Part shown: positions 1 through 64,000 of the stretch, one piece after another
Layout: each line of letters starts with the position of its first letter
Position numbering within the stretch: the first letter of the stretch is position 1
Virus record (IMG/VR): IMGVR_UViG_3300047382_000771
Location: 96,001 to 160,000 of that record
Direction: 5' to 3' (one strand)
DNA length: 64,000 nt
Source of the DNA: a virus
Taxonomy: Duplodnaviria > Caudoviricetes
Made by a program: the position numbers and the translations under genes
The notes under the pieces: model-generated
The model's input: the letters and a program-made list of their open reading frames with translations, nothing else
What the model was told of the DNA's origin: nothing
The model's database searches: none

Positions 1-37
1 CAAAAATAAAACAAGAACTGAAAGGCGAAATATAATT

Positions 38-445
38 ATGATAAATAAATTCATCGGTATAGGGCATTTATGCCAAGACCCTAAGATACAAAACTTAGGA
101 GATAAGAAGAAAGCATCGTTTAGTGTGGGTATTAATAATACTAAAGATGATGTGCTTTTCTTAAACGTAGAGTGTTGGAATAAGGTTGCAGAGAACTGTA
201 AAAACTTTCTTTCTAAAGGATCTTGTATCTACTTAGAAGGTAAAGTTAAAACTAGCAAATGGACAGATAAAGAGGGTAACAATAGAACGAATTTCTATAT
301 TGCTGCCGACATAGTCAGGTTCCTCCCCAACTCTAAAAGAGATACTCCCGCACCCAAGATACATAGTATCGAAAAAAAGGTTGAAAAACCTTTACCCAAA
401 AGTAATATCCCTGATATAGTAACAGAAGACGAAATGCCTTTTTAA
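38..445 (+). CDS. ssb: single-stranded DNA-binding protein
   Basis: OB-fold SSB pattern (IGIGHLCQDP...FLNVECWNKVAE...KGSCIYLEGKVKTSKWTDKEG) and acidic C-terminal tail ending EDEMPF. Confidence 0.92.
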   Translation: MINKFIGIGHLCQDPKIQNLGDKKKASFSVGINNTKDDVLFLNVECWNKVAENCKNFLSKGSCIYLEGKVKTSKWTDKEGNNRTNFYIAADIVRFLPNSKRDTPAPKIHSIEKKVEKPLPKSNIPDIVTEDEMPF

Positions 446-448
446 TAT

Positions 449-1528
449 ATGAAAAATTTAATATTCTCAGCACCTATCAATTCTTTAAGTTTCGGAAATG
501 TCTCTTATAATTTCTTAAGAGAATTTTATAAGCTCGGAGTCAATTTAAAGTTCTTCCCCATAGGTAAGGATTTAGATTTTTCTGCGTTTGATAATACTGA
601 CGAAGATTTCAAGCAGTGGATAGTTGATGCTTACAACTCTAGGCTAAAGAAAGTTTCCAGAGAAATTCCGTTTTTAAAAATGTGGCATTTGAATGGTTCC
701 GAATCTGGCATAGGGGACAGAAGGCACTTGTACACATTCCACGAAACAGACGAGGCAACCGAAGAAGAAAAATCCATATGCTCGGTTCAAACTAAGACTA
801 TTTTTTCTAGCAGTTTTTCTAGAGATATTTTTTCGCAAGAATGTGACAACTGTCATTTTGCCCCAATTGGATTCGATGAGGATTTTCACGAAACAAACAA
901 AAAATATTTAAGTGGTAAAACCCATTTTGGATTAATGGGTAAATGGGAGAAAAGGAAACATACAGCAAAAATAATTTCATTATGGGCAGACAAATATGGA
1001 GACAATAAAGATTACCAATTAACCTGCTGTGTAGGTAATCCATTCCTTCAAGACGATCAATTCAAAGAGGCTATTCAGTCTGCTCTTAAAGGTAAGAAGT
1101 ATAAAAATATCAACTTTTTACCAAGACTAAAGACGAACTCAGAAGTTAATGAATTTCTAAACTCTATCGATATAGACCTAAGTGGACTTAGCGGGGCGGA
1201 AGGCTGGAATCTTCCATCGTTCAATGCGTCTTGTTTAGGTAAGTGGAGTATAGTTTTAAATTCTACAGCTCATAAAGATTGGGCTACGAAAGATAATTGC
1301 ATTTTAGTGGAACCCATAGGTCAAGAGCCTTGCTATGACGAAGTATTTTTCAAGGAAGGCAATGCCTTCAACCAAGGATCCATCAATGCATTCTCTGATG
1401 AATTATTTTATAAAGCTATCGATTCAGCTCTATCCAAAAATGGTACCTATAATAAAAATGGATCATCATTGAAGGAAAAATTTAATTACACTAAAACCGT
1501 TAACACTATTATAGACATTATATCATGA
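449..1528 (+). CDS. glycosyltransferase, GT-B fold (GT4-like)
   Basis: N-terminal SFGNVSYNFLRE and C-terminal GAEGWNLPSFNASCLGKWSIV, matching the GT4 E-G-[FW]-x-L-P donor-binding motif. Confidence 0.75.
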   Translation: MKNLIFSAPINSLSFGNVSYNFLREFYKLGVNLKFFPIGKDLDFSAFDNTDEDFKQWIVDAYNSRLKKVSREIPFLKMWHLNGSESGIGDRRHLYTFHETDEATEEEKSICSVQTKTIFSSSFSRDIFSQECDNCHFAPIGFDEDFHETNKKYLSGKTHFGLMGKWEKRKHTAKIISLWADKYGDNKDYQLTCCVGNPFLQDDQFKEAIQSALKGKKYKNINFLPRLKTNSEVNEFLNSIDIDLSGLSGAEGWNLPSFNASCLGKWSIVLNSTAHKDWATKDNCILVEPIGQEPCYDEVFFKEGNAFNQGSINAFSDELFYKAIDSALSKNGTYNKNGSSLKEKFNYTKTVNTIIDIIS

Positions 1529-1731
1529 AACAAATAGGCAATATTAAAATTGAAAATAAAGAAATTCTGCTATGTTGTGGGAGAGGTAGATGCCCCTCCA
1601 TCTCAAGAGATGAATCTTCTAACGAAAAAGAAATGTTCTTACTCAAAGATGACTTCGGGGGTTTCGTAAAACTTGACAGAGAACAACTAAATGCAATCAA
1701 AGAAGCATTTAATAACTTAGATGCTATTTAA
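1525..1731 (+). CDS. small hypothetical protein with CCGRGRCP cysteine motif
   Basis: 68-aa ORF overlapping both neighbours in the operon; clustered cysteines suggest metal binding. Confidence 0.55.
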   Translation: MKQIGNIKIENKEILLCCGRGRCPSISRDESSNEKEMFLLKDDFGGFVKLDREQLNAIKEAFNNLDAI

Positions 1732-2020
1732 TCTTACAGCTTGTCTGGGGTTAATGTGGGTCCTGAAGTATGGAACCATACTAAACACTCCAAGAAACTT
1801 TCTGTCATCTAAGAGTAAAACCTTAAAGGAACTACTTAGTTGTAGCTTATGCTTAGGTTTTTGGGTTGGTGTTTTGTTTGGCTACCTAGAGTATCATTTA
1901 AATGGAGTAAATCCACTATATGTCTTATACCTAGCTTTTTCCTCTGCCGCAGTATGCTGGTTCTTTGACATCTTGTTCGAGCTGATAACCCTATCTTGCG
2001 ATAAAATAGACCCTAAATAA
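1721..2020 (+). CDS. small membrane protein, DUF1360-like
   Basis: Three hydrophobic segments and LLSCSLCLGFWVG (CxxC-x3-W) motif. Confidence 0.5.
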   Translation: MLFNLTACLGLMWVLKYGTILNTPRNFLSSKSKTLKELLSCSLCLGFWVGVLFGYLEYHLNGVNPLYVLYLAFSSAAVCWFFDILFELITLSCDKIDPK

Positions 2021-2403
2021 TGCCAATGTACATATTCCAGAAACCTGAAACCGAAGAGTATACTGAGGTTTTTTTCTCAATGAATGATGAGAAGAAATAT
2101 ATAGACGACGACGGTGTTGAGTGGAAGAGAGTATGGAGCCTGCCCCAACTTTCGACTGAGGCATCTATAGACCCCTGGGACAATGCTGACTTTGTAAATA
2201 AAACTTCAAACACCAAGGGAACACTTGGGGATATGATGGACAGAAGTCAAGAATTGTCTCAAAAAAGAGCTGAACAGAATGGGGGTGTAGACCCTGTTAA
2301 GGAAAAATACTACGAAAACTATAGTAAGCAAAGAGGTGGAGCTGTTCACCAAGACAAAGAAACCAAAACTTTTGAGAATAAACATATAAAAATAGACCTA
2401 TGA
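2020..2403 (+). CDS. FmdB-like protein lacking the zinc-ligand cysteines
   Basis: MPMYIFQ...EVFFSMND...WKRVWSLP follows the FmdB N-terminal pattern (MPxYxY...E...SM...R.+S.P). Confidence 0.55.
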   Translation: MPMYIFQKPETEEYTEVFFSMNDEKKYIDDDGVEWKRVWSLPQLSTEASIDPWDNADFVNKTSNTKGTLGDMMDRSQELSQKRAEQNGGVDPVKEKYYENYSKQRGGAVHQDKETKTFENKHIKIDL

Positions 2404-2954
2404 GTATACAAATTTATAAACCAAATAAAAACAATAATGGATTCGCTTTTAATTTCGCATTAGGATTTGAAAGAAAGAATAAAGAACCAGTACTTTATGT
2501 ATCAGCTATCGCCCAGCACAGTTGGGATGCAAAAAAACGATTAGGCTCATTCACCGCCAACAAAGATAATCCAGAAAAAAACATAAACCTAAAGTTTAAT
2601 GAATTCGAATGTGGATCAATTATAGACGCTATTGAGAGAAGGTACGAATATAGTACGTTCCATAAATTTGAAGACAACAAAACCACCATCAAATTTAGTC
2701 CCTGGGATAAAAAAGTTAAATCTAGTAAATTTAATCCCTCAACTAAAAGTTATGATGATTACGAATATATTTCTCCATGCTTCGGTTTATCTATTACGAA
2801 AAACGGCAACAACACTTTTAAGATCCCACTAGAACCTGGGGAAGCTTTCTGCGTTAAAGAGTATATTAAAAATATTATACTTAAAACATACGCGAAAAGA
2901 GATCGTGAAAGGCTCAAGGAATATTCTACCCCCTCGGAGGATTGCCCTATATAA
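2400..2954 (+). CDS. putative Whirly/PC4-fold ssDNA-binding protein
   Basis: Ordered motifs NLKFNEFECGSII / STFHK / TIKFSP / FGLSITKN..FKIPLEPGEAFCV resemble the remembered Whirly consensus; lies between SSB and an annealase. Confidence 0.45.
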   Translation: MSIQIYKPNKNNNGFAFNFALGFERKNKEPVLYVSAIAQHSWDAKKRLGSFTANKDNPEKNINLKFNEFECGSIIDAIERRYEYSTFHKFEDNKTTIKFSPWDKKVKSSKFNPSTKSYDDYEYISPCFGLSITKNGNNTFKIPLEPGEAFCVKEYIKNIILKTYAKRDRERLKEYSTPSEDCPI

Positions 2955-4858
2955 TGAAAAAAAAGAAAATACTTTTCCACAGCAACTTTAGTAGAGCATA
3001 TACTGGCTTCGGGAAAAATGCAAAAAATGTCTTATCCTACTTGTATAAAACTGGTAAGTATGAAATTGTAGAAGCCGCCAATGGTCACATCAAGACATCT
3101 CCCAAGCTTTCTAAAATGCCATGGGAATGTATCGGCACCTTACCAGATGATCCATCTAAAATAGAAATGATCAACAAAGATCCAGCCCTAGCCAGGCAGG
3201 CTGGGTATGGGTCTGAAACTATAGATGAATTAATTAAAGAAATTAAACCTGATATATATATAGGTGCTGAAGATGTATGGGGGTTTAATAATTTCTGGAA
3301 TAAAAAATGGTGGAACAAAATAAATTGTGCTATATGGACCACTATAGATTCTCAGCCAATACTTCCCCTAGCTGTAGACGCTGCACCCAAAATTAAAAAC
3401 TACTTCGTCTGGGCTTCGTTCGCCGAAAGAGAGATGAAGAAGTTAGGTCACGACCATGTCAAAACTTTAAGGGGCGCAATTGATACGGACTTTTATTTTA
3501 AGACCATCAAGTCTTACCGTAAAAATTTAAGACAAAGATTCGATATATCTGATGATACGTTTGTTATAGGTTTTGTTTTCAGGAACCAGTTAAGGAAAAG
3601 TGTCCCGAACTTACTTGAGGGGTATAAATTATTCTGTAAAAAAAACCCTAAAGTAAAAGCAAAGTTATTACTCCATACATCATGGTCTGAGGGTTGGGAT
3701 ATCCTAAGGCTACTAAAAGAAAAAGGTATACATCACTCAAATGTATTAACGACATACTACTGTTCAGCTTGTAAACGTTACCATGTAAAACCTTTCTCTG
3801 GAGAAGAAAATGATTGTCCTTACTGCAAAAGTAAAAAAACTTTCAGTACAACTAATGTTAAAAACGGCGTATCTGAAAATCAGCTTAATGAAGTTTACAA
3901 TTTAATGGATGTCTATTGTCACCCATTCACGAGTGGGGGGCAAGAAATTCCAGTGCAGGAAGCCAAACTCGCAGAGCTTGTAACCCTTGTAACTAATTAT
4001 TCCTGTGGTGAAGACTGTTGTACGGAAGAAAGCGGTGGACTACCTCTTGAATGGTCTGAATACAGGGAGCCAGGAACTCAATTCATTAAAGCTAGTACTA
4101 GCCCAGAAAGCATTTCCAATCAATTGGAAGTTGTCTACAATATGCCCCCAGAAGATAAAGAAGAAATGGGTAAAAGAGCTAGAGATTTTGTTTTAAATAA
4201 TTACTCCATAGATGTTATTGGTCCTAAGATAGAAGAATTTTTAGATAATTTACCAGAAATAGACTGGGATTATGATTTCTCTGAAGAGCAAAGAGACCCA
4301 AACTACGATCCGCCAGAAATTGAGTCAGACGCAGAATGGTTAATTGATATATATAAGAATATATTAAAAGTTTCAGTCGATAAAAATGATGATGGATTAA
4401 AGCATTGGGTTCAACAAATTCAAAAAGGCGGTAAAAGATCAGATGTTTTAAACTACTTCAAGAAGGTTGCTAAGAAAGAAAATAAAGATATAGAAGGGTC
4501 TAACTTTGAGGACTTACTGGACGACGAAGGTGCCGACAATAGGATAGCTGTGGTTTGTGAAAAAAATGCAAGAGATGCAATCATAGTAAATAGTTTCTTA
4601 ATTAACCTCCAGGAACTATATCCAGAAGATAAAATTTATGTAATCACTGACCCTAAATTTTTTCCCTTAATAGAGGATAACACTAACTGCTACAAAACAT
4701 TACCCTACATTAAGGAAATGGATTCCCCTTACTCATTAGAAGGTAGAGCTGATCACCCAGGTTATTTTAAAATTGCATTTTATCCAAGTGCAACTACTGA
4801 TAAATTTCAGTCTTTCACACACAATACAAAAGATAAAAATATTTTCAATATACTATGA
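2954..4858 (+). CDS. multidomain glycosyltransferase (GT4-like + Zn ribbon + DUF4214-like + GT9-like N-terminal half)
   Basis: TGFGKNAKN, VFRNQLRKSVPNLL and GGQEIPVQEAK GT4 motifs; CSAC...CPYC insert; start placed at ATG 2954 (TAATG overlap with the upstream stop) rather than TTG 2942. Confidence 0.8.
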   Translation: MKKKKILFHSNFSRAYTGFGKNAKNVLSYLYKTGKYEIVEAANGHIKTSPKLSKMPWECIGTLPDDPSKIEMINKDPALARQAGYGSETIDELIKEIKPDIYIGAEDVWGFNNFWNKKWWNKINCAIWTTIDSQPILPLAVDAAPKIKNYFVWASFAEREMKKLGHDHVKTLRGAIDTDFYFKTIKSYRKNLRQRFDISDDTFVIGFVFRNQLRKSVPNLLEGYKLFCKKNPKVKAKLLLHTSWSEGWDILRLLKEKGIHHSNVLTTYYCSACKRYHVKPFSGEENDCPYCKSKKTFSTTNVKNGVSENQLNEVYNLMDVYCHPFTSGGQEIPVQEAKLAELVTLVTNYSCGEDCCTEESGGLPLEWSEYREPGTQFIKASTSPESISNQLEVVYNMPPEDKEEMGKRARDFVLNNYSIDVIGPKIEEFLDNLPEIDWDYDFSEEQRDPNYDPPEIESDAEWLIDIYKNILKVSVDKNDDGLKHWVQQIQKGGKRSDVLNYFKKVAKKENKDIEGSNFEDLLDDEGADNRIAVVCEKNARDAIIVNSFLINLQELYPEDKIYVITDPKFFPLIEDNTNCYKTLPYIKEMDSPYSLEGRADHPGYFKIAFYPSATTDKFQSFTHNTKDKNIFNIL

Positions 4859-6015
4859 GCCACATTATAGAAGAGTATGCTAAAAGTCTTGGCACTAAGC
4901 CAGGCAAACCTCAAATTGATTTACACTTTTATCCGATTTCTCTTGATAGGTATGTGACTGTTGACACGAGCTCTGTAGACTCATTAAATTATCAACACTT
5001 CGAGTCTGTAATAAATTTAATAAAACAATACGACCCTTCTATAAAATTTGTAGACATAACAGAGAGCAGGGAAAAAGGCTTAGAGTATTTTGATAAATCC
5101 TTATTAGGTAAGTGTTCTTACAGACACATTTCTTATATAATTTCTAAAGCAGAATTACATCTTTGCGTTGATACATTCTCTTCTTACATAGCTTCAGCCT
5201 TTAATGTTCCCACCGTTTGCTTGTACGGACCTATGTATCCAGAAAACAGCAAGCCTATTTGGGACGGTAAATTAGTTTGCTTATTTGAGTGCCCCACTGA
5301 CACAAAGCCAAGCTATAGCGGCAAAGACCCCAACTCAATCATTAACCTAGTAAGTCCAGAAAAAGTTGCTAAAGAGTGCTTGTCTTTAATTGGTGTTGAA
5401 AATGACTTAGATTGTTTCACCACAATTAATATAGGTAAATACTACAAAGATAAAATATTAGAAGTTATACCAGATTTCGTTCCCCACCAAGAATACAAGC
5501 CAGACAGACTAGTTAACCTGCGCTGTGATTATAATTTCGATCAAGAAATAATTTCTAAATGGATGCAGTTTAAGGTAAACTTAATGCTAGATAAAGCCTT
5601 AGATATAGATCTGATTGTTAAATACGCAAATAATATAGCTGGCATTACCCTTTTCTTGGGAGATAAATCCTTAACCAGTAGTTATGTCTCCACACTACAA
5701 ACCTTAAATTTAAACCCGTCACTAATCTGTAAAGATGAGTCTATAATATCAGATATTAGATTAGACTTTTTTGGTTCAGATGTAGAGGAATATAAAGTTA
5801 AGTCTAAAAAAGATCTTGACTTTGTAGATGAAGTATGCGATAATTGCTTCTATGATAGTAATAAAATACTCAAGTCTAAAAACAAAATATACAAGAGTAG
5901 AGCTGCATGGAAAATTGGTCAAACAACAGACAAGCTCACACCAATCATAGATTCCCCCGATTTTTGGGAAGAAATCGAACACTTCAATATCTATAAATAT
6001 GACAGGAAAAACTAA
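4855..6015 (+). CDS. GT9 (heptosyltransferase-like) C-terminal half plus unknown domain
   Basis: IISKAELHLCVDTFSSYIASAFNVPTVCLYGP matches the GT9 pattern; ATGA overlap with the upstream gene. Confidence 0.72.
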   Translation: MSHIIEEYAKSLGTKPGKPQIDLHFYPISLDRYVTVDTSSVDSLNYQHFESVINLIKQYDPSIKFVDITESREKGLEYFDKSLLGKCSYRHISYIISKAELHLCVDTFSSYIASAFNVPTVCLYGPMYPENSKPIWDGKLVCLFECPTDTKPSYSGKDPNSIINLVSPEKVAKECLSLIGVENDLDCFTTINIGKYYKDKILEVIPDFVPHQEYKPDRLVNLRCDYNFDQEIISKWMQFKVNLMLDKALDIDLIVKYANNIAGITLFLGDKSLTSSYVSTLQTLNLNPSLICKDESIISDIRLDFFGSDVEEYKVKSKKDLDFVDEVCDNCFYDSNKILKSKNKIYKSRAAWKIGQTTDKLTPIIDSPDFWEEIEHFNIYKYDRKN

Positions 6016-6811
6016 AATAGAAGATAAAATATCTAAAGCAAGAATCAAAACATCAAATAGTAAAGGCCCAAGCCTTTATGTTAGAGATGACAACGGATTA
6101 CTGCAAAACGTTATCTATGAATTCAATGAAGATGGCTCAATAAACTGGAGGGCTATGATAAAAGAAGAGCACTTGTTCCCCAACAGGTCCTGGTTTGAGT
6201 CTAGGGGTAAAGATTGCCCTAGGTCAATAGATGGGTTAGCTGACCATCAGCTTTTAATTAAGCTCGCTGGGATCAAAGAATTAGCAAAGCTTAGGGGGTT
6301 TGAATCTATTAGTTATGATACAGTTAAGTGTGATGAAGGTCATGTAGCCGTATGTTGCACTGTGTCATTTACACCAAACTATGAAACAGGTTCTCAGAGT
6401 GTTACTTTTCAAGACATGGCTAATGCTACATTAAATAACACTAGTAGCTTTGCGACTAAATTTTTAGAGACCATAGCTTGTAACAGGGCTTTTGTTAGGT
6501 GTGTTAGAAACTTCCTTAATGTACATATTGTAGGAGATGACGAAATAGATAAGTCTGATAAGAAAAGTGTAAGCTCTGCAGTTTCTAAAACCAACTCTAA
6601 TCCATTCAGCCCTGTAACTACTTTGCAAAAACAAGCCGAAAGTGTTTTGGGTTGTACAGATTTTCAAGACTTCAAGTCCCACATAAGGGAGTGGTGGAGG
6701 AATAAAGTTGCAGGAGTCTACCAGAATGAAAGTATTTCTAAATGGGAAGACTGGTTAGATATCTCGGATAAAGACGCAAGGATACTGGTTGGAGTAATTT
6801 CTAAATCTTAG
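5999..6811 (+). CDS. Rad52-like single-strand annealing protein
   Basis: LLIKLAGIKELAKLRG...ETIACNRAFVRCVRNFLNVHIVGDDEI resembles the A-E-x-R-A-x-x-R-A...N-+...E-E signature of Rad52/Sak-type annealases. Confidence 0.6.
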   Translation: MTGKTKIEDKISKARIKTSNSKGPSLYVRDDNGLLQNVIYEFNEDGSINWRAMIKEEHLFPNRSWFESRGKDCPRSIDGLADHQLLIKLAGIKELAKLRGFESISYDTVKCDEGHVAVCCTVSFTPNYETGSQSVTFQDMANATLNNTSSFATKFLETIACNRAFVRCVRNFLNVHIVGDDEIDKSDKKSVSSAVSKTNSNPFSPVTTLQKQAESVLGCTDFQDFKSHIREWWRNKVAGVYQNESISKWEDWLDISDKDARILVGVISKS

Positions 6812-9168
6812 TCTTCGACTTCTTCGCTCTGCGAAGTTATATTCAAAACATACCCCGCTGAAGGTGCCGATTGATTCGTTAGAAAATCAACGCCACTAAT
6901 CGTAGGCTCTCCTATCATCATGGCGTTTATAAAAGTTGGTGTTGATGACCCAGTATAATTTATATTAAAAGACACACTAGGTATACTTGTGTGCTTATCC
7001 TTAAACGGAACATTAAAACTTGTTCCTACACCCTCTAGATCAAACTTAGTCTCCTGCCTGGGAACCAAGTATTCTATGCTATCATTTACTTGGTAGTATT
7101 TATTGGGTCCAGCAGCATCATGAGTCATTATCGTTATATACTGTGGCCTATTACCTTCTAGGTCTGTGGAAGCTGCCCCGACATGCAGACCATCAACATT
7201 TGAATCTTCGATTGTTGCCTCACTATAAAAGTTATTATCATCAGGTATTATATTAGGAATTTCTCCTGTATGAAAAGATACCTTAGTTAAATCTAAATTA
7301 TTTTTATTTTTCTTAAATTCCGAATCCCTTATTTCGTAAGTTATTGTGAAATTCGTTCCATTAGTTGTATAATTTAGGTTGTCTAGTTCTATTTTATTAA
7401 ATACATGCACCTTACTATGACCACCTACCCTCTCTTGATTTTCTCTTTTAATAAAATCTGATCTTATCAATATACTATCATTTCTTAAGTAATCACAACC
7501 AAGATCTCGATAAACATGAGACCCGCTTGAATTTACCCAGCACCAACCTGAGCCCACATCATTTGAGGTAAAATTAATTATCTCGTTATTGTTATTGATA
7601 TAGTCTCCAGATCTAAACCCACTAGGATGAAACTGATTAAACGACGATCTATTTTTAATTTCACTATCAAAGACTTCGTCGAAAATTCCAACATTACCCC
7701 TCCTTAGCCCTAGCCATCCTTTAGCTCCACTAAATTGATTAACCTGATTCCATTGAGATTTATTTAATAGAACCGCTGGCATTTCAGCAATTTGATTTAA
7801 ATAAGATGCTGACATTTCGTAACCACTACTAAACTTCTCCCCTTCTCTAAATTGAATATTTAAACCATTAGGGTTGTCTCTTTCCATTGAAAATGTTCCA
7901 TTAACGTAGCATTGGCCAGATAATATATCTTCGTATGTATGAAAACATATTCGTTTTTCATCTACATCGTAGTATGCGTATTCATAAATCCCACTTTCTC
8001 CACTATATAAAACTTCCCCACCTTTAAAATAATCACCAGCACCACTACCATAAATAAGGCCGTCTTTTTCTTGTAGATCTCCAGTGGTTGTTTTTGATAA
8101 AAAATCATAAGTATGATCATAATAGAAAGAACTATTATCATTTACTTCGGTAGAGATTGAATTATTAATACTAGCATGATCAATTAATATATTACCATTA
8201 TAACCAGACTTTGGCTTTGAGATTAAACCTGTACCATCTACTTTATATATAAGGTCTACAATTTGGTGGTCTTGCCAGTCGTAGTTTAATTTTATTAAGC
8301 TTCTAATTCCTGCTTCAACTTTTGTTACATCTACATCTTTAACTATTGGCTTGAAATTTACACCGCTAGCCTTATACGGATCTTGAGTCTGACTAACCAA
8401 AGGTAATGGCCCACCTTCGCCAAGATTATCAAACGGTACTGCCATTAAATAATTATTCCTATCTGGTAATAAGGGTATCGACCCACTCCTATTGTAATTC
8501 ACTGTTTTTATTTTAGCTCCAGATTTAAACTCAACGGTGTCCTCTAATTCACCGTATGCATTTGTCCCTGTAAATAAATACATATTAATACCTTGTAGGT
8601 CGCTTGTTCCAGTGTACTCTATCTCAAAATGCCCCCCAGTTTTATTGTAACTCGTAATTTCGCCAGTAGGCGGGGGGTTATACATATAAAGGTGTCCTGT
8701 TTCTTTATTCCCAAATTTATCGTTCAGTACAACTGAAACATTCAGGTATCTATTAAAATCACCAGACGCATCTATAGTGGTCTGATTCCCTGAGATTCCA
8801 GTTTCGCTATGTATTAACTTACCCCCCTCGAAGGATGGATTATTTAAACTAGAAGGATCTTGCCTGTAAACAAAAACATCAAAATTATCTATGTATTGAT
8901 TTTTCTTAACCAGTGATTCATTCTTGATAACCTTATTACCCTTAGGTTCAGTAACACTCCACCTCAAATTTATCTTACTAGATAATGTTTCCTGGGAAAA
9001 AAGTTTCTCTCCAGTTTCATCTTTAATTATTACTAATTCTGGTTGGTTAACACCATTATCCACAAATATTTTATTAATCCTGAAAGTTTTTCCGAACTTA
9101 TCTTTTGGATTTTTGAGAGGTATTTGGATGGATGCACTGGATCCAATATTTGTTTTTCTAATACTCAT
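6808..9168 (-). CDS. tail tip-associated beta-rich protein (FN3/Ig-like, continuation of the gpJ region)
   Basis: 786-aa beta-rich ORF coupled (TAATG) to the gpJ-like gene; NLRWSV and YLMAVPFDNLGEG are FN3-like strands. Confidence 0.5.
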   Translation of the reverse strand: MSIRKTNIGSSASIQIPLKNPKDKFGKTFRINKIFVDNGVNQPELVIIKDETGEKLFSQETLSSKINLRWSVTEPKGNKVIKNESLVKKNQYIDNFDVFVYRQDPSSLNNPSFEGGKLIHSETGISGNQTTIDASGDFNRYLNVSVVLNDKFGNKETGHLYMYNPPPTGEITSYNKTGGHFEIEYTGTSDLQGINMYLFTGTNAYGELEDTVEFKSGAKIKTVNYNRSGSIPLLPDRNNYLMAVPFDNLGEGGPLPLVSQTQDPYKASGVNFKPIVKDVDVTKVEAGIRSLIKLNYDWQDHQIVDLIYKVDGTGLISKPKSGYNGNILIDHASINNSISTEVNDNSSFYYDHTYDFLSKTTTGDLQEKDGLIYGSGAGDYFKGGEVLYSGESGIYEYAYYDVDEKRICFHTYEDILSGQCYVNGTFSMERDNPNGLNIQFREGEKFSSGYEMSASYLNQIAEMPAVLLNKSQWNQVNQFSGAKGWLGLRRGNVGIFDEVFDSEIKNRSSFNQFHPSGFRSGDYINNNNEIINFTSNDVGSGWCWVNSSGSHVYRDLGCDYLRNDSILIRSDFIKRENQERVGGHSKVHVFNKIELDNLNYTTNGTNFTITYEIRDSEFKKNKNNLDLTKVSFHTGEIPNIIPDDNNFYSEATIEDSNVDGLHVGAASTDLEGNRPQYITIMTHDAAGPNKYYQVNDSIEYLVPRQETKFDLEGVGTSFNVPFKDKHTSIPSVSFNINYTGSSTPTFINAMMIGEPTISGVDFLTNQSAPSAGYVLNITSQSEEVED

Positions 9169-12100
9169 TAGGGTACCGCCTCAATTCTAACATAATAACT
9201 CTTACCTTCCTCTATGGATGTATCCCTAAAGTCATAAGAAATTTGTTTAGTTAAATCGTCTCTATTTATGTTTTTATTCCCAAGCTCAAGTGTTTTTATT
9301 AGCTGCTTTGAGTGGAAAACTTGAACACGATATAATCTTGCAGCAGAAACTTCGTTCCAGAATATCCTTAAGCCATATTTTAACCCAAGCTCTTCATCTT
9401 CATCTAGCATTTCGATGTATATATTTTCAGGAGGCGGAGTAAAGTTTGTATTCATAACAATTGGGGATCTTGGGACAGGCAGAGTTGCGTTATCTTCAAT
9501 TGTTCCAAATTTACCAGAGTTATATTCCATAGCTTCTATTTTATATATAGCATCCCCCTCTTCAATTATATTTAAAACTTTATACTGCTTTGTTGTTGCT
9601 AAATTTAATTCATCCTCTATAACAAAAGTAGTACCTTCTATATCATGCAACTTAAGTAAAGCATCGTCAGTTTTCCTCTCAAGTATATAGCTTTTTAATA
9701 TATTTTTGTCATGGGTTACCCAATCCCCATGGTCTTCAAAATCGCTAGATCCACTAACACAAATAAAATTATAACCAGAAGGCAAATCTGGATCCTCTAC
9801 TATAATCTCCATAGATTCACTCACTAAGGGTTTAGGATAACTAGGAGAATCCGTTTCCACCCCTTCTTGAGCTTCTAGACTAGCTATCCTATCTCTCCCA
9901 ATATCAGATTCAGTATTACCAAATTCATCTTCTAGGGGATCTCTAGCTATCGTTAATCCAACTTTTGGGTAACCTACCCCCCAATTATAAAAATCTATTT
10001 CATCATCAGTACAGCCTTGTGGGTTAACCCATACAAATTTTTCAGGAGGAGGAGTCTCTCTGTAATACCCGCCTATCCATGCAAGCTCATTATCATCTTT
10101 TGGCAACACATCCCCAACGAATTGTTGGTCTACTTCGTTAGCAATCGAAGCTACATCGCCACCTCGTAATCTAGCATCCTGCATTGCTGTCACAAATGTA
10201 AACTTGCCAGATATATGCTCGTAAGGATTATTGATAACTTGCACCCTAGTATCGTTATTAGTTATAGAGCCTATAGTGTATTCACCTATTTGCCCAATCC
10301 TAATACTATCTATTTCTTCATCCGTTATCGCATCCCCATAAAGTGATTTTTGATTTAAGGTCTCCAGAGTGTTGTAGCCCGATATGTTGTATAGTTTTAT
10401 TTTCTTGTGAGTCCTATTATCAAATGAGTCAACTATAGTCCTAACTGGAAAATCTATATCTAGGTATGCTACCTTACCATCACCACTTACATCTATATTT
10501 AAAACTTTCCCAGCAAATCTACCTACAGTTTTTTTATTGTCTAATATATCTATCACATCTCCAGGCCTAAGATAAGATCCTGGATGAGCAGTATTAAATG
10601 TGACAATCTCTGTCTCTAAGTTCTTCCCTTGTACTAAAAACTCAGCCGTTCTTTGAGCTTGTGATTTAGATGTAACACCTAATGCGTTTATAGACTCTTC
10701 ATATAAACCGTTCTCTACGATCTTTTCTCTGTTTTCTGCGAACGCAATTTTTGGTCTATACCTATTGTATTGATCTAGGTATTTAACTTTTACAGAATTA
10801 GTTCTACTACTCCTGGGTGTATTTGAATACTGAAAGCCCTCGCTGGACACCATATTATTAGTAAACAACATGATACTATTAGTAGGCACATCCTGATAAA
10901 AGTTTATTTTCCCTCCACCCCAATAAGTGTATGCCCTAAATATGTCAGCTATTTCATTTATTAATTTAAAAGCATTACTAGGCTGGGATAAAACAGCATT
11001 CATTTTATACCTATGCTCTATTACTGGGTAATATATTTCGGCAGCACAAGTACCTTCCATCACATTACCTATACCTCTATCAAGGACAACATAATACCTA
11101 CCTATAGTTTCATCTCCAGTGACAGAGACAATTTTCCTTAATGCTCTTTTTTTATAACCGTTTTCCTCCCAAAATAGAGCTATATTCTTTTGTATATGTT
11201 TAAATTCTTGACCAAATTGTTCTTTAGTTAAAAACTGACCCTCCATTAAAATTCTAGCACTACCAACTGTTTTAAAATTTCTCCTTGGATATGTTGATGA
11301 ATACCCAGTTGGAACAAGTTCGTCACAAAATTTTGCTACTTTGTAAAATGTCCACTTGTCTATAAACTCTTCTTCCATACCGAACTTACCCAATCCATAA
11401 ACATTATTAGATATTAAATCGTATAGACACCATGCTGGATTGTCAGTCCACACAAGTTCATCTGAAAATTGTCCATTCCACGCTTGCCCATAAGTTTTCA
11501 AAACTGGATCGTAATTATTTGGTACTTTTACTTTTTTAAGTTTTAAGTTGTAATTTCTCCTTAACTGCTGTGGGACTTCTTTTGCTGAAACCCTAGTTCC
11601 TATTACTACTGAATTTGGGTAATTAGTTTTTATAGTGGATATTTCAGTTATGTTAGCTAAAGCAACATCATCCTTGTACCTCGCTGCTGACTCACCCTCC
11701 CTTACTACATTTCGCTCTCTAGTTATTTTGAAAGCTTTTATAATTCTAGGTCTACCCAACGGATTAGGAGGTAGATAAATTTTAATATCCTTCATGTACC
11801 CACCTGTGCAGGTTCCGAAGAAAGAAACATCTGTCTCGTATAAAGTTTCTCCTTCATTTCCATAGTGTATTCTAACCTGAACTCTGTTCGGCCAAGTTTC
11901 TCCAGAATTTTCAATTTTAGTTCCTATCTTAAATTCAGAATTTTTTTCAAGAATAATACCAAAAATTAAACCAACAACGCCTCCCCATATAACACTGGTC
12001 AGAAATGCACCCAAGTCAAATGGTTCATCACTTTCAGCCATTAAGTCAGCTGCATAACCTGCCCCAGTAATAGCACCTATAACAGCAAATAAAGTAGCAC

Positions 12101-14573
12101 CAGGAACATATGTAACCTCTACTTCGTCCCCTGGGTATATAAAAAATAATTGATTTATTTGAAATGTAACCAATGCTTCATCTACTAAGGGATTCGTTAT
12201 TATATGTTTTACTGGATATTCTTCTTCTGGTCTTACGTCTCCAATATCTCCTAATGAGTCTAATGAAATAAAAACTGGGTCATCCGATACAGCGGATGTG
12301 TCTTCGTTGTAAAAAACTACCCCAGGATTTTCTATAGTAATTTCTTTCCATAAGTTACTATTCGTTTCGGGATCTGGATCTATGGCTGTAAAAATGGTGG
12401 GAAATTCTTCGGCAACAGTTTCTAAAAACCCTCTTCCGTTTAATTCTATTTTCTCGAAATAAACAACCCCTTGCTGAGCTTGATCACTTAAAGATACTAT
12501 AGTTGAATTTTCATCACTTAAGTCTCCCTCTGGGATAGCTGTTATTGTTTTATAAACAGACGTATTATTAAAGTAAACAACATCATTCACTGCAAAAGGT
12601 TTAGCTGGCCTAAATTGCTTAAACCTTGTTGCTGCTTCTGGGCCAGCCCTAAAATAACCAGAACCTACTAGATCTAAATCCTGATTATTAGGTATACCAT
12701 CACCATCATCGTCATCCATAGGATATTGGCCCATATATTCAGGCTCTTCAAAAACCACGGTATTCGCATCGTAAGCCATATTGTATGTAAAAACTTGAAT
12801 ACCATCCCCAGGATTGTCTGGATCTTCTTTAAATATTCCTCTAGCCTCAAATAACCTTGTTCCCTTTTTAACTATTGGGAGCGGGTCAAATTGTCCAACA
12901 ACATAATTAGACGCAGGACTATACTCAGTATCGGTGGCTCTTAATGTTTTATACCTAACCTCTGTAGTTCCATTAAAAAATGTAACTATTGTGCCCTTGG
13001 GATAAAAAGGTGTAGATTTATTAAAATCTTTAAAATTAGTACCCTGGAACTTAGCCGCATTAACTTCATCTAATATTCTAGGCCCAAAAAGTTTTGCGTT
13101 TATTGGTTTTGTTTCCCCTATAAACTGGTAAGGCTTTTCTAACAAAGATTGATCGTTTGCTCCAATCTCTCCTTTTGTATTCCTAGCTACATCAATATCA
13201 AACTGTAATAGATTATAACTTTCTTGTACAGTTGTTTCGTCTATATATTTCTCTTCTTTTACTGGTAGGTCATTAAGTAAAACAGCCTTAAGGTAACTAT
13301 CCGAACCATCTCCAGGATTACTGTCTTTCGCATCTGTAAAAATTAAATCATTACCATCGTCATCAGAGAATCCTTGAATTGGTCCTTCGCATATTAAATC
13401 TACTATTGTAGCTATCGCTGAAGACTCGAATTTATACCAACCTAAACCATTCCTTTTACTTCCATTCTTGTATCTTCTTCCAACACAAATAACATTTCCT
13501 AGGTTAGAGGATTGAACATTAGTTGGGTCATCTACAAGTTGAGCATTCCTGAAATTTATCGGATAAAATATTCTTTCTGAAGAATCGTTAATTCTTTTGG
13601 GTTCGCTCTGCAGCATAGTGAAAGGAGCTAAATGTAAATCAGCCTCTTTAACTGTAGCTATTCCTTCTTGTGGAGTTGGTCCCCAATCCCCATTGTAACT
13701 ACTATAATTTTGAAGGAAATATTCTGGCACCCCTTTGTTATAAATAGTTTTATAATACAATGTGCCCGCACTTAAAAAACCCTTACCAAGTTTTTGCTTT
13801 TCAATAGCTTCCTCCCCTGTGTATGATACATCTGCTCCGTACATTCCATCATTAGATCCAAAACCTGTAGCAGGGTCCCTAGATTTAAGAGCCTTAAATA
13901 CTATACTTTCTATACCCATTTCTGATGGCCCGTCAGCGATAGAGGAAAAAGCACTAGATAATAGCGGGCCAGGATCTTCTCCTAATTGCTCAATTAATAA
14001 CTGTCTGTATTTATTATATAAAGGTATAAGGTGGTATGCTCCATTTTCTAATTTATATATTTTACCTAAATCAGCATCATATTCATAATTATTAATTGAA
14101 TTTGATACAACCTTAGAGCCCACTTTCATTTTACCGTAACCAAGTGGTACATTACTACCTTGTTCTGTTACATTCTCCACACCCCTATAAATATAAGATT
14201 TGGTTTGAGCTTGTAAAACTCTAGTATCTCTCTCTTTCTTCCCTAGCATTTTATTCTGAATCCATCCGCTAAGGAAACTTGTACCAAAAGACATAGCCAT
14301 TCCCATAACCATTCCAGCACCTTGAGCTACAGGAGATATAATAATATCTTCTTTTGTATTTTTATCTATTTCTTCTTGGCGGAAATACTCATTAGAGTCT
14401 TTCTTCTTAAAAGAGTACCTAACTCCATCCATCTCTTTAGATTGCAGGTATTGTATAAAACCATCAGTATTTGCTTCGATAGCCGATATAGCTTCTAGGG
14501 GAGACCCCACATCTAGTTCCCACTTTTTCCCAAAGCGTTTGCCTAGTTTTCCATATAAGTATACCTTTTTCAT
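9168..14573 (-). CDS. tail tip protein: lambda gpI-like N-terminus fused to gpJ-like host-specificity protein, with inserted lectin/CBM-like domains
   Basis: MKKVYLYGKLGKRFG...SPLEAISAI (gpI-like), VPLGYGKMKVGS, DLICEGPIQG, WTDNPAWCLYDL, GLGKFG...IDKWTFYKVAKFCDE, LRPGDVIDILD (gpJ-like), terminal FN3. Confidence 0.9.
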   Translation of the reverse strand: MKKVYLYGKLGKRFGKKWELDVGSPLEAISAIEANTDGFIQYLQSKEMDGVRYSFKKKDSNEYFRQEEIDKNTKEDIIISPVAQGAGMVMGMAMSFGTSFLSGWIQNKMLGKKERDTRVLQAQTKSYIYRGVENVTEQGSNVPLGYGKMKVGSKVVSNSINNYEYDADLGKIYKLENGAYHLIPLYNKYRQLLIEQLGEDPGPLLSSAFSSIADGPSEMGIESIVFKALKSRDPATGFGSNDGMYGADVSYTGEEAIEKQKLGKGFLSAGTLYYKTIYNKGVPEYFLQNYSSYNGDWGPTPQEGIATVKEADLHLAPFTMLQSEPKRINDSSERIFYPINFRNAQLVDDPTNVQSSNLGNVICVGRRYKNGSKRNGLGWYKFESSAIATIVDLICEGPIQGFSDDDGNDLIFTDAKDSNPGDGSDSYLKAVLLNDLPVKEEKYIDETTVQESYNLLQFDIDVARNTKGEIGANDQSLLEKPYQFIGETKPINAKLFGPRILDEVNAAKFQGTNFKDFNKSTPFYPKGTIVTFFNGTTEVRYKTLRATDTEYSPASNYVVGQFDPLPIVKKGTRLFEARGIFKEDPDNPGDGIQVFTYNMAYDANTVVFEEPEYMGQYPMDDDDGDGIPNNQDLDLVGSGYFRAGPEAATRFKQFRPAKPFAVNDVVYFNNTSVYKTITAIPEGDLSDENSTIVSLSDQAQQGVVYFEKIELNGRGFLETVAEEFPTIFTAIDPDPETNSNLWKEITIENPGVVFYNEDTSAVSDDPVFISLDSLGDIGDVRPEEEYPVKHIITNPLVDEALVTFQINQLFFIYPGDEVEVTYVPGATLFAVIGAITGAGYAADLMAESDEPFDLGAFLTSVIWGGVVGLIFGIILEKNSEFKIGTKIENSGETWPNRVQVRIHYGNEGETLYETDVSFFGTCTGGYMKDIKIYLPPNPLGRPRIIKAFKITRERNVVREGESAARYKDDVALANITEISTIKTNYPNSVVIGTRVSAKEVPQQLRRNYNLKLKKVKVPNNYDPVLKTYGQAWNGQFSDELVWTDNPAWCLYDLISNNVYGLGKFGMEEEFIDKWTFYKVAKFCDELVPTGYSSTYPRRNFKTVGSARILMEGQFLTKEQFGQEFKHIQKNIALFWEENGYKKRALRKIVSVTGDETIGRYYVVLDRGIGNVMEGTCAAEIYYPVIEHRYKMNAVLSQPSNAFKLINEIADIFRAYTYWGGGKINFYQDVPTNSIMLFTNNMVSSEGFQYSNTPRSSRTNSVKVKYLDQYNRYRPKIAFAENREKIVENGLYEESINALGVTSKSQAQRTAEFLVQGKNLETEIVTFNTAHPGSYLRPGDVIDILDNKKTVGRFAGKVLNIDVSGDGKVAYLDIDFPVRTIVDSFDNRTHKKIKLYNISGYNTLETLNQKSLYGDAITDEEIDSIRIGQIGEYTIGSITNNDTRVQVINNPYEHISGKFTFVTAMQDARLRGGDVASIANEVDQQFVGDVLPKDDNELAWIGGYYRETPPPEKFVWVNPQGCTDDEIDFYNWGVGYPKVGLTIARDPLEDEFGNTESDIGRDRIASLEAQEGVETDSPSYPKPLVSESMEIIVEDPDLPSGYNFICVSGSSDFEDHGDWVTHDKNILKSYILERKTDDALLKLHDIEGTTFVIEDELNLATTKQYKVLNIIEEGDAIYKIEAMEYNSGKFGTIEDNATLPVPRSPIVMNTNFTPPPENIYIEMLDEDEELGLKYGLRIFWNEVSAARLYRVQVFHSKQLIKTLELGNKNINRDDLTKQISYDFRDTSIEEGKSYYVRIEAVP

Positions 14574-14593
14574 CCTTTTTCCTAAAATAGGTA

Positions 14594-14599
14594 TTACAC
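14594..14599 (-). promoter_or_regulatory. GTGTAA motif upstream of the I-J gene (putative late promoter element)
   Basis: ttacac on +, 20 nt before ATG 14573. Confidence 0.45.
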
Positions 14600-15328
14600 T
14601 TAAGAATTAGGTCTGTATACTCTAACTATTCTTTTTCTCCATTTATCGTCTAAAAAGTCTTCGCCAGATAAGTGGTGAGCTTTTTGATGATAAAATTCAT
14701 CTACTTCAGAGCAAACACCTACGTGCAATACATCTTCATTAGGGATATGAAATATCAACATGTCATGTTTTCTTATGTCTTCCTTATCTTTAACTTTAGT
14801 AAATCCCTCCTCAAATATTTTAAGCATATATTTGTTAGCTTTTTTACCATCTATAGGGGGAAAATAATTAAAGGATTTATAATCTAATTTAAACCAAGGG
14901 CATCTTTCGGAATAATAATCTCTAGGAATATTAACGCACTCACAAAAGCCCCTAACATAAGGTCTACCAGTTAGACTTGGCGGCTCAAATGAATCAGGTA
15001 TATATAAAAATATTTTTTTAGTTACCAAGCTATATATTAAGAAAGGTATACCCAGTTCTTCTGAATTATTTATATCAACCTGAGATGGATTCTCTGAAGA
15101 TGTAGGATGGGAGTGATATATACCTAAAAGTTTTTTTTGCCCTAAAATTTTTAAAGGAGAAATCTCAAACATTCTCTGTTTATCAAAGCTTTGATTTTTT
15201 TCCCTAGTAACTTTAACTATCAAATTAGAATCTAAAGATATGGTACCGCAAACTTCTTCACTTGGATTTGATTCTGCGTGCTCTATAATTTCTTTATAGT
15301 AATCTTTATTTTGTTTATTCAAAGTCAT
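14600..15328 (-). CDS. tail assembly protein, lambda gpK-like (JAB/MPN + NlpC/P60)
   Basis: EEVCG...GIYHSHPTSSENPSQVD JAMM motif; CECVNIPRDYY and LHVGV NlpC/P60 motifs; position between L and I-J. Confidence 0.88.
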   Translation of the reverse strand: MTLNKQNKDYYKEIIEHAESNPSEEVCGTISLDSNLIVKVTREKNQSFDKQRMFEISPLKILGQKKLLGIYHSHPTSSENPSQVDINNSEELGIPFLIYSLVTKKIFLYIPDSFEPPSLTGRPYVRGFCECVNIPRDYYSERCPWFKLDYKSFNYFPPIDGKKANKYMLKIFEEGFTKVKDKEDIRKHDMLIFHIPNEDVLHVGVCSEVDEFYHQKAHHLSGEDFLDDKWRKRIVRVYRPNS

Positions 15329-16340
15329 AAGGTTCTACTCCTGGAAAACCTCCGAAGGGCAAACCTTCATTGAATTCCGTATATAAATCGTCATCTCCTT
15401 GGTTTGATTGAAATCTTTTACACCCCCCAGCTTCTTTTGCGTCATCTGAATACCTTAACCTGCAGCCACAGATACTTTTGTCACACTGATCTTGAATCCA
15501 GTTTTTTCTATCAAACAAGGGGCTTGATATAACTTCCTTACCAATGCACACATATATAGATATAGGCTGGTTTTCTGATGTGCCTGTTTTTGGTGTTATG
15601 GTTACAACATCTCCCTTATTGTAAGTCCCATATGCAGTCCATTCTGGGTAAGATCCATTTTCATCAGGCTCAGCAAAACCATCAGGAAAATCATCTTTAT
15701 TCAAATGCACAAAAGCCCCCACATCTTCGCCTTCGTATCCAAGTTCCACGAATCTTTGGTTTTTTATGTCAGCTATAGGTTTACCCACATAACCACATCC
15801 GACTGTAGATCTATATTTCCACTCACAGTAATTAGAATATATTGTTCTGGATGGTATAGTTGAATTTTCAAGCTCCAACGGAGATACTAACTCAAACTCC
15901 ACTAAATCATCAGTTTCTCTTAATTTTTGGTTAACAAAATATATCTCTCTAGCAAAAGCCTCCTCTGGGTCTGGTTCAGCATAAGGATTAATATTGTTTG
16001 GGAAGTTCGAATGATCTAAATATTTTAATAAAGTTTTTATCCTAGTAACTCTGTAATTTGTAAAGTCATTAAATATTGGCAGCCTTACCGATATGTTACC
16101 TCTATAATTAGACAAAGTCATGGTCGGCCTAGGTAGTCTTCCATCGCCTTGAAATTCAAACCCCTGAACTTCTATAGGGTAATATAAATATTCCATACCG
16201 TCAAAAACAATTTTACCACGAAACTCATTCTCTCCAGCATGAAAAGTAAACACACCCCTTTCCTTTATATCCAGCTGATATAATACTATAGGCATAGTAG
16301 GGTCTGCCTGAAATAAATCTTTTACTTTTTCTTCTTTCAT
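15315..16340 (-). CDS. minor tail protein, lambda gpL-like
   Basis: YYPIEVQGFEFQGDGRLPRPTMTLSN, VEFELVSPLELE, CEWKYRS..GCGY, QCDKSICGCRLRY, LPFGGFPG with the four-Cys Fe-S pattern. Confidence 0.9.
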   Translation of the reverse strand: MKEEKVKDLFQADPTMPIVLYQLDIKERGVFTFHAGENEFRGKIVFDGMEYLYYPIEVQGFEFQGDGRLPRPTMTLSNYRGNISVRLPIFNDFTNYRVTRIKTLLKYLDHSNFPNNINPYAEPDPEEAFAREIYFVNQKLRETDDLVEFELVSPLELENSTIPSRTIYSNYCEWKYRSTVGCGYVGKPIADIKNQRFVELGYEGEDVGAFVHLNKDDFPDGFAEPDENGSYPEWTAYGTYNKGDVVTITPKTGTSENQPISIYVCIGKEVISSPLFDRKNWIQDQCDKSICGCRLRYSDDAKEAGGCKRFQSNQGDDDLYTEFNEGLPFGGFPGVEPYDFE

Positions 16341-16341
16341 T

Positions 16342-17847
16342 TTAGTATGAACTCGTACTTATGTTACCGCCTGTATTTGTCTGGTTATTAATTTCGCCTA
16401 TTTGAGTTCCCTCTGCAACATCTTCTTCGCTTGCTGAAACTATATTGTTATATAATATGATTTTAGGGTCATAGTTTCCAAGGAAAAATGTTTTATTTTC
16501 AATTAGCCCCTCAGGCATAAAATACATCTTGCCGTTAAACTCAAACTTCCTAAACGCTCCGCTTCCTGATTTTTCCGCGCTAGCTTTAGATAAATACAAC
16601 GGATAGTAACCTTGAACATTTTTAGGCGACTCTATATACGAGCTACCAATATCTACAGCTAGCCTTTTATCACTTTTTACATTTTCCGAAACGATACCCC
16701 TTAAAGGTAAATCATATACTCTACTAAATTCAATTGATTTATTAAGTGCGGTAACAAACGAATATTCACGACCAAGATATCTTTTATTGGCTCCTAATTT
16801 AGTTGCTCCCCCTAAACCTATATGCCATCTCATAGATTGGCCAAGCCTACCCTGCTGCTGTTGATATTCTGACATTATTTTTATGTCATCTGATGCTCCA
16901 TGCCTAGACAATTGATAGGATATAACTTTTTTTAGTTTAATAGGGTCATCCGTACTTAGAGATTGCCCTATGTTTTGTACAGAATCTTTCCACAGAAAAT
17001 CTCTAAGCATGCCATCCCAATGCCTGTTTACGAAATTCTGAATTTCCTTAACATAAACCTCGTCCCTTATTTCTTTAGTATCGAATGTAGAGTCGGCATT
17101 CGAGTCGTCATTTATTCGAAAAATAGAGTTCCATTCTTTAATTAAATTCCTTTCACTATATTCGCCTGTATAGATAGGGTATATTCTCCTCGTCTCTGGT
17201 ATACCTGATATATCTTGGGACAATTCTGTCGTTATATCAGGCTTGATTTGCAAAGAAAATATAGATCCTTTTTCCGATGAAGAATATATATCAAATACAC
17301 AAATGCCTTCTGCATTTTCTTGAACATCTATAAAAGGAATATTAGATTCTCCCGCTTCTAATTCTAACAACTCCATAATGGAAGCTCCACTCCAGCCGCC
17401 AGAAAACATATCACTCAAAACTATAGTGTTCCCTTCAACTATGCCAGACATACCTATATCCTGAGGATCAAAATCTCCAGTTCCAGTAATCAGATAACCT
17501 CCCGACCAATAAGACCCTCCAGGCAACCTTAATTCATTTTCGATTTGTTTAGAACTCGATAGTGAGCTAGACCTCTGTCCAGGTACCCAAGAAAACTGAT
17601 CAGGGTATCCTAGTAAATTGTTTTTGTCTAGATTTAAATCTCTTTCTTCGTTATTAAAAAAAGATATTCTTTTTACTGTGTGAATATAATCAGACTCAGT
17701 TAAATAAGTTATAAAACCAGATCCATTTATTGTTCTCAAAACTAGAGTTGAGACCGAGTCTGGATCCATCGCTATACCTAAACTGACACCATCATTGTAG
17801 GTATTGAAATCCCCGCTATTAAAATTAATTTTTTTCATTATGGCCAA
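16342..17847 (-). CDS. hypothetical virion protein
   Basis: 501-aa ORF in the tail operon, coupled to neighbours; no family recognised. Confidence 0.55.
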   Translation of the reverse strand: MAIMKKINFNSGDFNTYNDGVSLGIAMDPDSVSTLVLRTINGSGFITYLTESDYIHTVKRISFFNNEERDLNLDKNNLLGYPDQFSWVPGQRSSSLSSSKQIENELRLPGGSYWSGGYLITGTGDFDPQDIGMSGIVEGNTIVLSDMFSGGWSGASIMELLELEAGESNIPFIDVQENAEGICVFDIYSSSEKGSIFSLQIKPDITTELSQDISGIPETRRIYPIYTGEYSERNLIKEWNSIFRINDDSNADSTFDTKEIRDEVYVKEIQNFVNRHWDGMLRDFLWKDSVQNIGQSLSTDDPIKLKKVISYQLSRHGASDDIKIMSEYQQQQGRLGQSMRWHIGLGGATKLGANKRYLGREYSFVTALNKSIEFSRVYDLPLRGIVSENVKSDKRLAVDIGSSYIESPKNVQGYYPLYLSKASAEKSGSGAFRKFEFNGKMYFMPEGLIENKTFFLGNYDPKIILYNNIVSASEEDVAEGTQIGEINNQTNTGGNISTSSY

Positions 17848-18680
17848 TTAGGTTCATTGATCGTATCAAGTTTATACATTTGATTAGCTAAAGGTCCAAA
17901 GTAAGCTGTCCTAGGGATTGCTGTTAAACTATTAACAAGATTAGTTCCATTATAATTCCAATTAAGCACTATACCTAAATGAGTAGGAGGTTGTTGTGTA
18001 AATCTAAGCTGAAACGGGTGAAGGCCTTTCTTTAAAAAAACACTTCCTGTAGCACTCCAAGCAAATCCATGATTACTGTAATCATCATCAATAATTAATG
18101 TTCTATTAGTTGGAGCTAGACCACCTTGAAATATATAAAATATCGCCCTATCATCCGATATTGTAGCAAATTTATAGGTGCCATCTACTGGTGCATAAAT
18201 TTGACCATCCCAAACAGCTGCGAAATACTGGGTTAACGAGGTCATTCCAGGAAACCCTTTAGTGTAAGACTGGTTAGGCACATTTATTTGGTGACTACAC
18301 ATATCTGTTTTAAATTTACCGTTATAGTTAGTATCTGTCTTTAGTCCATTAGCTCCAATACCTCCAATTTGGTAAAGCCTTAATGCCATAGGCAATCCAG
18401 GCGACCCACAAGGACCCCCGAACGCAGAGAATACAGCTGATGGGTCAGGAGCTGGAGCGGGCTGAGGCACTTCTTCTACATCTACAACATTGATATTGAA
18501 ATTTTTCTCCAAGCTCAAACCCCTCTCGTCCGTGCAAGACACTCTAATTGAAAAAGAGGGATTATTAAAAGCTTCGTAATCTAAGCTTTGAACAAGTTTA
18601 ACCTTTCCATCTTCGGTGACAGAAACATATTGGTTACCTTCACTCCCTGCCCCAGATACTAATTTAAATTTTCTAGCCAT
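17838..18680 (-). CDS. partial cadherin domain + Pro-rich linker + PA14 domain protein
   Basis: SLDYE...SIRVSCTDERGLSLEKNFNINVVDVEE (cadherin C-terminal strands); FAAVWDGQIYAPVDGTYKFATISDD...LKKGLHPFQLRF (PA14). Confidence 0.75.
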   Translation of the reverse strand: MARKFKLVSGAGSEGNQYVSVTEDGKVKLVQSLDYEAFNNPSFSIRVSCTDERGLSLEKNFNINVVDVEEVPQPAPAPDPSAVFSAFGGPCGSPGLPMALRLYQIGGIGANGLKTDTNYNGKFKTDMCSHQINVPNQSYTKGFPGMTSLTQYFAAVWDGQIYAPVDGTYKFATISDDRAIFYIFQGGLAPTNRTLIIDDDYSNHGFAWSATGSVFLKKGLHPFQLRFTQQPPTHLGIVLNWNYNGTNLVNSLTAIPRTAYFGPLANQMYKLDTINEPNWP

Positions 18681-18681
18681 T

Positions 18682-20004
18682 TTATTCTACCACTCCTAGT
18701 TGACCTATTAATGTTCCAGCTGGAAGGTTTTCTTTGATATCTGAATTAGATAATGTTATATCCGTAAAAGGCACATACCTTGCGGCATCCAACTCCACAA
18801 ACCCAGGCGAAAAACAAAATCCTTCATTCACAAAATCTCCTTTCTCGGATAAAAATATATTATTATCCCTCAAAGTATTATCTCTTTTTTCTGTATTAAA
18901 AAATATAGACATATTACTGACAAGTGTCGAAGGACTATCGGTTGTAACATCTATATGCATGCCTGTGTATTCAATACCATCGAAATATATTCTCTCGTTT
19001 TGCCTAAAATATGTTCCAGTTACTTTTGCATTATTAAAGTCTATAATTTCAATAGCGTAACTATCCAACATTTCATCTAAGCTCGAAGCGTCAAATATAG
19101 CTTTATTAAATGTCGCCATAGCTGCCTTAAATGACACTTGGTCTTTACAATACTTTTGGGTTATCTGTTGAGACAAACCCTGTAATGCAAAAAACTTATC
19201 ATAATCACTATCAGTAATATCAGAAAATATACCAGATGTTAATAAACAATTCTCGAATTCTAAATCCCCCAAAGGATTTTGATCTTCGCAAGAATAATAA
19301 CCTTCATAGTTCTGGTAATTAAGTAGTGGCTCTCTATCAAGCTTGTCGCAAACTAATTCCCCACTAACAATGAAATTTGTATCACAATTATTTGTTTCAC
19401 AATTAACAATAGGAAACCCTGGGAAAATACTAAACTTTGCATGCCATGCGTCTCCAGTCCTATTCTCCCAAGACCCTTCTCTCCCATCCTCTATTTCATT
19501 TCTTGACGGATGAAAAAATGTTGGTATCCTTAATCTTGTATAAGGAGCTATAGTGGCTGGCAAATAGTCCTCATCCACATTTCCTGTATTATATTCCTCT
19601 AACCCCTTATATGTTTGCTCGAAAATAGTAAACCTAACTGGGTCAGAATTAGTAAAGCCAGTTATAGTAATTGGCATATCGCAAACATTTACTATCTCCA
19701 AAGACTTACCATCAGCCGTTAAACCGACTGGTTCATTACAGGGGTATGTTATTTCTGAAGTTTCACAGTCGTCTAAATAAATAACCTGAGGCTGACCAGG
19801 AGCAACACCAGAAACACCATCGGTTAAAATAAGCTTATTATTATATGTTGCTTGCTTTAGGATCCAATCTTCATATGTAGGTGAAGATGGGTCAGTATCT
19901 TGTACATAATACAACCCTGTTTCCTGAAGTAGTCCACCGCAATTCGCATACTCAGTAATACCAGTGTAAGCGAAGTCGACGTTTTTGTCATTCAAGAAAC
20001 TCAT
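18682..20004 (-). CDS. virion protein with Ig-like domain, ending in the first strands of a cadherin domain
   Basis: IVNVCDMPITITGF Ig-like strand; C-terminus FTDITLSNSDIKENLPAGTLIGQLGVVE. Confidence 0.55.
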   Translation of the reverse strand: MSFLNDKNVDFAYTGITEYANCGGLLQETGLYYVQDTDPSSPTYEDWILKQATYNNKLILTDGVSGVAPGQPQVIYLDDCETSEITYPCNEPVGLTADGKSLEIVNVCDMPITITGFTNSDPVRFTIFEQTYKGLEEYNTGNVDEDYLPATIAPYTRLRIPTFFHPSRNEIEDGREGSWENRTGDAWHAKFSIFPGFPIVNCETNNCDTNFIVSGELVCDKLDREPLLNYQNYEGYYSCEDQNPLGDLEFENCLLTSGIFSDITDSDYDKFFALQGLSQQITQKYCKDQVSFKAAMATFNKAIFDASSLDEMLDSYAIEIIDFNNAKVTGTYFRQNERIYFDGIEYTGMHIDVTTDSPSTLVSNMSIFFNTEKRDNTLRDNNIFLSEKGDFVNEGFCFSPGFVELDAARYVPFTDITLSNSDIKENLPAGTLIGQLGVVE

Positions 20005-22796
20005 TGCTTCTTCATTGTTATATTTTTAAAATTAGAAGACACCCACAGGGTTGAGCTTGCTGGGTCACTAGCATCAGGCTCAACAGTATAGTCGGCTAGG
20101 TGAGCCCAAGTCTGCTGTGGTATGAGCCATCTTCCATGGGCTCCACTAAACGCCCCCACGATATCATTCATCTTGCCAGGGACATCCGTAAGTGTGGGGA
20201 AGTCAGCATTAGCTATATAAAATTGAAAACACGAATATGTGGTATTCGGGCTAGTGATTTGGTTTTTTCCTAAAAGGTCTGCCGCTTCAGGACTTAAGTC
20301 ATACTTAATCAACTTAGGATTTTCCCCAACTTTATCATTTATTTTTAAATGAGGTGGCGGAGGCTCCCCTGACTGATTTAAGGATAATAATTCTGGCCCC
20401 GATACTATGTACAGCTCTCCAGTTTGTGCATAATAAGTGAACTGGGCTTGATGATAATATGTGGTACTAGGTGCGGATGCTAATGTCGATGGGGTTGATG
20501 CATACGCATTTATATCTGCGAGGGATTCAGCACTTAAAGTTGCTATCACCGCAGTTCCATCTTCGTTCGTTACGTCGGGTGAAGCTGCAACCGAAGACCA
20601 AAAGCCACTAAGATTAAACTCTCCTGATGGAATGTTATGCTCAAGAATAACTTCCCCAACCATCACATCTTCAGTTGAACCTATAGTGTTTCCATCTTCA
20701 TCAACACCTGAGTTTGGGGTAGGATATCGAGGTAGTGTTAATTTAATTTCGCTCCCTGCTGGCAAATAGCCAGCTTCAGGCTCAATAATCCATGTTCCAT
20801 ATATAGGTAACTCCAGTGGCTCTTCCTCTTCTGGCTCATCTTCAAATTCTCCTGGCGTATAAGGCAAATACATTCCTATCCCATCTACAGACCTACCTGT
20901 GCTAGTAAATGGCATTTCACATGTTAAGTCGAAATGCATGTTAGCATAAGCCTGCATTTGATTCATTGTTTTATCTTTTCCATTAAAAACCATCTGAATT
21001 TTTTCGACGATAGCTTGATACCCTGGCTTGGTTGGCATGCTTTGATTCATTCTTACTCCAAAAAACAAATCTATTTCTTGCCCTCTCATTAATAAAGGTA
21101 AATGAGAATAATCACCCATATATCCATTTTCTTTAGATACGTTACCTATATTATAATCTATTATTTCTAACCCAGTTGTTTGTGATCTAAAAACCCTAAT
21201 TGGCATACCCCTTGATGCTACCCCTTGGTTTTTCACGCCCTTACTTTTTAGCCAATTATTAGCCCAACCTCCACCTACATTGTAAAGTACCCCACGTCTA
21301 TACACTTCATACTGTGTATTAAATGAATGCCAAAGTATATTGTAATTACTATTAATATCTTCCAGGTAATCTCTATTTAAAGGATCATTATAAAATTGGC
21401 CACCATTACCAGCTTCTAGATTTAAATTCAACCCACCTATTCTATCTGAAGGATCATCAAATGGAGTGGCTTCAAAAACCATTTGGTGATCGTCGGTAGA
21501 CTTTAAAAAAGTACCATCTTCTATACCCGCAGCCATATAACCATAACTAGTATTACCATTTCCTGGTTTCAAGAACTGCATGTTATGTAAATCATTACCC
21601 TTAAGTATCCCTTGTTTTAAAGTTTCAGTCCTCCATCTTGTAGCCCCCACATCTGGATCATTCCTACTTTCTTCTGGGGTTGGGTCTTCATCTAATTCGA
21701 AATTTACTATCGTGTTTAGTAGGTTAACTTCATGAGGTCCACAATTATGAAGTGTTATCGAATATAAATTCTCAAAACCAGTGTCATAACATAACCTATC
21801 AATCATGTTAACAACGCCAAGAATTCTCCTAAATTCCTTATCTGGGTTTTTTCCATCTGTCAGCTCTATATATCCTACGGGTAATTCTGGCCTTGCTTCG
21901 TAATCAAAAGCATATTTTTTAGCATCAGGAGAAATGCCTTTGCTTTTTGGGTCACCTACTCCGATAAAAAAAGAAGAAGTTTTTACTGGGTATTTATACC
22001 AGTCTTGTTTGTCTGCCCCAGAATATCTTGTTGGCAATTTTAAATGGGTACCTTCTATAGGTTCCTGATTTGATATAACAAAATCTCTTCTCAAATTTAT
22101 ATCTAAAGGTCTTCGGTATGAGTATATCCTATCATCTCTAGTTAACCCAAGTATGCCGTCAGCATTTCTACCAAAATCACTATAACCATCACCTATGTAA
22201 AATAAAAATCTTTTCTTTACCTGCCTGGCTCTTGGAGAGAAGAATAATTCATAGAAAGCTTTTCTTGTTGCATTAATATAATCCTTCCCGTCGCCTGGTG
22301 TTATTCCAGATTCAAGGTTCTTATACAAAGCATGCCTATCCATGTTTTGAGGGTAATCTAAAATAGAAGATATAACTTCGCAATCTTCCTTGCTGGATAT
22401 TTTTATAACACCAATATTTACATGTTGACCTTCTATCCTAACACTGAACCTTTTAAGCTCTCGAGGAGACATCGCATTCAAACCATCTGCATCAAGAAGA
22501 CCTCCTCCTGATGCAGCTCCCCATGGCGGTATATTTTCGTTGTAATCTATAGTCGGACAATCTATTTTATCTCCATAACCAAATGATTCTGTGCCAGGCA
22601 TAACGCTACAGTCGTGCAGTGTTGCAACTTTTTTTATAACATCTGTTATAATCTCAAGTCTAGTGAAAATCTTTACACCACCGCCTTCTACAGGAATGCG
22701 TATTTGGCTCGAAGACGAAGGTGATGAATCGACCAAAAAAATCAAATCTATCTGATTATCATGTACTTTGTACAACCTATCGTATTGCTTTTCCAT
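20001..22796 (-). CDS. von Willebrand factor A domain tail protein
   Basis: IDLIFLVDSSPS (DxSxS MIDAS), VNIGVIKIS, KKRFLFYIGDG. Confidence 0.72.
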   Translation of the reverse strand: MEKQYDRLYKVHDNQIDLIFLVDSSPSSSSQIRIPVEGGGVKIFTRLEIITDVIKKVATLHDCSVMPGTESFGYGDKIDCPTIDYNENIPPWGAASGGGLLDADGLNAMSPRELKRFSVRIEGQHVNIGVIKISSKEDCEVISSILDYPQNMDRHALYKNLESGITPGDGKDYINATRKAFYELFFSPRARQVKKRFLFYIGDGYSDFGRNADGILGLTRDDRIYSYRRPLDINLRRDFVISNQEPIEGTHLKLPTRYSGADKQDWYKYPVKTSSFFIGVGDPKSKGISPDAKKYAFDYEARPELPVGYIELTDGKNPDKEFRRILGVVNMIDRLCYDTGFENLYSITLHNCGPHEVNLLNTIVNFELDEDPTPEESRNDPDVGATRWRTETLKQGILKGNDLHNMQFLKPGNGNTSYGYMAAGIEDGTFLKSTDDHQMVFEATPFDDPSDRIGGLNLNLEAGNGGQFYNDPLNRDYLEDINSNYNILWHSFNTQYEVYRRGVLYNVGGGWANNWLKSKGVKNQGVASRGMPIRVFRSQTTGLEIIDYNIGNVSKENGYMGDYSHLPLLMRGQEIDLFFGVRMNQSMPTKPGYQAIVEKIQMVFNGKDKTMNQMQAYANMHFDLTCEMPFTSTGRSVDGIGMYLPYTPGEFEDEPEEEEPLELPIYGTWIIEPEAGYLPAGSEIKLTLPRYPTPNSGVDEDGNTIGSTEDVMVGEVILEHNIPSGEFNLSGFWSSVAASPDVTNEDGTAVIATLSAESLADINAYASTPSTLASAPSTTYYHQAQFTYYAQTGELYIVSGPELLSLNQSGEPPPPHLKINDKVGENPKLIKYDLSPEAADLLGKNQITSPNTTYSCFQFYIANADFPTLTDVPGKMNDIVGAFSGAHGRWLIPQQTWAHLADYTVEPDASDPASSTLWVSSNFKNITMKKQ

Positions 22797-25700
22797 TATT
22801 CAGTATATTCTATTAATATAGATCCTATGTGCTGCCAAGAATACTGAGCCCATTTTATCCTAGTGTCATATATCCCAAAAGATTTTAGATAAGTTCCAGC
22901 TTTAGGTAAAAACCCTAATTTAGATCCATCATTAAGAGATGGCCTAAGTTTCCATAGATCTGAAATAGTCATCTCTAACTGATCGTAATAACCTAAATCC
23001 CTCATATTTCTTTTTATAACATTATTCCAAAGTTTATTTCTGTAATCATCCCTCTCTACCCAAAAGTTATTATATATTATAAATGGCCCGATTTCATCCA
23101 TTATTAAATCACCCTCAAAGTTTTCCTTACTATACATCCTAACTCTTACACCTTTAGGGGCACCTATTGCATCAAGCAGCCCTTTACTAACGGATACTGG
23201 GTCTTCTGGTTCCCTTCTGTCTATCAGAACATTTTTAAGAACAAATTCTGCGGCTGGGAATCTACCTACTGGTAAAGAGTTTGTGAATTTTGACGAGTCT
23301 GACTTAAAGGGTTGTGCGAGGCAGTGATAATTATTTAATAAACCTCCGTATTGTTCCCTGGTAATAACTTGCCCTGCAGCATAACTATGCTTAAAGTCCC
23401 ACTGCTGGTCATGTATACCCACCCCAGAGAAAGTAACTTTTAATGGCTCAGACAATGTCACAGGTTCCCAGGGAATAAGTTTACTTTTATATAAATAATC
23501 TGGGGTTGTGAACGCAGCTTCCACCACGGAGGACAAAACACACATAGTGTTCAATGTAATGGGTTCGTAAAGCTCTGCCCCGAAACAACCAGATTGAATC
23601 CTTTGCCCTCCAAAACCAAACACTTCCTTAAGGTTTTCATTTATACCACTAACAGACTCAATGAAAGTGCAAGATATGGTGTTATTATTTTTGTATAAAA
23701 CAGTATGCTCCCAGCTAGGACAATAAAAAGTCGATGTATTCGGTGATGCTGGAGTCGTGTATGGGTTTAAATCTTTCGAGAAAGGCCTAGGCAGCTGAAA
23801 CCTGAACTTTTTGTAGCCTAAATGAGACTCCAGAAACTGAAGTATTTCCTTAGCTTCTCTGTCAGACCTTTGAGAAAACTCAATATTCACACTTACTAGA
23901 TTTTGATTTATACCTACTTTTGTGTATCTTTTATAAACCTGAGTAAACGCAGTCTCTTTATGTGTTGGAGTATTTTCAATACTAAAAGATATAGAAGGCA
24001 AAAAATCTAAAGACCTAACTTGCAAATAAGGATAAGACGCAAATTCGTTAGCATCATCTATATATATATTTCTCCTCCCTTTTACAGCTGGAACAATAAA
24101 ACTAAAGTTATCCTTGACTTGAAAGTTTTCTAATGGAGTTATCTTTAATTTATTAGACTTTGGGGTAATTTTAGAATCCAAAGTAATCCTCCTGTAATCC
24201 CTTAAGAATAATTCCCTAGCCCTAAAAGTCCCATCTTCGGATGTGGAGGCGGGTATTTCATCTATGTTTTCTGGAAAGAAAGTCTTACTAGTTAAACAGT
24301 CTTCAGGGCACCTTCCAAGTTTTATTATATTCCAGGGTATTTCATCAACAGTTAGATCTTCGTAGTCTACCACTAATTCTTCAGCAGGAAAAGAATCCGC
24401 AAAAATTCTATTTCTATCTGAGTCTGTTATCATTCCTTGTTCGGTTTTTTTGTTTGCTCCAGGATCCTCTACTATAGGCCACTCTATTAATTCAAAGGAT
24501 ACATTTTCAGATTCTAGATCAAATTCCCCCTCAAACAGATATTCTGTAGCACTTATTCTTTTTGTAATTTTTACTACTCCAACATTAAATATAGAATTCT
24601 CATTTGGTTCTGGGATGTCAATATTTAAACATTGACCTATATCTAGAACATAATCTTCCTTAAACTCAATCTTACCTGCTTCGAAATCTTTGCCTGGATC
24701 TTCTGGATATCTAGAAAGGGTTTTGATCATTTTCCTTATCTGAACATTCTCGGTTGTCTCCCTATCCCTGCCTTTATATTCTCCACCAGGCTCTTCCTCT
24801 ATTTCTGCGGATATTTCGAACATCCTCAAACTCAACTGTTTGCCTTTCTCAAATTGTATTGGTTCATCTATCGCAACGGGAACTAATGCATCAATTCTTT
24901 TATTAAATCCAAAATGACTGTCAGAACTATACAGTGTGCTAGATGTGTTACATATAAATGTAGCACTTACATTATTATCGTTTCTGTAATTTTTCTCTTG
25001 ACCAAAACTTAAGCAGGTGAAATCTAAATCACTTTTATATGGGTAACCAAAATGAAATTTAAATTTTTGCACATCTGAAGATAGTAGTCTCTCTCCTTTA
25101 TAGTCTAAGGAAAAGGCAGAATCATAAGGAAAATGTTTTTCCTGTAAAAAATGCATTATAGCCTTTGCTTCTCTATCTGTTCTGTTTTCGAACTTTAGCG
25201 AGCACTGCATCGGCATAGAATTTATACTTTTATTACCAACGTATTCGTATCCATCACCAAGCTTAAGAGCTTCGTTTATAGTGCCAAAAGACGCACTCGA
25301 TCCGTAGCTTGGTCTCCAGAAAAAATCTTGAGACCATAATTCTTCAACATTTAACTCTGGAAAAGAATTGTTTGGGTTTAGTTGGAAATTTGAAACATGA
25401 TCTTTCTTGCAATAAAAAAACGGACTTAGATTGGATACGCTTGGGTTCCTAAAATAAAAACCACCAGTAACCAACCCGCCAATAATTGCATACATCCTTG
25501 CATACCTTGCGTTCGCTGGTATAGTTCTTTGGTGAATGTCATGCTGCATATGGAAGTATTGAGTCAAATCAAACTCACTAGACGCCATAAATCTAAAATG
25601 GTCTCTGTAATTTATAGGTTGAATATATTCTGAATTTTGATCGTAATATTTTATTCCAATACCAACCCCAATCGATGTCTCAGGGTCTATGTCGTATTGA

Positions 25701-26092
25701 CCATCATGACCATGTGTATATGAGATGTGCTCTTTTTCCGAAATTAAAGTATTAAATATATCAGTAGTAGCAGTATCTTCAGAATTTTTTCTCACCATAC
25801 ATTTAACTGTATAGCTGTACTTAGGATTAATTGCGAAGTCTACCCCCATTTGTTTCTGAAGGCCTTCTTCTTTATTATCTATATTGATACTAGCCTCACC
25901 CTTATAGTCTAATCCAAGTATGTAATCGTTTTCTGCATCTATTATATTAACAATTGGTTGGGTCTCATCCGCTAAACCTATACCATCTAATGCTGGGTTT
26001 TCAGGAAACGCAAGATTACCTATGCTTACTATCTCATGAGCAAGGTATTCTCTTCCATTGGGATCCCATGGATTATTTACTGATATATCCAT
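22796..26092 (-). CDS. distal tail protein with two lambda gpM-like domains
   Basis: FFWRPSYG...LKLGDGYE...INS...LKFENRTDREAKAIMHFLQEKH and a second copy FLPS...GINQNL..VNIEFSQRSDREAKEILQFLESHLGYKKFRF...FYCPSW. Confidence 0.72.
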   Translation of the reverse strand: MDISVNNPWDPNGREYLAHEIVSIGNLAFPENPALDGIGLADETQPIVNIIDAENDYILGLDYKGEASINIDNKEEGLQKQMGVDFAINPKYSYTVKCMVRKNSEDTATTDIFNTLISEKEHISYTHGHDGQYDIDPETSIGVGIGIKYYDQNSEYIQPINYRDHFRFMASSEFDLTQYFHMQHDIHQRTIPANARYARMYAIIGGLVTGGFYFRNPSVSNLSPFFYCKKDHVSNFQLNPNNSFPELNVEELWSQDFFWRPSYGSSASFGTINEALKLGDGYEYVGNKSINSMPMQCSLKFENRTDREAKAIMHFLQEKHFPYDSAFSLDYKGERLLSSDVQKFKFHFGYPYKSDLDFTCLSFGQEKNYRNDNNVSATFICNTSSTLYSSDSHFGFNKRIDALVPVAIDEPIQFEKGKQLSLRMFEISAEIEEEPGGEYKGRDRETTENVQIRKMIKTLSRYPEDPGKDFEAGKIEFKEDYVLDIGQCLNIDIPEPNENSIFNVGVVKITKRISATEYLFEGEFDLESENVSFELIEWPIVEDPGANKKTEQGMITDSDRNRIFADSFPAEELVVDYEDLTVDEIPWNIIKLGRCPEDCLTSKTFFPENIDEIPASTSEDGTFRARELFLRDYRRITLDSKITPKSNKLKITPLENFQVKDNFSFIVPAVKGRRNIYIDDANEFASYPYLQVRSLDFLPSISFSIENTPTHKETAFTQVYKRYTKVGINQNLVSVNIEFSQRSDREAKEILQFLESHLGYKKFRFQLPRPFSKDLNPYTTPASPNTSTFYCPSWEHTVLYKNNNTISCTFIESVSGINENLKEVFGFGGQRIQSGCFGAELYEPITLNTMCVLSSVVEAAFTTPDYLYKSKLIPWEPVTLSEPLKVTFSGVGIHDQQWDFKHSYAAGQVITREQYGGLLNNYHCLAQPFKSDSSKFTNSLPVGRFPAAEFVLKNVLIDRREPEDPVSVSKGLLDAIGAPKGVRVRMYSKENFEGDLIMDEIGPFIIYNNFWVERDDYRNKLWNNVIKRNMRDLGYYDQLEMTISDLWKLRPSLNDGSKLGFLPKAGTYLKSFGIYDTRIKWAQYSWQHIGSILIEYTE

Positions 26093-27294
26093 TATCTATA
26101 GGATTGTTTTATACTCGCCCTTCCTTGCAAGTATCCACCGTCACCAACACTTATGGTGTCTTGTTCAACAACTCCATAACTTTGTAATTGTTCGGGTATG
26201 GGTTCTGGATAAACAAGATTACCTATTAATCTAAATTCTCCAAGCTCACCTCTATTGTTATCAGTAAAACCTGTTTCAAATCCAATATCAGAAAGCCTAA
26301 CGGTTAAGTCGGCTCTTTGTCCAGTTATCTTTAAGTATGGGTCTAATTTTTCACCCATTATATCTGCCGTGATATCTATGGAAGTTTTATTAACTCTTAC
26401 TGGTATTTCTCCATCATCCCCAATGTTTCCACTTTGAGGTATATGATATGTTGGATCCCTATCAACAGATATAGTATATGTAAAATCTAAAGGATACTCC
26501 ATACCTATATTTTCTATACCTTCTAGTTTAGTTCCTATTGAGTGAGGTACAGTCAACTGCTCTTTTCTATAGCAGTAGTAATCATTATCTATAATTGATT
26601 GAGCTTGCCCCGACACATACTCTAATGTGCCATATATATCTAAAGTTATTTGCGTCTCTATAGGTTCGTATGCTCTAGCATTAAATGACATTTCAGTTAT
26701 ATACGCATCATTAAAAGCATAATCACCAAGTACACCAGTTATTTTTCCTTCATTTACTTGGGGGTAGATCTCCTTATCAAGTAAACCAGTAATATCAAAA
26801 AAGCTATGTATATTCCCAGTATTCATGTAATAACTAACATTTAGTCTACCACGGACACCTTGTTCAGCTGCATAATGCCTAACAACATCAACTTCACCAA
26901 ACTCTATATCATTATAATAATTTAATAATGTATCCCCTGTTGATTGAACCTTTATATGGTAATCCCCAGGGAACATGTCCTGAGCAACAACCAAGCTTTG
27001 TTTAGATGGGTAAGAAATTTTCATTCCTTTTCTAATTACCTCAATAGACTCAGGCACTCTAATGCCAGGCCCCTCTTTAGGGCCGAGTAAAAATTCCTTC
27101 TCCTCTATGCCCTCAAACCTTATGTCTCCCGTCTGAAGAGCGAAAGATATCCTGTAGTCATCATCAAACTTTTTAGACTGAATACTTTGGGAAACTCCTA
27201 TACTAGCATTAGATGCAAATATAAATGTAGGCTCCCCACCCTCGTCCGCTAAAACAAGGGGTACATCTTCATATGCCAAAAAAGGTTTACTCAT
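26092..27294 (-). CDS. tail tube-fold-like protein (distant paralogue)
   Basis: Alternating beta pattern (ASNASIGVSQS, AYITEMSFNARA, FTYTISVDRDPTY) and position directly after the TMP. Confidence 0.4.
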   Translation of the reverse strand: MSKPFLAYEDVPLVLADEGGEPTFIFASNASIGVSQSIQSKKFDDDYRISFALQTGDIRFEGIEEKEFLLGPKEGPGIRVPESIEVIRKGMKISYPSKQSLVVAQDMFPGDYHIKVQSTGDTLLNYYNDIEFGEVDVVRHYAAEQGVRGRLNVSYYMNTGNIHSFFDITGLLDKEIYPQVNEGKITGVLGDYAFNDAYITEMSFNARAYEPIETQITLDIYGTLEYVSGQAQSIIDNDYYCYRKEQLTVPHSIGTKLEGIENIGMEYPLDFTYTISVDRDPTYHIPQSGNIGDDGEIPVRVNKTSIDITADIMGEKLDPYLKITGQRADLTVRLSDIGFETGFTDNNRGELGEFRLIGNLVYPEPIPEQLQSYGVVEQDTISVGDGGYLQGRASIKQSYR

Positions 27295-28343
27295 CTCTTA
27301 TTATAATAAGAATTATAGGTTAAATTTACAGTTAATCTTCCTTGAGCCGACGCACTAACTTGTTCAGCTACCATTCTGGCTTCCCTAACTATATAATCCT
27401 GAACTTTATTACCCAAGCAATCGTCAACCTTAATTGATATATCTTCCACTTTAGGCTTAATTAAATATTCCTTCATCCTGTGATATTCGTACTCATCTAC
27501 CTCAAGGGTAAAGTTAGTAGTTGTAACTATAGGCCAAACCACATCTACTTGTACGGGAGCACTTTTACCCACAACATAAATTGGGGTCAGATTAACATTA
27601 ACTGTATGTTGAAATGAAACCACCCTATCAGTTTTTGAACCAGCACACTCAATTCTTATGGAGCCTGGATCGGGCACTCTAATTTCTGGAAACGGATTAT
27701 CCCCAGAAGCATTATATGGTTGCTCTGGACCAGTTCCCTCAACAGCTATCCCAAAATCATTTTCTTGATCTATATAATCATATGGATCTTCAGAGTCTTC
27801 TGTTGCAAAGTAATCTGGGGCTCCACCTATATCGCCAAACACGGTTACGCTCGTCGATGTTTGTGGTATTTGATTCACGGCGCACGAAACACTATGAGAT
27901 GTCACATACCCATGATAAAAGCCAAAATATTCCTTACCGTGATGAATACTTCCAGTAAAAGGATTATCTCCAGTATAATCTAACATGAAGTCATCTCCAA
28001 CTAAAACTGAATTTATATTAAATTGTCCCTGCATTGGGGCATTAACCACCGCCAGGCTTTTAGGCAAGTCGCCTTGAGATGACATACAACTTTCATTAGT
28101 GGTTATCTTGAAACCATCTTCAGATAAAATAAAATCCTGCTTCTTGAAATACCCTCCCTGAGAAGAAGTTTCCCCTTCCATTTGGCCAACCAATTCATTG
28201 TAGTTGTGATTAACATGCCCCCAACCAATAACATTAATCGGTTTTTCGGATATCGAATAAGATCCGTCTACGCTTTGTATACCTGATAACTGAGTTCCGT
28301 CAACAAAAAACTTTTGTTCATGACCTAGGATAGTTTGCTTCAT
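27291..28343 (-). CDS. tail tube-fold-like protein (distant paralogue)
   Basis: LSGIQSVDGSYSISEKPINVIG, GYVTSHSVSCAVNQIP and VVSFQHTVNVNLTPIYVVG parallel segments of the tube paralogues at 47310-53437. Confidence 0.5.
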   Translation of the reverse strand: MKQTILGHEQKFFVDGTQLSGIQSVDGSYSISEKPINVIGWGHVNHNYNELVGQMEGETSSQGGYFKKQDFILSEDGFKITTNESCMSSQGDLPKSLAVVNAPMQGQFNINSVLVGDDFMLDYTGDNPFTGSIHHGKEYFGFYHGYVTSHSVSCAVNQIPQTSTSVTVFGDIGGAPDYFATEDSEDPYDYIDQENDFGIAVEGTGPEQPYNASGDNPFPEIRVPDPGSIRIECAGSKTDRVVSFQHTVNVNLTPIYVVGKSAPVQVDVVWPIVTTTNFTLEVDEYEYHRMKEYLIKPKVEDISIKVDDCLGNKVQDYIVREARMVAEQVSASAQGRLTVNLTYNSYYNKR

Positions 28344-31300
28344 TAGCTAAGCTCCCCACCAACTCTTTTTTCCTGCCTTATTACATCAAGTACTGCTGCT
28401 TTAATTTTCTTAGATAAATCTTTTTCATTAGCTCCCCCTTTAGAACCTCCAGCCCCTCCTGTCTCTGTAGATGTTTCTTTTCCTGATTCATCTATGCTAA
28501 CATTTACATTTATATTATTAGTGACACTTGATGCCGAGCTTGGTTGCTGCCCAGACTGACCTGTAGACTCTGGGAGAGGGGCCATTTGCGGGGCCTGAAC
28601 TTGCGGCATCTGGGGAGCCATTTGTGGCTGGGCAGACGCACTAGGCAACCTATTGTTAGAAACAACTCCACCCTGGTAGTAATTATTAATTCCTTTCCTA
28701 AATCCATCAGGGTTTTGGACGGCCATCTTAAATAAGTTCGGATTTCTCTTCATCAACTTATCTGTGGATGACTTTTTGACTACAAAATCTCCTTCGTTTA
28801 ATCCAACTGGACCGACCTTATCTATACCAGATTGACCTCTCACTATGGGTATATCCCCCGAAGTATTCAACTGCTCAAGATTTGAATACCCTATTTTCTT
28901 TGCCACACTAGATGGAATTAAAGATTCACCCGCAGTTAACATTGCTGGCACAACACTGCCTCCTTTATTATAACCTCTTAATTTTCTTCTATTAGCGTGA
29001 TCTATTCCCGTTTTATTAGCAGAATATCTATTGTGTCCAGCAAGGATATTTGCGTTAGTTAGATTTATGCCGCTTTGAACTGTATGCTTCTTAGCTCTTC
29101 TGTTTTGTGATATTTGATTTTTGCTTTTACCATCTCCATAAAGGTCGCCAATAAAACTATTAACCTCATCACTAACAGCTTTTGATGTTACATCTTTTTT
29201 AGCTTGATCTAACATTTTTTCTTCTTTGGATTTGAACAAACCGCCTAATTTTTCTTTTCCTTTTGCGATTAAGGGTGAAGCTAAAGTTGTGCCCATTGAT
29301 ACGAGTCCGCTAGTAACATAACCACCTACCATGCCCATAATTTGATTAAAGGTACCCATCCTTTTTTCAAATTTTTGGTTTTTCTTACCAACATTATATT
29401 CATGCAAGTTTAATAAATGTTGTTCGTATTCTTGTAAACCTGCATTACTTTCAGCCAGCCTACCGCTAACCATTTTATCGTTAGCATTAAGGGATACATC
29501 AAATCCTAAATCTAGAGATTGTAATTGTTTTTCATCGAATACTGGGGGGCCAGCCTCTTGAGGTTTTTGTGCTGATCGAGACGCTGCGTGTGAGCCATAT
29601 GCAGAAGCAGCTGTATTCATTACTCCTTGAGCTCCAGACTTTAATCTATCCTGCCAAGTAGCCTTTCCTCCTTTATTAAACTTAGACACAACATCTTTGG
29701 GTATGACATACTCTCCAGCAGTGAGCATAGCGGGAACATTATCTATCCCTCCTGGGCCATTTACTAGTCCACCCTTGGCATATTTTTTAACCTTTCCACC
29801 AGCCATCATTTCAGCAGGGCTTGGAGTAGAATTTTTAATACCATTTAAAGCTATAGGTATTTTAGATATTTCGGTTTTAGCCGAATTAACTTCGCCTACT
29901 AATTTTCCTAAATGAGCGTTCGTAGCTTGAGCATTAGCATCCGCACTTTGTACCAACTGTGATAATTCAGGCGTACCCGCTGTAGCTATTGATTCTTGAG
30001 GGTTTGCTACAGATACTGTAGCTGGCTCAGCCATGATTGGCCTCTCGTATCCAACGGGTACAGCTCTATCTGAAGTAACAAAATCATTAACTTCTTTCTG
30101 TGCAACTTTTTCTTTTGATTCAGCCTGACTGAGTTTGTTTGAATATTTCTTTAATTGCTCTTGAGCTCTTGCAAGCTCAGCTGCTAGCGGAGCAAGAGCT
30201 GCTTCAGCATCTTCAAGCTTACCCCTGAACATTTCTAACTTTGCTATTGCACTGTCATACTCTGCCTTATCCTCACTATTCGTCAAGTCTGAATTTAATT
30301 TTAAATCATTCACCTTATTTTGTTGCACATCAAAATTAGACTGTGCATAATCTTTGCTCTTTGACAACGAGCTAAATTCATCAAAGTTTTTACCTGTAGG
30401 TCTTACGAGCTGATTACCACCCATGAACATTCCCTTGTTTTCGTATAAGGGGCCCTTGAATGATTTGATAGTTTTTTGAGAATTATCAATCATTGACTGA
30501 GCATGGTCTTTATCTGATCTAATGTTGTGTAGTTTTGATTTAGCTATATCTATATTTTTGTTCCTAGTTATTTCAGACATTTTTGAATCATCGTATTTAG
30601 ATACATCCAAATCCCTTTCCATCATAGATCTTCTTTGCATCTCCACATTTACATATGGATTCTTGTCATAGCTTTGTTTGAATGGATCTACTTTGTTTTT
30701 TAAAGCTATAGAATTTATTTGATCCTGGCTCTTCGGCTTATTAGCTTCATTCGCCTTTTTTTCAGCTGTTTTTTGAACTTGCTCTACTTTATCTTTTGAA
30801 CTAGAAGATGGAGCTTCTGTCAGTTGCTTTTTTTCTATAGCATCCTTTAATAGGATAAGGCTGTCTTTAAGATCCACCATTGGTGACTTAAGGCCTTCTA
30901 TAGCATTATCAATCCATTGAGGTTTATCTCCAAACAGACCCTTTAATTCCTCTCTAAATTTTGCAGCAAAATCACTCGCTCCACCAGCAATTTCTGATTT
31001 TAAGTTAGCTACTAATTTTTCTGTATTAGTTAATTCAACTCCGTCAGTGAGCCCAGACTCAACCCTACTAATTAAAGATTCTAGTTTAGAAGAAAGCTCT
31101 TTCTCTACATTAGAAGATTCATCAAGTTTAGCCCCTAATTCAGTATTAGCGTCTACGACCATCTGGGCATCGCTTTTTGCAGATTCCCCAGTAAAAGCAA
31201 AAGTCAAATCCTTAATAATGTTATCTATATTAGCATCCATCATTCTGTCCATAATGGTGTCCGCAATACCAAGTCCCACGTCAGCAAATGCCTCTCCTAT

Positions 31301-34300
31301 GTCCTTGGCTCCAGTAGCTATATCTTTAAATGCTCCTTTTAAGCCAGACCTTGCACTATCAATTCCAAGGTTAACTAAGTCTGATTTTAAGTTAGATGCC
31401 TGAGCGTTCATCTCTGCCATCTTTACCTTGAGAGCATCTACTATTTCAGAGTTATTACCAATCTCTTTATTGTATGCCTTGTAGGCTTCCGCAAATGCAA
31501 GAATATCATCGGGGTCATCAGTAAGTGTTGCCCTTGTTGCTGATTGTCTTACCGCCCCTAGGCTTTGAAATTTTTCTGTCTGAACATCTGCGGCTACCAT
31601 CAAATCCATAGTTGGCTGATCCATCAAGGCTTGCTCTTTAGCATTCCTGAGAGCTTTTAATTTATTACCAGTTTCTTCCAGAGATACAGCAGCTCTCATT
31701 CTTTCTGCCATTTGGTCATTCAGAGATAACAGTAATTCTTTTTTAGCATTTATTAATGAGCTTTTTTCTGTACTTAATATTTCTTGTTCTACTTGCTCTG
31801 AAACTATCTCATTTATTTTACCAGTTATAATAAGTCTTTGTAATTTTTCTTTCTCTAACTTATTACCATCTTTAAGTTCAGATAATTCTTGCTCTATTTG
31901 TTGATCTGCAATTATAGACCTGTAACCCATTTTATCCATTATTTCTCTGCGTATTTGGGCAGTCTTATTGGTGGTTACTAAATCTATCATTTCTCCCTGA
32001 ACTGTAGACTTAATTGTCTCTAAACTTTTTGCATTGTTATCTAGAGCTGATAATTTTAAAGCTTTCTTTTGAACTTCTATAGCTAAATTGTCGGCTTCAG
32101 CTGATGCTTCGTCTGCTACAATTTTACCAAGCATATTCAAGTCAGACAACATACCCCTTCTAATGTCAGCCTCAATAGCCGCAGATTCAGCTGAAGACGC
32201 CTCTTCGCCTATTTTGATAAGTTGATTCTTCATCAGCAACTGTTGCGTATCTAAAACTTCTTGATTCTTGGATGGGGCTGAAGATAGTAAACTGTTACTC
32301 ATTCGAGATGACGACAATCCTTCCATTCCAGATTTTGAAGACTCAATCGCTTGCTTTCTTAAATTTTGAAATATTAATCCTTGAAATGCGAGGCTATCTT
32401 GTTCTAATTTTAACCTTTTTGATGCGAACTTATTTTGAACAGATAACGTTGCGGCTTGACCCATAAGGTTTTCGGTTATCGTTTCTTGTGTCGCTAAAGT
32501 TTTATTTAATTCTTTTTCTAATAATTTAGCCCCCTCAACTGTTTTAGCTTCTATTAATAATTTCTTTAAAGACTGCTTGTTTTTCTCGTCTTGCCTTTTT
32601 GCCTCTAAATCTACAGACACAAGCAGTTGCGAGTATTTATCAGATGCTTCGGCTAATTTCTGTAAAGTACTTTCTTCTACAGCGAGAATGCCAGATTCTA
32701 CCGCCGCAAGTGTTGCCGCCAGCTGTACCCTTGGGTCTTGCTCGTCAGCAATTTTTTGAGTTATTTCATTTAATTTTTCTTGGAATTGAGTACCCTCATC
32801 GATTTCGGCTCCTTCAAATATTCTACTGACACCATTTTTTATTTCATCATCAACATTTAAATCAGTTATAACCCTAGAATTAAATTCAGTAAATTCAAAA
32901 TCTGCATTAGCTGCATTTTGTAATCTTTTATTAAATGTTGAAATTGATTTAGCTAAATCATCTCCTTCTCTCTTTAAATCTGGAGACAATAAATTGGTAG
33001 TCATTATTGTTTTTGCTTGATCAAGTATGGCTATAGATAGTTCATCTTCTGCATCTGCGCGTTTTTTATTTAACGCATCAAGCTGGCTAGCTGCATCCCT
33101 GGATACTTTATTAAAAGCGGCGGTAGCATTACTCATCATGCCATACTCGCTGATTAAATCTTCAGATGCGGCAGACTCTTCTCTTCTTAACTTGTTCAAC
33201 TCTAATTGATGACCGAGGGTTATCTTTTCGTAAGACACTCTTGTTTTAGCTAAGTTAACTAGCTTGTTTAATTCTTTAGCAAATTTAGTGTCAGCCATCA
33301 TGATAGCCTTCTGACCATCAGAGATATCATTTTTAGATAAGCTGTCGGCTAATCTATTAATTAAGGCTGCAAAGCCTTTAATTTCATTATCACTTAAACC
33401 ACCCATATCGTACTCAAACTCATCAGTGGTTTTCTTTAAATTGTCTAGCATACCCTGAATCCCAACGCTACCAACCAATTCGTTAGCGTCAAAATTTAGT
33501 TCGTCTATATCCATTGATGGGTTAGCGGCAAGCTTTCTTAGTTCTGAAATGTTTTTTTGTAATGACGAATCTTGCTCTACGGCACTGGCTCCAGATTTAC
33601 CTTTTAATAAATCCTGCATAGCAAAAGCGCTCCTTGCTCCCTCTGCTTCTGATAGCCTTAAAAATTTCTCTACATTATCATCGCTATCTGCTTTGTCTAC
33701 ATTTTCTGAAAAATTAACCCTGTTTGATTCTACAGCAGTTAACATTTTAGTAACCACCAAAAGATCTTGTAATGCTTTTTTGTTTGCGGCATGAGCTTCA
33801 GTGCTTCCACCCAAAGCTTTATTAACAGCTTTTAATCCAAACTCTCCGACTTTATTCTCATCATAAAGAGCCCCCATGGAATCCATAAGTTTAGAATCAG
33901 CATCTAAGCTTTTTAATCTAAGATCATAATATTCTTGTTCTTGTTTTTGAGTTCTACCTGAGCCTAATATTTCAAGGTCCACCATTTTTTGCTGGATTTC
34001 TTCTTTAGACTTCATGGATTCAAGCGCAGCAGAAACAGTCTCTGAAGTCTTACCCAACTCCTCTATTTGTTTCCTGGCTTTAGAGGCACTACTTGAAAGC
34101 AAATCAAATATACCCTCTCCAACAAAAAACTTAAAAGCCTCATTAACAAGGGTGAAACCTGTGTACAGCTGACCTATTACTGGTAAGAACCTAGTAAATC
34201 CTCTAGCTAATGCACCTACCGACTTACCCAATAGTGGAATTTTTCCACCAGTCATCTTTGCGAGTCCACCACGAACTCCACCTCTTTGCTGGTTCCTTAA

Positions 34301-37300
34301 ATTTCTAGATACAGCCTCCCTCTCACCTGCATTTGCTGCAGCTTCTCTTTGCGGATTTCCCCCAAAAATATCTCCGACACTTCTTTGTTCGTCTGAACTT
34401 TGACCAAGAGCTTCCGATATTTCGGGGATTAATTCTTTTTGTTGCATGTATGCCGCAAAAACCTGCGACGCACCCATGCCTAACTCTGCTAAATTCTTAC
34501 TTGCGCCTGACGCTGTTGATGCAAATTCACCAAGGAATCCATTCGCCATAGAAATCATGGACTGGAAGAAGAATAATCTCTGCAGTCCGTTCTCTCTCCC
34601 TTTAGATTCTGCCTCTATAGCTGCCTCAGCCTTGCCAGTTTTTACAGCCAGATCATTAAATACCCTGGCTACTTTATCGCCTTCTTTTATGACCTCACTG
34701 TCACCTCCAGACCTTGCTTCAGCTTTTTGAAAAGCTCCAAACATTTCTTTCCTGGCAAGATCTGTGGCCCCCGTCAGTGCTGGATTAACAAATGCATCCT
34801 TATCTCCACCCGCTGCAGCTTTTTCAGCATGACTAATTTGGGTACTAACTTCCTCCACAGATTTAGATGCCTTCTCAAACTCTGTCTTGGTTAGCTTGTC
34901 TTTTAAAAATTGTAAACCTTTTTCTAAATCTTTAGCTCCTTCATTGATTGAAGTGATTATGGGTTCTAGGATTTTATCTTGATTAGATCCACCAAGAGGA
35001 GCACTAGGCCCACTAACAGGGACAATAGGCTTTGCTGCAAATTGTGAATAATTACTTTGGCTAGAATCGTATTCACCAAATTTACTCCCTCTTCTTGTAA
35101 GAGCATAGTTAGGTACCAACCCCTTTTGTGCTCCATGTTTTTTAGGGTCGATGTTCATCGACTTAGCTCTTTTAATTCCTTGGTTCACACCTAGAGGTTC
35201 GTCTCTTGTGTTTGTTACAGCTAAACCTAAAGGATTTTTTCTATCCACCAGCTGATTGCTTCTTTCTATCCTGATGGTTGAAGGTGGTACACCAGCAGCT
35301 TTTTCTCTTTTAATGGCTTGAACTAATGGGTCACTAAAATTAGGAACAATTCCTTTATTTGCTACATCATAATATTTATCTTCATCTCCCTTGAAATAAC
35401 CTCTTAGTAAATGATTACTTGTAACTCCTTCTGATATTCCTTTTCTTTGAAAATTCTTTGCCTGAAGTAAAGATTCTGTATGTTTCTTCAAGAAAGACTT
35501 CATTAACTTACTTGGCTGCTTGATTCCATCTTTCTCCATGTTACGAATAACACTTGGGTTATCCATCACAGATTTAATGTGCCTTATGTCTTCCGTGTTA
35601 GCCGATATAGAGAATGTTTCCTTATCAAGCCTAAGACCAGAAACTGGAAACTCCATTTGCATCCACTCTACAATATCCTGAAATTGTTTGTACTCATCAG
35701 GGGTGACTTTTAAATAGTTTTTAGTATCCGCCTTTAAGCCCTTCCTGGCTTTTTCAACCCTATTACTAGCAACAAAGTTAGGGACAAGACCCTTACTTGA
35801 GAACCCCGCCGCAGAATCACCTTTCCCTTTAACCCTTGTGGTCATTAAATCCTGGAAATTTACAGCTTCATCCATATCATATGGACCACCAAATGGCTTA
35901 AAAACTAAACTTGCAATATCTGCATTTTCTGGCTTAGTAAAGTGTTTGTTAATATCACTCTTAAAATTTACAAGACTATCAAAACCCATTTGTTGCTCAT
36001 CATAGCCCTCTGAGTAGCCAAAGACACCCCCAGTTTGTAGACCTTCCTGTACTCTATATTTTATTTGAGGAAACATTGAAACAATATTAGCCCAGGGTGT
36101 CGATCCCATTCCATTTCTCTGGGGAGTCAAAAATCCAGATCCCAAGGATTCGTTATCTTTTAATAATTTATTAAAGTTATTAAATGCGCCTCCTTTTAAA
36201 TCTTTATCCCCTCTGGTTGCGTGCAATATTTCGGCATGTCCCGCAGGGTATTGTCTATACTTCAAGCTGGTTCCCGTTGCAGGGTCTTCCATTTGTCGAA
36301 CAGACATGGCAAAATTTGGCACAAGCCCTTTATTTAAAACCTGCATAACCTCGCTTTCGCCAGGCAAAATTTGACGAGTGCCATTAGGGTTATAACCAAT
36401 ATCTGATTCTGGAACCATTTGTTTCATGGTCTTGTCGTAGAAATCGTATTCTTTTCTACCATATTCCATTTTATAATGGTCCAATAAAGACCTATCATTT
36501 CTTCTACCGTAAACATTCAGATATAGCCCGCCATTTTCTTCGGCCCATTTTTGTATGGCACCACTTGCCATAGCTTCTTTAAATTCCTCAACTTTAGGGT
36601 AGTGTCCTTTTTCGGGGTCAGCTCCCTTGTTTAGTATTCTCAGCATTTTCTTTTTATTGAATACATTTTTTTCTGGGACGGTTTTCTCGAGTACATGACC
36701 TTCTTCTACTGGCTTGCCTGGTCGGATTGCCCCCGCAAAATTCTTAGCAACAGTTTTTGAGGTACTGAAGGATGTCGCTCCAGAAGGTTTCTGGTTCCCA
36801 ACATCTCCAATATCCCTATAGCCAGCCATAACCCCACTTACATGAGATTTAACGAAATCTTGCACAACTCCAACTACATCTTCTGGAGTCTTTACTCCAT
36901 CAAATGATGGCATATTTTTACCAATTGTAGGTTCGTCAATCCCTTGCCTTGATTTATTTTGACCTCGATATAGAGTTAAGTTTGCAAAGTTAGGAACTAA
37001 GCCTTTTGAGAAATCATCTTCTCTTACTGTTTCTCCTGGTTTAGGTTGGTAATAATTTCCAGCTTTTTCTAAAGCCAAACTTATTTCATTAAATAAGATT
37101 CTTTCGTTTTTTATTTTTCCATCTCCACCAGCATAAGAAGTTGTAAATCCCTCAGGGTCATCTGCTTGAGCATCCTGTATTGCAGCCATATATCTATGCA
37201 TATATTTTTCTATCTCTGGAGAATTCATCTGAATCTTACCTCCAGTTCTACGCTCATAAGCGGTTTTAATAGCAGCTTTAATTTGGGACTCTGAAAAATA

Positions 37301-40300
37301 TCCAGTTTTTAAATTGAGGGCATTAAAATTCGGCACTAATCCCTGGGCTGTATTTACATAATCTCTATAAATACTCGGCCTAATCCAGTCAGGATTCATC
37401 TTGACCCCTAAGGAATTCATGCCTTGACTTGCGATGTCTTCGACGTCTGGGTCTGAGTTTAATCCGTAATTAATTTTATTGCCAACCATCTCGTAGCCAT
37501 CTAACCCCTTGCTATTAATAAACTCGGCAGCATGAGAAGGGAGAGCTACATCTAATATAGACGACCCACCATCCCTATCCATCATAAATTCTAACCCAGA
37601 TTTTATTGCGGGGGTGTTATTGGCTTTGGCTAGCATTTTTGTAGCTGTATGAGAAAGTCCAGACTTAGCCGCTTCTCCGTGTGTCACGCTTTTGATAACA
37701 TGCGGATTAATCCCTGTGTCGGGGTTGTATTGACCAGGACCAATATTTACATCTCCCTCTGTATTTTTTTCCCAATCAAATCTTGATGTTGGTCCGCCAG
37801 GGTCTCCCATGTAAGCCCTATCACCAAAAGTCGATTGAAAATCTTTACCCATTTTTGACGCTGTTGCTGGAAATCCAGTTCTTAATACTGTTGATGGGTC
37901 TAGCAAATCTGAGACTGGAATAGACTCAGTCTTTACTGAGCTTGTAGTACGATCAAGCACGTCTCCATTAACATATCCTCCCGAAGAAACCATCTGCCCC
38001 CTATGAGGTCTAAATATTTTACCAGACGCCAAAGTATATTCATTCCTTGCATTGATCGTCTTGCCATCCATATTGTAGACATCTCGCTCGGACGCGTAGT
38101 TAGGTACAAAACCAGAACTTATCCCATGCGACACAACTAAATCCTTAGCGGCTTCATCTATTAATGCTGGATTTTCTCTTAAAGTTTTTTGTAATTGGTT
38201 TTTCTGTATTAAACCTCTAACCTCAGACATGGACATACCAACAGGATTCCAAGAACCCATTCTCGCTAATTGAGCCAAACTTTCTACTAACAAGTCTTCC
38301 TCAATCTTACTGATCATGTAATTTAATTCTTTAGCTACATCATCGTTTGTTAAACCTTTTGCAGATGGATTAGGGGTAGTGTCACCAACAAAAGAATCAG
38401 CTATAGCCCCTACTTGATCCCTGAATGCGAAATTAGAATACCTTCTAATACTCTTAGATGCTATATTATTTAAATCAATTTCTCCAGCTTTTATCTCAAA
38501 AGGCACTTCTCCTGGTTTAATTGCGTCTACTACAAAATTACTTTTACCCTTCGAATTATCTATTTTATAGGAGCCATATTCATCTGTAGCTTCTAGCCCA
38601 GCACTAGATCGATAGCCATCACCTTCTCCGCTCCCCAGAAATAAAGATTCGCCTACATTCCCTTTATGATCATTATTTCCTTTATTTAAATTACTTAAAA
38701 CTTTTTTATGGTAAACTTTTGGCTTTTTAGCCATCCTTGGGACATCATCTATATATCCAAAAGGAATTTTGCTTTCAATTTCCTTAATACCTAACGCCTC
38801 TAAATACTCACCTAAGGACAAAGCAGATTTATCTCCCCCTGTAGCCTTAAAGGAAGAGCCTTTTAATTTATTAGCTTGTGTGGTAAAAGTTATATCTATA
38901 CCAGAGCCCTGTAAATCTTGATCTCCATATTCAGCTATAAACTCTTTTAATTGTTTCCTGTATTCTGAGGTTTTAAACTGTCCAGTCTCTAAACCTCTAA
39001 GCTCCATTGCCTGGGAACCAGTTGTTAAGTCGTTTTGTATGGCTGCGAAGTTTGGTACATAACCCTTGAATGCGTAAGGATCAAAACCATGTTTATTACT
39101 AAACTCTTTTTCGTATTTCTTACCAGCTCTAGAAGATCTAGGCGGCATGATTGCGGGTTGATCCATCCCTGGAAACTTTTTAACTGTTTCTGCTTTATTA
39201 TATACTACTTTCCCGACTCCAGAAATTGACATTGAAGATATACCGCCAGGTGTATACCCAGCTTCTATTGCTCCTTTTCTTTCTTTTCTTTTGGCGGATG
39301 TAGGGATGTGTCCACTCGCTCTTGTGCCCACCTCACCTGTCCCGCTACCATCTAAATCTACAAAAGAATTAGTGTTTACGGTTAAATCTGGATTAACTCC
39401 AGCTCTTAGAGCTGCGCCAGCCAAAGATGAGGCTAATTGTTTTTGCTTAATCATTGCGTTGGTTTGTGCTTCAATAACTTTGAGCATGAATTTTTCTTGA
39501 GCGAGCCTATCTCCCTCTAATTCATTTAAACCTTCTTGAATTTGCTTGTTTTGAGATAATGCACCAATGATGGAATTTTCCATTTGTACAAGTTTCTCTT
39601 TTCTACCAACAACACCTAATACATCTTTTAAACTTTGTGACGCAAACTTACCCACGTTCATAAGCATCTTACCCATTACAGCTGTAAAAGCAACTAAGCC
39701 AGGCCCACTAAGTACATTCCCTATTCCTTTTACGAATCCAGTAAAAAATGTATTACCTGCTTCTTCTCCTCCACCCAAGGCATTCTTTAGACCGTTAGCT
39801 GCACCTTCTACATTTTCTAATATACCTCCGATTGGCCCCTTAAGTGTCAAGTTTCCAATCACTTCAGCCAACTCTTCTATAGATACTGTTGTTCTTTTAG
39901 CTAGAGCGTCTAATGTTTTATTTAATTGCTCATTTTTAATGGCCGCATCGCCCATGGCATCTCCTGCTATAGCGGTTGCTCTTTCAAAGATATTTTGCTC
40001 TTTAGCTAAATCCCTCAATGCAGATTTAAATATATTAGCCTGAAATATACCTGCAGCAAATTGAGTAATATTAGATTGCTGGGATTCAGTTAAAGAATCG
40101 AAAGATTTTGCTATGTTTTGTAAAACTTTATCTGCAGGCAGTAAATTACCTTGTAAATTTTTAACCTGAACACCCATTTCTTCTAGCTGCCTGATGGACT
40201 CAGGTCTTCTTATTCTTGTGAATATTGTTTTAAGTCCATTACCAATCACAGAACCACCTCTAGCAGTGGTTTGTTGTAGCGAGGTTACAATACCAATTAA

Positions 40301-40999
40301 GTTATTCAACTTAACACCTGCATCAATTGCTACAGCACCCGTACGCTCCAACGCATTAATTAAATCTTCAGAACTAACCGCAAAGTTGACATCAACAGCG
40401 GCCAACTTATCAATAATGTCGGTCGTCGTGACACCGCTATCCCCAAATGCATTGACTGCTGCAGTTAAACCAGATACAGCCTCTTCAGCCTTTAAGCTTG
40501 TCAATCGAGTTAAAATTAGTGCATCATTTGTCCTTCTCAAGGTTTCCTCCATGGACAAACCCTGTCTTGAAAACTCTAATGCGGCCTCTGCCACCTGATT
40601 AAAAGACTGCCCCGTATTTTTAGCAGTATCAAACAACGCCATCCCAAAAGCTTCTATGCTTTGTTGTGATGAACCCATTATGACATTTATGTCAGCCATA
40701 ACCTTTTGGAACTTAATAGTTTCAGCAACTAACCCTTTAAAGGCATTACTGACAGCGTTAATTATTCCTACGGAAAGACCAAAAGCTATAACACGGGCAT
40801 TTGATGCTTCTAGTGACTTAGTAAATTCGTTAGCTGAAGCAGTGATTCTCCCCAAAGGCTGGGTAAAAGATTTTGAGTTTACTGAAAAATTAGCCTGCCT
40901 ACCAGATAGCCTAGACATCATTTTGTTGAATTGCATTTCAACAGAACGCATGCCTTGAGCATCTAGCTCTGGTCTTATTCCTACTCTAACTCCTGCCAT
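28343..40999 (-). CDS. tail tape measure protein (4218 aa) with an internal multi-module effector-like cassette
   Basis: TP901-type TMP N-terminus (FDTAKNTGQSFNQVAEAALEFSRQG...TNDALILTRL), long helical segments, C-terminal GGxV...VPAMLTAGE motifs, upstream of M/L/K/I-J genes. Confidence 0.92.
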   Translation of the reverse strand: MAGVRVGIRPELDAQGMRSVEMQFNKMMSRLSGRQANFSVNSKSFTQPLGRITASANEFTKSLEASNARVIAFGLSVGIINAVSNAFKGLVAETIKFQKVMADINVIMGSSQQSIEAFGMALFDTAKNTGQSFNQVAEAALEFSRQGLSMEETLRRTNDALILTRLTSLKAEEAVSGLTAAVNAFGDSGVTTTDIIDKLAAVDVNFAVSSEDLINALERTGAVAIDAGVKLNNLIGIVTSLQQTTARGGSVIGNGLKTIFTRIRRPESIRQLEEMGVQVKNLQGNLLPADKVLQNIAKSFDSLTESQQSNITQFAAGIFQANIFKSALRDLAKEQNIFERATAIAGDAMGDAAIKNEQLNKTLDALAKRTTVSIEELAEVIGNLTLKGPIGGILENVEGAANGLKNALGGGEEAGNTFFTGFVKGIGNVLSGPGLVAFTAVMGKMLMNVGKFASQSLKDVLGVVGRKEKLVQMENSIIGALSQNKQIQEGLNELEGDRLAQEKFMLKVIEAQTNAMIKQKQLASSLAGAALRAGVNPDLTVNTNSFVDLDGSGTGEVGTRASGHIPTSAKRKERKGAIEAGYTPGGISSMSISGVGKVVYNKAETVKKFPGMDQPAIMPPRSSRAGKKYEKEFSNKHGFDPYAFKGYVPNFAAIQNDLTTGSQAMELRGLETGQFKTSEYRKQLKEFIAEYGDQDLQGSGIDITFTTQANKLKGSSFKATGGDKSALSLGEYLEALGIKEIESKIPFGYIDDVPRMAKKPKVYHKKVLSNLNKGNNDHKGNVGESLFLGSGEGDGYRSSAGLEATDEYGSYKIDNSKGKSNFVVDAIKPGEVPFEIKAGEIDLNNIASKSIRRYSNFAFRDQVGAIADSFVGDTTPNPSAKGLTNDDVAKELNYMISKIEEDLLVESLAQLARMGSWNPVGMSMSEVRGLIQKNQLQKTLRENPALIDEAAKDLVVSHGISSGFVPNYASERDVYNMDGKTINARNEYTLASGKIFRPHRGQMVSSGGYVNGDVLDRTTSSVKTESIPVSDLLDPSTVLRTGFPATASKMGKDFQSTFGDRAYMGDPGGPTSRFDWEKNTEGDVNIGPGQYNPDTGINPHVIKSVTHGEAAKSGLSHTATKMLAKANNTPAIKSGLEFMMDRDGGSSILDVALPSHAAEFINSKGLDGYEMVGNKINYGLNSDPDVEDIASQGMNSLGVKMNPDWIRPSIYRDYVNTAQGLVPNFNALNLKTGYFSESQIKAAIKTAYERRTGGKIQMNSPEIEKYMHRYMAAIQDAQADDPEGFTTSYAGGDGKIKNERILFNEISLALEKAGNYYQPKPGETVREDDFSKGLVPNFANLTLYRGQNKSRQGIDEPTIGKNMPSFDGVKTPEDVVGVVQDFVKSHVSGVMAGYRDIGDVGNQKPSGATSFSTSKTVAKNFAGAIRPGKPVEEGHVLEKTVPEKNVFNKKKMLRILNKGADPEKGHYPKVEEFKEAMASGAIQKWAEENGGLYLNVYGRRNDRSLLDHYKMEYGRKEYDFYDKTMKQMVPESDIGYNPNGTRQILPGESEVMQVLNKGLVPNFAMSVRQMEDPATGTSLKYRQYPAGHAEILHATRGDKDLKGGAFNNFNKLLKDNESLGSGFLTPQRNGMGSTPWANIVSMFPQIKYRVQEGLQTGGVFGYSEGYDEQQMGFDSLVNFKSDINKHFTKPENADIASLVFKPFGGPYDMDEAVNFQDLMTTRVKGKGDSAAGFSSKGLVPNFVASNRVEKARKGLKADTKNYLKVTPDEYKQFQDIVEWMQMEFPVSGLRLDKETFSISANTEDIRHIKSVMDNPSVIRNMEKDGIKQPSKLMKSFLKKHTESLLQAKNFQRKGISEGVTSNHLLRGYFKGDEDKYYDVANKGIVPNFSDPLVQAIKREKAAGVPPSTIRIERSNQLVDRKNPLGLAVTNTRDEPLGVNQGIKRAKSMNIDPKKHGAQKGLVPNYALTRRGSKFGEYDSSQSNYSQFAAKPIVPVSGPSAPLGGSNQDKILEPIITSINEGAKDLEKGLQFLKDKLTKTEFEKASKSVEEVSTQISHAEKAAAGGDKDAFVNPALTGATDLARKEMFGAFQKAEARSGGDSEVIKEGDKVARVFNDLAVKTGKAEAAIEAESKGRENGLQRLFFFQSMISMANGFLGEFASTASGASKNLAELGMGASQVFAAYMQQKELIPEISEALGQSSDEQRSVGDIFGGNPQREAAANAGEREAVSRNLRNQQRGGVRGGLAKMTGGKIPLLGKSVGALARGFTRFLPVIGQLYTGFTLVNEAFKFFVGEGIFDLLSSSASKARKQIEELGKTSETVSAALESMKSKEEIQQKMVDLEILGSGRTQKQEQEYYDLRLKSLDADSKLMDSMGALYDENKVGEFGLKAVNKALGGSTEAHAANKKALQDLLVVTKMLTAVESNRVNFSENVDKADSDDNVEKFLRLSEAEGARSAFAMQDLLKGKSGASAVEQDSSLQKNISELRKLAANPSMDIDELNFDANELVGSVGIQGMLDNLKKTTDEFEYDMGGLSDNEIKGFAALINRLADSLSKNDISDGQKAIMMADTKFAKELNKLVNLAKTRVSYEKITLGHQLELNKLRREESAASEDLISEYGMMSNATAAFNKVSRDAASQLDALNKKRADAEDELSIAILDQAKTIMTTNLLSPDLKREGDDLAKSISTFNKRLQNAANADFEFTEFNSRVITDLNVDDEIKNGVSRIFEGAEIDEGTQFQEKLNEITQKIADEQDPRVQLAATLAAVESGILAVEESTLQKLAEASDKYSQLLVSVDLEAKRQDEKNKQSLKKLLIEAKTVEGAKLLEKELNKTLATQETITENLMGQAATLSVQNKFASKRLKLEQDSLAFQGLIFQNLRKQAIESSKSGMEGLSSSRMSNSLLSSAPSKNQEVLDTQQLLMKNQLIKIGEEASSAESAAIEADIRRGMLSDLNMLGKIVADEASAEADNLAIEVQKKALKLSALDNNAKSLETIKSTVQGEMIDLVTTNKTAQIRREIMDKMGYRSIIADQQIEQELSELKDGNKLEKEKLQRLIITGKINEIVSEQVEQEILSTEKSSLINAKKELLLSLNDQMAERMRAAVSLEETGNKLKALRNAKEQALMDQPTMDLMVAADVQTEKFQSLGAVRQSATRATLTDDPDDILAFAEAYKAYNKEIGNNSEIVDALKVKMAEMNAQASNLKSDLVNLGIDSARSGLKGAFKDIATGAKDIGEAFADVGLGIADTIMDRMMDANIDNIIKDLTFAFTGESAKSDAQMVVDANTELGAKLDESSNVEKELSSKLESLISRVESGLTDGVELTNTEKLVANLKSEIAGGASDFAAKFREELKGLFGDKPQWIDNAIEGLKSPMVDLKDSLILLKDAIEKKQLTEAPSSSSKDKVEQVQKTAEKKANEANKPKSQDQINSIALKNKVDPFKQSYDKNPYVNVEMQRRSMMERDLDVSKYDDSKMSEITRNKNIDIAKSKLHNIRSDKDHAQSMIDNSQKTIKSFKGPLYENKGMFMGGNQLVRPTGKNFDEFSSLSKSKDYAQSNFDVQQNKVNDLKLNSDLTNSEDKAEYDSAIAKLEMFRGKLEDAEAALAPLAAELARAQEQLKKYSNKLSQAESKEKVAQKEVNDFVTSDRAVPVGYERPIMAEPATVSVANPQESIATAGTPELSQLVQSADANAQATNAHLGKLVGEVNSAKTEISKIPIALNGIKNSTPSPAEMMAGGKVKKYAKGGLVNGPGGIDNVPAMLTAGEYVIPKDVVSKFNKGGKATWQDRLKSGAQGVMNTAASAYGSHAASRSAQKPQEAGPPVFDEKQLQSLDLGFDVSLNANDKMVSGRLAESNAGLQEYEQHLLNLHEYNVGKKNQKFEKRMGTFNQIMGMVGGYVTSGLVSMGTTLASPLIAKGKEKLGGLFKSKEEKMLDQAKKDVTSKAVSDEVNSFIGDLYGDGKSKNQISQNRRAKKHTVQSGINLTNANILAGHNRYSANKTGIDHANRRKLRGYNKGGSVVPAMLTAGESLIPSSVAKKIGYSNLEQLNTSGDIPIVRGQSGIDKVGPVGLNEGDFVVKKSSTDKLMKRNPNLFKMAVQNPDGFRKGINNYYQGGVVSNNRLPSASAQPQMAPQMPQVQAPQMAPLPESTGQSGQQPSSASSVTNNINVNVSIDESGKETSTETGGAGGSKGGANEKDLSKKIKAAVLDVIRQEKRVGGELS
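28911..29800 (-). repeat. duplicated GG-x-V...VPAMLTAGE motif in the TMP C-terminus
   Basis: AKGGLVNGPGGIDNVPAMLTAGEYVIPK (~29697-29800) and NKGGSVVPAMLTAGESLIPS (~28911-28970). Confidence 0.8.
35102..39064 (-). repeat. eight dispersed peptide repeats G-[YFLI]-V-P-N-[FY] in the TMP
   Basis: Copies at 39044-39064, 38093-38113, 37322-37342, 36983-37003, 36308-36328, 35771-35791, 35333-35353 and 35102-35122 (TMP residues 646, 963, 1220, 1333, 1558, 1737, 1883, 1960). Confidence 0.95.
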
Positions 41000-41031
41000 A
41001 ATTACCTTGTTCCTTTATAATCATACTATTA

Positions 41032-41037
41032 TTACAC
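41032..41037 (-). promoter_or_regulatory. GTGTAA motif upstream of the TMP gene
   Basis: ttacac on +, 32 nt before ATG 40999. Confidence 0.45.
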
Positions 41038-41076
41038 AAGAACTATGGATCTTGCATATAAAATATATAAGACTTT

Positions 41077-44000
41077 TTAAACTTGACCACCGCAATCGCT
41101 CGCAGTTCTTATGAAAGTATTACCTCCACCTAGTGAAGTTCCATTACTATGATTGGTTATTGTTAGGTTTCCGTTACTATCTGTTGTGTAATTTGATGTA
41201 TTAGATACATTTGTATCATATATAATTTCTCCTTCACTACCTGCAGCTGAAATAAACCCATTTGGGTTAATATTAGCGAACAGAGGATGGTACCCAGATG
41301 GAATATAATTTGTATTAGCCAGTATAGTTGAAATCTTATAAGCATTATTCCCAGCTGTTCTATCTATATTACCAGTAAACCTAACACCATAATAAGGTAA
41401 AATCTGGTTTACGGAACTTTGGAAAGTATTATGGTCTGTTATAATAAATAAACCCCCACCTTCGTCAAAGTAATCCAGCAAACCTTGTATAAGGCTATTC
41501 GGCAAATACGCACCACCCGTATAATTAGTCCCTAGCCATACTATTACATCGTATCCGTTAAAATATGTTTTCCATGCTGATCGCGTGGTGTGCAAATTTT
41601 GCAAATACCCACTATGAGTGCTTGCACTCTCACTACCTATAGAGGAAGCTGTAAACCCTGCAACTCTAGCAATATCGAGTACAGTATTGTGAAATACTTT
41701 TGCAGTGTAATTTCCGCCTGGTGCGTCATTGATATATAAAAGTTTTTTCTGTGACCCCTCTTCTCTTTCCACGTGGCTTATGGCATTATAAAAATAAGGA
41801 TACTGGGCTGGCACAGAAGAATCATATATAGAAACACTTCCATTTTTAATGCCCGCGCTATAAGATGCCCACTTGCTATTGTAAAATTTAGGAAAGCCTC
41901 CATCGAATACAAGCCTACCTCCAGGGCCAGATGTCTGGGTCCTGACTTGGCCAGAACCCTCCGCTATGAATAAATTATTAAATTGATCATTAGCTATAGG
42001 CCTAACCAACCCTCTTGTTTCTAGACTTCCTGTTTGTTCAGATATTGTTATTCCGCTATTCGGGGCGGCTCCTGAAATCTGCAAGTTATTATTGGAGTCT
42101 TTAGTCATAGTGTAATTGCCGCAAGGGTTAGTTACAAACTCTACAGTATTTGATGTACCCGTGACAGCTCCCGCGTTCACATTCCCTGTAGCCCTACATC
42201 TACAATAATACTTAGTGTAAGCTATTAAGTCACTAAATATAGTGGACGTTTGAAATGTGGTGAAAACTTTTGCTTCAACTAATTGATTAAAACTTGAACT
42301 CGTACTTATTTCATAAGTATAAGTAGTAGTCCCGTTGTCATTTATAGCCTGATTATCCAAAGCTGACCTAGTCCACCTAAACTCTAATTCTTTAAATGCT
42401 TGGTATGCAGTTGTGCCTACAATATTCTGTTGTCTTCCAACAAATACAAAATTAGCAGTAATTATATCGTCTGATAGTCCCACGGTAAAAGTAGTTGAAC
42501 TACTATTTGGATCACTGATTGAGCCGATTCCAGTATTACTCCAATTTGAGAATTCATAATTAGTATTTGCTGTTGCCTGAATTTGAATTGCCGATTCGTA
42601 ATAATATTGGTTAGCCCCAATAGTGGATGGAGTAGTGGTTACCCCAGAACCATTAGAGTCTCCATTAACTGTCACGGTGTAAGGCACACTATTATACACA
42701 GCACTAATAACTATATCCGAAGCAGGCATCGACAAAACAGCCTCTGGATTATACTGGTCGCTATATGTGATTCCAGATATATTACTTTCCCATCTATCGA
42801 ATGTAAAACCTCGTTCAGGAATAGCTCTAATTGTTACACTATCCCCATAGTTTGCTACAGAATTAGATGTATTTAAGGTTGTGCCATTAATATTTAAAAT
42901 TGCTTCCTCACCAGATAACCCATCAACTCTTACATTATAATTAACCATTTCGTATTTCGGGGTAATGATTGAGTCTCCAGCTCCTACAGTAAATACCGCT
43001 GGATTACTGGTGGGATTGTCTAAAGAACCTGGCCCAGATATTTCCCAACTAGAAAACTGCCATCCAATGTCAGGGGTAGCAGTAACCGTCATAGTTTGAA
43101 ATATATTATTAGGGAAAGCAGCCTTGCTCGCAACCGCAGTCCCGTTAGACCCATCAGCCACATTAACTGTGTAATCTATGGGGCTGTACACAGCTCTAAT
43201 AAAAGAGTCCGCTGGACCAACAGTTAAAACTGTCCTAGCCGAAGTTATATCGTCCAATAATCCAACTCCCTGAATTATCATCCAACTTTCAAACTTGTAT
43301 CCTGCATCGGGTACGGCTAAGATCTCTACTTTATTATCTATGTTGTATAAGCCAGAACCTAATTCTTGAAAATCTAAAGGCCTGCCTGTTGTATCAAAAC
43401 TATCAATATCGCCATCTACTGTAATTAAATAATCTATTGGGTTAATATTTGCCCTGATTAATGTGTCAGAATTATCAACCCTATAAACTGTCGAAGCATT
43501 TAATTCGTCCCCAATTTCACCATTACCATTAACTATTGACCATGATGCAAAAGAATATCCAGGTCCAGGATAAAATACTAAATTTAATACATCAAATATG
43601 TTATATATTCCACTATTATCTTGCAGCGTACCTATGTAACTATAAGGAAGATTATTGGAGTCAGTCCCCCCTGTTAATATATTTCTATCTGGATACCCAT
43701 TTACAATAAAGTCCATTTTAATATCATAATCTATTAACCCAAACACACCCTTGATCTGAGCATCAGCATTAAAAATTCTAAAATTTGTAGACGACTGCAA
43801 TGGCTCTTCTATTATCCCAAAACCAGTTTGTTCCCAACCTATGAAGTAATGCCCCCTTATGTCGTTAGCATTTAATGGGATTAAAGTGTCTTGTGTGCCG
43901 CTGACTTCTATATTTGGCTGTGGTAAAAGTGGGTGGGTGTCAAATTCAATACTTATATTATAAATACTAAAATAAATATTTCTTGTAGCTGAGATAAACC

Positions 44001-44511
44001 CATCTACATTTAAAGATTCCACGGTGAGTTCATGTTCTTGTCCTGTTGGCAAATCTAGCTCTTGGTCCACAATTAAATCATCAATAGATTTATTTATATA
44101 TTCACCATCGTTTACTTTCCATCTCCATGAAAACGCATCAGTCCCTCCTATTTCAACATCAAAACTTAATCTTCCTGGACTAAATGTTTTGTAATCAAAA
44201 TTATTAATAACAAGTTCCACATCCGCAAGGAAATACATATCTATTTGTCCAGGAGATATCCCCGCTTTATTTTTAGCAAATACTGCATAGTACCATTCAC
44301 CCCTCTCTTTTTCTTCATCTATAAAAGAGTATTCTTCTTTCGTAAGGTCTACAGTCCTATATACAAGCTCCCCCTTTTCTGCGACCTCTTCCATGTCGGT
44401 GGTTAAACCTTTAAATGGCTCAAGCCGATATCTAAAGACCACTATTTCATCAGATTCTTCCACAAGCTCTGGTTGACCAAAAGACACATTTAAATCTACT
44501 TTTTTCATCAT
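41077..44511 (-). CDS. adhesin-like virion protein: FN3-like N-domain, tandem divergent InlB-B/Flg_new-like repeats, FN3, C-terminal alpha/beta domain
   Basis: Repeated A.P..G[YWF].F..W...G.G.+.DP.S..T.F.VG..D..I.A.[YF] units; RLVFDGGFPKFYN in the C-terminal domain. Confidence 0.7.
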   Translation of the reverse strand: MMKKVDLNVSFGQPELVEESDEIVVFRYRLEPFKGLTTDMEEVAEKGELVYRTVDLTKEEYSFIDEEKERGEWYYAVFAKNKAGISPGQIDMYFLADVELVINNFDYKTFSPGRLSFDVEIGGTDAFSWRWKVNDGEYINKSIDDLIVDQELDLPTGQEHELTVESLNVDGFISATRNIYFSIYNISIEFDTHPLLPQPNIEVSGTQDTLIPLNANDIRGHYFIGWEQTGFGIIEEPLQSSTNFRIFNADAQIKGVFGLIDYDIKMDFIVNGYPDRNILTGGTDSNNLPYSYIGTLQDNSGIYNIFDVLNLVFYPGPGYSFASWSIVNGNGEIGDELNASTVYRVDNSDTLIRANINPIDYLITVDGDIDSFDTTGRPLDFQELGSGLYNIDNKVEILAVPDAGYKFESWMIIQGVGLLDDITSARTVLTVGPADSFIRAVYSPIDYTVNVADGSNGTAVASKAAFPNNIFQTMTVTATPDIGWQFSSWEISGPGSLDNPTSNPAVFTVGAGDSIITPKYEMVNYNVRVDGLSGEEAILNINGTTLNTSNSVANYGDSVTIRAIPERGFTFDRWESNISGITYSDQYNPEAVLSMPASDIVISAVYNSVPYTVTVNGDSNGSGVTTTPSTIGANQYYYESAIQIQATANTNYEFSNWSNTGIGSISDPNSSSTTFTVGLSDDIITANFVFVGRQQNIVGTTAYQAFKELEFRWTRSALDNQAINDNGTTTYTYEISTSSSFNQLVEAKVFTTFQTSTIFSDLIAYTKYYCRCRATGNVNAGAVTGTSNTVEFVTNPCGNYTMTKDSNNNLQISGAAPNSGITISEQTGSLETRGLVRPIANDQFNNLFIAEGSGQVRTQTSGPGGRLVFDGGFPKFYNSKWASYSAGIKNGSVSIYDSSVPAQYPYFYNAISHVEREEGSQKKLLYINDAPGGNYTAKVFHNTVLDIARVAGFTASSIGSESASTHSGYLQNLHTTRSAWKTYFNGYDVIVWLGTNYTGGAYLPNSLIQGLLDYFDEGGGLFIITDHNTFQSSVNQILPYYGVRFTGNIDRTAGNNAYKISTILANTNYIPSGYHPLFANINPNGFISAAGSEGEIIYDTNVSNTSNYTTDSNGNLTITNHSNGTSLGGGNTFIRTASDCGGQV

Positions 44512-45254
44512 TCTGGTTTATAGTGAGCGATTAATTCTACATTAGACATTATTCTTGCATTAGTTGTACTAGAAGTTATATCTTCAAATACAGCCGAACC
44601 CTGAGTTTCCCATGTGTCAAAAACATATCCAGGCTTTGGATCTGGAGCAACTATTTCGAAAAAATTATCCCACATTTGCTGGAAACTTATAGAATCCTCC
44701 CCATTGTACTTTAAAGAATTTCCATCTTCTAGCATGGTTACAGAAAATACATCCAAATGATATTCAACTGTTTTAGTTACAGATAGATTTTCATCTCTTC
44801 CCTCTATTATTATTTTTTGAGGACCACTATCTATATTTACTGTTTGAGTAATATTTGTCTCTGATAGGTCGTAGTCAGTTGCAACATAATCTCCATAATA
44901 CCAATGCCAACTACTGACATCTAAACCGCTAATATTTAATTCTAAATATAATATTCCTTTTACATATTCTAAATTTATTATTTCGATATCAGCGTCTATT
45001 GTTAAATAATTTTTCATCGCGCCAGGACAAAGTAAACCCTTCCTGTTTTCCGCAAATATAGCATAATACCAATCCCCCCTCTCAACGGTGTCTCTGTGGT
45101 ATCCAGAATATATTTCACCTGTTTCAAATATCTTCTCTCCGCTTTGGGGCATTTCTTCTATAGACACCTCCCCGCTGTGTCTGTATATTAATATATTCCT
45201 AGTGTCGCCACTAAACAATGGAGTCTTCCATGATAAATGTAATTCTGTAGACAT
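44508..45254 (-). CDS. short paralogue of the adhesin-like proteins (FN3-like N-domain + one InlB-B-like repeat)
   Basis: LSWKTP...ERGDWYYAIFAENRKG matches ERGEWYYAVFAKNKAG of 41077-44511; APDPKPGYVFDTWE repeat. Confidence 0.65.
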   Translation of the reverse strand: MSTELHLSWKTPLFSGDTRNILIYRHSGEVSIEEMPQSGEKIFETGEIYSGYHRDTVERGDWYYAIFAENRKGLLCPGAMKNYLTIDADIEIINLEYVKGILYLELNISGLDVSSWHWYYGDYVATDYDLSETNITQTVNIDSGPQKIIIEGRDENLSVTKTVEYHLDVFSVTMLEDGNSLKYNGEDSISFQQMWDNFFEIVAPDPKPGYVFDTWETQGSAVFEDITSSTTNARIMSNVELIAHYKPE

Positions 45255-45255
45255 A

Positions 45256-47313
45256 TTAAAAAAATTCTATCTCATACAGGTCCCATCCAGTTGATGATGT
45301 GACCGCCTCAACTCTTATAAACGCTATAAAGCCTGTGGTTTGCCCTTTGTCTAAAGATATAGCTACATTACCGTCTGCTTTGTGAAGATTCTGCATAATA
45401 GTTTTGTTAGCATCAACTATCGTTCTGTTTTCTACACCAATTTGACCTGGACCATTTGGGCTGGCGTTACTCCTATTCCCAAAACTTGCTACAGCCGAAT
45501 CGGCACTTGTGTTTGTTAATGTAACCTGCGGTTGAGTTTGAAATTGGCCATTAACCGCATCTCCACCTCCGCCAGTATATAAAAACCTTGTAACTGTAAA
45601 AGTACCTACTCCATGAGGGTTATTGCTATTTCTCAATGCATCCCCAACATAAAGCGAATCTGCCACCAAATGAGCAGGATCCCCTGGGTTAGTAGCACCG
45701 TCAGGGTTAAAATATATCTGAAACCTGTCTGGAACATTATAGGCATTAAAATGACAAACAACTTTCACGGGATCTGTCCCTATAACCAAGGGTATATCGT
45801 AAAGGCCCTGGCGAGCACTAAAGTTGACAGAATCCCCCCTGGAAACCCCAACACCTATTTCTACCGATGTTTCGTTACTGTCAGACTGACCATCATTGAC
45901 TTTGTATTTAAATTCATCCACCATATCGAAACTATCGTCATGTTGATATTTAATATGACTTCCATTTGGGTCAGGGTTTCCACTTGCGTCTGTAATAGTT
46001 GCGGTTCCATGTGCGGGCACCTGTGTAATTATGATTGTTAATACATCTCCATCTGGGTCAAAGTCGTTACTCTTAACATCGATTATAATAGACCCCCCTT
46101 TTTTTCCAACGGCTCTAGGGTCTTTATTGGCTATGGGCGGAGCATTGTCAAGAAAAACTCTTGCTAGTAAATCTATTTTGTTTTCAGTTACTTCGAAGCT
46201 GTAACTATTTCCATCAACAATCTTTCCATTAGTATCATCAATAGATTGCACTAAATATCTATCTCCAGGATCAGGTATAGTGAATGTTGCGATATCTCCA
46301 CACTTATATGTTTGATCAAATAAAACTTGGCCATCCCTGCTATCACCATAACCTATCGATTTAACTTGGACTTGATAGCTTGGAACTTCAACAATCGCTG
46401 TAAGATTAACATCTTGAGTCATCCTTACTTTTGTCTTATTGGAAAATTTATCTAATACAGCGGCACCACTCCATTCAACGAATTGCAGACATGCACTCCC
46501 AACATCAGCCTCAAATTCAACAAGATCGTTTCTTTCATAAGGCCCTGCTCCTATAAAATCTAAAGTGCCAGGATCTTGAAGGGAGTCTTTGTCAAGAGCA
46601 CTAAGTGTTAAATCAAATGTCACTAGGCCAAAATGTCCAGTTATTACTTTGTCCCTATCCATAATTATAGTACTATGTGGATCTAGCGGGTCAGTTACTT
46701 CATCTCCATCCCAATATTTAAATTCTAAATTATCAGTATCATTACCTACTCCTCTTAATTGAATTTCTCCACCATTTGGATATATACCAGTAAAAGCACT
46801 AGTACCATCTCCATGTCTAATAATTAATTGTCTATTGTAAAATAATGGAAATGGATCATCTTCATCTAACACACCATCATTATCATCATCAAGATCATAA
46901 TCATTAGTAATTCCATCTCCATCAGTATCTAGCTTTAAATAATTTAAACCAAAATCAGCATCTTGAAGATCGGGAATACCGTCATTATCAAAGTCATATG
47001 GATATATGTCTTCGTCGTCAGGTATCCCATCTCCATCTGAGTCTGGGTAAACTTTAAAAGTTTTTAAAGTACATTCTGTATAGCTAACTTTATTTCTTGC
47101 AATAGCTATATATTTAAACTCGCCAACTGAATTCAGTTGATCAATATATGTGCCATTAGATATTCTATTGGTAACGTATATAGGCTGTGTAGAGTTAACT
47201 ATTCTATCGCAACTTCTCAACGCACTACCTTTATATATTTCAATGGTATCAATATCAGATGTGTCATCTGGTGTTTCCCATGAAACTAATATATTGTAAG
47301 GTAGGTAGCTCAT
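45256..47313 (-). CDS. adhesin-like virion protein: FN3-like, TSP3-type Ca-binding repeats, InlB-B-like repeats, Big_9/cadherin-like domain
   Basis: DSDGDGIPDDED / DFDNDGIPDLQD / DTDGDGITNDYD / DDDNDGVLDEDD; NAPPIANKD...DVKSNDFDPDGDVLTI...PAHGTATI...DEFKYKVNDG. Confidence 0.75.
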   Translation of the reverse strand: MSYLPYNILVSWETPDDTSDIDTIEIYKGSALRSCDRIVNSTQPIYVTNRISNGTYIDQLNSVGEFKYIAIARNKVSYTECTLKTFKVYPDSDGDGIPDDEDIYPYDFDNDGIPDLQDADFGLNYLKLDTDGDGITNDYDLDDDNDGVLDEDDPFPLFYNRQLIIRHGDGTSAFTGIYPNGGEIQLRGVGNDTDNLEFKYWDGDEVTDPLDPHSTIIMDRDKVITGHFGLVTFDLTLSALDKDSLQDPGTLDFIGAGPYERNDLVEFEADVGSACLQFVEWSGAAVLDKFSNKTKVRMTQDVNLTAIVEVPSYQVQVKSIGYGDSRDGQVLFDQTYKCGDIATFTIPDPGDRYLVQSIDDTNGKIVDGNSYSFEVTENKIDLLARVFLDNAPPIANKDPRAVGKKGGSIIIDVKSNDFDPDGDVLTIIITQVPAHGTATITDASGNPDPNGSHIKYQHDDSFDMVDEFKYKVNDGQSDSNETSVEIGVGVSRGDSVNFSARQGLYDIPLVIGTDPVKVVCHFNAYNVPDRFQIYFNPDGATNPGDPAHLVADSLYVGDALRNSNNPHGVGTFTVTRFLYTGGGGDAVNGQFQTQPQVTLTNTSADSAVASFGNRSNASPNGPGQIGVENRTIVDANKTIMQNLHKADGNVAISLDKGQTTGFIAFIRVEAVTSSTGWDLYEIEFF

Positions 47314-48743
47314 TTTAATCTGTCGATGTCAATTTCAACAATATTTGATTCGTCAAGCACTCTTATTACTTCTAAATCTTCAGGAGCATCAACATCTTCA
47401 AGAACCCTAGTAATATCAAAATCATGCGGAGTATGCTTGTGTGAAGGAGTACATTTGTCATCTCTCCAATTTGGAAATGAACCGCTAGCAAACACTCCAT
47501 GCTCAGTACCCACACAGAATGTAAAACTACAAGATACGGTAGATTGAGAACCTCCTATACCTGCGTTTAAAGAGTAACTTTCAAATTTAGCATTATCAAT
47601 AACAAAACGCATAAAGCTATCTTTACTCCTAGAAGGCAAACAAGATATAGTACAACTGTTATTTAATAATAAATCTATTTTGTATTCTCTATCACTGCAT
47701 AACATTGGCTTAATATTCCCAGTGTTAAAAGCGCTAGATAATAGTTCAATAGTAAGGGAGCCGATTTGAGGTAATTTTAACCTTCTACCATAGACATGTA
47801 AAGATTCCATTCCGTATAAATCTTCCCTCTCGAAGGGAACACTCAAATCAAAAGCTTGTATATTTGCGTGACCTCTAGAGCATTCCCCGACATAATCCCC
47901 AGAGATTATTGGTCCCCCAAACTCTAAATTATCTAATTCGATTGTAATCCCACCAGGTGCTATTGCCGATGTAGCGGATTTATATATATTAGGGTCAAAA
48001 ACGTACCCAGTCCCTTCTATAATAGAAGCTCTACCTGTTAGGTCTAAAGATGGGATTGGGACTCCAGAAACTTTTTCGATCTGCTCGTCTCCTTGTAGTG
48101 TAACTTTTCCAGCCTCTTCTTGGAGTCTTATGAAATCAAAATCATTTACATCTTCATTGTTGAGTAGGCTAGCCAGCTCTTTAAGCTCTCTCTCAAACTC
48201 AAAAGACCCGACACAAGAATAAGTCATGTTAGAGCAAGCCATAGATACATTAGCTGTAGCAAAAGAGCCTACAGATGCACTGACGGAATAGTTTGTTATA
48301 AAACAATTACCAAACCCTGCTGCGTCTGTACCCCCGAAATTATTATCCTGCCTATAATAACTAACTAAATCAAAAGGCTCTTCTCCTACTAAAAAATAAG
48401 CCGATTTATCTTCTTTAATTCCCTTGTGAATTGTGCCATTCATGGGGTCATATCCAGACGCAATATTTAAACCCATGACATGCTCTTCATGTCCGTCTGT
48501 TAAGAAGTATTGAAAACTCAGATCAATTGTCGGCTGAGAAATTACTTTTCTAGCAAGGTAGTCATCCGACCCTATTTGAGCTACATCTTGCCTGACAGCG
48601 GAAACATTAAAAGTTGCCGTCTGAACCCTGTTAAGAAATGTTAATACATCTGAGTCGGGTTTATGTGCTGGAGAATCTGTAAGAAATAATCCTACAGAGT
48701 TGTATCTTATAGCGTTCCGTATATGTTTAGGGGAGGTGGACAT
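47310..48743 (-). CDS. tail tube protein paralogue 3
   Basis: RNAIRYNSVGLF...LNRVQTATF...RQDVAQIG...PTIDLSFQYFLTDG...GFGNCFITNYSVSASVG aligns by eye with 50287-51843 and 51878-53437. Confidence 0.65.
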   Translation of the reverse strand: MSTSPKHIRNAIRYNSVGLFLTDSPAHKPDSDVLTFLNRVQTATFNVSAVRQDVAQIGSDDYLARKVISQPTIDLSFQYFLTDGHEEHVMGLNIASGYDPMNGTIHKGIKEDKSAYFLVGEEPFDLVSYYRQDNNFGGTDAAGFGNCFITNYSVSASVGSFATANVSMACSNMTYSCVGSFEFERELKELASLLNNEDVNDFDFIRLQEEAGKVTLQGDEQIEKVSGVPIPSLDLTGRASIIEGTGYVFDPNIYKSATSAIAPGGITIELDNLEFGGPIISGDYVGECSRGHANIQAFDLSVPFEREDLYGMESLHVYGRRLKLPQIGSLTIELLSSAFNTGNIKPMLCSDREYKIDLLLNNSCTISCLPSRSKDSFMRFVIDNAKFESYSLNAGIGGSQSTVSCSFTFCVGTEHGVFASGSFPNWRDDKCTPSHKHTPHDFDITRVLEDVDAPEDLEVIRVLDESNIVEIDIDRLK

Positions 48744-48769
48744 ACATAATGTATATACACCTCCCCTAA
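48727..48769 (-). promoter_or_regulatory. perfect 12-bp inverted repeat enclosing the SD and start codon of 47310-48743
   Basis: + strand ttaggggaggtg (48727-48738) and cacctcccctaa (48758-48769); 19-nt loop contains the ATG (48741-48743). Confidence 0.8.
48755..48760 (-). promoter_or_regulatory. GTGTAT motif upstream of tube paralogue 3
   Basis: atacac on +, 11 nt before ATG 48743. Confidence 0.4.
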
Positions 48770-48795
48770 GAAAGTAAGAATACTAAATTCTTATT

Positions 48796-50268
48796 TTAGT
48801 AACGATAAATAAGAGTTTGATCAGTTGTTGGAGGAAATGTTTCTCTCCACACCAAATCACTAGATCCATTTTCTGTAGCAATGCCTCCACTACTGTAACT
48901 GATGTTAGCTCTTCCAGCTGTACCGTCGAGACGGAATTGATTATCATTAACAACGTCAATTGTAAAACTTCCATCGTATGCAACATCTACACCAGAGATT
49001 ACAATCGTATCTCCATCTGTTAGCCCATGAGCTGATACAGTTACTACGGCGTCCGTAGTAGCTTGAGCAGATGCAAAGGATTCAATTTCTAAAGCCCTAA
49101 CAGTATTGGATCCTCCTGAAGCTACATAACTTCCAGCATAATTTCCTGCTGGGTCAGCACCTGCAACACCTGCAGAACCTACTGATTGATCATAGTCTTC
49201 GATGAAGTTTTCTGAAAGAAGATTCCAGTAATCAAGGTCTGCAAGATCGTTAGCTGTCGTGATAGCTAATACTGCAGCATCAGTAGCAGTAGCTGTACCA
49301 GATGAAAACTGCAAAGGAGTAGCGAGCGCTGGAATTTCTTCCCAGTATTCGTTACTTGCAGAAGGATCAGCTAAACGTGTGATCTGTGCGGCATCAAGAA
49401 GGTCAGCGACCTCTGTAGTCTCTAAAGCATAACCTGTGGAATTTGAAAGAATAACTTGAACTCCACCAGTATTAAGCGCCCATACATAACTTGCCAAGCT
49501 TCCTGAAACGACTGCACTTTGGTCTGCGAAGATAGCACTTGTAAATGTATTTGCATCAGTGAAATCTACATCGCCTGCAGTAGAGTTAAGGTAGTAACCA
49601 GCGGCGCTAGGAGCAGTTCCAGCTCCGATGTCATCACCAGCATAATAAAACCATGCTCCGCTTGGTACTATACTAGTAGCGGAAATCTTACCGAAGTAAG
49701 GAGCTGTAAACCTCCTATGTCCACCTGTTCCAGCAAAAGTAAAATCAAGGACATTAACAGTTCCGCCACCTGTGAAGGCAGCAGCTACAATATCAGATGT
49801 AAGTAAAGCAGGGACTAATGTTTTGTCTGAAATTAAAATATTCTCATCGACATAAGCATCCGTAGTGGTGGAATCATTAACTCCGCCAGTAAAGATTTCA
49901 TAAGAGCGTTTAAAATATTTGTTGTTCTTCTTGTAAAGCCCATCGGCATCAAAAGCTTCCATTTCCGCAGAAGTGGTAGCTGTTGTGTCAATTGCAGCAA
50001 GATCTCCATTTTTAACTAAGTTAAAAGAAGATTGTGATTCAAGAATAGAAGTGTGTGCATCTCCAAGGTCGTCAACAGTTGTGAACCTCATAAGGTCACC
50101 TGCGACGATATTAAATCCAGCAGCTGTAGCTGGGTCATATTCTTTGGCGGCCCATCGGCACTCATAAACGAAACCTTCTGTGGCTCCACTATCTGTTGCG
50201 TCGAAGGAATTTAACACTGTTTCGCCTTTGGCGACTTGGGCTAATGCTGATTGTTTTAGTAAACTCAT
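48796..50268 (-). CDS. Ala/Thr-rich structural protein, probable tail or head appendage
   Basis: 490 aa next to the tube genes; C-terminal VTVSAHGLTDGDTIVISGV..YDGSFTIDVVNDNQFRL beta domain shared with 54092-54781. Confidence 0.55.
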   Translation of the reverse strand: MSLLKQSALAQVAKGETVLNSFDATDSGATEGFVYECRWAAKEYDPATAAGFNIVAGDLMRFTTVDDLGDAHTSILESQSSFNLVKNGDLAAIDTTATTSAEMEAFDADGLYKKNNKYFKRSYEIFTGGVNDSTTTDAYVDENILISDKTLVPALLTSDIVAAAFTGGGTVNVLDFTFAGTGGHRRFTAPYFGKISATSIVPSGAWFYYAGDDIGAGTAPSAAGYYLNSTAGDVDFTDANTFTSAIFADQSAVVSGSLASYVWALNTGGVQVILSNSTGYALETTEVADLLDAAQITRLADPSASNEYWEEIPALATPLQFSSGTATATDAAVLAITTANDLADLDYWNLLSENFIEDYDQSVGSAGVAGADPAGNYAGSYVASGGSNTVRALEIESFASAQATTDAVVTVSAHGLTDGDTIVISGVDVAYDGSFTIDVVNDNQFRLDGTAGRANISYSSGGIATENGSSDLVWRETFPPTTDQTLIYRY

Positions 50269-50286
50269 TTTAATTATTCCTGTCTA

Positions 50287-51843
50287 TTAGTTAATGTAGT
50301 TCATGGCAATCTTAGACTCGTAGTACTTAGTGCCTACTTGAATGACTTTGCCAGCAAGATATTGTCTTGAAATATCGAAAGGTTCCGCATCGGGTGGTAC
50401 CTCAGAAAAGAAAGGAACATTTTCCTCACCTTGTTCATTGATCCATGCTGGAGGAATGCCTGGGATAGAAGCTTTAGTATTTTCTTTGCCCCATAGGAAT
50501 AATCCTCTATTAGCATCATCGGCTCCACCAATTTGGGTAGAAAATACCAAGTCAACACTTTTATTTTCTCCGATAGAAGAACTAAAGTTTTCAGACTCAA
50601 GTCTAGCTCCCTTTAATGTGAATTTAATAGCTTCTGCATCAGACTTAACTTCACATCCATAACATTCTGGATCAAATACTGTGACAGACACTTCGTGTTC
50701 ATCGCATCCGCAAAGAAGATCAATCATGTTTCCTGCTTGTAAATCGGAAAGTGTCGCACTAACATTGAATGTCGCTGTTAATGGGAAGTCGATTGACTTA
50801 GAAAAACCAAATGTAGAACCAAGACGTTGCAAGGTTGTTCTAGCTAAAGGAAGGTTGATAGCACAAGACTGGATATGAGCACTTCCACGAACTGGAGCGT
50901 CAAGACTTCCTGTTACCTGCTTACTAATCAACGATTGTCCAGCTAAATCTAGAACCACATCTCCTGGTCGAAGGGCTGCGGTATCTTCGCATCCTGCATA
51001 ACCACTGTCCGCTTGAGGAAGAGAGAATAATCCAGTACAACCTGGTGCTGAAGCTGGCTTGCATTTACCGCGTTCTCCGTTGTGCCATGCATCACTAATT
51101 ACAGCTGAATTAGCTGTGTCAACAGAAGGAAGGTCTAATCCAGTAGCTCCAACGTCACTACGGATATTCATGCCTTCAACCGTGCAGCTTACAGTAGGAA
51201 TACTTCCTACAGAAATGTCAATACTATAGTCGGTAAGAAAACCATTTCCAAGAGAAATAACCGTTTTCTTCTCATCTCTTCCCTCTTCATCCAAAGTAAC
51301 ATCTGCGCCAATTGCATCACGAGCCTCAGGAACAGTTAAGATGAAGAAGTTGTGGCCAGCTTGGTAAAGCTCTGGAGACATAGCTCCACTCAAAGCATTA
51401 GTTACACCATTGGTTACGAATTCAAGCATACGCTCATTGTAGCCATCAAGCAAGTAATAAGAAAAGTCTAAGTTAACAGTTGGGGAGTCAATGACAATAG
51501 AGTCAAGCTTAGAAAGTTGACCGTATTGATTGATGTCTTGTTTGTTGATAGTGAAGCCATAGTTCGCACTCTGGATTCTCTTTAACTGTTTAATGATAGA
51601 ACCGTGGCCTTCTGCATAATTAGCATCAGATCCATCTGGATTCCACTTTGGCCATTGGTCGCCGCAGCGCCATCCAACCATTTGACCCTTTGAATTGACC
51701 CCGCCAGCAGCTTGGTCAGAATTAAGAGGAGGTGTCATTAGACCGTAACCGCCTTTACCAGTAAAATGGTATCCAGTGGAGTCGGGGCTAATGAAGAGCG
51801 CCTCTGATTGATAAATTACTCGATTTCTGTGAATAGATGACAT
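50287..51843 (-). CDS. tail tube protein paralogue 2 (major tail protein candidate)
   Basis: HRNRVIYQSEALF...LKRIQSANYGFTINKQDINQYGQL...SPTVNLDFSYYL; position between neck genes and TMP. Confidence 0.72.
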   Translation of the reverse strand: MSSIHRNRVIYQSEALFISPDSTGYHFTGKGGYGLMTPPLNSDQAAGGVNSKGQMVGWRCGDQWPKWNPDGSDANYAEGHGSIIKQLKRIQSANYGFTINKQDINQYGQLSKLDSIVIDSPTVNLDFSYYLLDGYNERMLEFVTNGVTNALSGAMSPELYQAGHNFFILTVPEARDAIGADVTLDEEGRDEKKTVISLGNGFLTDYSIDISVGSIPTVSCTVEGMNIRSDVGATGLDLPSVDTANSAVISDAWHNGERGKCKPASAPGCTGLFSLPQADSGYAGCEDTAALRPGDVVLDLAGQSLISKQVTGSLDAPVRGSAHIQSCAINLPLARTTLQRLGSTFGFSKSIDFPLTATFNVSATLSDLQAGNMIDLLCGCDEHEVSVTVFDPECYGCEVKSDAEAIKFTLKGARLESENFSSSIGENKSVDLVFSTQIGGADDANRGLFLWGKENTKASIPGIPPAWINEQGEENVPFFSEVPPDAEPFDISRQYLAGKVIQVGTKYYESKIAMNYIN

Positions 51844-51877
51844 GATTTTTTTTCCTCGTGTATTAATGTATTAAAGT

Positions 51878-53437
51878 TTAAGCCCTATAACCTAAGATTT
51901 GCGCATCCGTGATACCATTACCAAGAAGATCTGCAGCGACAGCTGCAGTTAAAGCTCCGTCACTTGGATGTGTTGGTATATTTACCGCTCCTCCTGCTCC
52001 TGTCCATGCTGGAGGGATGCCTTTATGGGAGTTTTGGCTAGCACTATAGCCAGACAAAAATACTCCATTTCTTGAATCATCTGCTCCTCCTACTTGTACT
52101 GTAAATGTCATATCTACAGTTTTATTGTCGCCGATTGTTGATGAAAAATTCTCAGACTCTAGACGACAGCCTTTAAACCCAAACTTCATGGCAGCTTCAC
52201 CTGTTTTCAGGTTACAAGAAGCACACTCTGGTGGGTAAATTGTTACAGTTAAATCTACAGATCCACATTCACATAATAGATCAGCAACATTTCCACGCTT
52301 CACATCTGCGAGAGATGCCGAAACATTCATTGTTGCTGTAATGGGTACATCGATAGATTTCGAAAATCCAAAAGTATTACCAAGTCTTTGGAGCGTGGTC
52401 CTAGACATTGGAATGTTCATTGAAACAGACTGGATATGAGCAGTACCCTTTTGAGGTACATGACTATCTCCAGAATTCGTAATTGCAATAAGAGATGAGT
52501 CTTTTAAATCTACCACAACATCTCCAGGCCTAAGTGCCGCAATATCGCCACACCCTGAAAAACCAGTTACTGCTGCGGGTAATGAATAAAGCCCCGTGCA
52601 TGTGTTTGGATCACTGTGTATAACTTGATTGTTGTCATTATCATACTCCCATGCATCACTAATTTTAGAACCGTCGGTTAACCTAATGGCTGGAAGATTT
52701 AATCCAGTTTCTCCAATATCACTTTGCATATTCATGCCTTCAACAGTTACATTGGCTGTAGGAATAGAGCCTACGGCTACATCAATATTATAGTCTGTAA
52801 TAAATCCGTTACCTAATGCTATTACTGTTTTCGATGTTGAACCGAATCCTGATTCAGTATCAAGTCTAACATCTCCAGCTACCGCATCACGGGCTTCAGG
52901 TACAGTTAGTAAGAAAAAGTTGTTTCCAGCTTGGTAAAGCTCAGGGGACAGTGCTCCGCTCAAAGAGTTTGTTCCCCCATCAATATTAAATTCTAGTAAT
53001 CTTTCGTTTTCTCCATCAATAAGGAAATAACTAAAATCCATGTTTACAGTTGGCTGTTCTGTAACAATTGAGTCAAGCCTAGATAGTTGGCCGAACTGAT
53101 TGATATCAACCCTGTTTACAGTGAATCCGTAATTAACAGACTGGATTCTTTTTAGCTGCTTAATAATTGAACCATGGTCTTTAGCAAGATTAACGTCATG
53201 CTTAGGGTCGTCGTAAGGAAAAGCGTTCCATTTTGGCCAAGCTGCTTGCGTATCATTCGGGTGCCAACCGCAGAGATATTCGCCCAGGGTACTGGACCCT
53301 GCGATTTCGGTACGGGTTTTGGGGGGAGTCATTAGACCCATTCCTCCGTTTCCCGTGAAGTGATAACCTGTGGCGTCTGGACTTAGAAATAAAGCTTCAG
53401 ACTGGTAAATTACTCGGTTTCTGTGAATTGCAGGCAT
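51878..53437 (-). CDS. tail tube protein paralogue 1
   Basis: Colinear and highly similar to 50287-51843 (HRNRVIYQSEALF, HGSIIKQLKRIQS, ALRPGDVV.DL, RTTLQRLG.TFGFSKSID). Confidence 0.72.
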   Translation of the reverse strand: MPAIHRNRVIYQSEALFLSPDATGYHFTGNGGMGLMTPPKTRTEIAGSSTLGEYLCGWHPNDTQAAWPKWNAFPYDDPKHDVNLAKDHGSIIKQLKRIQSVNYGFTVNRVDINQFGQLSRLDSIVTEQPTVNMDFSYFLIDGENERLLEFNIDGGTNSLSGALSPELYQAGNNFFLLTVPEARDAVAGDVRLDTESGFGSTSKTVIALGNGFITDYNIDVAVGSIPTANVTVEGMNMQSDIGETGLNLPAIRLTDGSKISDAWEYDNDNNQVIHSDPNTCTGLYSLPAAVTGFSGCGDIAALRPGDVVVDLKDSSLIAITNSGDSHVPQKGTAHIQSVSMNIPMSRTTLQRLGNTFGFSKSIDVPITATMNVSASLADVKRGNVADLLCECGSVDLTVTIYPPECASCNLKTGEAAMKFGFKGCRLESENFSSTIGDNKTVDMTFTVQVGGADDSRNGVFLSGYSASQNSHKGIPPAWTGAGGAVNIPTHPSDGALTAAVAADLLGNGITDAQILGYRA

Positions 53438-53508
53438 TTTATATACTATGGTTTAATTGTGTTTACTTGCTAAGAATTACATTATCTTTTTCATAATGTG
53501 AAATAAAA

Positions 53509-54090
53509 TTATTCTTGTTCATTTTGGTTATCGCAAAGATTCAAGCAGTCATCACCAATAGCTTGCCTAGGTACAGATCCATACATATTATATGCATATA
53601 TCAAATCTTTTAATCTGCTATCTACTACCTTTGACATGTCTTGGAATTTTGCACTAACACTCGTTTTGTTTACAGCTGAATTAGAAAGAGACGCAGAACT
53701 TCTTTTTATTACTGTGTCACCTTCTCTTAATTCAATCCAATCGTTATCTGCTTGAGCCGCGCTTGTTGTAGTAGAGGCGGTAGCATTATTATTAGTAGCT
53801 ACATTGCTATCGTATATTCCTCTAAGTATTTTTTGAGACTCTCTTCTATTATAATCTCTTAGGTATATTAATTGAAGTATTTCTGATTCCTCATACTGTA
53901 ATCTTGGGTATGGGTTTCCATCGTCACCAGTAAAATGAAAGCTTTGGTTAATTAATGCATTCAGCTCCCCCAATCTACCACTCAATGTTCCAGAGATTGT
54001 TTGTAATTCCGCAGTCCTGTTGTCTGCCCCAGTAATGTAAGCGAATTCATATTCCATTAATCCGCTCGCTATTTGTCCTATTTGATTCAT
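53509..54090 (-). CDS. putative head-tail adaptor/connector
   Basis: Helical 193-aa protein with WIELREGDTVIKRS beta hairpin; size and position fit an adaptor. Confidence 0.4.
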   Translation of the reverse strand: MNQIGQIASGLMEYEFAYITGADNRTAELQTISGTLSGRLGELNALINQSFHFTGDDGNPYPRLQYEESEILQLIYLRDYNRRESQKILRGIYDSNVATNNNATASTTTSAAQADNDWIELREGDTVIKRSSASLSNSAVNKTSVSAKFQDMSKVVDSRLKDLIYAYNMYGSVPRQAIGDDCLNLCDNQNEQE

Positions 54091-54091
54091 T

Positions 54092-54781
54092 TTATAATAT
54101 TCCTTCTACCCTGCCCCATGCATTTTCTCCATCTATATTTAAATAAAGAGCAGGCTTTTTGTCGTAATATACTTCTTTAACAGTAGATAAGTTTATTGAT
54201 AATCCTGATTCGAGTTTCCTTGTGTCGTATTCTTTTTGGTAAATATCTAATCTATACCCACCTCTTTTCCAACAAAGACCTCCTTCTCCTGGGTAAATAT
54301 TAGCATGGTCTGCACTACCCCTAGTTCCTTTGAGGAAAAAAGAATCTTCATCTATCACTTCTATTTCCCATTTTTGATTAACAGTAACATCTACATTAAA
54401 TATTTCTACATCATCAAAATCTAAAAAACCATGCTGTGGGCAAGTTATAATACAATTAGCAGCATCTGTTTGCGGTATAACATCTACAATATTAATTTGA
54501 ATATCAATCTCTGTAATTTCATAGTCAGCTGCACCAATTCCTTGACCACCACAATATAGCACCTTAGACTCTGGTTCAAATACAAACGCTTTTGGTTTTT
54601 CTACAATAACTAGCTGGTTACTATCTTTATCGTATGTAACTTTAGTGGTAATCATCGCATCTGAAATCGCACACATAAATGTCTCATTAATACCTATGTC
54701 TGTTGGACTTGCTACGGGAATCAAATAACCAGTAGTTGGAACTATTGGTTCTAATTGTCGTATCTTTCTAAACCCTAACAT
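54092..54781 (-). CDS. hypothetical virion protein
   Basis: RKIRQL N-terminal motif; IITCPQHGFLDFDDVEIFNV...WEIEVIDEDSFFL domain homologous to the C-terminus of 48796-50268. Confidence 0.55.
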   Translation of the reverse strand: MLGFRKIRQLEPIVPTTGYLIPVASPTDIGINETFMCAISDAMITTKVTYDKDSNQLVIVEKPKAFVFEPESKVLYCGGQGIGAADYEITEIDIQINIVDVIPQTDAANCIITCPQHGFLDFDDVEIFNVDVTVNQKWEIEVIDEDSFFLKGTRGSADHANIYPGEGGLCWKRGGYRLDIYQKEYDTRKLESGLSINLSTVKEVYYDKKPALYLNIDGENAWGRVEGIL

Positions 54782-55704
54782 AATTTTGACTCTAGTTTAT
54801 TTATTCTTTCTTCTTGGTTTTTTATACACTCTATTAAAAGTGGAATTATCTTATGATAAGCTACTGTAAGTTCCCCTCTACTATTTGGCTCAACAGCTTC
54901 AGGAATTATAGATTCGATTTCTTGAGCTATAACTCCTATATCTTCTTCACCATTTTTATTGGTTTTATCATTCCAAGTAAAAGTTACACCATTTATTCCA
55001 TCTATCAAAGATATAGGGTTTTGTATTTTTTTAACATTATTTTTTAGAGATATGTCTGATGTATAGACTGCACCTTCTGATGAAGCGCCCCAATTAGTTA
55101 TAGATAAAGTTCCGTCCGCTGAAGCAGATAATCCTCCTCCGACTTTTACCCCTCCTAAAACACTATTAGTTGCAATAGGGAGGCTGTCAAGCGCTGCACT
55201 TAGTATACCATTACTATCTATATTTAACCCGTCCCCAACTCTTATAACTCCTATAGAACTATCAGAAGCAACCCTGAATGCATCGTAATTTAATGTAGTG
55301 GTTCCATCTGAAGTTACTAAAAAACCATTGCCTACTTTAATTCCACCCAAAGTAGTTGCTGTCGCTTTAGGTAAAACATTGTAGGTCTCATCAAAAAATT
55401 GATTCAAAGTAAAAGAGGCTAGCTCGGTTTGGTTGCCATCCTCAAGGATTATTTTTGAGTCTTCTATAACTCCTGTTGCAACAGGCACCCCACTTACCTT
55501 AAGAAATTCTGTGAAATCCCCTCCTCTCACATATCCAGTAAAGTCTCTAGCCGTACCAGAGAACATATCATCACAAGTAAACGAACGGGTTTCATATGGC
55601 ATGTCTGGGTGATTTATCGCAATAGCCAATAAATTCTCCCCAGTAAAGTCTTCTGGTGATCCGCTAGGTAAATTTCTAAGTTTGATTAATCCCATATATC
55701 TCAT
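54775..55704 (-). CDS. trimeric fibre protein with C-terminal S74 intramolecular chaperone
   Basis: Three [LF]xxAxxxx[LI]Gx[IV]xVGxG[LF]xxxxxGxx[ST] repeats, then SDISLKNNV...GVIAQEIESIIPEAV...VAYHKIIPLLIECIK..EERINKLE; true start may be the second ATG at 55695. Confidence 0.85.
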   Translation of the reverse strand: MRYMGLIKLRNLPSGSPEDFTGENLLAIAINHPDMPYETRSFTCDDMFSGTARDFTGYVRGGDFTEFLKVSGVPVATGVIEDSKIILEDGNQTELASFTLNQFFDETYNVLPKATATTLGGIKVGNGFLVTSDGTTTLNYDAFRVASDSSIGVIRVGDGLNIDSNGILSAALDSLPIATNSVLGGVKVGGGLSASADGTLSITNWGASSEGAVYTSDISLKNNVKKIQNPISLIDGINGVTFTWNDKTNKNGEEDIGVIAQEIESIIPEAVEPNSRGELTVAYHKIIPLLIECIKNQEERINKLESKLC

Positions 55705-55710
55705 GGGATA

Positions 55711-55716
55711 TTACAC
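55711..55716 (-). promoter_or_regulatory. GTGTAA motif upstream of the S74 fibre gene
   Basis: ttacac on +, 6 nt before ATG 55704. Confidence 0.45.
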
Positions 55717-55738
55717 CTATATTTATATCAGGCGAATA

Positions 55739-56725
55739 TTAAAAACCGTTTAAATCCATCAAGTCTTTCATGGATAACCTGCCACCTTTAGCTTTGGCTG
55801 CTTCATGCATAGACTTTTGGCTTGACTGCGTTTCGACACCCATATCTTCGTAATCTTGTTTTGTGGCCCCAACTACAGAAGATACTCCACCTTCATTATT
55901 TTTTAATTTTTGCTCCATCTTTTCTCGGCTTGATTTGCCTTCTGCATAGTCCAATAACGCTGATGGGTTAGTTTTTACTCTTTCTGGGATATCTTTATTG
56001 GTTTCAAATATGTTTTTGAATATTTTTGTATAAATCAACAAGTGAAGCTGGAAATTAGTTAAATACACCACAGGCTTACCGTAAAAATCGTTTGAGGTTT
56101 CAGAAAAAGTATAGTAAGTTTTAAAAAAATCTTGAATAGCTAAATACTGTATTGACTCTTCAGAGAATCTTTCATTGAATTCATTATATGCAGATATCAT
56201 TGATTTTAATGTTTCATCATCTAGGAACTCAAATTCTTCTTCTGTATACAAGGGCTCTTTCTGCCTCACATCTTTGTAAAAAGATTTAGTTATATAATAA
56301 TCATTAGCCCTATTAGTTGCGTATCTCTCTGCCGAGTTTGAAATGATAATTTCCTTCTTTGCTTTCAAGACCTGAACATGCGCCTCTGCATCTTCTATTT
56401 GAGACTGCAATGTATCCTTTACCGACTGTAGAACCATTTCACTTTTAGTCGCTTTTAAATTCTTTATGAAATGCTCTTTTTCTACAATAACTTGATCGTC
56501 ATTAGGATCCCATTCACCAGCTTCTATTTGTTCTTCTAATACATCTTTTTCTTCAGGCATACCTTTCTGGATAGCATAATCTAGAAAGTTTTTATATACT
56601 AGGTCGTAATCTACAACATCAGATATTTTCTTGTGTTGTATGTATACTCTTTTGTGCTTAATGAATGCGGTTGAGCATCCATCAATTATTTCTACGAAAT
56701 TTCTTCTGTATTCAGACTGTTCCAC
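55739..56725 (-). CDS. hypothetical helical protein, possible tail assembly chaperone
   Basis: 328-aa charged helical ORF with GTG start in the tail module. Confidence 0.45.
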   Translation of the reverse strand: MEQSEYRRNFVEIIDGCSTAFIKHKRVYIQHKKISDVVDYDLVYKNFLDYAIQKGMPEEKDVLEEQIEAGEWDPNDDQVIVEKEHFIKNLKATKSEMVLQSVKDTLQSQIEDAEAHVQVLKAKKEIIISNSAERYATNRANDYYITKSFYKDVRQKEPLYTEEEFEFLDDETLKSMISAYNEFNERFSEESIQYLAIQDFFKTYYTFSETSNDFYGKPVVYLTNFQLHLLIYTKIFKNIFETNKDIPERVKTNPSALLDYAEGKSSREKMEQKLKNNEGGVSSVVGATKQDYEDMGVETQSSQKSMHEAAKAKGGRLSMKDLMDLNGF

Positions 56726-56733
56726 ATAGAGTC

Positions 56734-56739
56734 TTACAC
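56734..56739 (-). promoter_or_regulatory. GTGTAA motif upstream of 55739-56725
   Basis: Formed by the last codon and stop of the upstream gene, 8 nt before GTG 56725. Confidence 0.35.
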
Positions 56740-57495
56740 TGCTCCATCATCCATGTCTTGCTCTAATTTCTTAAAATCTTCTTCAGTAGTGTTTTGGCTG
56801 AAGTACCAAAAACTAACAAAAGCCATAAGTTTTTCTTTTGCTAGATCATAAATGGGATCTCCATTCTCGTCTTTTTCATAATAAGAGTCGAGCTTATCCT
56901 CGTAATCTTCACCCTGAAATAAAGGTCTATCAACACCATCGGGACCCTTACTGAAAGTTAGATTTACAAGATACCATAAAATAGTTTTGTTCTGAGCTTT
57001 TGTGTCAGCGGTATGGTTGAATACTGCTTGGTAAGTTGTTTCAAGATCCACGATAGCTCTTCTTACTTCAGCAAACTCTTCAGTAAGGCTCGTTACGGAT
57101 TCTTCATCTTCTTTGCTTTTAGACTTTTTGCTCATTAGCTTGGAAAGATTTGTTTGGATTTCTGCTAACTCAGAATAGCTCCTAACTAACTTTTGAGAAT
57201 CTTCTTCGCTGAGTAACCCCCCAGAGTCACTGTATTTTTTAGCAAGCATAGCTTTAGTGAGAATGCCTTTTTTAATGCACTTACTCATTTCTATAGAAAA
57301 TTCCATGTCGGCATCTTCCACTTGCCTCCTGGAGGGCTGGTAAATAGTCACATCATGAGATGTTGGCTTTTTCACTTTTTTTGTTTTAGTGATTTCCTCC
57401 ATTTCCCCAGTTTCTTTATTTTTAACTTTTGAAGTAGTACTTTCCTCTACTTCGCGCTCAACAGTAACCTTAAAGCTGTATATAACTTTTTTCAT
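56734..57495 (-). CDS. hypothetical helical protein, possible tail assembly chaperone
   Basis: 253-aa charged coiled-coil ORF (IYQPSRRQVEDADMEF...) preceding the above. Confidence 0.45.
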   Translation of the reverse strand: MKKVIYSFKVTVEREVEESTTSKVKNKETGEMEEITKTKKVKKPTSHDVTIYQPSRRQVEDADMEFSIEMSKCIKKGILTKAMLAKKYSDSGGLLSEEDSQKLVRSYSELAEIQTNLSKLMSKKSKSKEDEESVTSLTEEFAEVRRAIVDLETTYQAVFNHTADTKAQNKTILWYLVNLTFSKGPDGVDRPLFQGEDYEDKLDSYYEKDENGDPIYDLAKEKLMAFVSFWYFSQNTTEEDFKKLEQDMDDGAV

Positions 57496-57519
57496 TTATT
57501 ATTCCTTATACCTTGTAAT

Positions 57520-57810
57520 TTAATTATTAAATTTAAAACTTATTGTGAAGTGCTCTATATTATTATCATAATCTCTCATAACTTCGTTTCCCATATCTAA
57601 GATTTTCTTTCTTAAATATTTGAGTTTACTCTCGTCAAAATAATCTGCCTGCTCAATGATTGGGCCTAGAGCAGTTGGCATATTTGACTTAAGTTTACCA
57701 AAATGTATCTGGTGTTCTTGATGCAGATCTTCTACTAAAACAAGATAAGACTTAAATAAGTTCTTAATATTTTTCTTGTTTTTTTCTAATAATATTTTTT
57801 CCGCTTCCAT
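57520..57810 (-). CDS. small hypothetical protein
   Basis: Start placed at ATG 57810 (MEAEKILL; AAGG upstream); the 57951 start in the ORF track overlaps the opposite-strand gene. Confidence 0.6.
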   Translation of the reverse strand: MEAEKILLEKNKKNIKNLFKSYLVLVEDLHQEHQIHFGKLKSNMPTALGPIIEQADYFDESKLKYLRKKILDMGNEVMRDYDNNIEHFTISFKFNN

Positions 57811-57869
57811 ATTGCACCTTTTTCCTTGATATATTATATTAAAAGAATTACCTGTTTTTTTCAACTCGT

Positions 57870-57875
57870 GTGTAA
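57870..57875 (+). promoter_or_regulatory. GTGTAA motif upstream of the inverted neck block
   Basis: 11 nt before ATG 57887. Confidence 0.45.
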
Positions 57876-57886
57876 TAATATTTGTT

Positions 57887-58333
57887 ATGTCATATTTATC
57901 CTCCTCACAAAAGCAACTTTTTGAAAATGCTATGCAAAAAGTGCATGACACATTTGCTCGTTCAATTTTTGTCTACAAAGAGTCTCTGAAAGTTATAGTT
58001 AGCACTGATCCAAACTTTAATTATTTATATAATAATGTAAAAGGGGTTAGTCAGACTGTCCGCAAATCTCAATTTAGTGTCATCACTGCTAGAATTCATT
58101 ACATGAATAAACAAGACGAGATAAGCTTTGACGGAGAAGCTAATTCACAATTAAACTTAACTCAAAATGTCGGAGAAGTTAGAATAAAAGTTGACACAGA
58201 AGGTTATAAATATTTTAAAGACGCACAAAGAGTAGAGATAGATGGAAGAATGTTTTTTAAAGTTTCAGATGTAAGGAAACATGGTTTATTTTCTCCTAAA
58301 TATTATACATTTTATTTACAGCCAAGTGATTAA
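57887..58333 (+). CDS. putative head-closure (stopper) protein
   Basis: 148-aa beta-rich protein (ITARIHY, VRIKVD, RVEIDGRMFFKV) with SPP1 gp16-like size and pattern. Confidence 0.5.
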   Translation: MSYLSSSQKQLFENAMQKVHDTFARSIFVYKESLKVIVSTDPNFNYLYNNVKGVSQTVRKSQFSVITARIHYMNKQDEISFDGEANSQLNLTQNVGEVRIKVDTEGYKYFKDAQRVEIDGRMFFKVSDVRKHGLFSPKYYTFYLQPSD

Positions 58334-58970
58334 TCCAAGAATAACACTGCGCGTAGATTCTGCGGGCCTTAGAAAAGATATACTATCTAGCTTACCTAGG
58401 ATGAATAACCACAAGGTGTTAGAGAGAAATCTAAGAGACTCTTCGGGGCAATTAATTTACAAAAAAATATTAAGATATAAAAACGAAATGATTAAAGAGT
58501 TCCTGCAGCATCCTGTTACAAAAGAGATTCTTGCTGGAGCTTCCTCTGGGAATCAGAGTGGTACATTAAGCGGCTATGGAAACCTTTTTACTTTTATTGG
58601 TTTCAATAAAGGGGACAACCCGATACAGCCAATTATACAATTATTAAATCAAACTAATTACCATTTTACTAAATTCGACAACAAGGGAAGCTTTACTGTC
58701 AATATAGAAATACCTAGTGCCGACCAAATATTTAGAGCGACACCCTTGCCTTGGGCCCCTGGAATGAGCTGGGCACAAAGAATAGAAGTAGGCATGCCTG
58801 GATTTGGTCGATACATGAATAAAACTAGTGATACAAGTCGGTCTGGCTTAGGTATACAAACAAAAAACCCTATTAGAGGTGGTGGATTTAAAAACACAAG
58901 ATATATATCTGATTTAATAAACAGGTGGACGAAGAAATTTAAAACAATAGGAAGTGTAACTACGCTATAA
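58326..58970 (+). CDS. putative tail completion protein (HK97 gp10-like position)
   Basis: Basic protein between the closure and terminator candidates; GTG start at 58326 overlaps the upstream stop. Confidence 0.4.
   Translation: MINPRITLRVDSAGLRKDILSSLPRMNNHKVLERNLRDSSGQLIYKKILRYKNEMIKEFLQHPVTKEILAGASSGNQSGTLSGYGNLFTFIGFNKGDNPIQPIIQLLNQTNYHFTKFDNKGSFTVNIEIPSADQIFRATPLPWAPGMSWAQRIEVGMPGFGRYMNKTSDTSRSGLGIQTKNPIRGGGFKNTRYISDLINRWTKKFKTIGSVTTL
58954..58959 (+). promoter_or_regulatory. GTGTAA motif upstream of 58970-59875
   Basis: 10 nt before ATG 58970, inside the upstream CDS. Confidence 0.35.
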
Positions 58971-59875
58971 TGAAACCTCAATTCCAACACGAAGCAACCA
59001 CAAGCTTTTCCTTATGGCTGGACAATTATTTTGTCAAAAAAGGTGAAGCTTTTTCCAACAAAACTGGAGAGCTATTCTATAAAGAAGATTTTAGAATACC
59101 TAGTTACCCTGACGATCCAGCAGGCTACATAACTTATTCAAGTGAATACAAGCAATGGGTATATAATGCAGACATGACAGACGCAGCTATTCCCGATGGA
59201 GTTTATGTCGATAGTGGTGATGGATATAAGTTTGTTAATAGAGGTGAAAATGGATTAGTTATAGATTTTGACAATGGCAGAGTTTTATTAAGTGGTGCAT
59301 ACTATGCAGGGGTTCATGATCAATTAAAGATAGAAGCAGATTTTGCGGTTAAAGATTATAATGTATATTTAGCTAGCGAAACAGAGGAAACACTCATATT
59401 AGAAAATAAATACAATACAAATAGTAGAACTATACCAGACTATGGAAAAGGCACAGGCATACCTCCTTACGAGCCAGTTGCCCCAGCCGCTTTCATTTCC
59501 ATGGAGAGTACGAACAATACTCCTTTTGCTTTGGGAGGAGAGGACTTAACAACACTTTACTTCAGGGTAGTTTTATTTGCTGAAAATTTATATCAACTTG
59601 ATGGAGCAATGTCCCTGTGCGCAGATGCATATAATCTAGGTGTCTGCAATATAGGTTACGATGATTACCCCTTAACAGAATATGGGGATGTTAAGGATGG
59701 TAATTTTTCTTACTCAGATACAGTTAAGAATTCTACAAAAGTTCCAAAAATAATGTTTATTGAAAATGTAAATTCTTCAAAGATAAGTGATAGGGTTACG
59801 AATAAATCAAACCCTGGACTGCACCTAGGCTATGTAGATTTTACTGTTGCTCAGTCTAGGTTCCCTAGGCATTAA
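58970..59875 (+). CDS. putative tail terminator protein
   Basis: PAAFISMEST..PFALGGED.TTLYFRVVLFAEN.YQLD pattern; third gene of the neck trio. Confidence 0.45.
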   Translation: MKPQFQHEATTSFSLWLDNYFVKKGEAFSNKTGELFYKEDFRIPSYPDDPAGYITYSSEYKQWVYNADMTDAAIPDGVYVDSGDGYKFVNRGENGLVIDFDNGRVLLSGAYYAGVHDQLKIEADFAVKDYNVYLASETEETLILENKYNTNSRTIPDYGKGTGIPPYEPVAPAAFISMESTNNTPFALGGEDLTTLYFRVVLFAENLYQLDGAMSLCADAYNLGVCNIGYDDYPLTEYGDVKDGNFSYSDTVKNSTKVPKIMFIENVNSSKISDRVTNKSNPGLHLGYVDFTVAQSRFPRH

Positions 59876-61509
59876 GGAGCGGACCAAGCTGTATAGTTAT
59901 CGTAATAAGAATCTAATTCGTATACAGTTCCATTAGATATTGCTGCTGCGTTTCTAACATCTACATTTTCTATAACCGCTGGACTATAAAAAGTGGCACC
60001 TGGCCACCTATTAGTTTCCTGGCTTCCGTCCTCTTTTCTTAAAGTTGTATTTGTAGCTATTGTGCAAAAACCTTCAGCATATATTGAAAAATCAACACCC
60101 AATGTTACACCAAGAGCTCTAGTGACCAAAGCGTTCTGTTGAAATGTTGAGTTTCTTTTTAAAGCTACGAAATTACTTATATTATTAACATTAGACGAAA
60201 AACAAATTCTTGATGGTAGCTCTGTATCAGGATCGTATAAACCACCTTGGTATTCTATGGTTAAAATTTTAGCAGAGTCTTCGGCTAAAAACAGATTACC
60301 CGCATAACTTAAATCATCCAGGTCTAATTCTAAACCCGATACAAAGCCACCTTTATTTGCAGGATCTCTAAGGTCGTCTGTAGGTGACCCGTCGTATATG
60401 TTTTGTATGTGTAGTCTACTACCATCTCTGACATCGAAAATTTGAGCCATGCCATGCCTGTTTCCATCACTAGCATTGTAATCTCTAATAGACCACTTGC
60501 ATTGGGCAAAATAACCATCTGTTCCCTTGGTTTGCCTGTAAGCCGCAAAGACACCAAAAGTGTATGTTTCCAATACAAAATGTATACCTCTCCAATATGT
60601 ATTGGTTGTAATCCAAAAAGGTAAAGTTGTAAATTGGTATAAATCTACTCCCGCTGGCAAAGTAGACATAACTGCACCAGTTTTGCCTTGATAGACTCCT
60701 GCTTTTTGCTGGGGCACGCGATCCCACTCTGCAGATAACGCTGGATCAGATGCTAAAGTATACCCAACACCTAGTCTTAATTTAATAACTTTTAATGAAG
60801 ACGCATTGTAATCAGAGCCATAAACATTTATTCTGTTTATAGGTAAATTCAAACTATAACCATTACCGTAAATAAATCCTTCATCCGTATCAGTTTCAAT
60901 AAAAATATTTACTGTAATAGCGGTAGACACAATCTCGTCATTTATATATTGGTATGCACCCCTTAAATTAAGAAATCTCTGAGATACAGCCCCATCAGAA
61001 CCAACCGTAAAACCTGACTTATTGTTCAGGTAGTCTGACCCTGTGTTGTTTACATATAAAGTTAATGTCTTAGATGACGCACTCTTTGCGAACGACAATT
61101 TCTTCTTTTTGTACTTTACGAGAGGGTTTAAGGTGCCTGGAGGGCTCTCGCAAAGAATTTCTGTATACGATGCATCATAACAGGTGCTAACGACCTCTAG
61201 GCCACTCCCTGGGTCTACAAGACTATCTAGGTTAGCGGATGTAATTGGTGTTGCGTCTACAATTACTTCTTGGCCATTAATAATTTCAACTTCTGAAGCG
61301 GTACTGTTGCCTAGTGGGTTGTTAGGGTCAGCTTGCTCGTTGGCTTTTTCTTTATTATATTCACCAACGAGGTCGCTAACCTTTATCCTGAAGGTTTCTT
61401 CAACGGCGGAACCGTCAGGATTAGATGCAGCTATAAAGTAATCACTTGTCTTTACAGAAGCGTCTTGTTGAAACTCCCTAAGTTCTCTGATTAATTTATA
61501 ACTACTCAT
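59872..61509 (-). CDS. fibre/appendage-like virion protein
   Basis: N-terminal KLIRELREF...DYFIA motif; LYVNNTGSD...F.NL.GAYQYI and beta-helix-like C-terminal region. Confidence 0.5.
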   Translation of the reverse strand: MSSYKLIRELREFQQDASVKTSDYFIAASNPDGSAVEETFRIKVSDLVGEYNKEKANEQADPNNPLGNSTASEVEIINGQEVIVDATPITSANLDSLVDPGSGLEVVSTCYDASYTEILCESPPGTLNPLVKYKKKKLSFAKSASSKTLTLYVNNTGSDYLNNKSGFTVGSDGAVSQRFLNLRGAYQYINDEIVSTAITVNIFIETDTDEGFIYGNGYSLNLPINRINVYGSDYNASSLKVIKLRLGVGYTLASDPALSAEWDRVPQQKAGVYQGKTGAVMSTLPAGVDLYQFTTLPFWITTNTYWRGIHFVLETYTFGVFAAYRQTKGTDGYFAQCKWSIRDYNASDGNRHGMAQIFDVRDGSRLHIQNIYDGSPTDDLRDPANKGGFVSGLELDLDDLSYAGNLFLAEDSAKILTIEYQGGLYDPDTELPSRICFSSNVNNISNFVALKRNSTFQQNALVTRALGVTLGVDFSIYAEGFCTIATNTTLRKEDGSQETNRWPGATFYSPAVIENVDVRNAAAISNGTVYELDSYYDNYTAWSAP

Positions 61510-61513
61510 CTAA

Positions 61514-61879
61514 TTAACCATTCATAATCTCTATGAATTTTTTTGCAGCATCACTACTGGGAGAAAGAATTGATTCACTCTTTCTCGGCATAGGGGTTCT
61601 CCCGTTAGCTGCTACGAACTGTTTGAAAGCTTTCTTTATTTTATTTTTAAGAGAGAGCTTTGTCCCAGAAGGGAAGATACTGGCGGTTACAGCCATTGCT
61701 TGTAATTCAGATAAACTAGAGGATTCTAATTTCTTATCAAGTTCATCAGCACTAGATGTGCCGAAATGATTTTTTTCCTTAAAACCCAAAAGATCGTTGA
61801 TATCTGGTTGCTTAGTATCTTTTGCTTTTCCGTCTGAGAATTCTATTTGATTCTTTGTTTGTTTCCTTTTCCTTGGCAT
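61514..61879 (-). CDS. small basic hypothetical protein
   Basis: 121-aa ORF with strong AGGAGG Shine-Dalgarno directly after the capsid terminator. Confidence 0.65.
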   Translation of the reverse strand: MPRKRKQTKNQIEFSDGKAKDTKQPDINDLLGFKEKNHFGTSSADELDKKLESSSLSELQAMAVTASIFPSGTKLSLKNKIKKAFKQFVAANGRTPMPRKSESILSPSSDAAKKFIEIMNG

Positions 61880-61910
61880 AATAACCTCCTTTTTCTAGAT
61901 TTGAAAGAAT

Positions 61911-61916
61911 ATACAC
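61911..61916 (-). promoter_or_regulatory. GTGTAT motif upstream of 61514-61879
   Basis: atacac on +, 31 nt before ATG 61879, just downstream of the capsid terminator. Confidence 0.45.
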
Positions 61917-61938
61917 TATTATAGTAATATTCAGAAAC

Positions 61939-61966
61939 AAAAAATCCACCCGAAGGTGGACTTTTT
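61939..61966 (-). terminator. rho-independent terminator after the major capsid gene
   Basis: Minus strand TCCACC-TTCG-GGTGGA-TTTTTT (stem 61945-61960, C(UUCG)G tetraloop); T-run on the + side too, so possibly bidirectional. Confidence 0.88.
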
Positions 61967-61990
61967 GAAGAGTCGCTTTGTATCTTAGTA

Positions 61991-63094
61991 TTACAGATCA
62001 AGGACGATTCCAGTCAAGACCCTATTATCAAGGATCATACGACCTTCTTCCATAGAACCGTAGTAACCGATCTTGGACTGACGAACACTGTATTGGTCGT
62101 CTGCAAGCAAGGACATTTCTGAACCAGACTCAGCGTCAAGAGCAATAGCACGGAATAAAGATTCACGGCTACGATCAAGACCAAGTACCAATTCATCAGA
62201 AGATCCGAATGAGAAACCATGGTTAGTGTTGATCTTTCCACCTGCTGTTTCAAGAGCTGCAAAAGCTGAGTTCAACTTTTGGCCAGCGCCGAGCTCATTG
62301 ATTTCCATGATAGAAATACCATAGAATTCAGGAACTCCTGCGTTGTTGTAGATAGCGTTACGCATATCATCTGTAGCAGCGATGTCAGTGTTAGAACCAG
62401 AATGGACAGGCTGATAGGCAAGGGCACGAAGACCTTCTACCATTTCAGGACTCATAATGAGGTCAGTCACACCTTTGATGCGGCCACCCTCAGGAGAAGA
62501 ACCAGTCCAAGCTGTGTTGATTCTTTTGGCTTTAGTAAGTAACTTATTGAAATCGTCAAGATTCAATGATTTACCAGCAGCTTTAACAAGATGGTCATCA
62601 CCATTTGTTGCGGCATCGTAAAGAGCTCCAAGGATCAAAGAAGAGGAAGTACTTTCCATCTTCAAGAGAACTTCTTGAGCGATACGTGTAAATGTTTTTC
62701 CGACTACATCCATGCGGGATTTAGCAGCATAACGCTTATCAAAGTCAACAGAACTGTCGAGGCGATAAGTGTTAAACTTCATTTCAGAAACAGTAGGAGT
62801 AACAGTATTGGTTGGTAAACCACCAGGTACTGTAGTACTGTAAACTGTTACGTAGTCAGGAGCTGAAACATCATAGTAAAGGTCAAGCGGAATACTTGGG
62901 CTATCCATTTCGTTGAACTGGAAGCTAGTAAACAAGTTACTAAGAACTGGTGCTTGATTAATGACTTTGACGAGAACTGGTCCGATGAATTCTGCTAATG
63001 CCATTTGTGCTTCGTATGCAACATCTCTGTTGCGGGATGCCATAGCTTTAACAAGTTCGACTTGTTCTTCTGTGCGCTTAAGTGTAATTTTCAT
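61991..63094 (-). CDS. major capsid protein (HK97-fold candidate)
   Basis: 367 aa after the scaffold and decoration genes, followed by a terminator; P-domain-like VTDLIMSPE, FYGISIMEI, GYYGSMEEGRMILD. Confidence 0.8.
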   Translation of the reverse strand: MKITLKRTEEQVELVKAMASRNRDVAYEAQMALAEFIGPVLVKVINQAPVLSNLFTSFQFNEMDSPSIPLDLYYDVSAPDYVTVYSTTVPGGLPTNTVTPTVSEMKFNTYRLDSSVDFDKRYAAKSRMDVVGKTFTRIAQEVLLKMESTSSSLILGALYDAATNGDDHLVKAAGKSLNLDDFNKLLTKAKRINTAWTGSSPEGGRIKGVTDLIMSPEMVEGLRALAYQPVHSGSNTDIAATDDMRNAIYNNAGVPEFYGISIMEINELGAGQKLNSAFAALETAGGKINTNHGFSFGSSDELVLGLDRSRESLFRAIALDAESGSEMSLLADDQYSVRQSKIGYYGSMEEGRMILDNRVLTGIVLDL

Positions 63095-63121
63095 TGTAAT
63101 ATATTATGTCCTCTCTACGAA

Positions 63122-63787
63122 TTAAAGTTCCAACTTGATAACATAATAAGAACCATTACCAGTGGAGGGAGCTCCAGCGAAGTAATCGTCTTTACCATAC
63201 GCTTCACGATCACCAACAGCAAGACACTTGCCGATACGGTTGGTACCTGTTCCGTCGAGTTGTCCGTTAGCTCCAGCGAATACATCAGCGCCTGCTGCAG
63301 GAGCTGTTGCTGGATCTACGAATGCGGAAGCGGCCAATGTGACAAGTCCTCGTGTAAGAACGGGAACAACTTCACCTGGAAGTACAGCTTGCATTTCAAG
63401 TGCTTTTTGACGATAGTAGAGAAGTTTTTCTCCATTTTCATCGTGGGTTAAAGTCTGATTAAGAGTTACCCCCAAAATATTAGCTTCGTCTCCTGCAGGC
63501 TCAATTGTGAGTTGAGCGAAGGGATATGCGTTGCCTCCAATGTGGGGGTAGTCTGTTTTGCCGAGATAGCTGTTGTCAACATACTTGACTGGTTCCCATG
63601 GCTGGCCATTGGATCCTGTCAAGGAAGCATTCTTAACTTTAACTAAAACTCCGTTATCGTTTACGCCGTTAGCTCCGTTAAGAACTTGGTCAGCGCTGAT
63701 TGCGTCTGTAATAGTTTTGTCAAGTGCATAGAGGTTGACAACATCATGCTCGTTGTATTGCCTGAACGGTAATAATCTTAGTGCCAT
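63122..63787 (-). CDS. capsid decoration/cement protein candidate
   Basis: 221 aa, immediately upstream of the capsid gene; VLPGEVVPVLTRGLVTL...GADVFAGANGQL...RIGKCL beta-tulip-like pattern. Confidence 0.55.
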   Translation of the reverse strand: MALRLLPFRQYNEHDVVNLYALDKTITDAISADQVLNGANGVNDNGVLVKVKNASLTGSNGQPWEPVKYVDNSYLGKTDYPHIGGNAYPFAQLTIEPAGDEANILGVTLNQTLTHDENGEKLLYYRQKALEMQAVLPGEVVPVLTRGLVTLAASAFVDPATAPAAGADVFAGANGQLDGTGTNRIGKCLAVGDREAYGKDDYFAGAPSTGNGSYYVIKLEL

Positions 63788-63803
63788 TTTTGTTTCCTCG
63801 TGT

Positions 63804-64000
63804 TTAGTATTGAATTGTTATGCTATCTTCTGAGAAAGCTTGTAGAAATTTTTCTCGAAGCGATTTTTCTTCTTCAGTGCTGGAACCGTTGTTGTTAGCT
63901 AATGCTTCGTCTTCGACTTCTGCATTCTCAATCGCTTCTTCAACGATTTCTTCTTCGGAAGGTGTTTTTTCGGATGCTTCGCTTTGCAAAGATGCCAAGC
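63804..64000 (-). CDS. C-terminus of scaffold/prohead protease protein (partial, runs off window)
   Basis: Acidic tail EEEIVEEAIENAEVE...SLREKFLQAF upstream of the decoration and capsid genes; the TTG at 63998 is an edge artefact. Confidence 0.55.
   Translation of the reverse strand, partial: LASLQSEASEKTPSEEEIVEEAIENAEVEDEALANNNGSSTEEEKSLREKFLQAFSEDSITIQY

Follow-up and report, generated by a model that had tools for sequence, protein, structure and literature searches.

Two adjacent genes in the tail region of an uncultured marine phage of ~200 kb each encode one part of what appears to be a single cadherin-like domain, which raises the question of whether their products are separate proteins that rebuild the domain between them, one protein divided by recoding, or the remains of a broken gene. 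The window analyzed here is a 64,000-nucleotide stretch of this genome (positions 96,001 to 160,000 of IMG/VR record IMGVR_UViG_3300047382_000771), and coordinates are counted from its first letter. The two genes, termed A and B, and their parts are as follows.

18682..20004, minus strand: gene A (440 aa, from the open reading frame and its translation), predicted tail-tip accessory protein with a half-cadherin tail
18805..20004, minus strand: core of A, residues 1-400, delimited by profile-match ends and the C-termini of distant members
18766..18804, minus strand: linker of A, residues 401-413 (GFVELDAARYVPF), delimited by alignment and conservation by region
18685..18765, minus strand: tail of A, residues 414-440, cadherin strands A, A' and B (TDITLS...ENLPAGTLIGQLGVVE)
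18678..18684, minus strand: A/B junction TAAAATG, comprising the TAA stop of A, a spacer base and the ATG of B
17838..18680, minus strand: gene B (280 aa), with a half-cadherin head, a Pro-rich linker and a PA14 domain
18465..18680, minus strand: head of B, residues 1-72, cadherin strands C to G (KFKLVSGAG...LDYE...SIRVSCTDERGLSLEKNFNINVVDVEE)
17946..18353, minus strand: PA14 domain of B, residues 110-245 (Pfam PF07691)

The first-pass annotation of this DNA had placed two adjacent genes at these positions with TAA-A-ATG between them, and the sequence agrees: A ends in ...TDITLSNSDIKENLPAGTLIGQLGVVE, followed by TAA (18684-18682), a single A (18681) and an ATG (18680-18678), from which B begins as MARKFKLVSGAGSEGNQYVSV. 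A start of B further upstream is impossible, because a TAG closes its frame nine bases before the ATG. The TAAA-ATG arrangement is a common start context among the genes of this phage, many of which have no GGAG-type motif and start after TAAA or A-rich leaders. The GGAG reported 12 nt before the ATG of B is indeed at that position; given how many genes here lack such a motif, it is weak evidence of a start, and we have dropped it as a ribosome-binding-site argument. Protein A has no match in Pfam or PHROGs, and neither B nor the joined A-B sequence matched PHROGs. A query of the ESM Atlas with A returned no usable match, and the region has no counterpart in GenBank phage records at the DNA or protein level.

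The two halves were compared with a repeat profile of 100 positions, built from 27 contiguous cadherin-like repeats. The last 27 residues of A correspond to profile positions 2-26(31) with 24.3 bits, and approximately the first 70 residues of B to positions 37-99 (start 35/37) with 35.1 bits. The proposals of the first-pass annotation that the joined halves reproduce a cadherin repeat, and that the break falls at the DxD loop, are borne out by these complementary positions, between which the loop alone is missing, and by the contiguous alignment of the joined stretch with six or more repeats of one cadherin-repeat protein (pairwise E 6e-13 at 38% identity). The tail of A by itself is identical to repeat starts of the protein P0016 at 14 of 23 positions (61%), and when 1.84 billion proteins were searched exhaustively, the tail part of the A-family profile matched at 7-8 places in each of P0074 and P0076 (E 1.5e-15 and 1.5e-8, respectively); both of these pass the Pfam Cadherin threshold (E 7e-27 and 3e-63). 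A profile of the B head matches proteins of the same Pfam family, PF00028, with E-values from 5e-109 to 1e-10. When the joined sequence, with an X at the break, is compared with the Pfam Cadherin model itself, its residues 422-506 span positions 4-92 of 93, and B alone spans positions 41-92 only; the scores of 17.5 bits for the joined sequence and 14.5 bits for B alone do not reach the cut-off of 28.8 bits. Among the calcium motifs, LDYE is present, the DxD loop (positions ~27-36) is deleted at the break, and DVEE replaces NVNE. In the clade with 42% identity to this phage, the tail of A carries an insertion and the repeat profile gave no score, so that its cadherin nature is read from the TDITL and V-x-EE...RVGYL motifs only. 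Judged by the alignments for the present phage, the cadherin reading of the two halves is far beyond chance.

A structural model of the joined 120 residues, again with an X at the break, has the seven-strand cadherin fold (pLDDT 79.6, pTM 0.64), with strands A, A', B, C, D, E, F and G in cadherin topology as a Greek-key sandwich; the model leans towards this fold, since it was made from a single joined chain and an alignment that holds contiguous cadherin repeats. The tail of A contributes the predicted strands at residues 15-17, 21-23 and 31-37. In a Foldseek comparison of the model with the PDB, the top matches listed are all cadherin or protocadherin EC domains (E ~3e-6, TM 0.55-0.64). A full-length joined model based on 18 sequences (pLDDT 38.8) is unusable, including for the placement of the domain on the A core.

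The split recurs in six further contigs, whose A proteins range from 97% to 42% identity, and in protein clusters from the ENA, JGI and Logan assemblies at 93%, 81%, 73% and 63% identity. The 97%-identical contig is an independent one that has the same stop and start with different neighbouring bases. In all seven contigs and in 17 of the 17 B-type clusters the domain is divided in the same manner, with strands A-B on A and strands C-G on B. Each of these clusters starts at profile position 34-37, within 6-13 residues of its methionine, and the cadherin matches of the A family are all confined to positions 1-31, either at the C-terminus or, as in the 639- and 647-aa forms of A, directly before an appended extra domain. 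Conservation in relatives was among the checks proposed in the first-pass annotation, and no fused A-B form was found, either in a search of 5.8 billion proteins (lengths 396-1262 aa) or among the 70 representatives of the A family. On this comparative evidence, to which the differing junction geometries described below belong as well, the split is genuine, as first proposed, and old, and A and B are two separate proteins.

The 70 A-family representatives come from the 1.84 billion proteins mentioned above. Most members end soon after the GDFxxxxFC motif that closes the A core, the profile matches of distant members stop at position ~396, and the linker (residues 401-413) is present only in the tail-bearing A proteins. 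The tail and B are both present in seven contigs, and 28 contigs with a tail-less A lack B altogether and have no ORF to which the cadherin profile matches. In these tail-less relatives a homologue of the 501-aa protein that lies downstream of B in the present phage directly follows A where it is present, and gpL takes this place in 7 of the 28 loci. The viral contigs were also scanned for P0059 and P0021, two distant A proteins that carry cadherin tails, with no match. The co-occurrence of tail and B may reflect a single acquisition in one clade, hence not many independent events.

We consider it likely that B has its head completed by the C-terminal hairpin of A, and that an exchangeable adhesin is thereby docked on the lambda-like tail tip. 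Under this explanation A and B would be translated separately, would both belong to the tail tip of a lambda-like siphophage and would have one cadherin-like beta-sandwich between them, A ending in a 27-residue hairpin of strands A, A' and B, and B contributing strands C to G at its start. The latter would form no closed sandwich alone, because one sheet has strand B at its centre and the other has A' at its edge. During tail assembly the hairpin of A would insert into the head of B and rebuild the domain across two chains; the rebuilt domain would fix B on the tip, and the C-terminal part of B would then be displayed as a host-surface adhesin, PA14 in this phage and glycine-rich in a sister clade. 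Every relative with the domain has it cut at this one loop, so that rebuilding the domain is probably how the two proteins are locked to each other.

The halves might instead be retained without pairing, the tail of A as a leftover of recombination or fission or as a binder of something else, and the head of B as a domain completed by another partner or a truncated, partly ordered linker. Room for this is left by the fact that we infer physical pairing from the homology of the halves, their co-occurrence, the constancy of the cut site and a model of one joined chain; moreover, the tail of A in the distant clade is poorly cadherin-like, and tail and B were perhaps gained in a single event, which would produce co-occurrence without function. 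However, a useless 27-residue tail should decay, yet in closer relatives it is about as conserved as the core (identities of 81% vs 81% and 77% vs 73%), it keeps the buried-residue pattern of strands A-B, and it is maintained even where another domain has been appended behind it. In addition, a remnant of five strands would probably be unstable with the central strand B missing, and a whole-genome check of the rest of the 200-kb genome found no further cadherin match to serve as an alternative piece. Taken with this evidence, retention of unpaired halves appears unlikely.

A programmed +1 frameshift or slippage at GAA-TAA-A, the alternative named in the first-pass annotation, would give a 720-aa protein with an intact domain, and we regard it as highly improbable. 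The frames of A and B do differ by +1 in this phage, the TAA-N-ATG spacing is common to four contigs, and frameshifting is a known route by which phage structural proteins acquire Ig-like domains. However, the TAG that closes the B frame leaves a shift window only two codons wide, with no slippery or re-pairing sequence in it; the spacer base is A or C, and every B comes with an ATG of its own, set in a start context typical of the genes of this phage. In contig L005 a 5-nt spacer puts B in the other frame, and the frame offsets between A and B among the contigs include both +1 and +2. In contigs L008 and L009 the A half is followed by a Pro-rich linker and ~190-200 extra residues, then by a 9-nt spacer and a B with the other half. 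Since A continues here past its half-domain and B still starts with the complement, these halves can meet only in trans. Given that the junction geometries differ to this extent among relatives, +1 recoding is effectively excluded.

The earlier statement that a single indel would not remove the TAA is incorrect, as deleting any one base of G-A-A-T (the GAA codon and the T of TAA) fuses the two frames, so that one indel would be enough to make the split or to undo it. One inserted base could yield exactly this junction, but conservation refutes both an error of assembly or sequencing and a fresh inactivating mutation confined to this genome and leaves them hardly conceivable, the stop and start being kept in the independent 97% contig, in the ENA, JGI and Logan clusters and in the 42%-identity relatives.

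The proposed docking of B by the A hairpin is set among the following tail genes.

22796..26092, minus strand: gpM-like minor tail protein, 1098 aa (Pfam Phage_min_tail, 62.4 bits; phrog_14)
20001..22796, minus strand: 931-aa protein directly upstream of A, no family match, syntenic in relatives
16342..17847, minus strand: 501-aa protein directly downstream of B, no family match
15315-16340, minus strand: gpL-like protein (Pfam Phage_tail_L, 152.7 bits)
14600-15328, minus strand: gpK-like JAB protein (Prok-JAB)
9168-14573, minus strand: gpI+gpJ-like protein

The block at 9168..16340 with the gpL-, gpK- and gpI+gpJ-like genes carries Phage_tail_L, Prok-JAB and Phage-tail_3 together with phrog_31, phrog_32 and phrog_18. 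The order of tape measure, gpM, gpL, gpK, gpI and gpJ is that of lambda, as traced by Phage_min_tail, Phage_tail_L, Prok-JAB and phrog_32 plus phrog_31, and the interval between gpM and gpL holds four extra genes, A and B among them. The PA14 domain of B reaches 34.7 bits where the Pfam cut-off is 24 (E 1.8e-8), spans positions 2-137 of the 147 in the profile and is a probable carbohydrate-binding cargo, which would bind glycans. The cargo behind the conserved head of B differs between clades, being PA14 here and Gly_rich_2 in the sister clade, and of the 17 B-type clusters 4 carry PA14 and 13 are glycine-rich.

Several known systems resemble the proposed A/B joint in part. In chaperone-usher pili (Fim, Pap, Caf1) an Ig-like sandwich is completed by a strand of another polypeptide, giving a very stable non-covalent joint; the pilins have no C-terminal strand G, which is donated by the N-terminal extension of the next subunit with the help of a chaperone and an usher. 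The likeness to pilus donor-strand exchange drawn in the first-pass annotation holds in principle, since the A/B sandwich would also be unable to close alone and would be completed by another chain. It does not extend to the details: B is without the three N-terminal strands A, A' and B, which the C-terminus of A would supply, no polymer is formed, assembly would be cytoplasmic, and the genes around A and B are lambda-type tail genes only, with no chaperone or usher. Split inteins (cyanobacterial DnaE) and SpyTag/SpyCatcher (from the Ig-like CnaB2) are likewise single folds in two fragments that refold and join proteins; inteins splice and then leave, and SpyTag is man-made and forms an isopeptide bond, whereas the A/B joint is presumed to be permanent, non-covalent and natural. 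Classical cadherins form strand-swap dimers in which two complete EC1 domains reversibly exchange the short A* strand. The fold is the same and an N-terminal strand is exchanged, whereas in A/B the domain itself is divided between different proteins. The bacterial cadherin-like repeat proteins (PF00028, PF17803, PF17892; P0016, P0074, P0076) are homologous to both halves, but their repeats are contiguous, tandem and equipped with DxD and DxNDN calcium motifs, whereas A/B have one repeat, cut, with the DxD loop deleted.

The literature searched contains no split cadherin or Ig-like domain in a phage tail, and the nozzle of Pseudomonas podophage A1002 is the only solved trans-completion in it. 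There, cryo-EM showed that gp39 and gp42, encoded by neighbouring tail genes, have incomplete domains with beta-strands supplied in trans (PMC13730344). As proposed for A and B, the missing strands of one protein come from the other and a tail component is rebuilt, in that case a beta-propeller and platform domain of an essential podophage nozzle (PMC13730344). In the A/B pair, by contrast, what is divided is one accessory cadherin-like sandwich, with the cut behind strand B and exchangeable cargo following it, on the tip of a siphophage tail; the two systems have no sequence relation, and A/B is known from sequence and a model, whereas the A1002 nozzle has been solved.

Phage tail proteins are usually thought to be joined via whole-domain interfaces. 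If confirmed, a divided domain with a one-loop cut and deep conservation would represent a different and very economical docking principle. The split domain shared by A and B would act as a standard plug and socket with exchangeable cargo behind the socket. More tentatively, it may constitute a natural portable device, in which a conserved tail-tip protein, through a 27-residue tag at its C-terminus, captures whatever protein has the 70-residue socket at its start, allowing host-binding modules (PA14, glycine-rich and others) to be swapped with the tail core untouched. If confirmed, the pair would also provide an annotation rule, by which two adjacent half-domains are not a broken gene, and a small natural tag-and-catcher or protein-ligation pair for engineering. 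Finally, it would explain how an accessory adhesin is mounted on the tail tip, and its binding module exchanged, in one group of abundant uncultured marine siphophages.

The two ORFs that carry the cadherin halves, A and B, are members of a lambda-type tail-tip module with the order 4218-aa ORF, gpM-like protein, 931-aa protein, A, B, 501-aa protein, gpL, gpK and gpI+gpJ fusion. The source IMG/VR virus record comprises 200,094 bp, and coordinates below are those of the window unless a contig is named:

28343-40999, minus strand: 4218-aa ORF, in the place of a tape measure within the tail module
22796-26092, minus strand: gpM-like protein, 1098 aa, with two separate Phage_min_tail stretches
20001-22796, minus strand: 931-aa protein upstream of A, no Pfam match
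18682-20004, minus strand: ORF A, 440 aa, ending GTA GAA TAA
17838-18680, minus strand: ORF B, 280 aa, starting at an ATG one base past the stop of A
gpL: Phage_tail_L, 152.7 bits
gpK: JAB
9168-14573, minus strand: gpI+gpJ fusion, 1801 aa, single ORF; phrog_32 at residues 1-162 (gpI-like tail assembly), phrog_31 and Phage-tail_3 (gpJ-like central fibre)

The gpM of lambda is far smaller than the gpM-like protein, and gpI and gpJ are two separate genes in lambda. The 931-aa protein has a vWA/MIDAS-like DLIFLVDSSPSSS motif at its N-terminal start, and in a related viral contig (L014, 1-3873) its homologue is fused with the gpM-like protein in a single ORF of at least 1290 aa, which points to further gene fusions or fissions in the tail module. 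A has no match in Pfam or PHROG, and residues 110-245 of B are a PA14 domain (34.7 bits, Pfam cut-off 24).

The first-pass annotation proposed that one cadherin domain is split over A and B, and this is confirmed by Pfam, by the repeats of the database protein P0016 and by profiles of both halves. B alone matches Pfam Cadherin at positions 41-92 only; A and B read through, with an X at the break, match positions 4-92 of 93, with a score of 17.5 bits that is below the curated cut-off of 28.8. The joined stretch aligns unbroken over at least six cadherin repeats of P0016 (38% identity, E 6e-13), and the tail of A alone (its last 27 residues) is identical to the repeat starts at 14 of 23 positions. 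When 1.84 billion proteins were searched exhaustively, the A-family profile matched long repeat proteins via the tail alone, 5-8 times per protein, including two that are far above the Pfam Cadherin threshold (E 7e-27 and 3e-63). The profile of the B head (the first ~70 residues) matches annotated cadherin-domain proteins with E down to 5e-109. On a 100-position profile built from 27 contiguous repeats of nine cadherin-repeat proteins, the A tail falls on positions 2-26, reaching as far as 31 in some relatives, and the B head on positions 35/37-99, the sole gap between them being the loop with the DxD motif.

The position of the cut is invariant. The 17 B-type clusters, of which 4 have PA14 and 13 glycine-rich cargo, all begin at repeat-profile position 34-37, six to thirteen residues past Met, and every cadherin match in A-family proteins is within positions 1-31, just after the core. 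Positions 35-99 were found in no A-family protein, the longer members have no cadherin domain, and a search able to detect a 720-aa fusion found no fused A+B. Most A-family members are shorter, lacking the tail and ending shortly after a GDFxxxxFC motif. In 28 viral contigs with such tail-less A genes, L014 and L015 among them, the next gene is gpL or a homologue of the 501-aa gene, and no ORF matches the cadherin profile. The A tail and the B gene are both present in seven contigs and both absent in these 28, a co-occurrence that may stem from a single gain and not from many independent events. Conservation of tail versus core is 81/81% and 77/73% in closer relatives of the tail-bearing clade, and 50/64%, somewhat lower for the tail, in more distant ones. 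The database proteins P0021 and P0059 each stand for an additional, distant A lineage that has a cadherin tail. P0021 and another database protein, P0036, begin with MGLGD (MGLGDVYKRQ in P0021), which we take to be translated sequencing adapter, a contig-end artefact and not a true N-terminus.

The full-length joined A+B model was too poor for use (pLDDT 38.8). A 120-residue single-chain construct (A 402-440, X, B 1-80) was modelled with pLDDT 79.6 and pTM 0.64, using an alignment of nine contiguous repeats and the half-sequences that favours the cadherin fold. In this model the A part contributes strands A, A' and B; the B part contributes strands C, D and E, a short helix where the LDYE motif lies, and strands F and G. 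The top PDB matches listed are without exception EC domains of cadherins or protocadherins (E about 3e-6 to 3e-5, TM 0.55-0.64, ~105 aligned columns). The prediction speaks for the compatibility of the two pieces with a single cadherin fold and not for binding between them.

Of the two sheets of the cadherin sandwich, A-B-E-D has strand B in its interior and A'-G-F-C has A' at an edge. Strands A, A' and B are all missing from the B head, which on its own should therefore fail to close. The simplest reading, and in our view a probable one, is that the B head receives these strands in trans from the C-terminal hairpin of A; the completed domain would anchor B at the tail tip, where B would present its C-terminal cargo. 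The main rival, that both halves are kept without pairing with each other, appears unlikely to us.

Recoding that joins A and B, the alternative of the first-pass annotation, is highly improbable. The sequences quoted there for the end of A and the start of B are exact; the accompanying claim that no single indel could abolish the stop is incorrect, since loss of any one base of G-A-A-T at the junction (the GAA codon and the T of TAA) fuses the frames. A TAG in the B frame nine bases before its ATG leaves no possible upstream start and confines an A-to-B frame change to two codons. The start of B has the context usual for this phage: among ~25 minus-strand gene starts in the window (6808-57951), most lack a Shine-Dalgarno motif and have A-rich leaders, often TAAA-ATG, and stops and starts of neighbouring genes commonly overlap or abut. 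These contexts suggest weak Shine-Dalgarno use in the host. A 108-aa antisense ORF with a TTG start (18734-19060, plus strand), opposite the end of gene A and also present in contig L001, is probably a side effect of coding-strand conservation.

The stop and start are kept in a 97%-identical contig of a separate assembly, with TAA-C-ATG for TAA-A-ATG, and A protein clusters at 93, 81, 73 and 63% identity, drawn from ENA, JGI and Logan assemblies, have their last residue at the same position. The arrangement persists in contigs with A only 42-43% identical, and the junctions differ: L006 and L011 have TAA-A-ATG, and a 5-nt spacer in L005 places B in another frame. In L008 and L009, A runs past the half-domain into a Pro-rich linker and an extra domain without a Pfam match, and B, after a 9-nt spacer, still begins with the other cadherin half:

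L008, 4350-4960: extra A domain, ~190 residues, Cys- and Gly-rich
L009, 1255-1865: extra A domain, ~190 residues, Cys- and Gly-rich

Together these findings establish the split as genuine and old and exclude assembly error and recent mutation as well as a conserved frameshift mechanism; an artefact is scarcely conceivable.

The pilus donor-strand analogy of the first-pass annotation holds in principle, but the missing strands and the donating terminus differ, and pili need a chaperone and an usher. Among systems with a solved structure, the split nozzle of podophage A1002 comes closest: its gp39 provides strands that gp42 lacks in the beta-propeller and platform domains (PMC13730344). Functional analogues are split inteins and SpyTag/SpyCatcher, and no description of a split cadherin or Ig-like domain in a phage tail was found in the literature searched. 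The cargo behind the homologous head differs by clade, being PA14 in the window phage and Gly_rich_2 in L005 and L011. Such a change of cargo gives the split domain the look of a standard, if putative, connector for exchangeable adhesins.

Follow-up and report, generated by a model that had tools for sequence, protein, structure and literature searches.

Bacteriophage T4 makes ADP-ribosyltransferases (ARTs) of the R-S-E type, Alt, ModA and ModB, which serve early host takeover, and Alt is carried in the virion and enters the host together with the DNA. Enzymes are also known in tape measure proteins (TMPs), namely the lysozyme and peptidase motifs of mycobacteriophage TMPs and, in T5 Pb2, a C-terminal M23 peptidase. 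To our knowledge, the virion-borne ARTs that have been described, T4 Alt and the MuF-ART fusions, all travel in the head. The MuF-VIP2 ART fusions of actinophages are predicted virion components (PMC7302621), and TreX and Tre1 are toxins that ADP-ribosylate arginines of FtsZ (PMC11606950). The precedent of T4 Alt and the MuF-ART fusions is that phages can pre-load host-modifying enzymes. In the literature searched, neither an ART in a TMP nor any cytoplasm-directed NAD+-dependent enzyme in a TMP was found. Here we describe a module inside a TMP that is predicted to represent a new family of R-S-E ARTs, one whose delivery context is also new.

The window, i.e., the whole stretch of 64,000 nucleotides analysed, comes from a phage genome of ~200 kb. 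Related phages are marine and siphovirus-type, and the phage occurs in sequencing runs of seawater and of marine viral metagenomes, drawn from 17 studies. The features that frame the module are as follows.

28343..40999, minus strand: TMP gene (P0001), 4218 aa, from the ORF list and its translation
35105..39064, minus strand: whole module array, eight G-[LFIY]-[VI]-P-N-[FY] motifs delimiting seven modules
22796-26092, downstream of the TMP gene: lambda-type minor tail protein, PF05939

The 4218-aa ORF is a phage tape measure protein. It matches PhageMin_Tail (PF10145, Pfam) at aa 124-312 with an E-value of 2.9e-28 and 99.5 bits (cut-off 33.2), it is a very long helical protein, and its setting is one of tail genes, with others besides the PF05939 gene downstream and a weak major-tail match upstream. 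A helical N-terminal part is followed by the module array at aa 646-1965 and a long helical C-terminal part. The TMP contains no cysteine. Neither the TMP N-terminus nor the ART profile described below had a match among 185,579 GTDB species genomes, and blastn of the neighbouring genes against 50,697 GenBank phage records gave none.

The modules of the array are, in order, 311, 251, 107, 219, 173, 140 and 71 aa long, and the module of 219 aa is the one considered here.

36986..37003, minus strand: upstream linker GLVPNF, aa 1333-1338
36329..36985, minus strand: ART module, aa 1339-1557 (219 aa) of the TMP, predicted R-S-E-clade fold on an AF2 model
36965..36967, minus strand: R1345 in TLYRG (which starts at aa 1342), putative NAD+-binding arginine on strand 1
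36758..36766, minus strand: S1412-T1413-S1414 in SGATSFSTS, putative STS motif
36350..36358, minus strand: E1548-S-E1550 in GESEV, putative ExE catalytic motif
36311..36328, minus strand: downstream linker GLVPNF, aa 1558-1563

The motifs and linkers were placed by motif search and back-translation. The first-pass annotation had proposed an ART at nt 36329-36982 (TMP residues 1340-1557), with R, S-T-S and E-x-E in canonical order and the linkers as exact bounds. Its coordinates were right, but the strand is minus, as checked by translation, regular expression and codon back-translation. On the translation the three motifs do stand in canonical order, at R1345, 1412-1414 and E1548/E1550, and GLVPNF linkers at 1333-1338 and 1558-1563 abut the module exactly on either side.

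The STS at 1412-1414 is the sole STS in the entire TMP. When the module array was shuffled, an ordered [YFW]RG..STS..ExE pattern with plausible spacing turned up 0.35% of the time, and shuffling the whole TMP gave it in ~1% of cases. The motif alone is improbable by chance yet not decisive; it is the conservation and fold evidence that decide. STS and ExE lie 136 aa apart, against ~40-50 aa in classical toxins, and in the AF2 model the extra length is a ~100-residue, largely helical insertion at aa ~1445-1545, which comes after strand 3 and before the ExE strand. G-Y-R-D (aa 1396-1399) contains a further arginine, which was not accepted as the catalytic one, given that its position is not conserved in the family and lies in a low-confidence loop; hhalign had paired this arginine with the YRG of T4 ModB.

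All 26 of the 26 sequences covering those positions keep the arginine, the T of STS and the two glutamates. The family pattern around STS is S-G-A-x-S-[FYW]-[ST]-T-x, with S or T at the first position of the triplet and S, E, R or N at the third. In the insertion, too, there are positions at which K, N, G, Y or P never varies. With dN/dS values of 0.08-0.19, the ART module is under purifying selection.

The AF2 model of the module with short linker parts (231 residues) had a pLDDT of 75.5 and a pTM of 0.77; linker residues 1-3 (V-P-N) and residues 223-231 of the model fell below pLDDT 50. A second model was made of the relative P0009, which is 38% identical. The alignments behind the models were shallow (12 and 22 sequences), with pLDDT for the two models of 70-75. 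Using VIA-align, the model of the module was compared with 48,161 PDB representative chains, of which 53 reached Z>=2. Of the 50 chains listed, at least 42 are, by title, ARTs or ART-fold NAD-using toxins, and the two clearly unrelated chains among those listed stand at the bottom, at Z 2.1. The best structural match was TreX (Z 6.0-6.2, rmsd 2.6-2.7 over 98 aa, 17% identity), followed by EcPltA (Z 5.3), cholera toxin (CT) A1 (5.0), TccC3 (4.9-5.0), pertussis S1 (4.7), Scabin (4.3) and heat-labile toxin LT (4.1). The P0009 model gave 45 chains at Z>=2, essentially all of them ARTs, in unchanged order. Z-scores of at most 6.2 are modest, and for this tool a Z below 8 can mean merely a common arrangement; because of this, the case for the fold rests on the near-exclusive ART content of the match lists and not on the score. 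The superposed part comprises ~100-120 of the 231 residues, and the matched toxins have nothing equivalent to the conserved insertion of ~100 aa.

Other comparisons agree in tendency. Foldseek searches of PDB, BFVD and Swiss-Prot AFDB gave nothing at E<=1e-3 and are informative only through their ART content; the sub-significant PDB list also points to ARTs. Language-model neighbours of the module were EspN/DUF4765, NarE, DRAT and Arr. BFVD and a shape search of the ESM Atlas, the latter with FRG and DUF7587 in the top rows, gave named ARTs among mixed weak rows, and ART-PolyVal and EFV are weak structural neighbours of the module.

The motif residues fall where the clade has its active site. 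R1345, in L-Y-R-G with an aromatic residue before the arginine, lies within strand 1 (model residues 6-14); STS (model 78-80) ends strand 2 (75-78) and is followed by a helix (81-88); and E1550 (model E216) opens the last core strand (216-221). The model thereby shows the R-S-E arrangement, with R on strand 1, [ST]-T-x ending strand 2 and [QE]-x-E, which in the clade comes after an ARTT-type loop, opening the catalytic strand. By alignment end points, R1345 (model residue 11) aligns with R7 of cholera toxin, H21 of diphtheria toxin (DT) and H440 of ExoA, and model residue 216 (E1550) aligns with CT E112, TreX E102, DT E148 and ExoA E553; the CT, DT and ExoA positions follow the known residue numbers of these toxins. 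Likewise by end points, E1548 and E1550 map to CT E110/E112 and to TreX E100/E102, the TreX numbering being that of PMC11606950. Only 7 residues separate the ExE strand from the next linker, so the strand that follows ExE in classical ARTs may be absent. The first-pass annotation had made its proposal depend on an ART fold being predicted, and such a fold, which has a split beta-sheet core as its mark, is predicted: the neighbours of the two family members modelled are almost only ARTs, with R-S-E-clade toxins leading. On these models we consider it highly likely that residues 1339-1557 form an ART fold with an R-S-E site.

Sequence searches gave a different picture. Pfam (E<=10) assigned no ART family to the module and 12 family members, nor to the whole TMP or to any array module, and PF18760 (ART-PolyVal) and PF03496 (ADPrib_exo_Tox) had no match in the whole 200-kb genome. 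PHROGs gave no ART match for the module; searches of PDB with phmmer and with the family profile (hmmsearch) gave no ART, and a PDB match to 3fgg (E 0.3) was set aside as a chance match. Tblastn of the module against the 50,697 GenBank phage records found nothing. In hhalign the family profile scored E 0.13 (probability 0.5%) against T4 ModB and E 0.29 against ModA, neither significant; the T4 side consisted of single sequences of ModA and ModB, which makes for low sensitivity. The kinship with ADPrib_exo_Tox or T4 Mod that had been suggested for the module is therefore not detectable in sequence, by Pfam, PF03496 or hhalign to ModA and ModB. The module is a sequence-orphan family, absent from Pfam and PHROGs, and a new branch of the R-S-E clade.

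Several readings of the module itself compete. That there is no ART here, the motifs being chance and the fold an artefact of shallow alignment, could draw on the 12- and 22-sequence alignments, the pLDDT of 70-75 and the lack of a sequence-level match; we find it scarcely credible, since strict motif order arises in just 0.35% of shuffles, two models retrieved almost wholly ARTs out of 48,161 chains, and the motif residues fall on the catalytic positions of CT, DT, ExoA and TreX. A catalytically silent ART-fold remnant, kept for a purely structural or spacing role in fixing the length of the tail or in contacting some component of tail or host, would fit the possible loss of the strand after ExE and the modest Z-scores. 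Yet the three catalytic positions are invariant down to ~35% identity, where synonymous sites are saturated, and a spacer needs none of them. Moreover, tails can be built without the module, which is lacking from 21 of ~27 TMPs in this lineage, and a remnant is very improbable. Catalytic activity as an ART is the likely prediction. The ExE motif by itself points to protein arginine as the acceptor, a prediction that we hold to be evenly poised. An active ART-fold enzyme with another acceptor seems unlikely on the whole, and the options would include DNA or RNA (as for pierisin, Scabin and DarT), attachment of RNA (as for T4 ModB), another residue (as threonine is for TccC3), or mere NAD+ hydrolysis that starves host defences. 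In its favour, Scabin, pierisin-1, TccC3, NAD-consuming toxins of the RES/ParT/MbcT type and 6kyf, the last presumably the ART anti-CRISPR AcrIF11, stand within 1-3 Z of the arginine-specific toxins. The large conserved insertion could be a novel substrate-recognition element, and relatives in the TreX group have evolved differing substrates (PMC11606950). Against it, the module has an invariant E-x-E, not Q-x-E, and E-x-E typifies arginine-modifying toxins (PMC11606950); the closest structural match, TreX, also modifies arginines, those of FtsZ.

To ask how the module is distributed, homologous TMP loci in IMG/VR were collected (n=32, ~27 of them adequately covered). The ART module is present in 6 of the ~27 and lacking in 21, and the modules adjoining it vary between loci. 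Identities are incongruent: in one comparison the TMP N-termini are 73% identical where the ART modules are ~30% identical, and in another the N-termini are 53% identical where the ART modules are 77% identical. Given this patchy occurrence and the differing neighbour modules, the ART module is an exchangeable accessory cassette. The arrangement is like that of polymorphic toxins, with alternative modules exchanged between conserved demarcating motifs, and other toxin-like modules accompany the ART in the TMP arrays. Related TMPs that are covered well into the array have 3-12 linker motifs each, and 211 distinct contexts give a linker consensus of A-S-x-G-[FL]-[IV]-P-N-[FY]-[AS]. No description of the G-x-x-P-N-F motif was found in the literature searched, and the array showed no HExxH, GDSG or similar protease motif that could account for cutting at the linkers.

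The module keeps to TMPs. All 15 HMMER matches among 1.8 billion representatives, and 15 of 15 IMG/VR loci of the module, are parts of long ORFs that resemble TMPs and share these linkers. No convincing free-standing gene for it turned up among 1.8 and 5.8 billion proteins; four proteins of 127-404 aa that might have been free-standing relatives proved to be TMP pieces with the same linkers, probably from split gene calls. Nor was a cognate immunity or antidote gene tied to the cassette established. An Xre_MbcA_ParS_C-like ORF is sub-threshold (22.2 bits against a cut-off of 24.5); one relative with the ART and one without it have a homologue of this ORF, and five others have none. A sub-threshold macrodomain ORF was rejected as antidote, being present with or without the ART and so unlinked to the cassette, and no ADP-ribosylglycohydrolase was found.

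The reading that we favour on balance is a composite one: a mono-ADP-ribosyltransferase of the R-S-E (cholera/pertussis/TreX-like) clade, carried as an exchangeable cargo cassette of the TMP, delivered with it and acting early. In this mechanism the TMP would fill the tail tube and be expelled before the DNA at infection, and the ART segment would enter the cytoplasm, either in-chain or freed at the linkers. There, drawing on the NAD+ of the host, it would mono-ADP-ribosylate a target in the cell, most likely protein arginine, and the modification would precede any phage gene expression, in early host takeover or counter-defence. The first-pass annotation had likewise proposed an injected ART that modifies host targets immediately after entry. 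That the module is part of a TMP tips the balance slightly towards its entering the host along with the TMP and acting early; release of the ART at the linkers is a possibility that we would put a little lower than its opposite. The tail-tube lumen would poorly fit 3 or 6 folded copies of 25 kDa; the module must be either unfolded in transit or kept in some other place. NAD+ is found in the cytoplasm, and an ART built into a TMP would imply that part of the TMP gets there, a point of interest for the fate of the TMP after ejection. The same steric awkwardness of folded domains in the tail tube favours a reading in which the ART is active in the producer cell late in infection and is a passenger, or trimmed, in the virion. 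Free new TMP would then modify host or phage proteins, e.g., tail-assembly partners or itself; the TMP is a late protein, and the cell still has NAD+ at that time. However, the confinement of the module to TMPs among the 1.8 and 5.8 billion proteins is hard to explain unless linkage to an ejected protein matters, and its shuffled accessory distribution alongside other toxin-like modules resembles that of delivered polymorphic effectors, so that we regard action in the producer cell as quite improbable.

A wider scheme we offer tentatively. The TMP of this marine jumbo-phage lineage might be a modular polyprotein for the delivery of several effectors, comparable on the phage side to toxins of the MARTX or Rhs type, whose warheads would be exchangeable and threaded unfolded through the tail tube into the cytoplasm ahead of the DNA. 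The warheads would be the R-S-E ART, probably a restriction-endonuclease-fold toxin, and others; the G-[FL]-[IV]-P-N-[FY] motifs would be processing or docking sites as well as recombination joints; and the phage would disarm the cell before expressing one gene. The patchy, shuffled occurrence of the ART as an accessory suggests a part in an arms race, be it as counter-defence or in shutting off the host, and the conserved insertion of ~100 aa may define a new substrate specificity.

A close parallel is with TreX and Tre1, which are interbacterial toxins delivered by T6SS Rhs proteins (PDB 8S2M, 9GCO, 6DRH) and, like the module, have an R-S-ExE site and a small core. In both cases a variable warhead is carried by a large delivery protein and set off by a conserved demarcating motif; TreX and Tre1 are pushed into another bacterial cell through a phage-tail-like tube, as the module would be in our reading. 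The module differs in having no detectable sequence similarity to them, in its ~100-aa conserved insertion, in that an adjacent immunity gene was not found, and in being internal to the TMP, whereas TreX and Tre1 are C-terminal on an Rhs cage. Cholera toxin A1, LT-A, pertussis S1 and PltA (Enterotoxin_a, Pertussis_S1) share the R-S-E fold, at Z 4.1-5.3, but they are AB5 exotoxins that animal pathogens use against eukaryotic G proteins, and the ART-clan Pfam models miss the module. Among phage enzymes, the LYRG and SFTTS of T4 ModB resemble in wording the module's TLYRG and SFSTS, and T4 Alt is a separate gene product carried in the head, while the module lies inside a tail-tube protein. The MuF-toxin fusions (also EFV of E. 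faecalis) and ART-PolyVal likewise have an ART among alternative modules on a virion or ejected protein (PMC7302621); there the carrier is a head or polyvalent protein and the ART is terminal, whereas here the carrier is the TMP and the ART is part of an internal array. An ART in a TMP would make the content of the tail tube itself an effector-delivery vehicle. Known TMP enzymes act on the host during entry, as the module would in our reading, but they do so on peptidoglycan, outside the cytoplasm.

The first-pass annotation had placed an ADP-ribosyltransferase (ART) module between two linkers of the tape measure protein (TMP), with TLYRG, S-T-S and E-x-E in that order. The module's coordinates, all three motifs and the bounding linkers were each confirmed by regular expression and codon back-translation, on the minus strand.

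The predicted ART module and its carrier protein
28343-40999, minus strand: TMP open reading frame (P0001, 4218 aa); from the ORF list and translation
36329-36982, minus strand: ART module, residues 1340-1557; from the translation
36965-36967, minus strand: R1345 in TLYRG; regular expression on the translation plus codon back-translation
36758-36766, minus strand: S1412-T-S1414; regular expression plus codon back-translation
36350-36358, minus strand: E1548-S-E1550; regular expression plus codon back-translation
aa 1333-1338, minus strand: GLVPNF directly preceding the module; regular expression plus codon back-translation
aa 1558-1563, minus strand: GLVPNF directly following the module; regular expression plus codon back-translation

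The STS at 1412-1414 is the only one found by regular expression in all of P0001. When the array region was shuffled (35105-39064, minus strand, where eight G-x-x-P-N-F linkers bound seven modules), R, STS and ExE occurred in order and with plausible spacing in 0.35% of the shuffles. The trio is thus unlikely to have arisen by chance, though it is not decisive by itself.

Judged from its sequence, P0001 is a tape measure protein. Residues 124-312 matched PhageMin_Tail (PF10145) with an E value of 2.9e-28, a lambda-type minor tail protein (PF05939) and further tail genes are encoded downstream, and a weak match to a major tail protein lies upstream. P0001 (28343-40999, minus strand) has no cysteine in its 4218 residues and only 8 tryptophans. 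The position directly upstream of a TMP gene is usually occupied by tail chaperone genes; here the product of the gene at that position (41077-44511, minus strand) is 1144 aa long, contains four Flg_new_2 (InlB B-repeat-like) domains and matches a virion structural protein. The window's source is an IMG/VR record of 200,094 bp that is rated complete, and complete genomes of its relatives span 146-214 kb. Across 17 studies, near-identical DNA was present in metagenomes of seawater and of marine viruses, and no relative was found among 50,697 GenBank phage records or 185,579 GTDB species genomes. A related 142-kb record (G007, locus L049) is classed by IMG/VR as a provirus, and its ends might name the lineage's host.

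Searched against Pfam, PHROGs and the PDB sequence set, the ART module was recognised neither as a single sequence nor as a profile. An AlphaFold2 model of the module, built on a 12-sequence alignment, had a pLDDT of 75.5 and a pTM of 0.77. In the model, R1345 lies on the first strand (6-14), STS closes strand 75-78 and is followed by helix 81-88, and ExE opens the last strand (216-221). At either end of the model, linker residues had pLDDT values <50, consistent with their being flexible connectors. Foldseek returned no match to the model at E<=1e-3, and its weak PDB list consisted almost entirely of ARTs. With a Foldseek-independent aligner, 53 of 48,161 PDB representative chains matched the model at Z>=2; among the matches listed, at least 42 of 50 were ARTs or ART-fold NAD-using toxins by title, and two clearly unrelated chains stood at the bottom, at Z 2.1.

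Structural matches to the module model
TreX: Z 6.0-6.2, rmsd 2.6-2.7 over 98 residues
EcPltA: Z 5.3
TccC3: Z 4.9-5.0
Cholera toxin A1: Z 5.0
Pertussis S1: Z 4.7
Scabin: Z 4.3
LT: Z 4.1

These Z values are modest, and the aligner itself cautions that a Z <8 may reflect a common arrangement. What carries the argument for an ART fold is therefore that the match list is made up almost exclusively of ARTs. A second model, of the database relative P0009 (38% identical; pLDDT 70.1), matched 45 chains at Z>=2, essentially all of them ARTs and in the same order. The ART fold proposed by the first-pass annotation was accordingly predicted for both the module and P0009, with neighbours that were nearly all ARTs. 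Language-model neighbours (EspN/DUF4765, NarE, DRAT and Arr) agreed with an ART, and the BFVD and ESM Atlas neighbours were mixed weak rows that included ART exoenzymes, ART-PolyVal and Vis; FRG and DUF7587 headed the ESM Atlas list. The module contains a conserved insertion of ~100 aa and may lack the strand usually found after the ExE strand. Among otherwise ART-only neighbours there was also PDB 9k3a chain B (residues ~1418-1621), a domain of a pre-ejectosome protein of cyanophage A4, at Z 3.0 with the module and 2.6 with P0009. The paper on that structure assigned only lytic transglycosylase and M23 peptidase domains and lacks the term 'ADP-ribosyl' (PMC12002296); the 9k3a domain could represent an ART-like domain that has gone unrecognised in a further ejection protein.

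Residue correspondence was mapped from the end points of the structural alignments, assuming no gaps in the few terminal residues. The known sites are R7 and E110/E112 in cholera toxin (CT), H21 and E148 in diphtheria toxin, and H440 and E553 in exotoxin A. Alignment of CT A1 1-120 with model 5-224 put R7 on model residue 11 (R1345) and E110/E112 on 214/216 (E1548/E1550). With diphtheria toxin 14-152 (model 4-220), residues 11 and 216 were paired with H21 and E148, and with exotoxin A 431-557 (model 2-220) they were paired with H440 and E553; TreX 9-110 (model 4/5-223/224) placed E102 on residue 216 (TreX numbering from PMC11606950). Because it is consistent over four families, this model-based mapping of R1345 and E1548/E1550 is credible.

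Only 15 relatives emerged when 1.84 billion representative proteins were scanned exhaustively with HMMER. The long sequences among them are giant proteins sharing the G-x-x-P-N-F motifs, and three are short fragments with one linker motif or none (two weak matches and P0012, a database relative). A profile search limited to 127-404-aa proteins added four matches, all evidently TMP pieces, and in IMG/VR all 15 loci with the module had it within a long open frame with linkers. Given these matches, the family is narrow, virus-only as far as visible, and never convincingly free-standing. In alignments of 12, 22 and 27 sequences, with identity down to about 30-38%, the R of [YWQK]-R-G-Q, the T of [ST]-T-x and both E of E-x-E were invariant in every covering sequence. 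Pairwise dN/dS, for pairs without saturated synonymous sites, was 0.08-0.19. The module, as read from these alignments, is under purifying selection, with the putative catalytic residues most constrained. A second, longer subtype (L017/L020, L034, P0010-P0012 and P0017) carries a ~35-50-aa insertion ahead of the [ST]-T motif, and T-T-[SR] replaces S-T-S. In L007 and L008 the linker downstream of the ART is degenerate, so that the ART is fused to the adjacent module.

The TMP frame was read downstream in 32 IMG/VR loci retrieved by homology to the N-terminus of the TMP. The array (loci L018-L049) is lineage-wide: every TMP covered well into it had 3-12 motif copies, the first at about residue 540-650, with the consensus A-S-x-G-[FL]-[IV]-P-N-[FY]-[AS] (211 distinct contexts). 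TMPs reaching a stop codon were 2325 to 3712 aa long, and several others, like the window's 4218-aa protein, exceed 3,840 aa. Most loci share a ~84-98-aa module after the first motif and, bounded by the final two motifs, a ~77-aa last module; the modules between them are variable. The ART profile matched 6 of ~27 adequately covered TMPs, and the ART's neighbours varied between loci. Identities were incongruent: in one contig, identity to the window was 73% for the TMP N-terminus and only ~30% for the ART, and three contigs showed the opposite, with 53% N-termini and 77% ARTs. This distribution, the differing neighbours and the incongruent identities mark the ART, by comparison of sequences, as an accessory cassette exchanged horizontally. 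Tail building can do without it, and this speaks for a role as cargo or effector over a structural one. As to other modules, the window's first (38114-39046, minus strand, aa 652-962) had Tox-REase-2, 3, 5, 7 and 9 and a CDI toxin as language-model neighbours (scores <=0.88); as a lead only, a restriction-endonuclease-fold toxin of polymorphic toxin systems would fit the effector theme. The sixth gave a sub-threshold RhoGAP match at 35447-35617, minus strand, aa 1795-1851 (PF00620; 20.1 bits, cut-off 24.5), with an E value of 6e-4 on the excised module.

Searches of the genome with PF18760 and PF03496 gave no recognisable further ART, and the genome had no ADP-ribosylglycohydrolase. A 167-aa macrodomain ORF outside the window (L050:1324-1827, minus strand; genome ~8.75-9.26 kb) was sub-threshold, at 20.5 bits against a cut-off of 22. 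It is kept in four complete relatives, three of them with an ART-less TMP, and was rejected as a dedicated partner, being present with or without an ART in the TMP. Xre_MbcA_ParS_C is an antitoxin domain that blocks RES (ART-fold) toxins. A 68-aa ORF, also outside the window (L055:1435-1641, plus strand; genome ~170.48-170.68 kb), gave a sub-threshold match to it (22.2 bits against 24.5) and bears that family's W-L..P-N hallmark; one ART-plus and one ART-minus relative have homologues and five others have none, a spread that fits both with a tie to the ART cassette and with independence from it.

In sum, the analysis shows an exchangeable module embedded in the TMP, with a predicted ART fold whose R-S-ExE site is intact and conserved. 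TMPs leave the tail ahead of the DNA, and T4 Alt is a virion-borne ART. MuF-VIP2 ART fusions are likewise predicted virion components (PMC7302621). On these grounds the module would enter the host together with the TMP and, drawing on NAD+ in the cytoplasm, would modify a host target ahead of phage gene expression. The ExE favours a protein arginine as acceptor; FtsZ arginines are the target of TreX and Tre1 (PMC11606950). With three or more copies per tail tube, a domain of 25 kDa would presumably be in transit unfolded. The array contains no protease motif (HExxH, GDSG or similar) to account for possible cleavage at the linkers.

In literature searches covering part of the journals, we found no paper on an ART inside a TMP or on a toxin array in a TMP, and no publication or function for the G-x-x-P-N-F motif. 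The enzyme class and the concept of virion-delivered phage ARTs are already known; what is new is the sequence family, its location within a TMP and its behaviour as a cassette. Compared with classical ART toxins, the module departs in its STS-to-ExE gap of 136 residues.
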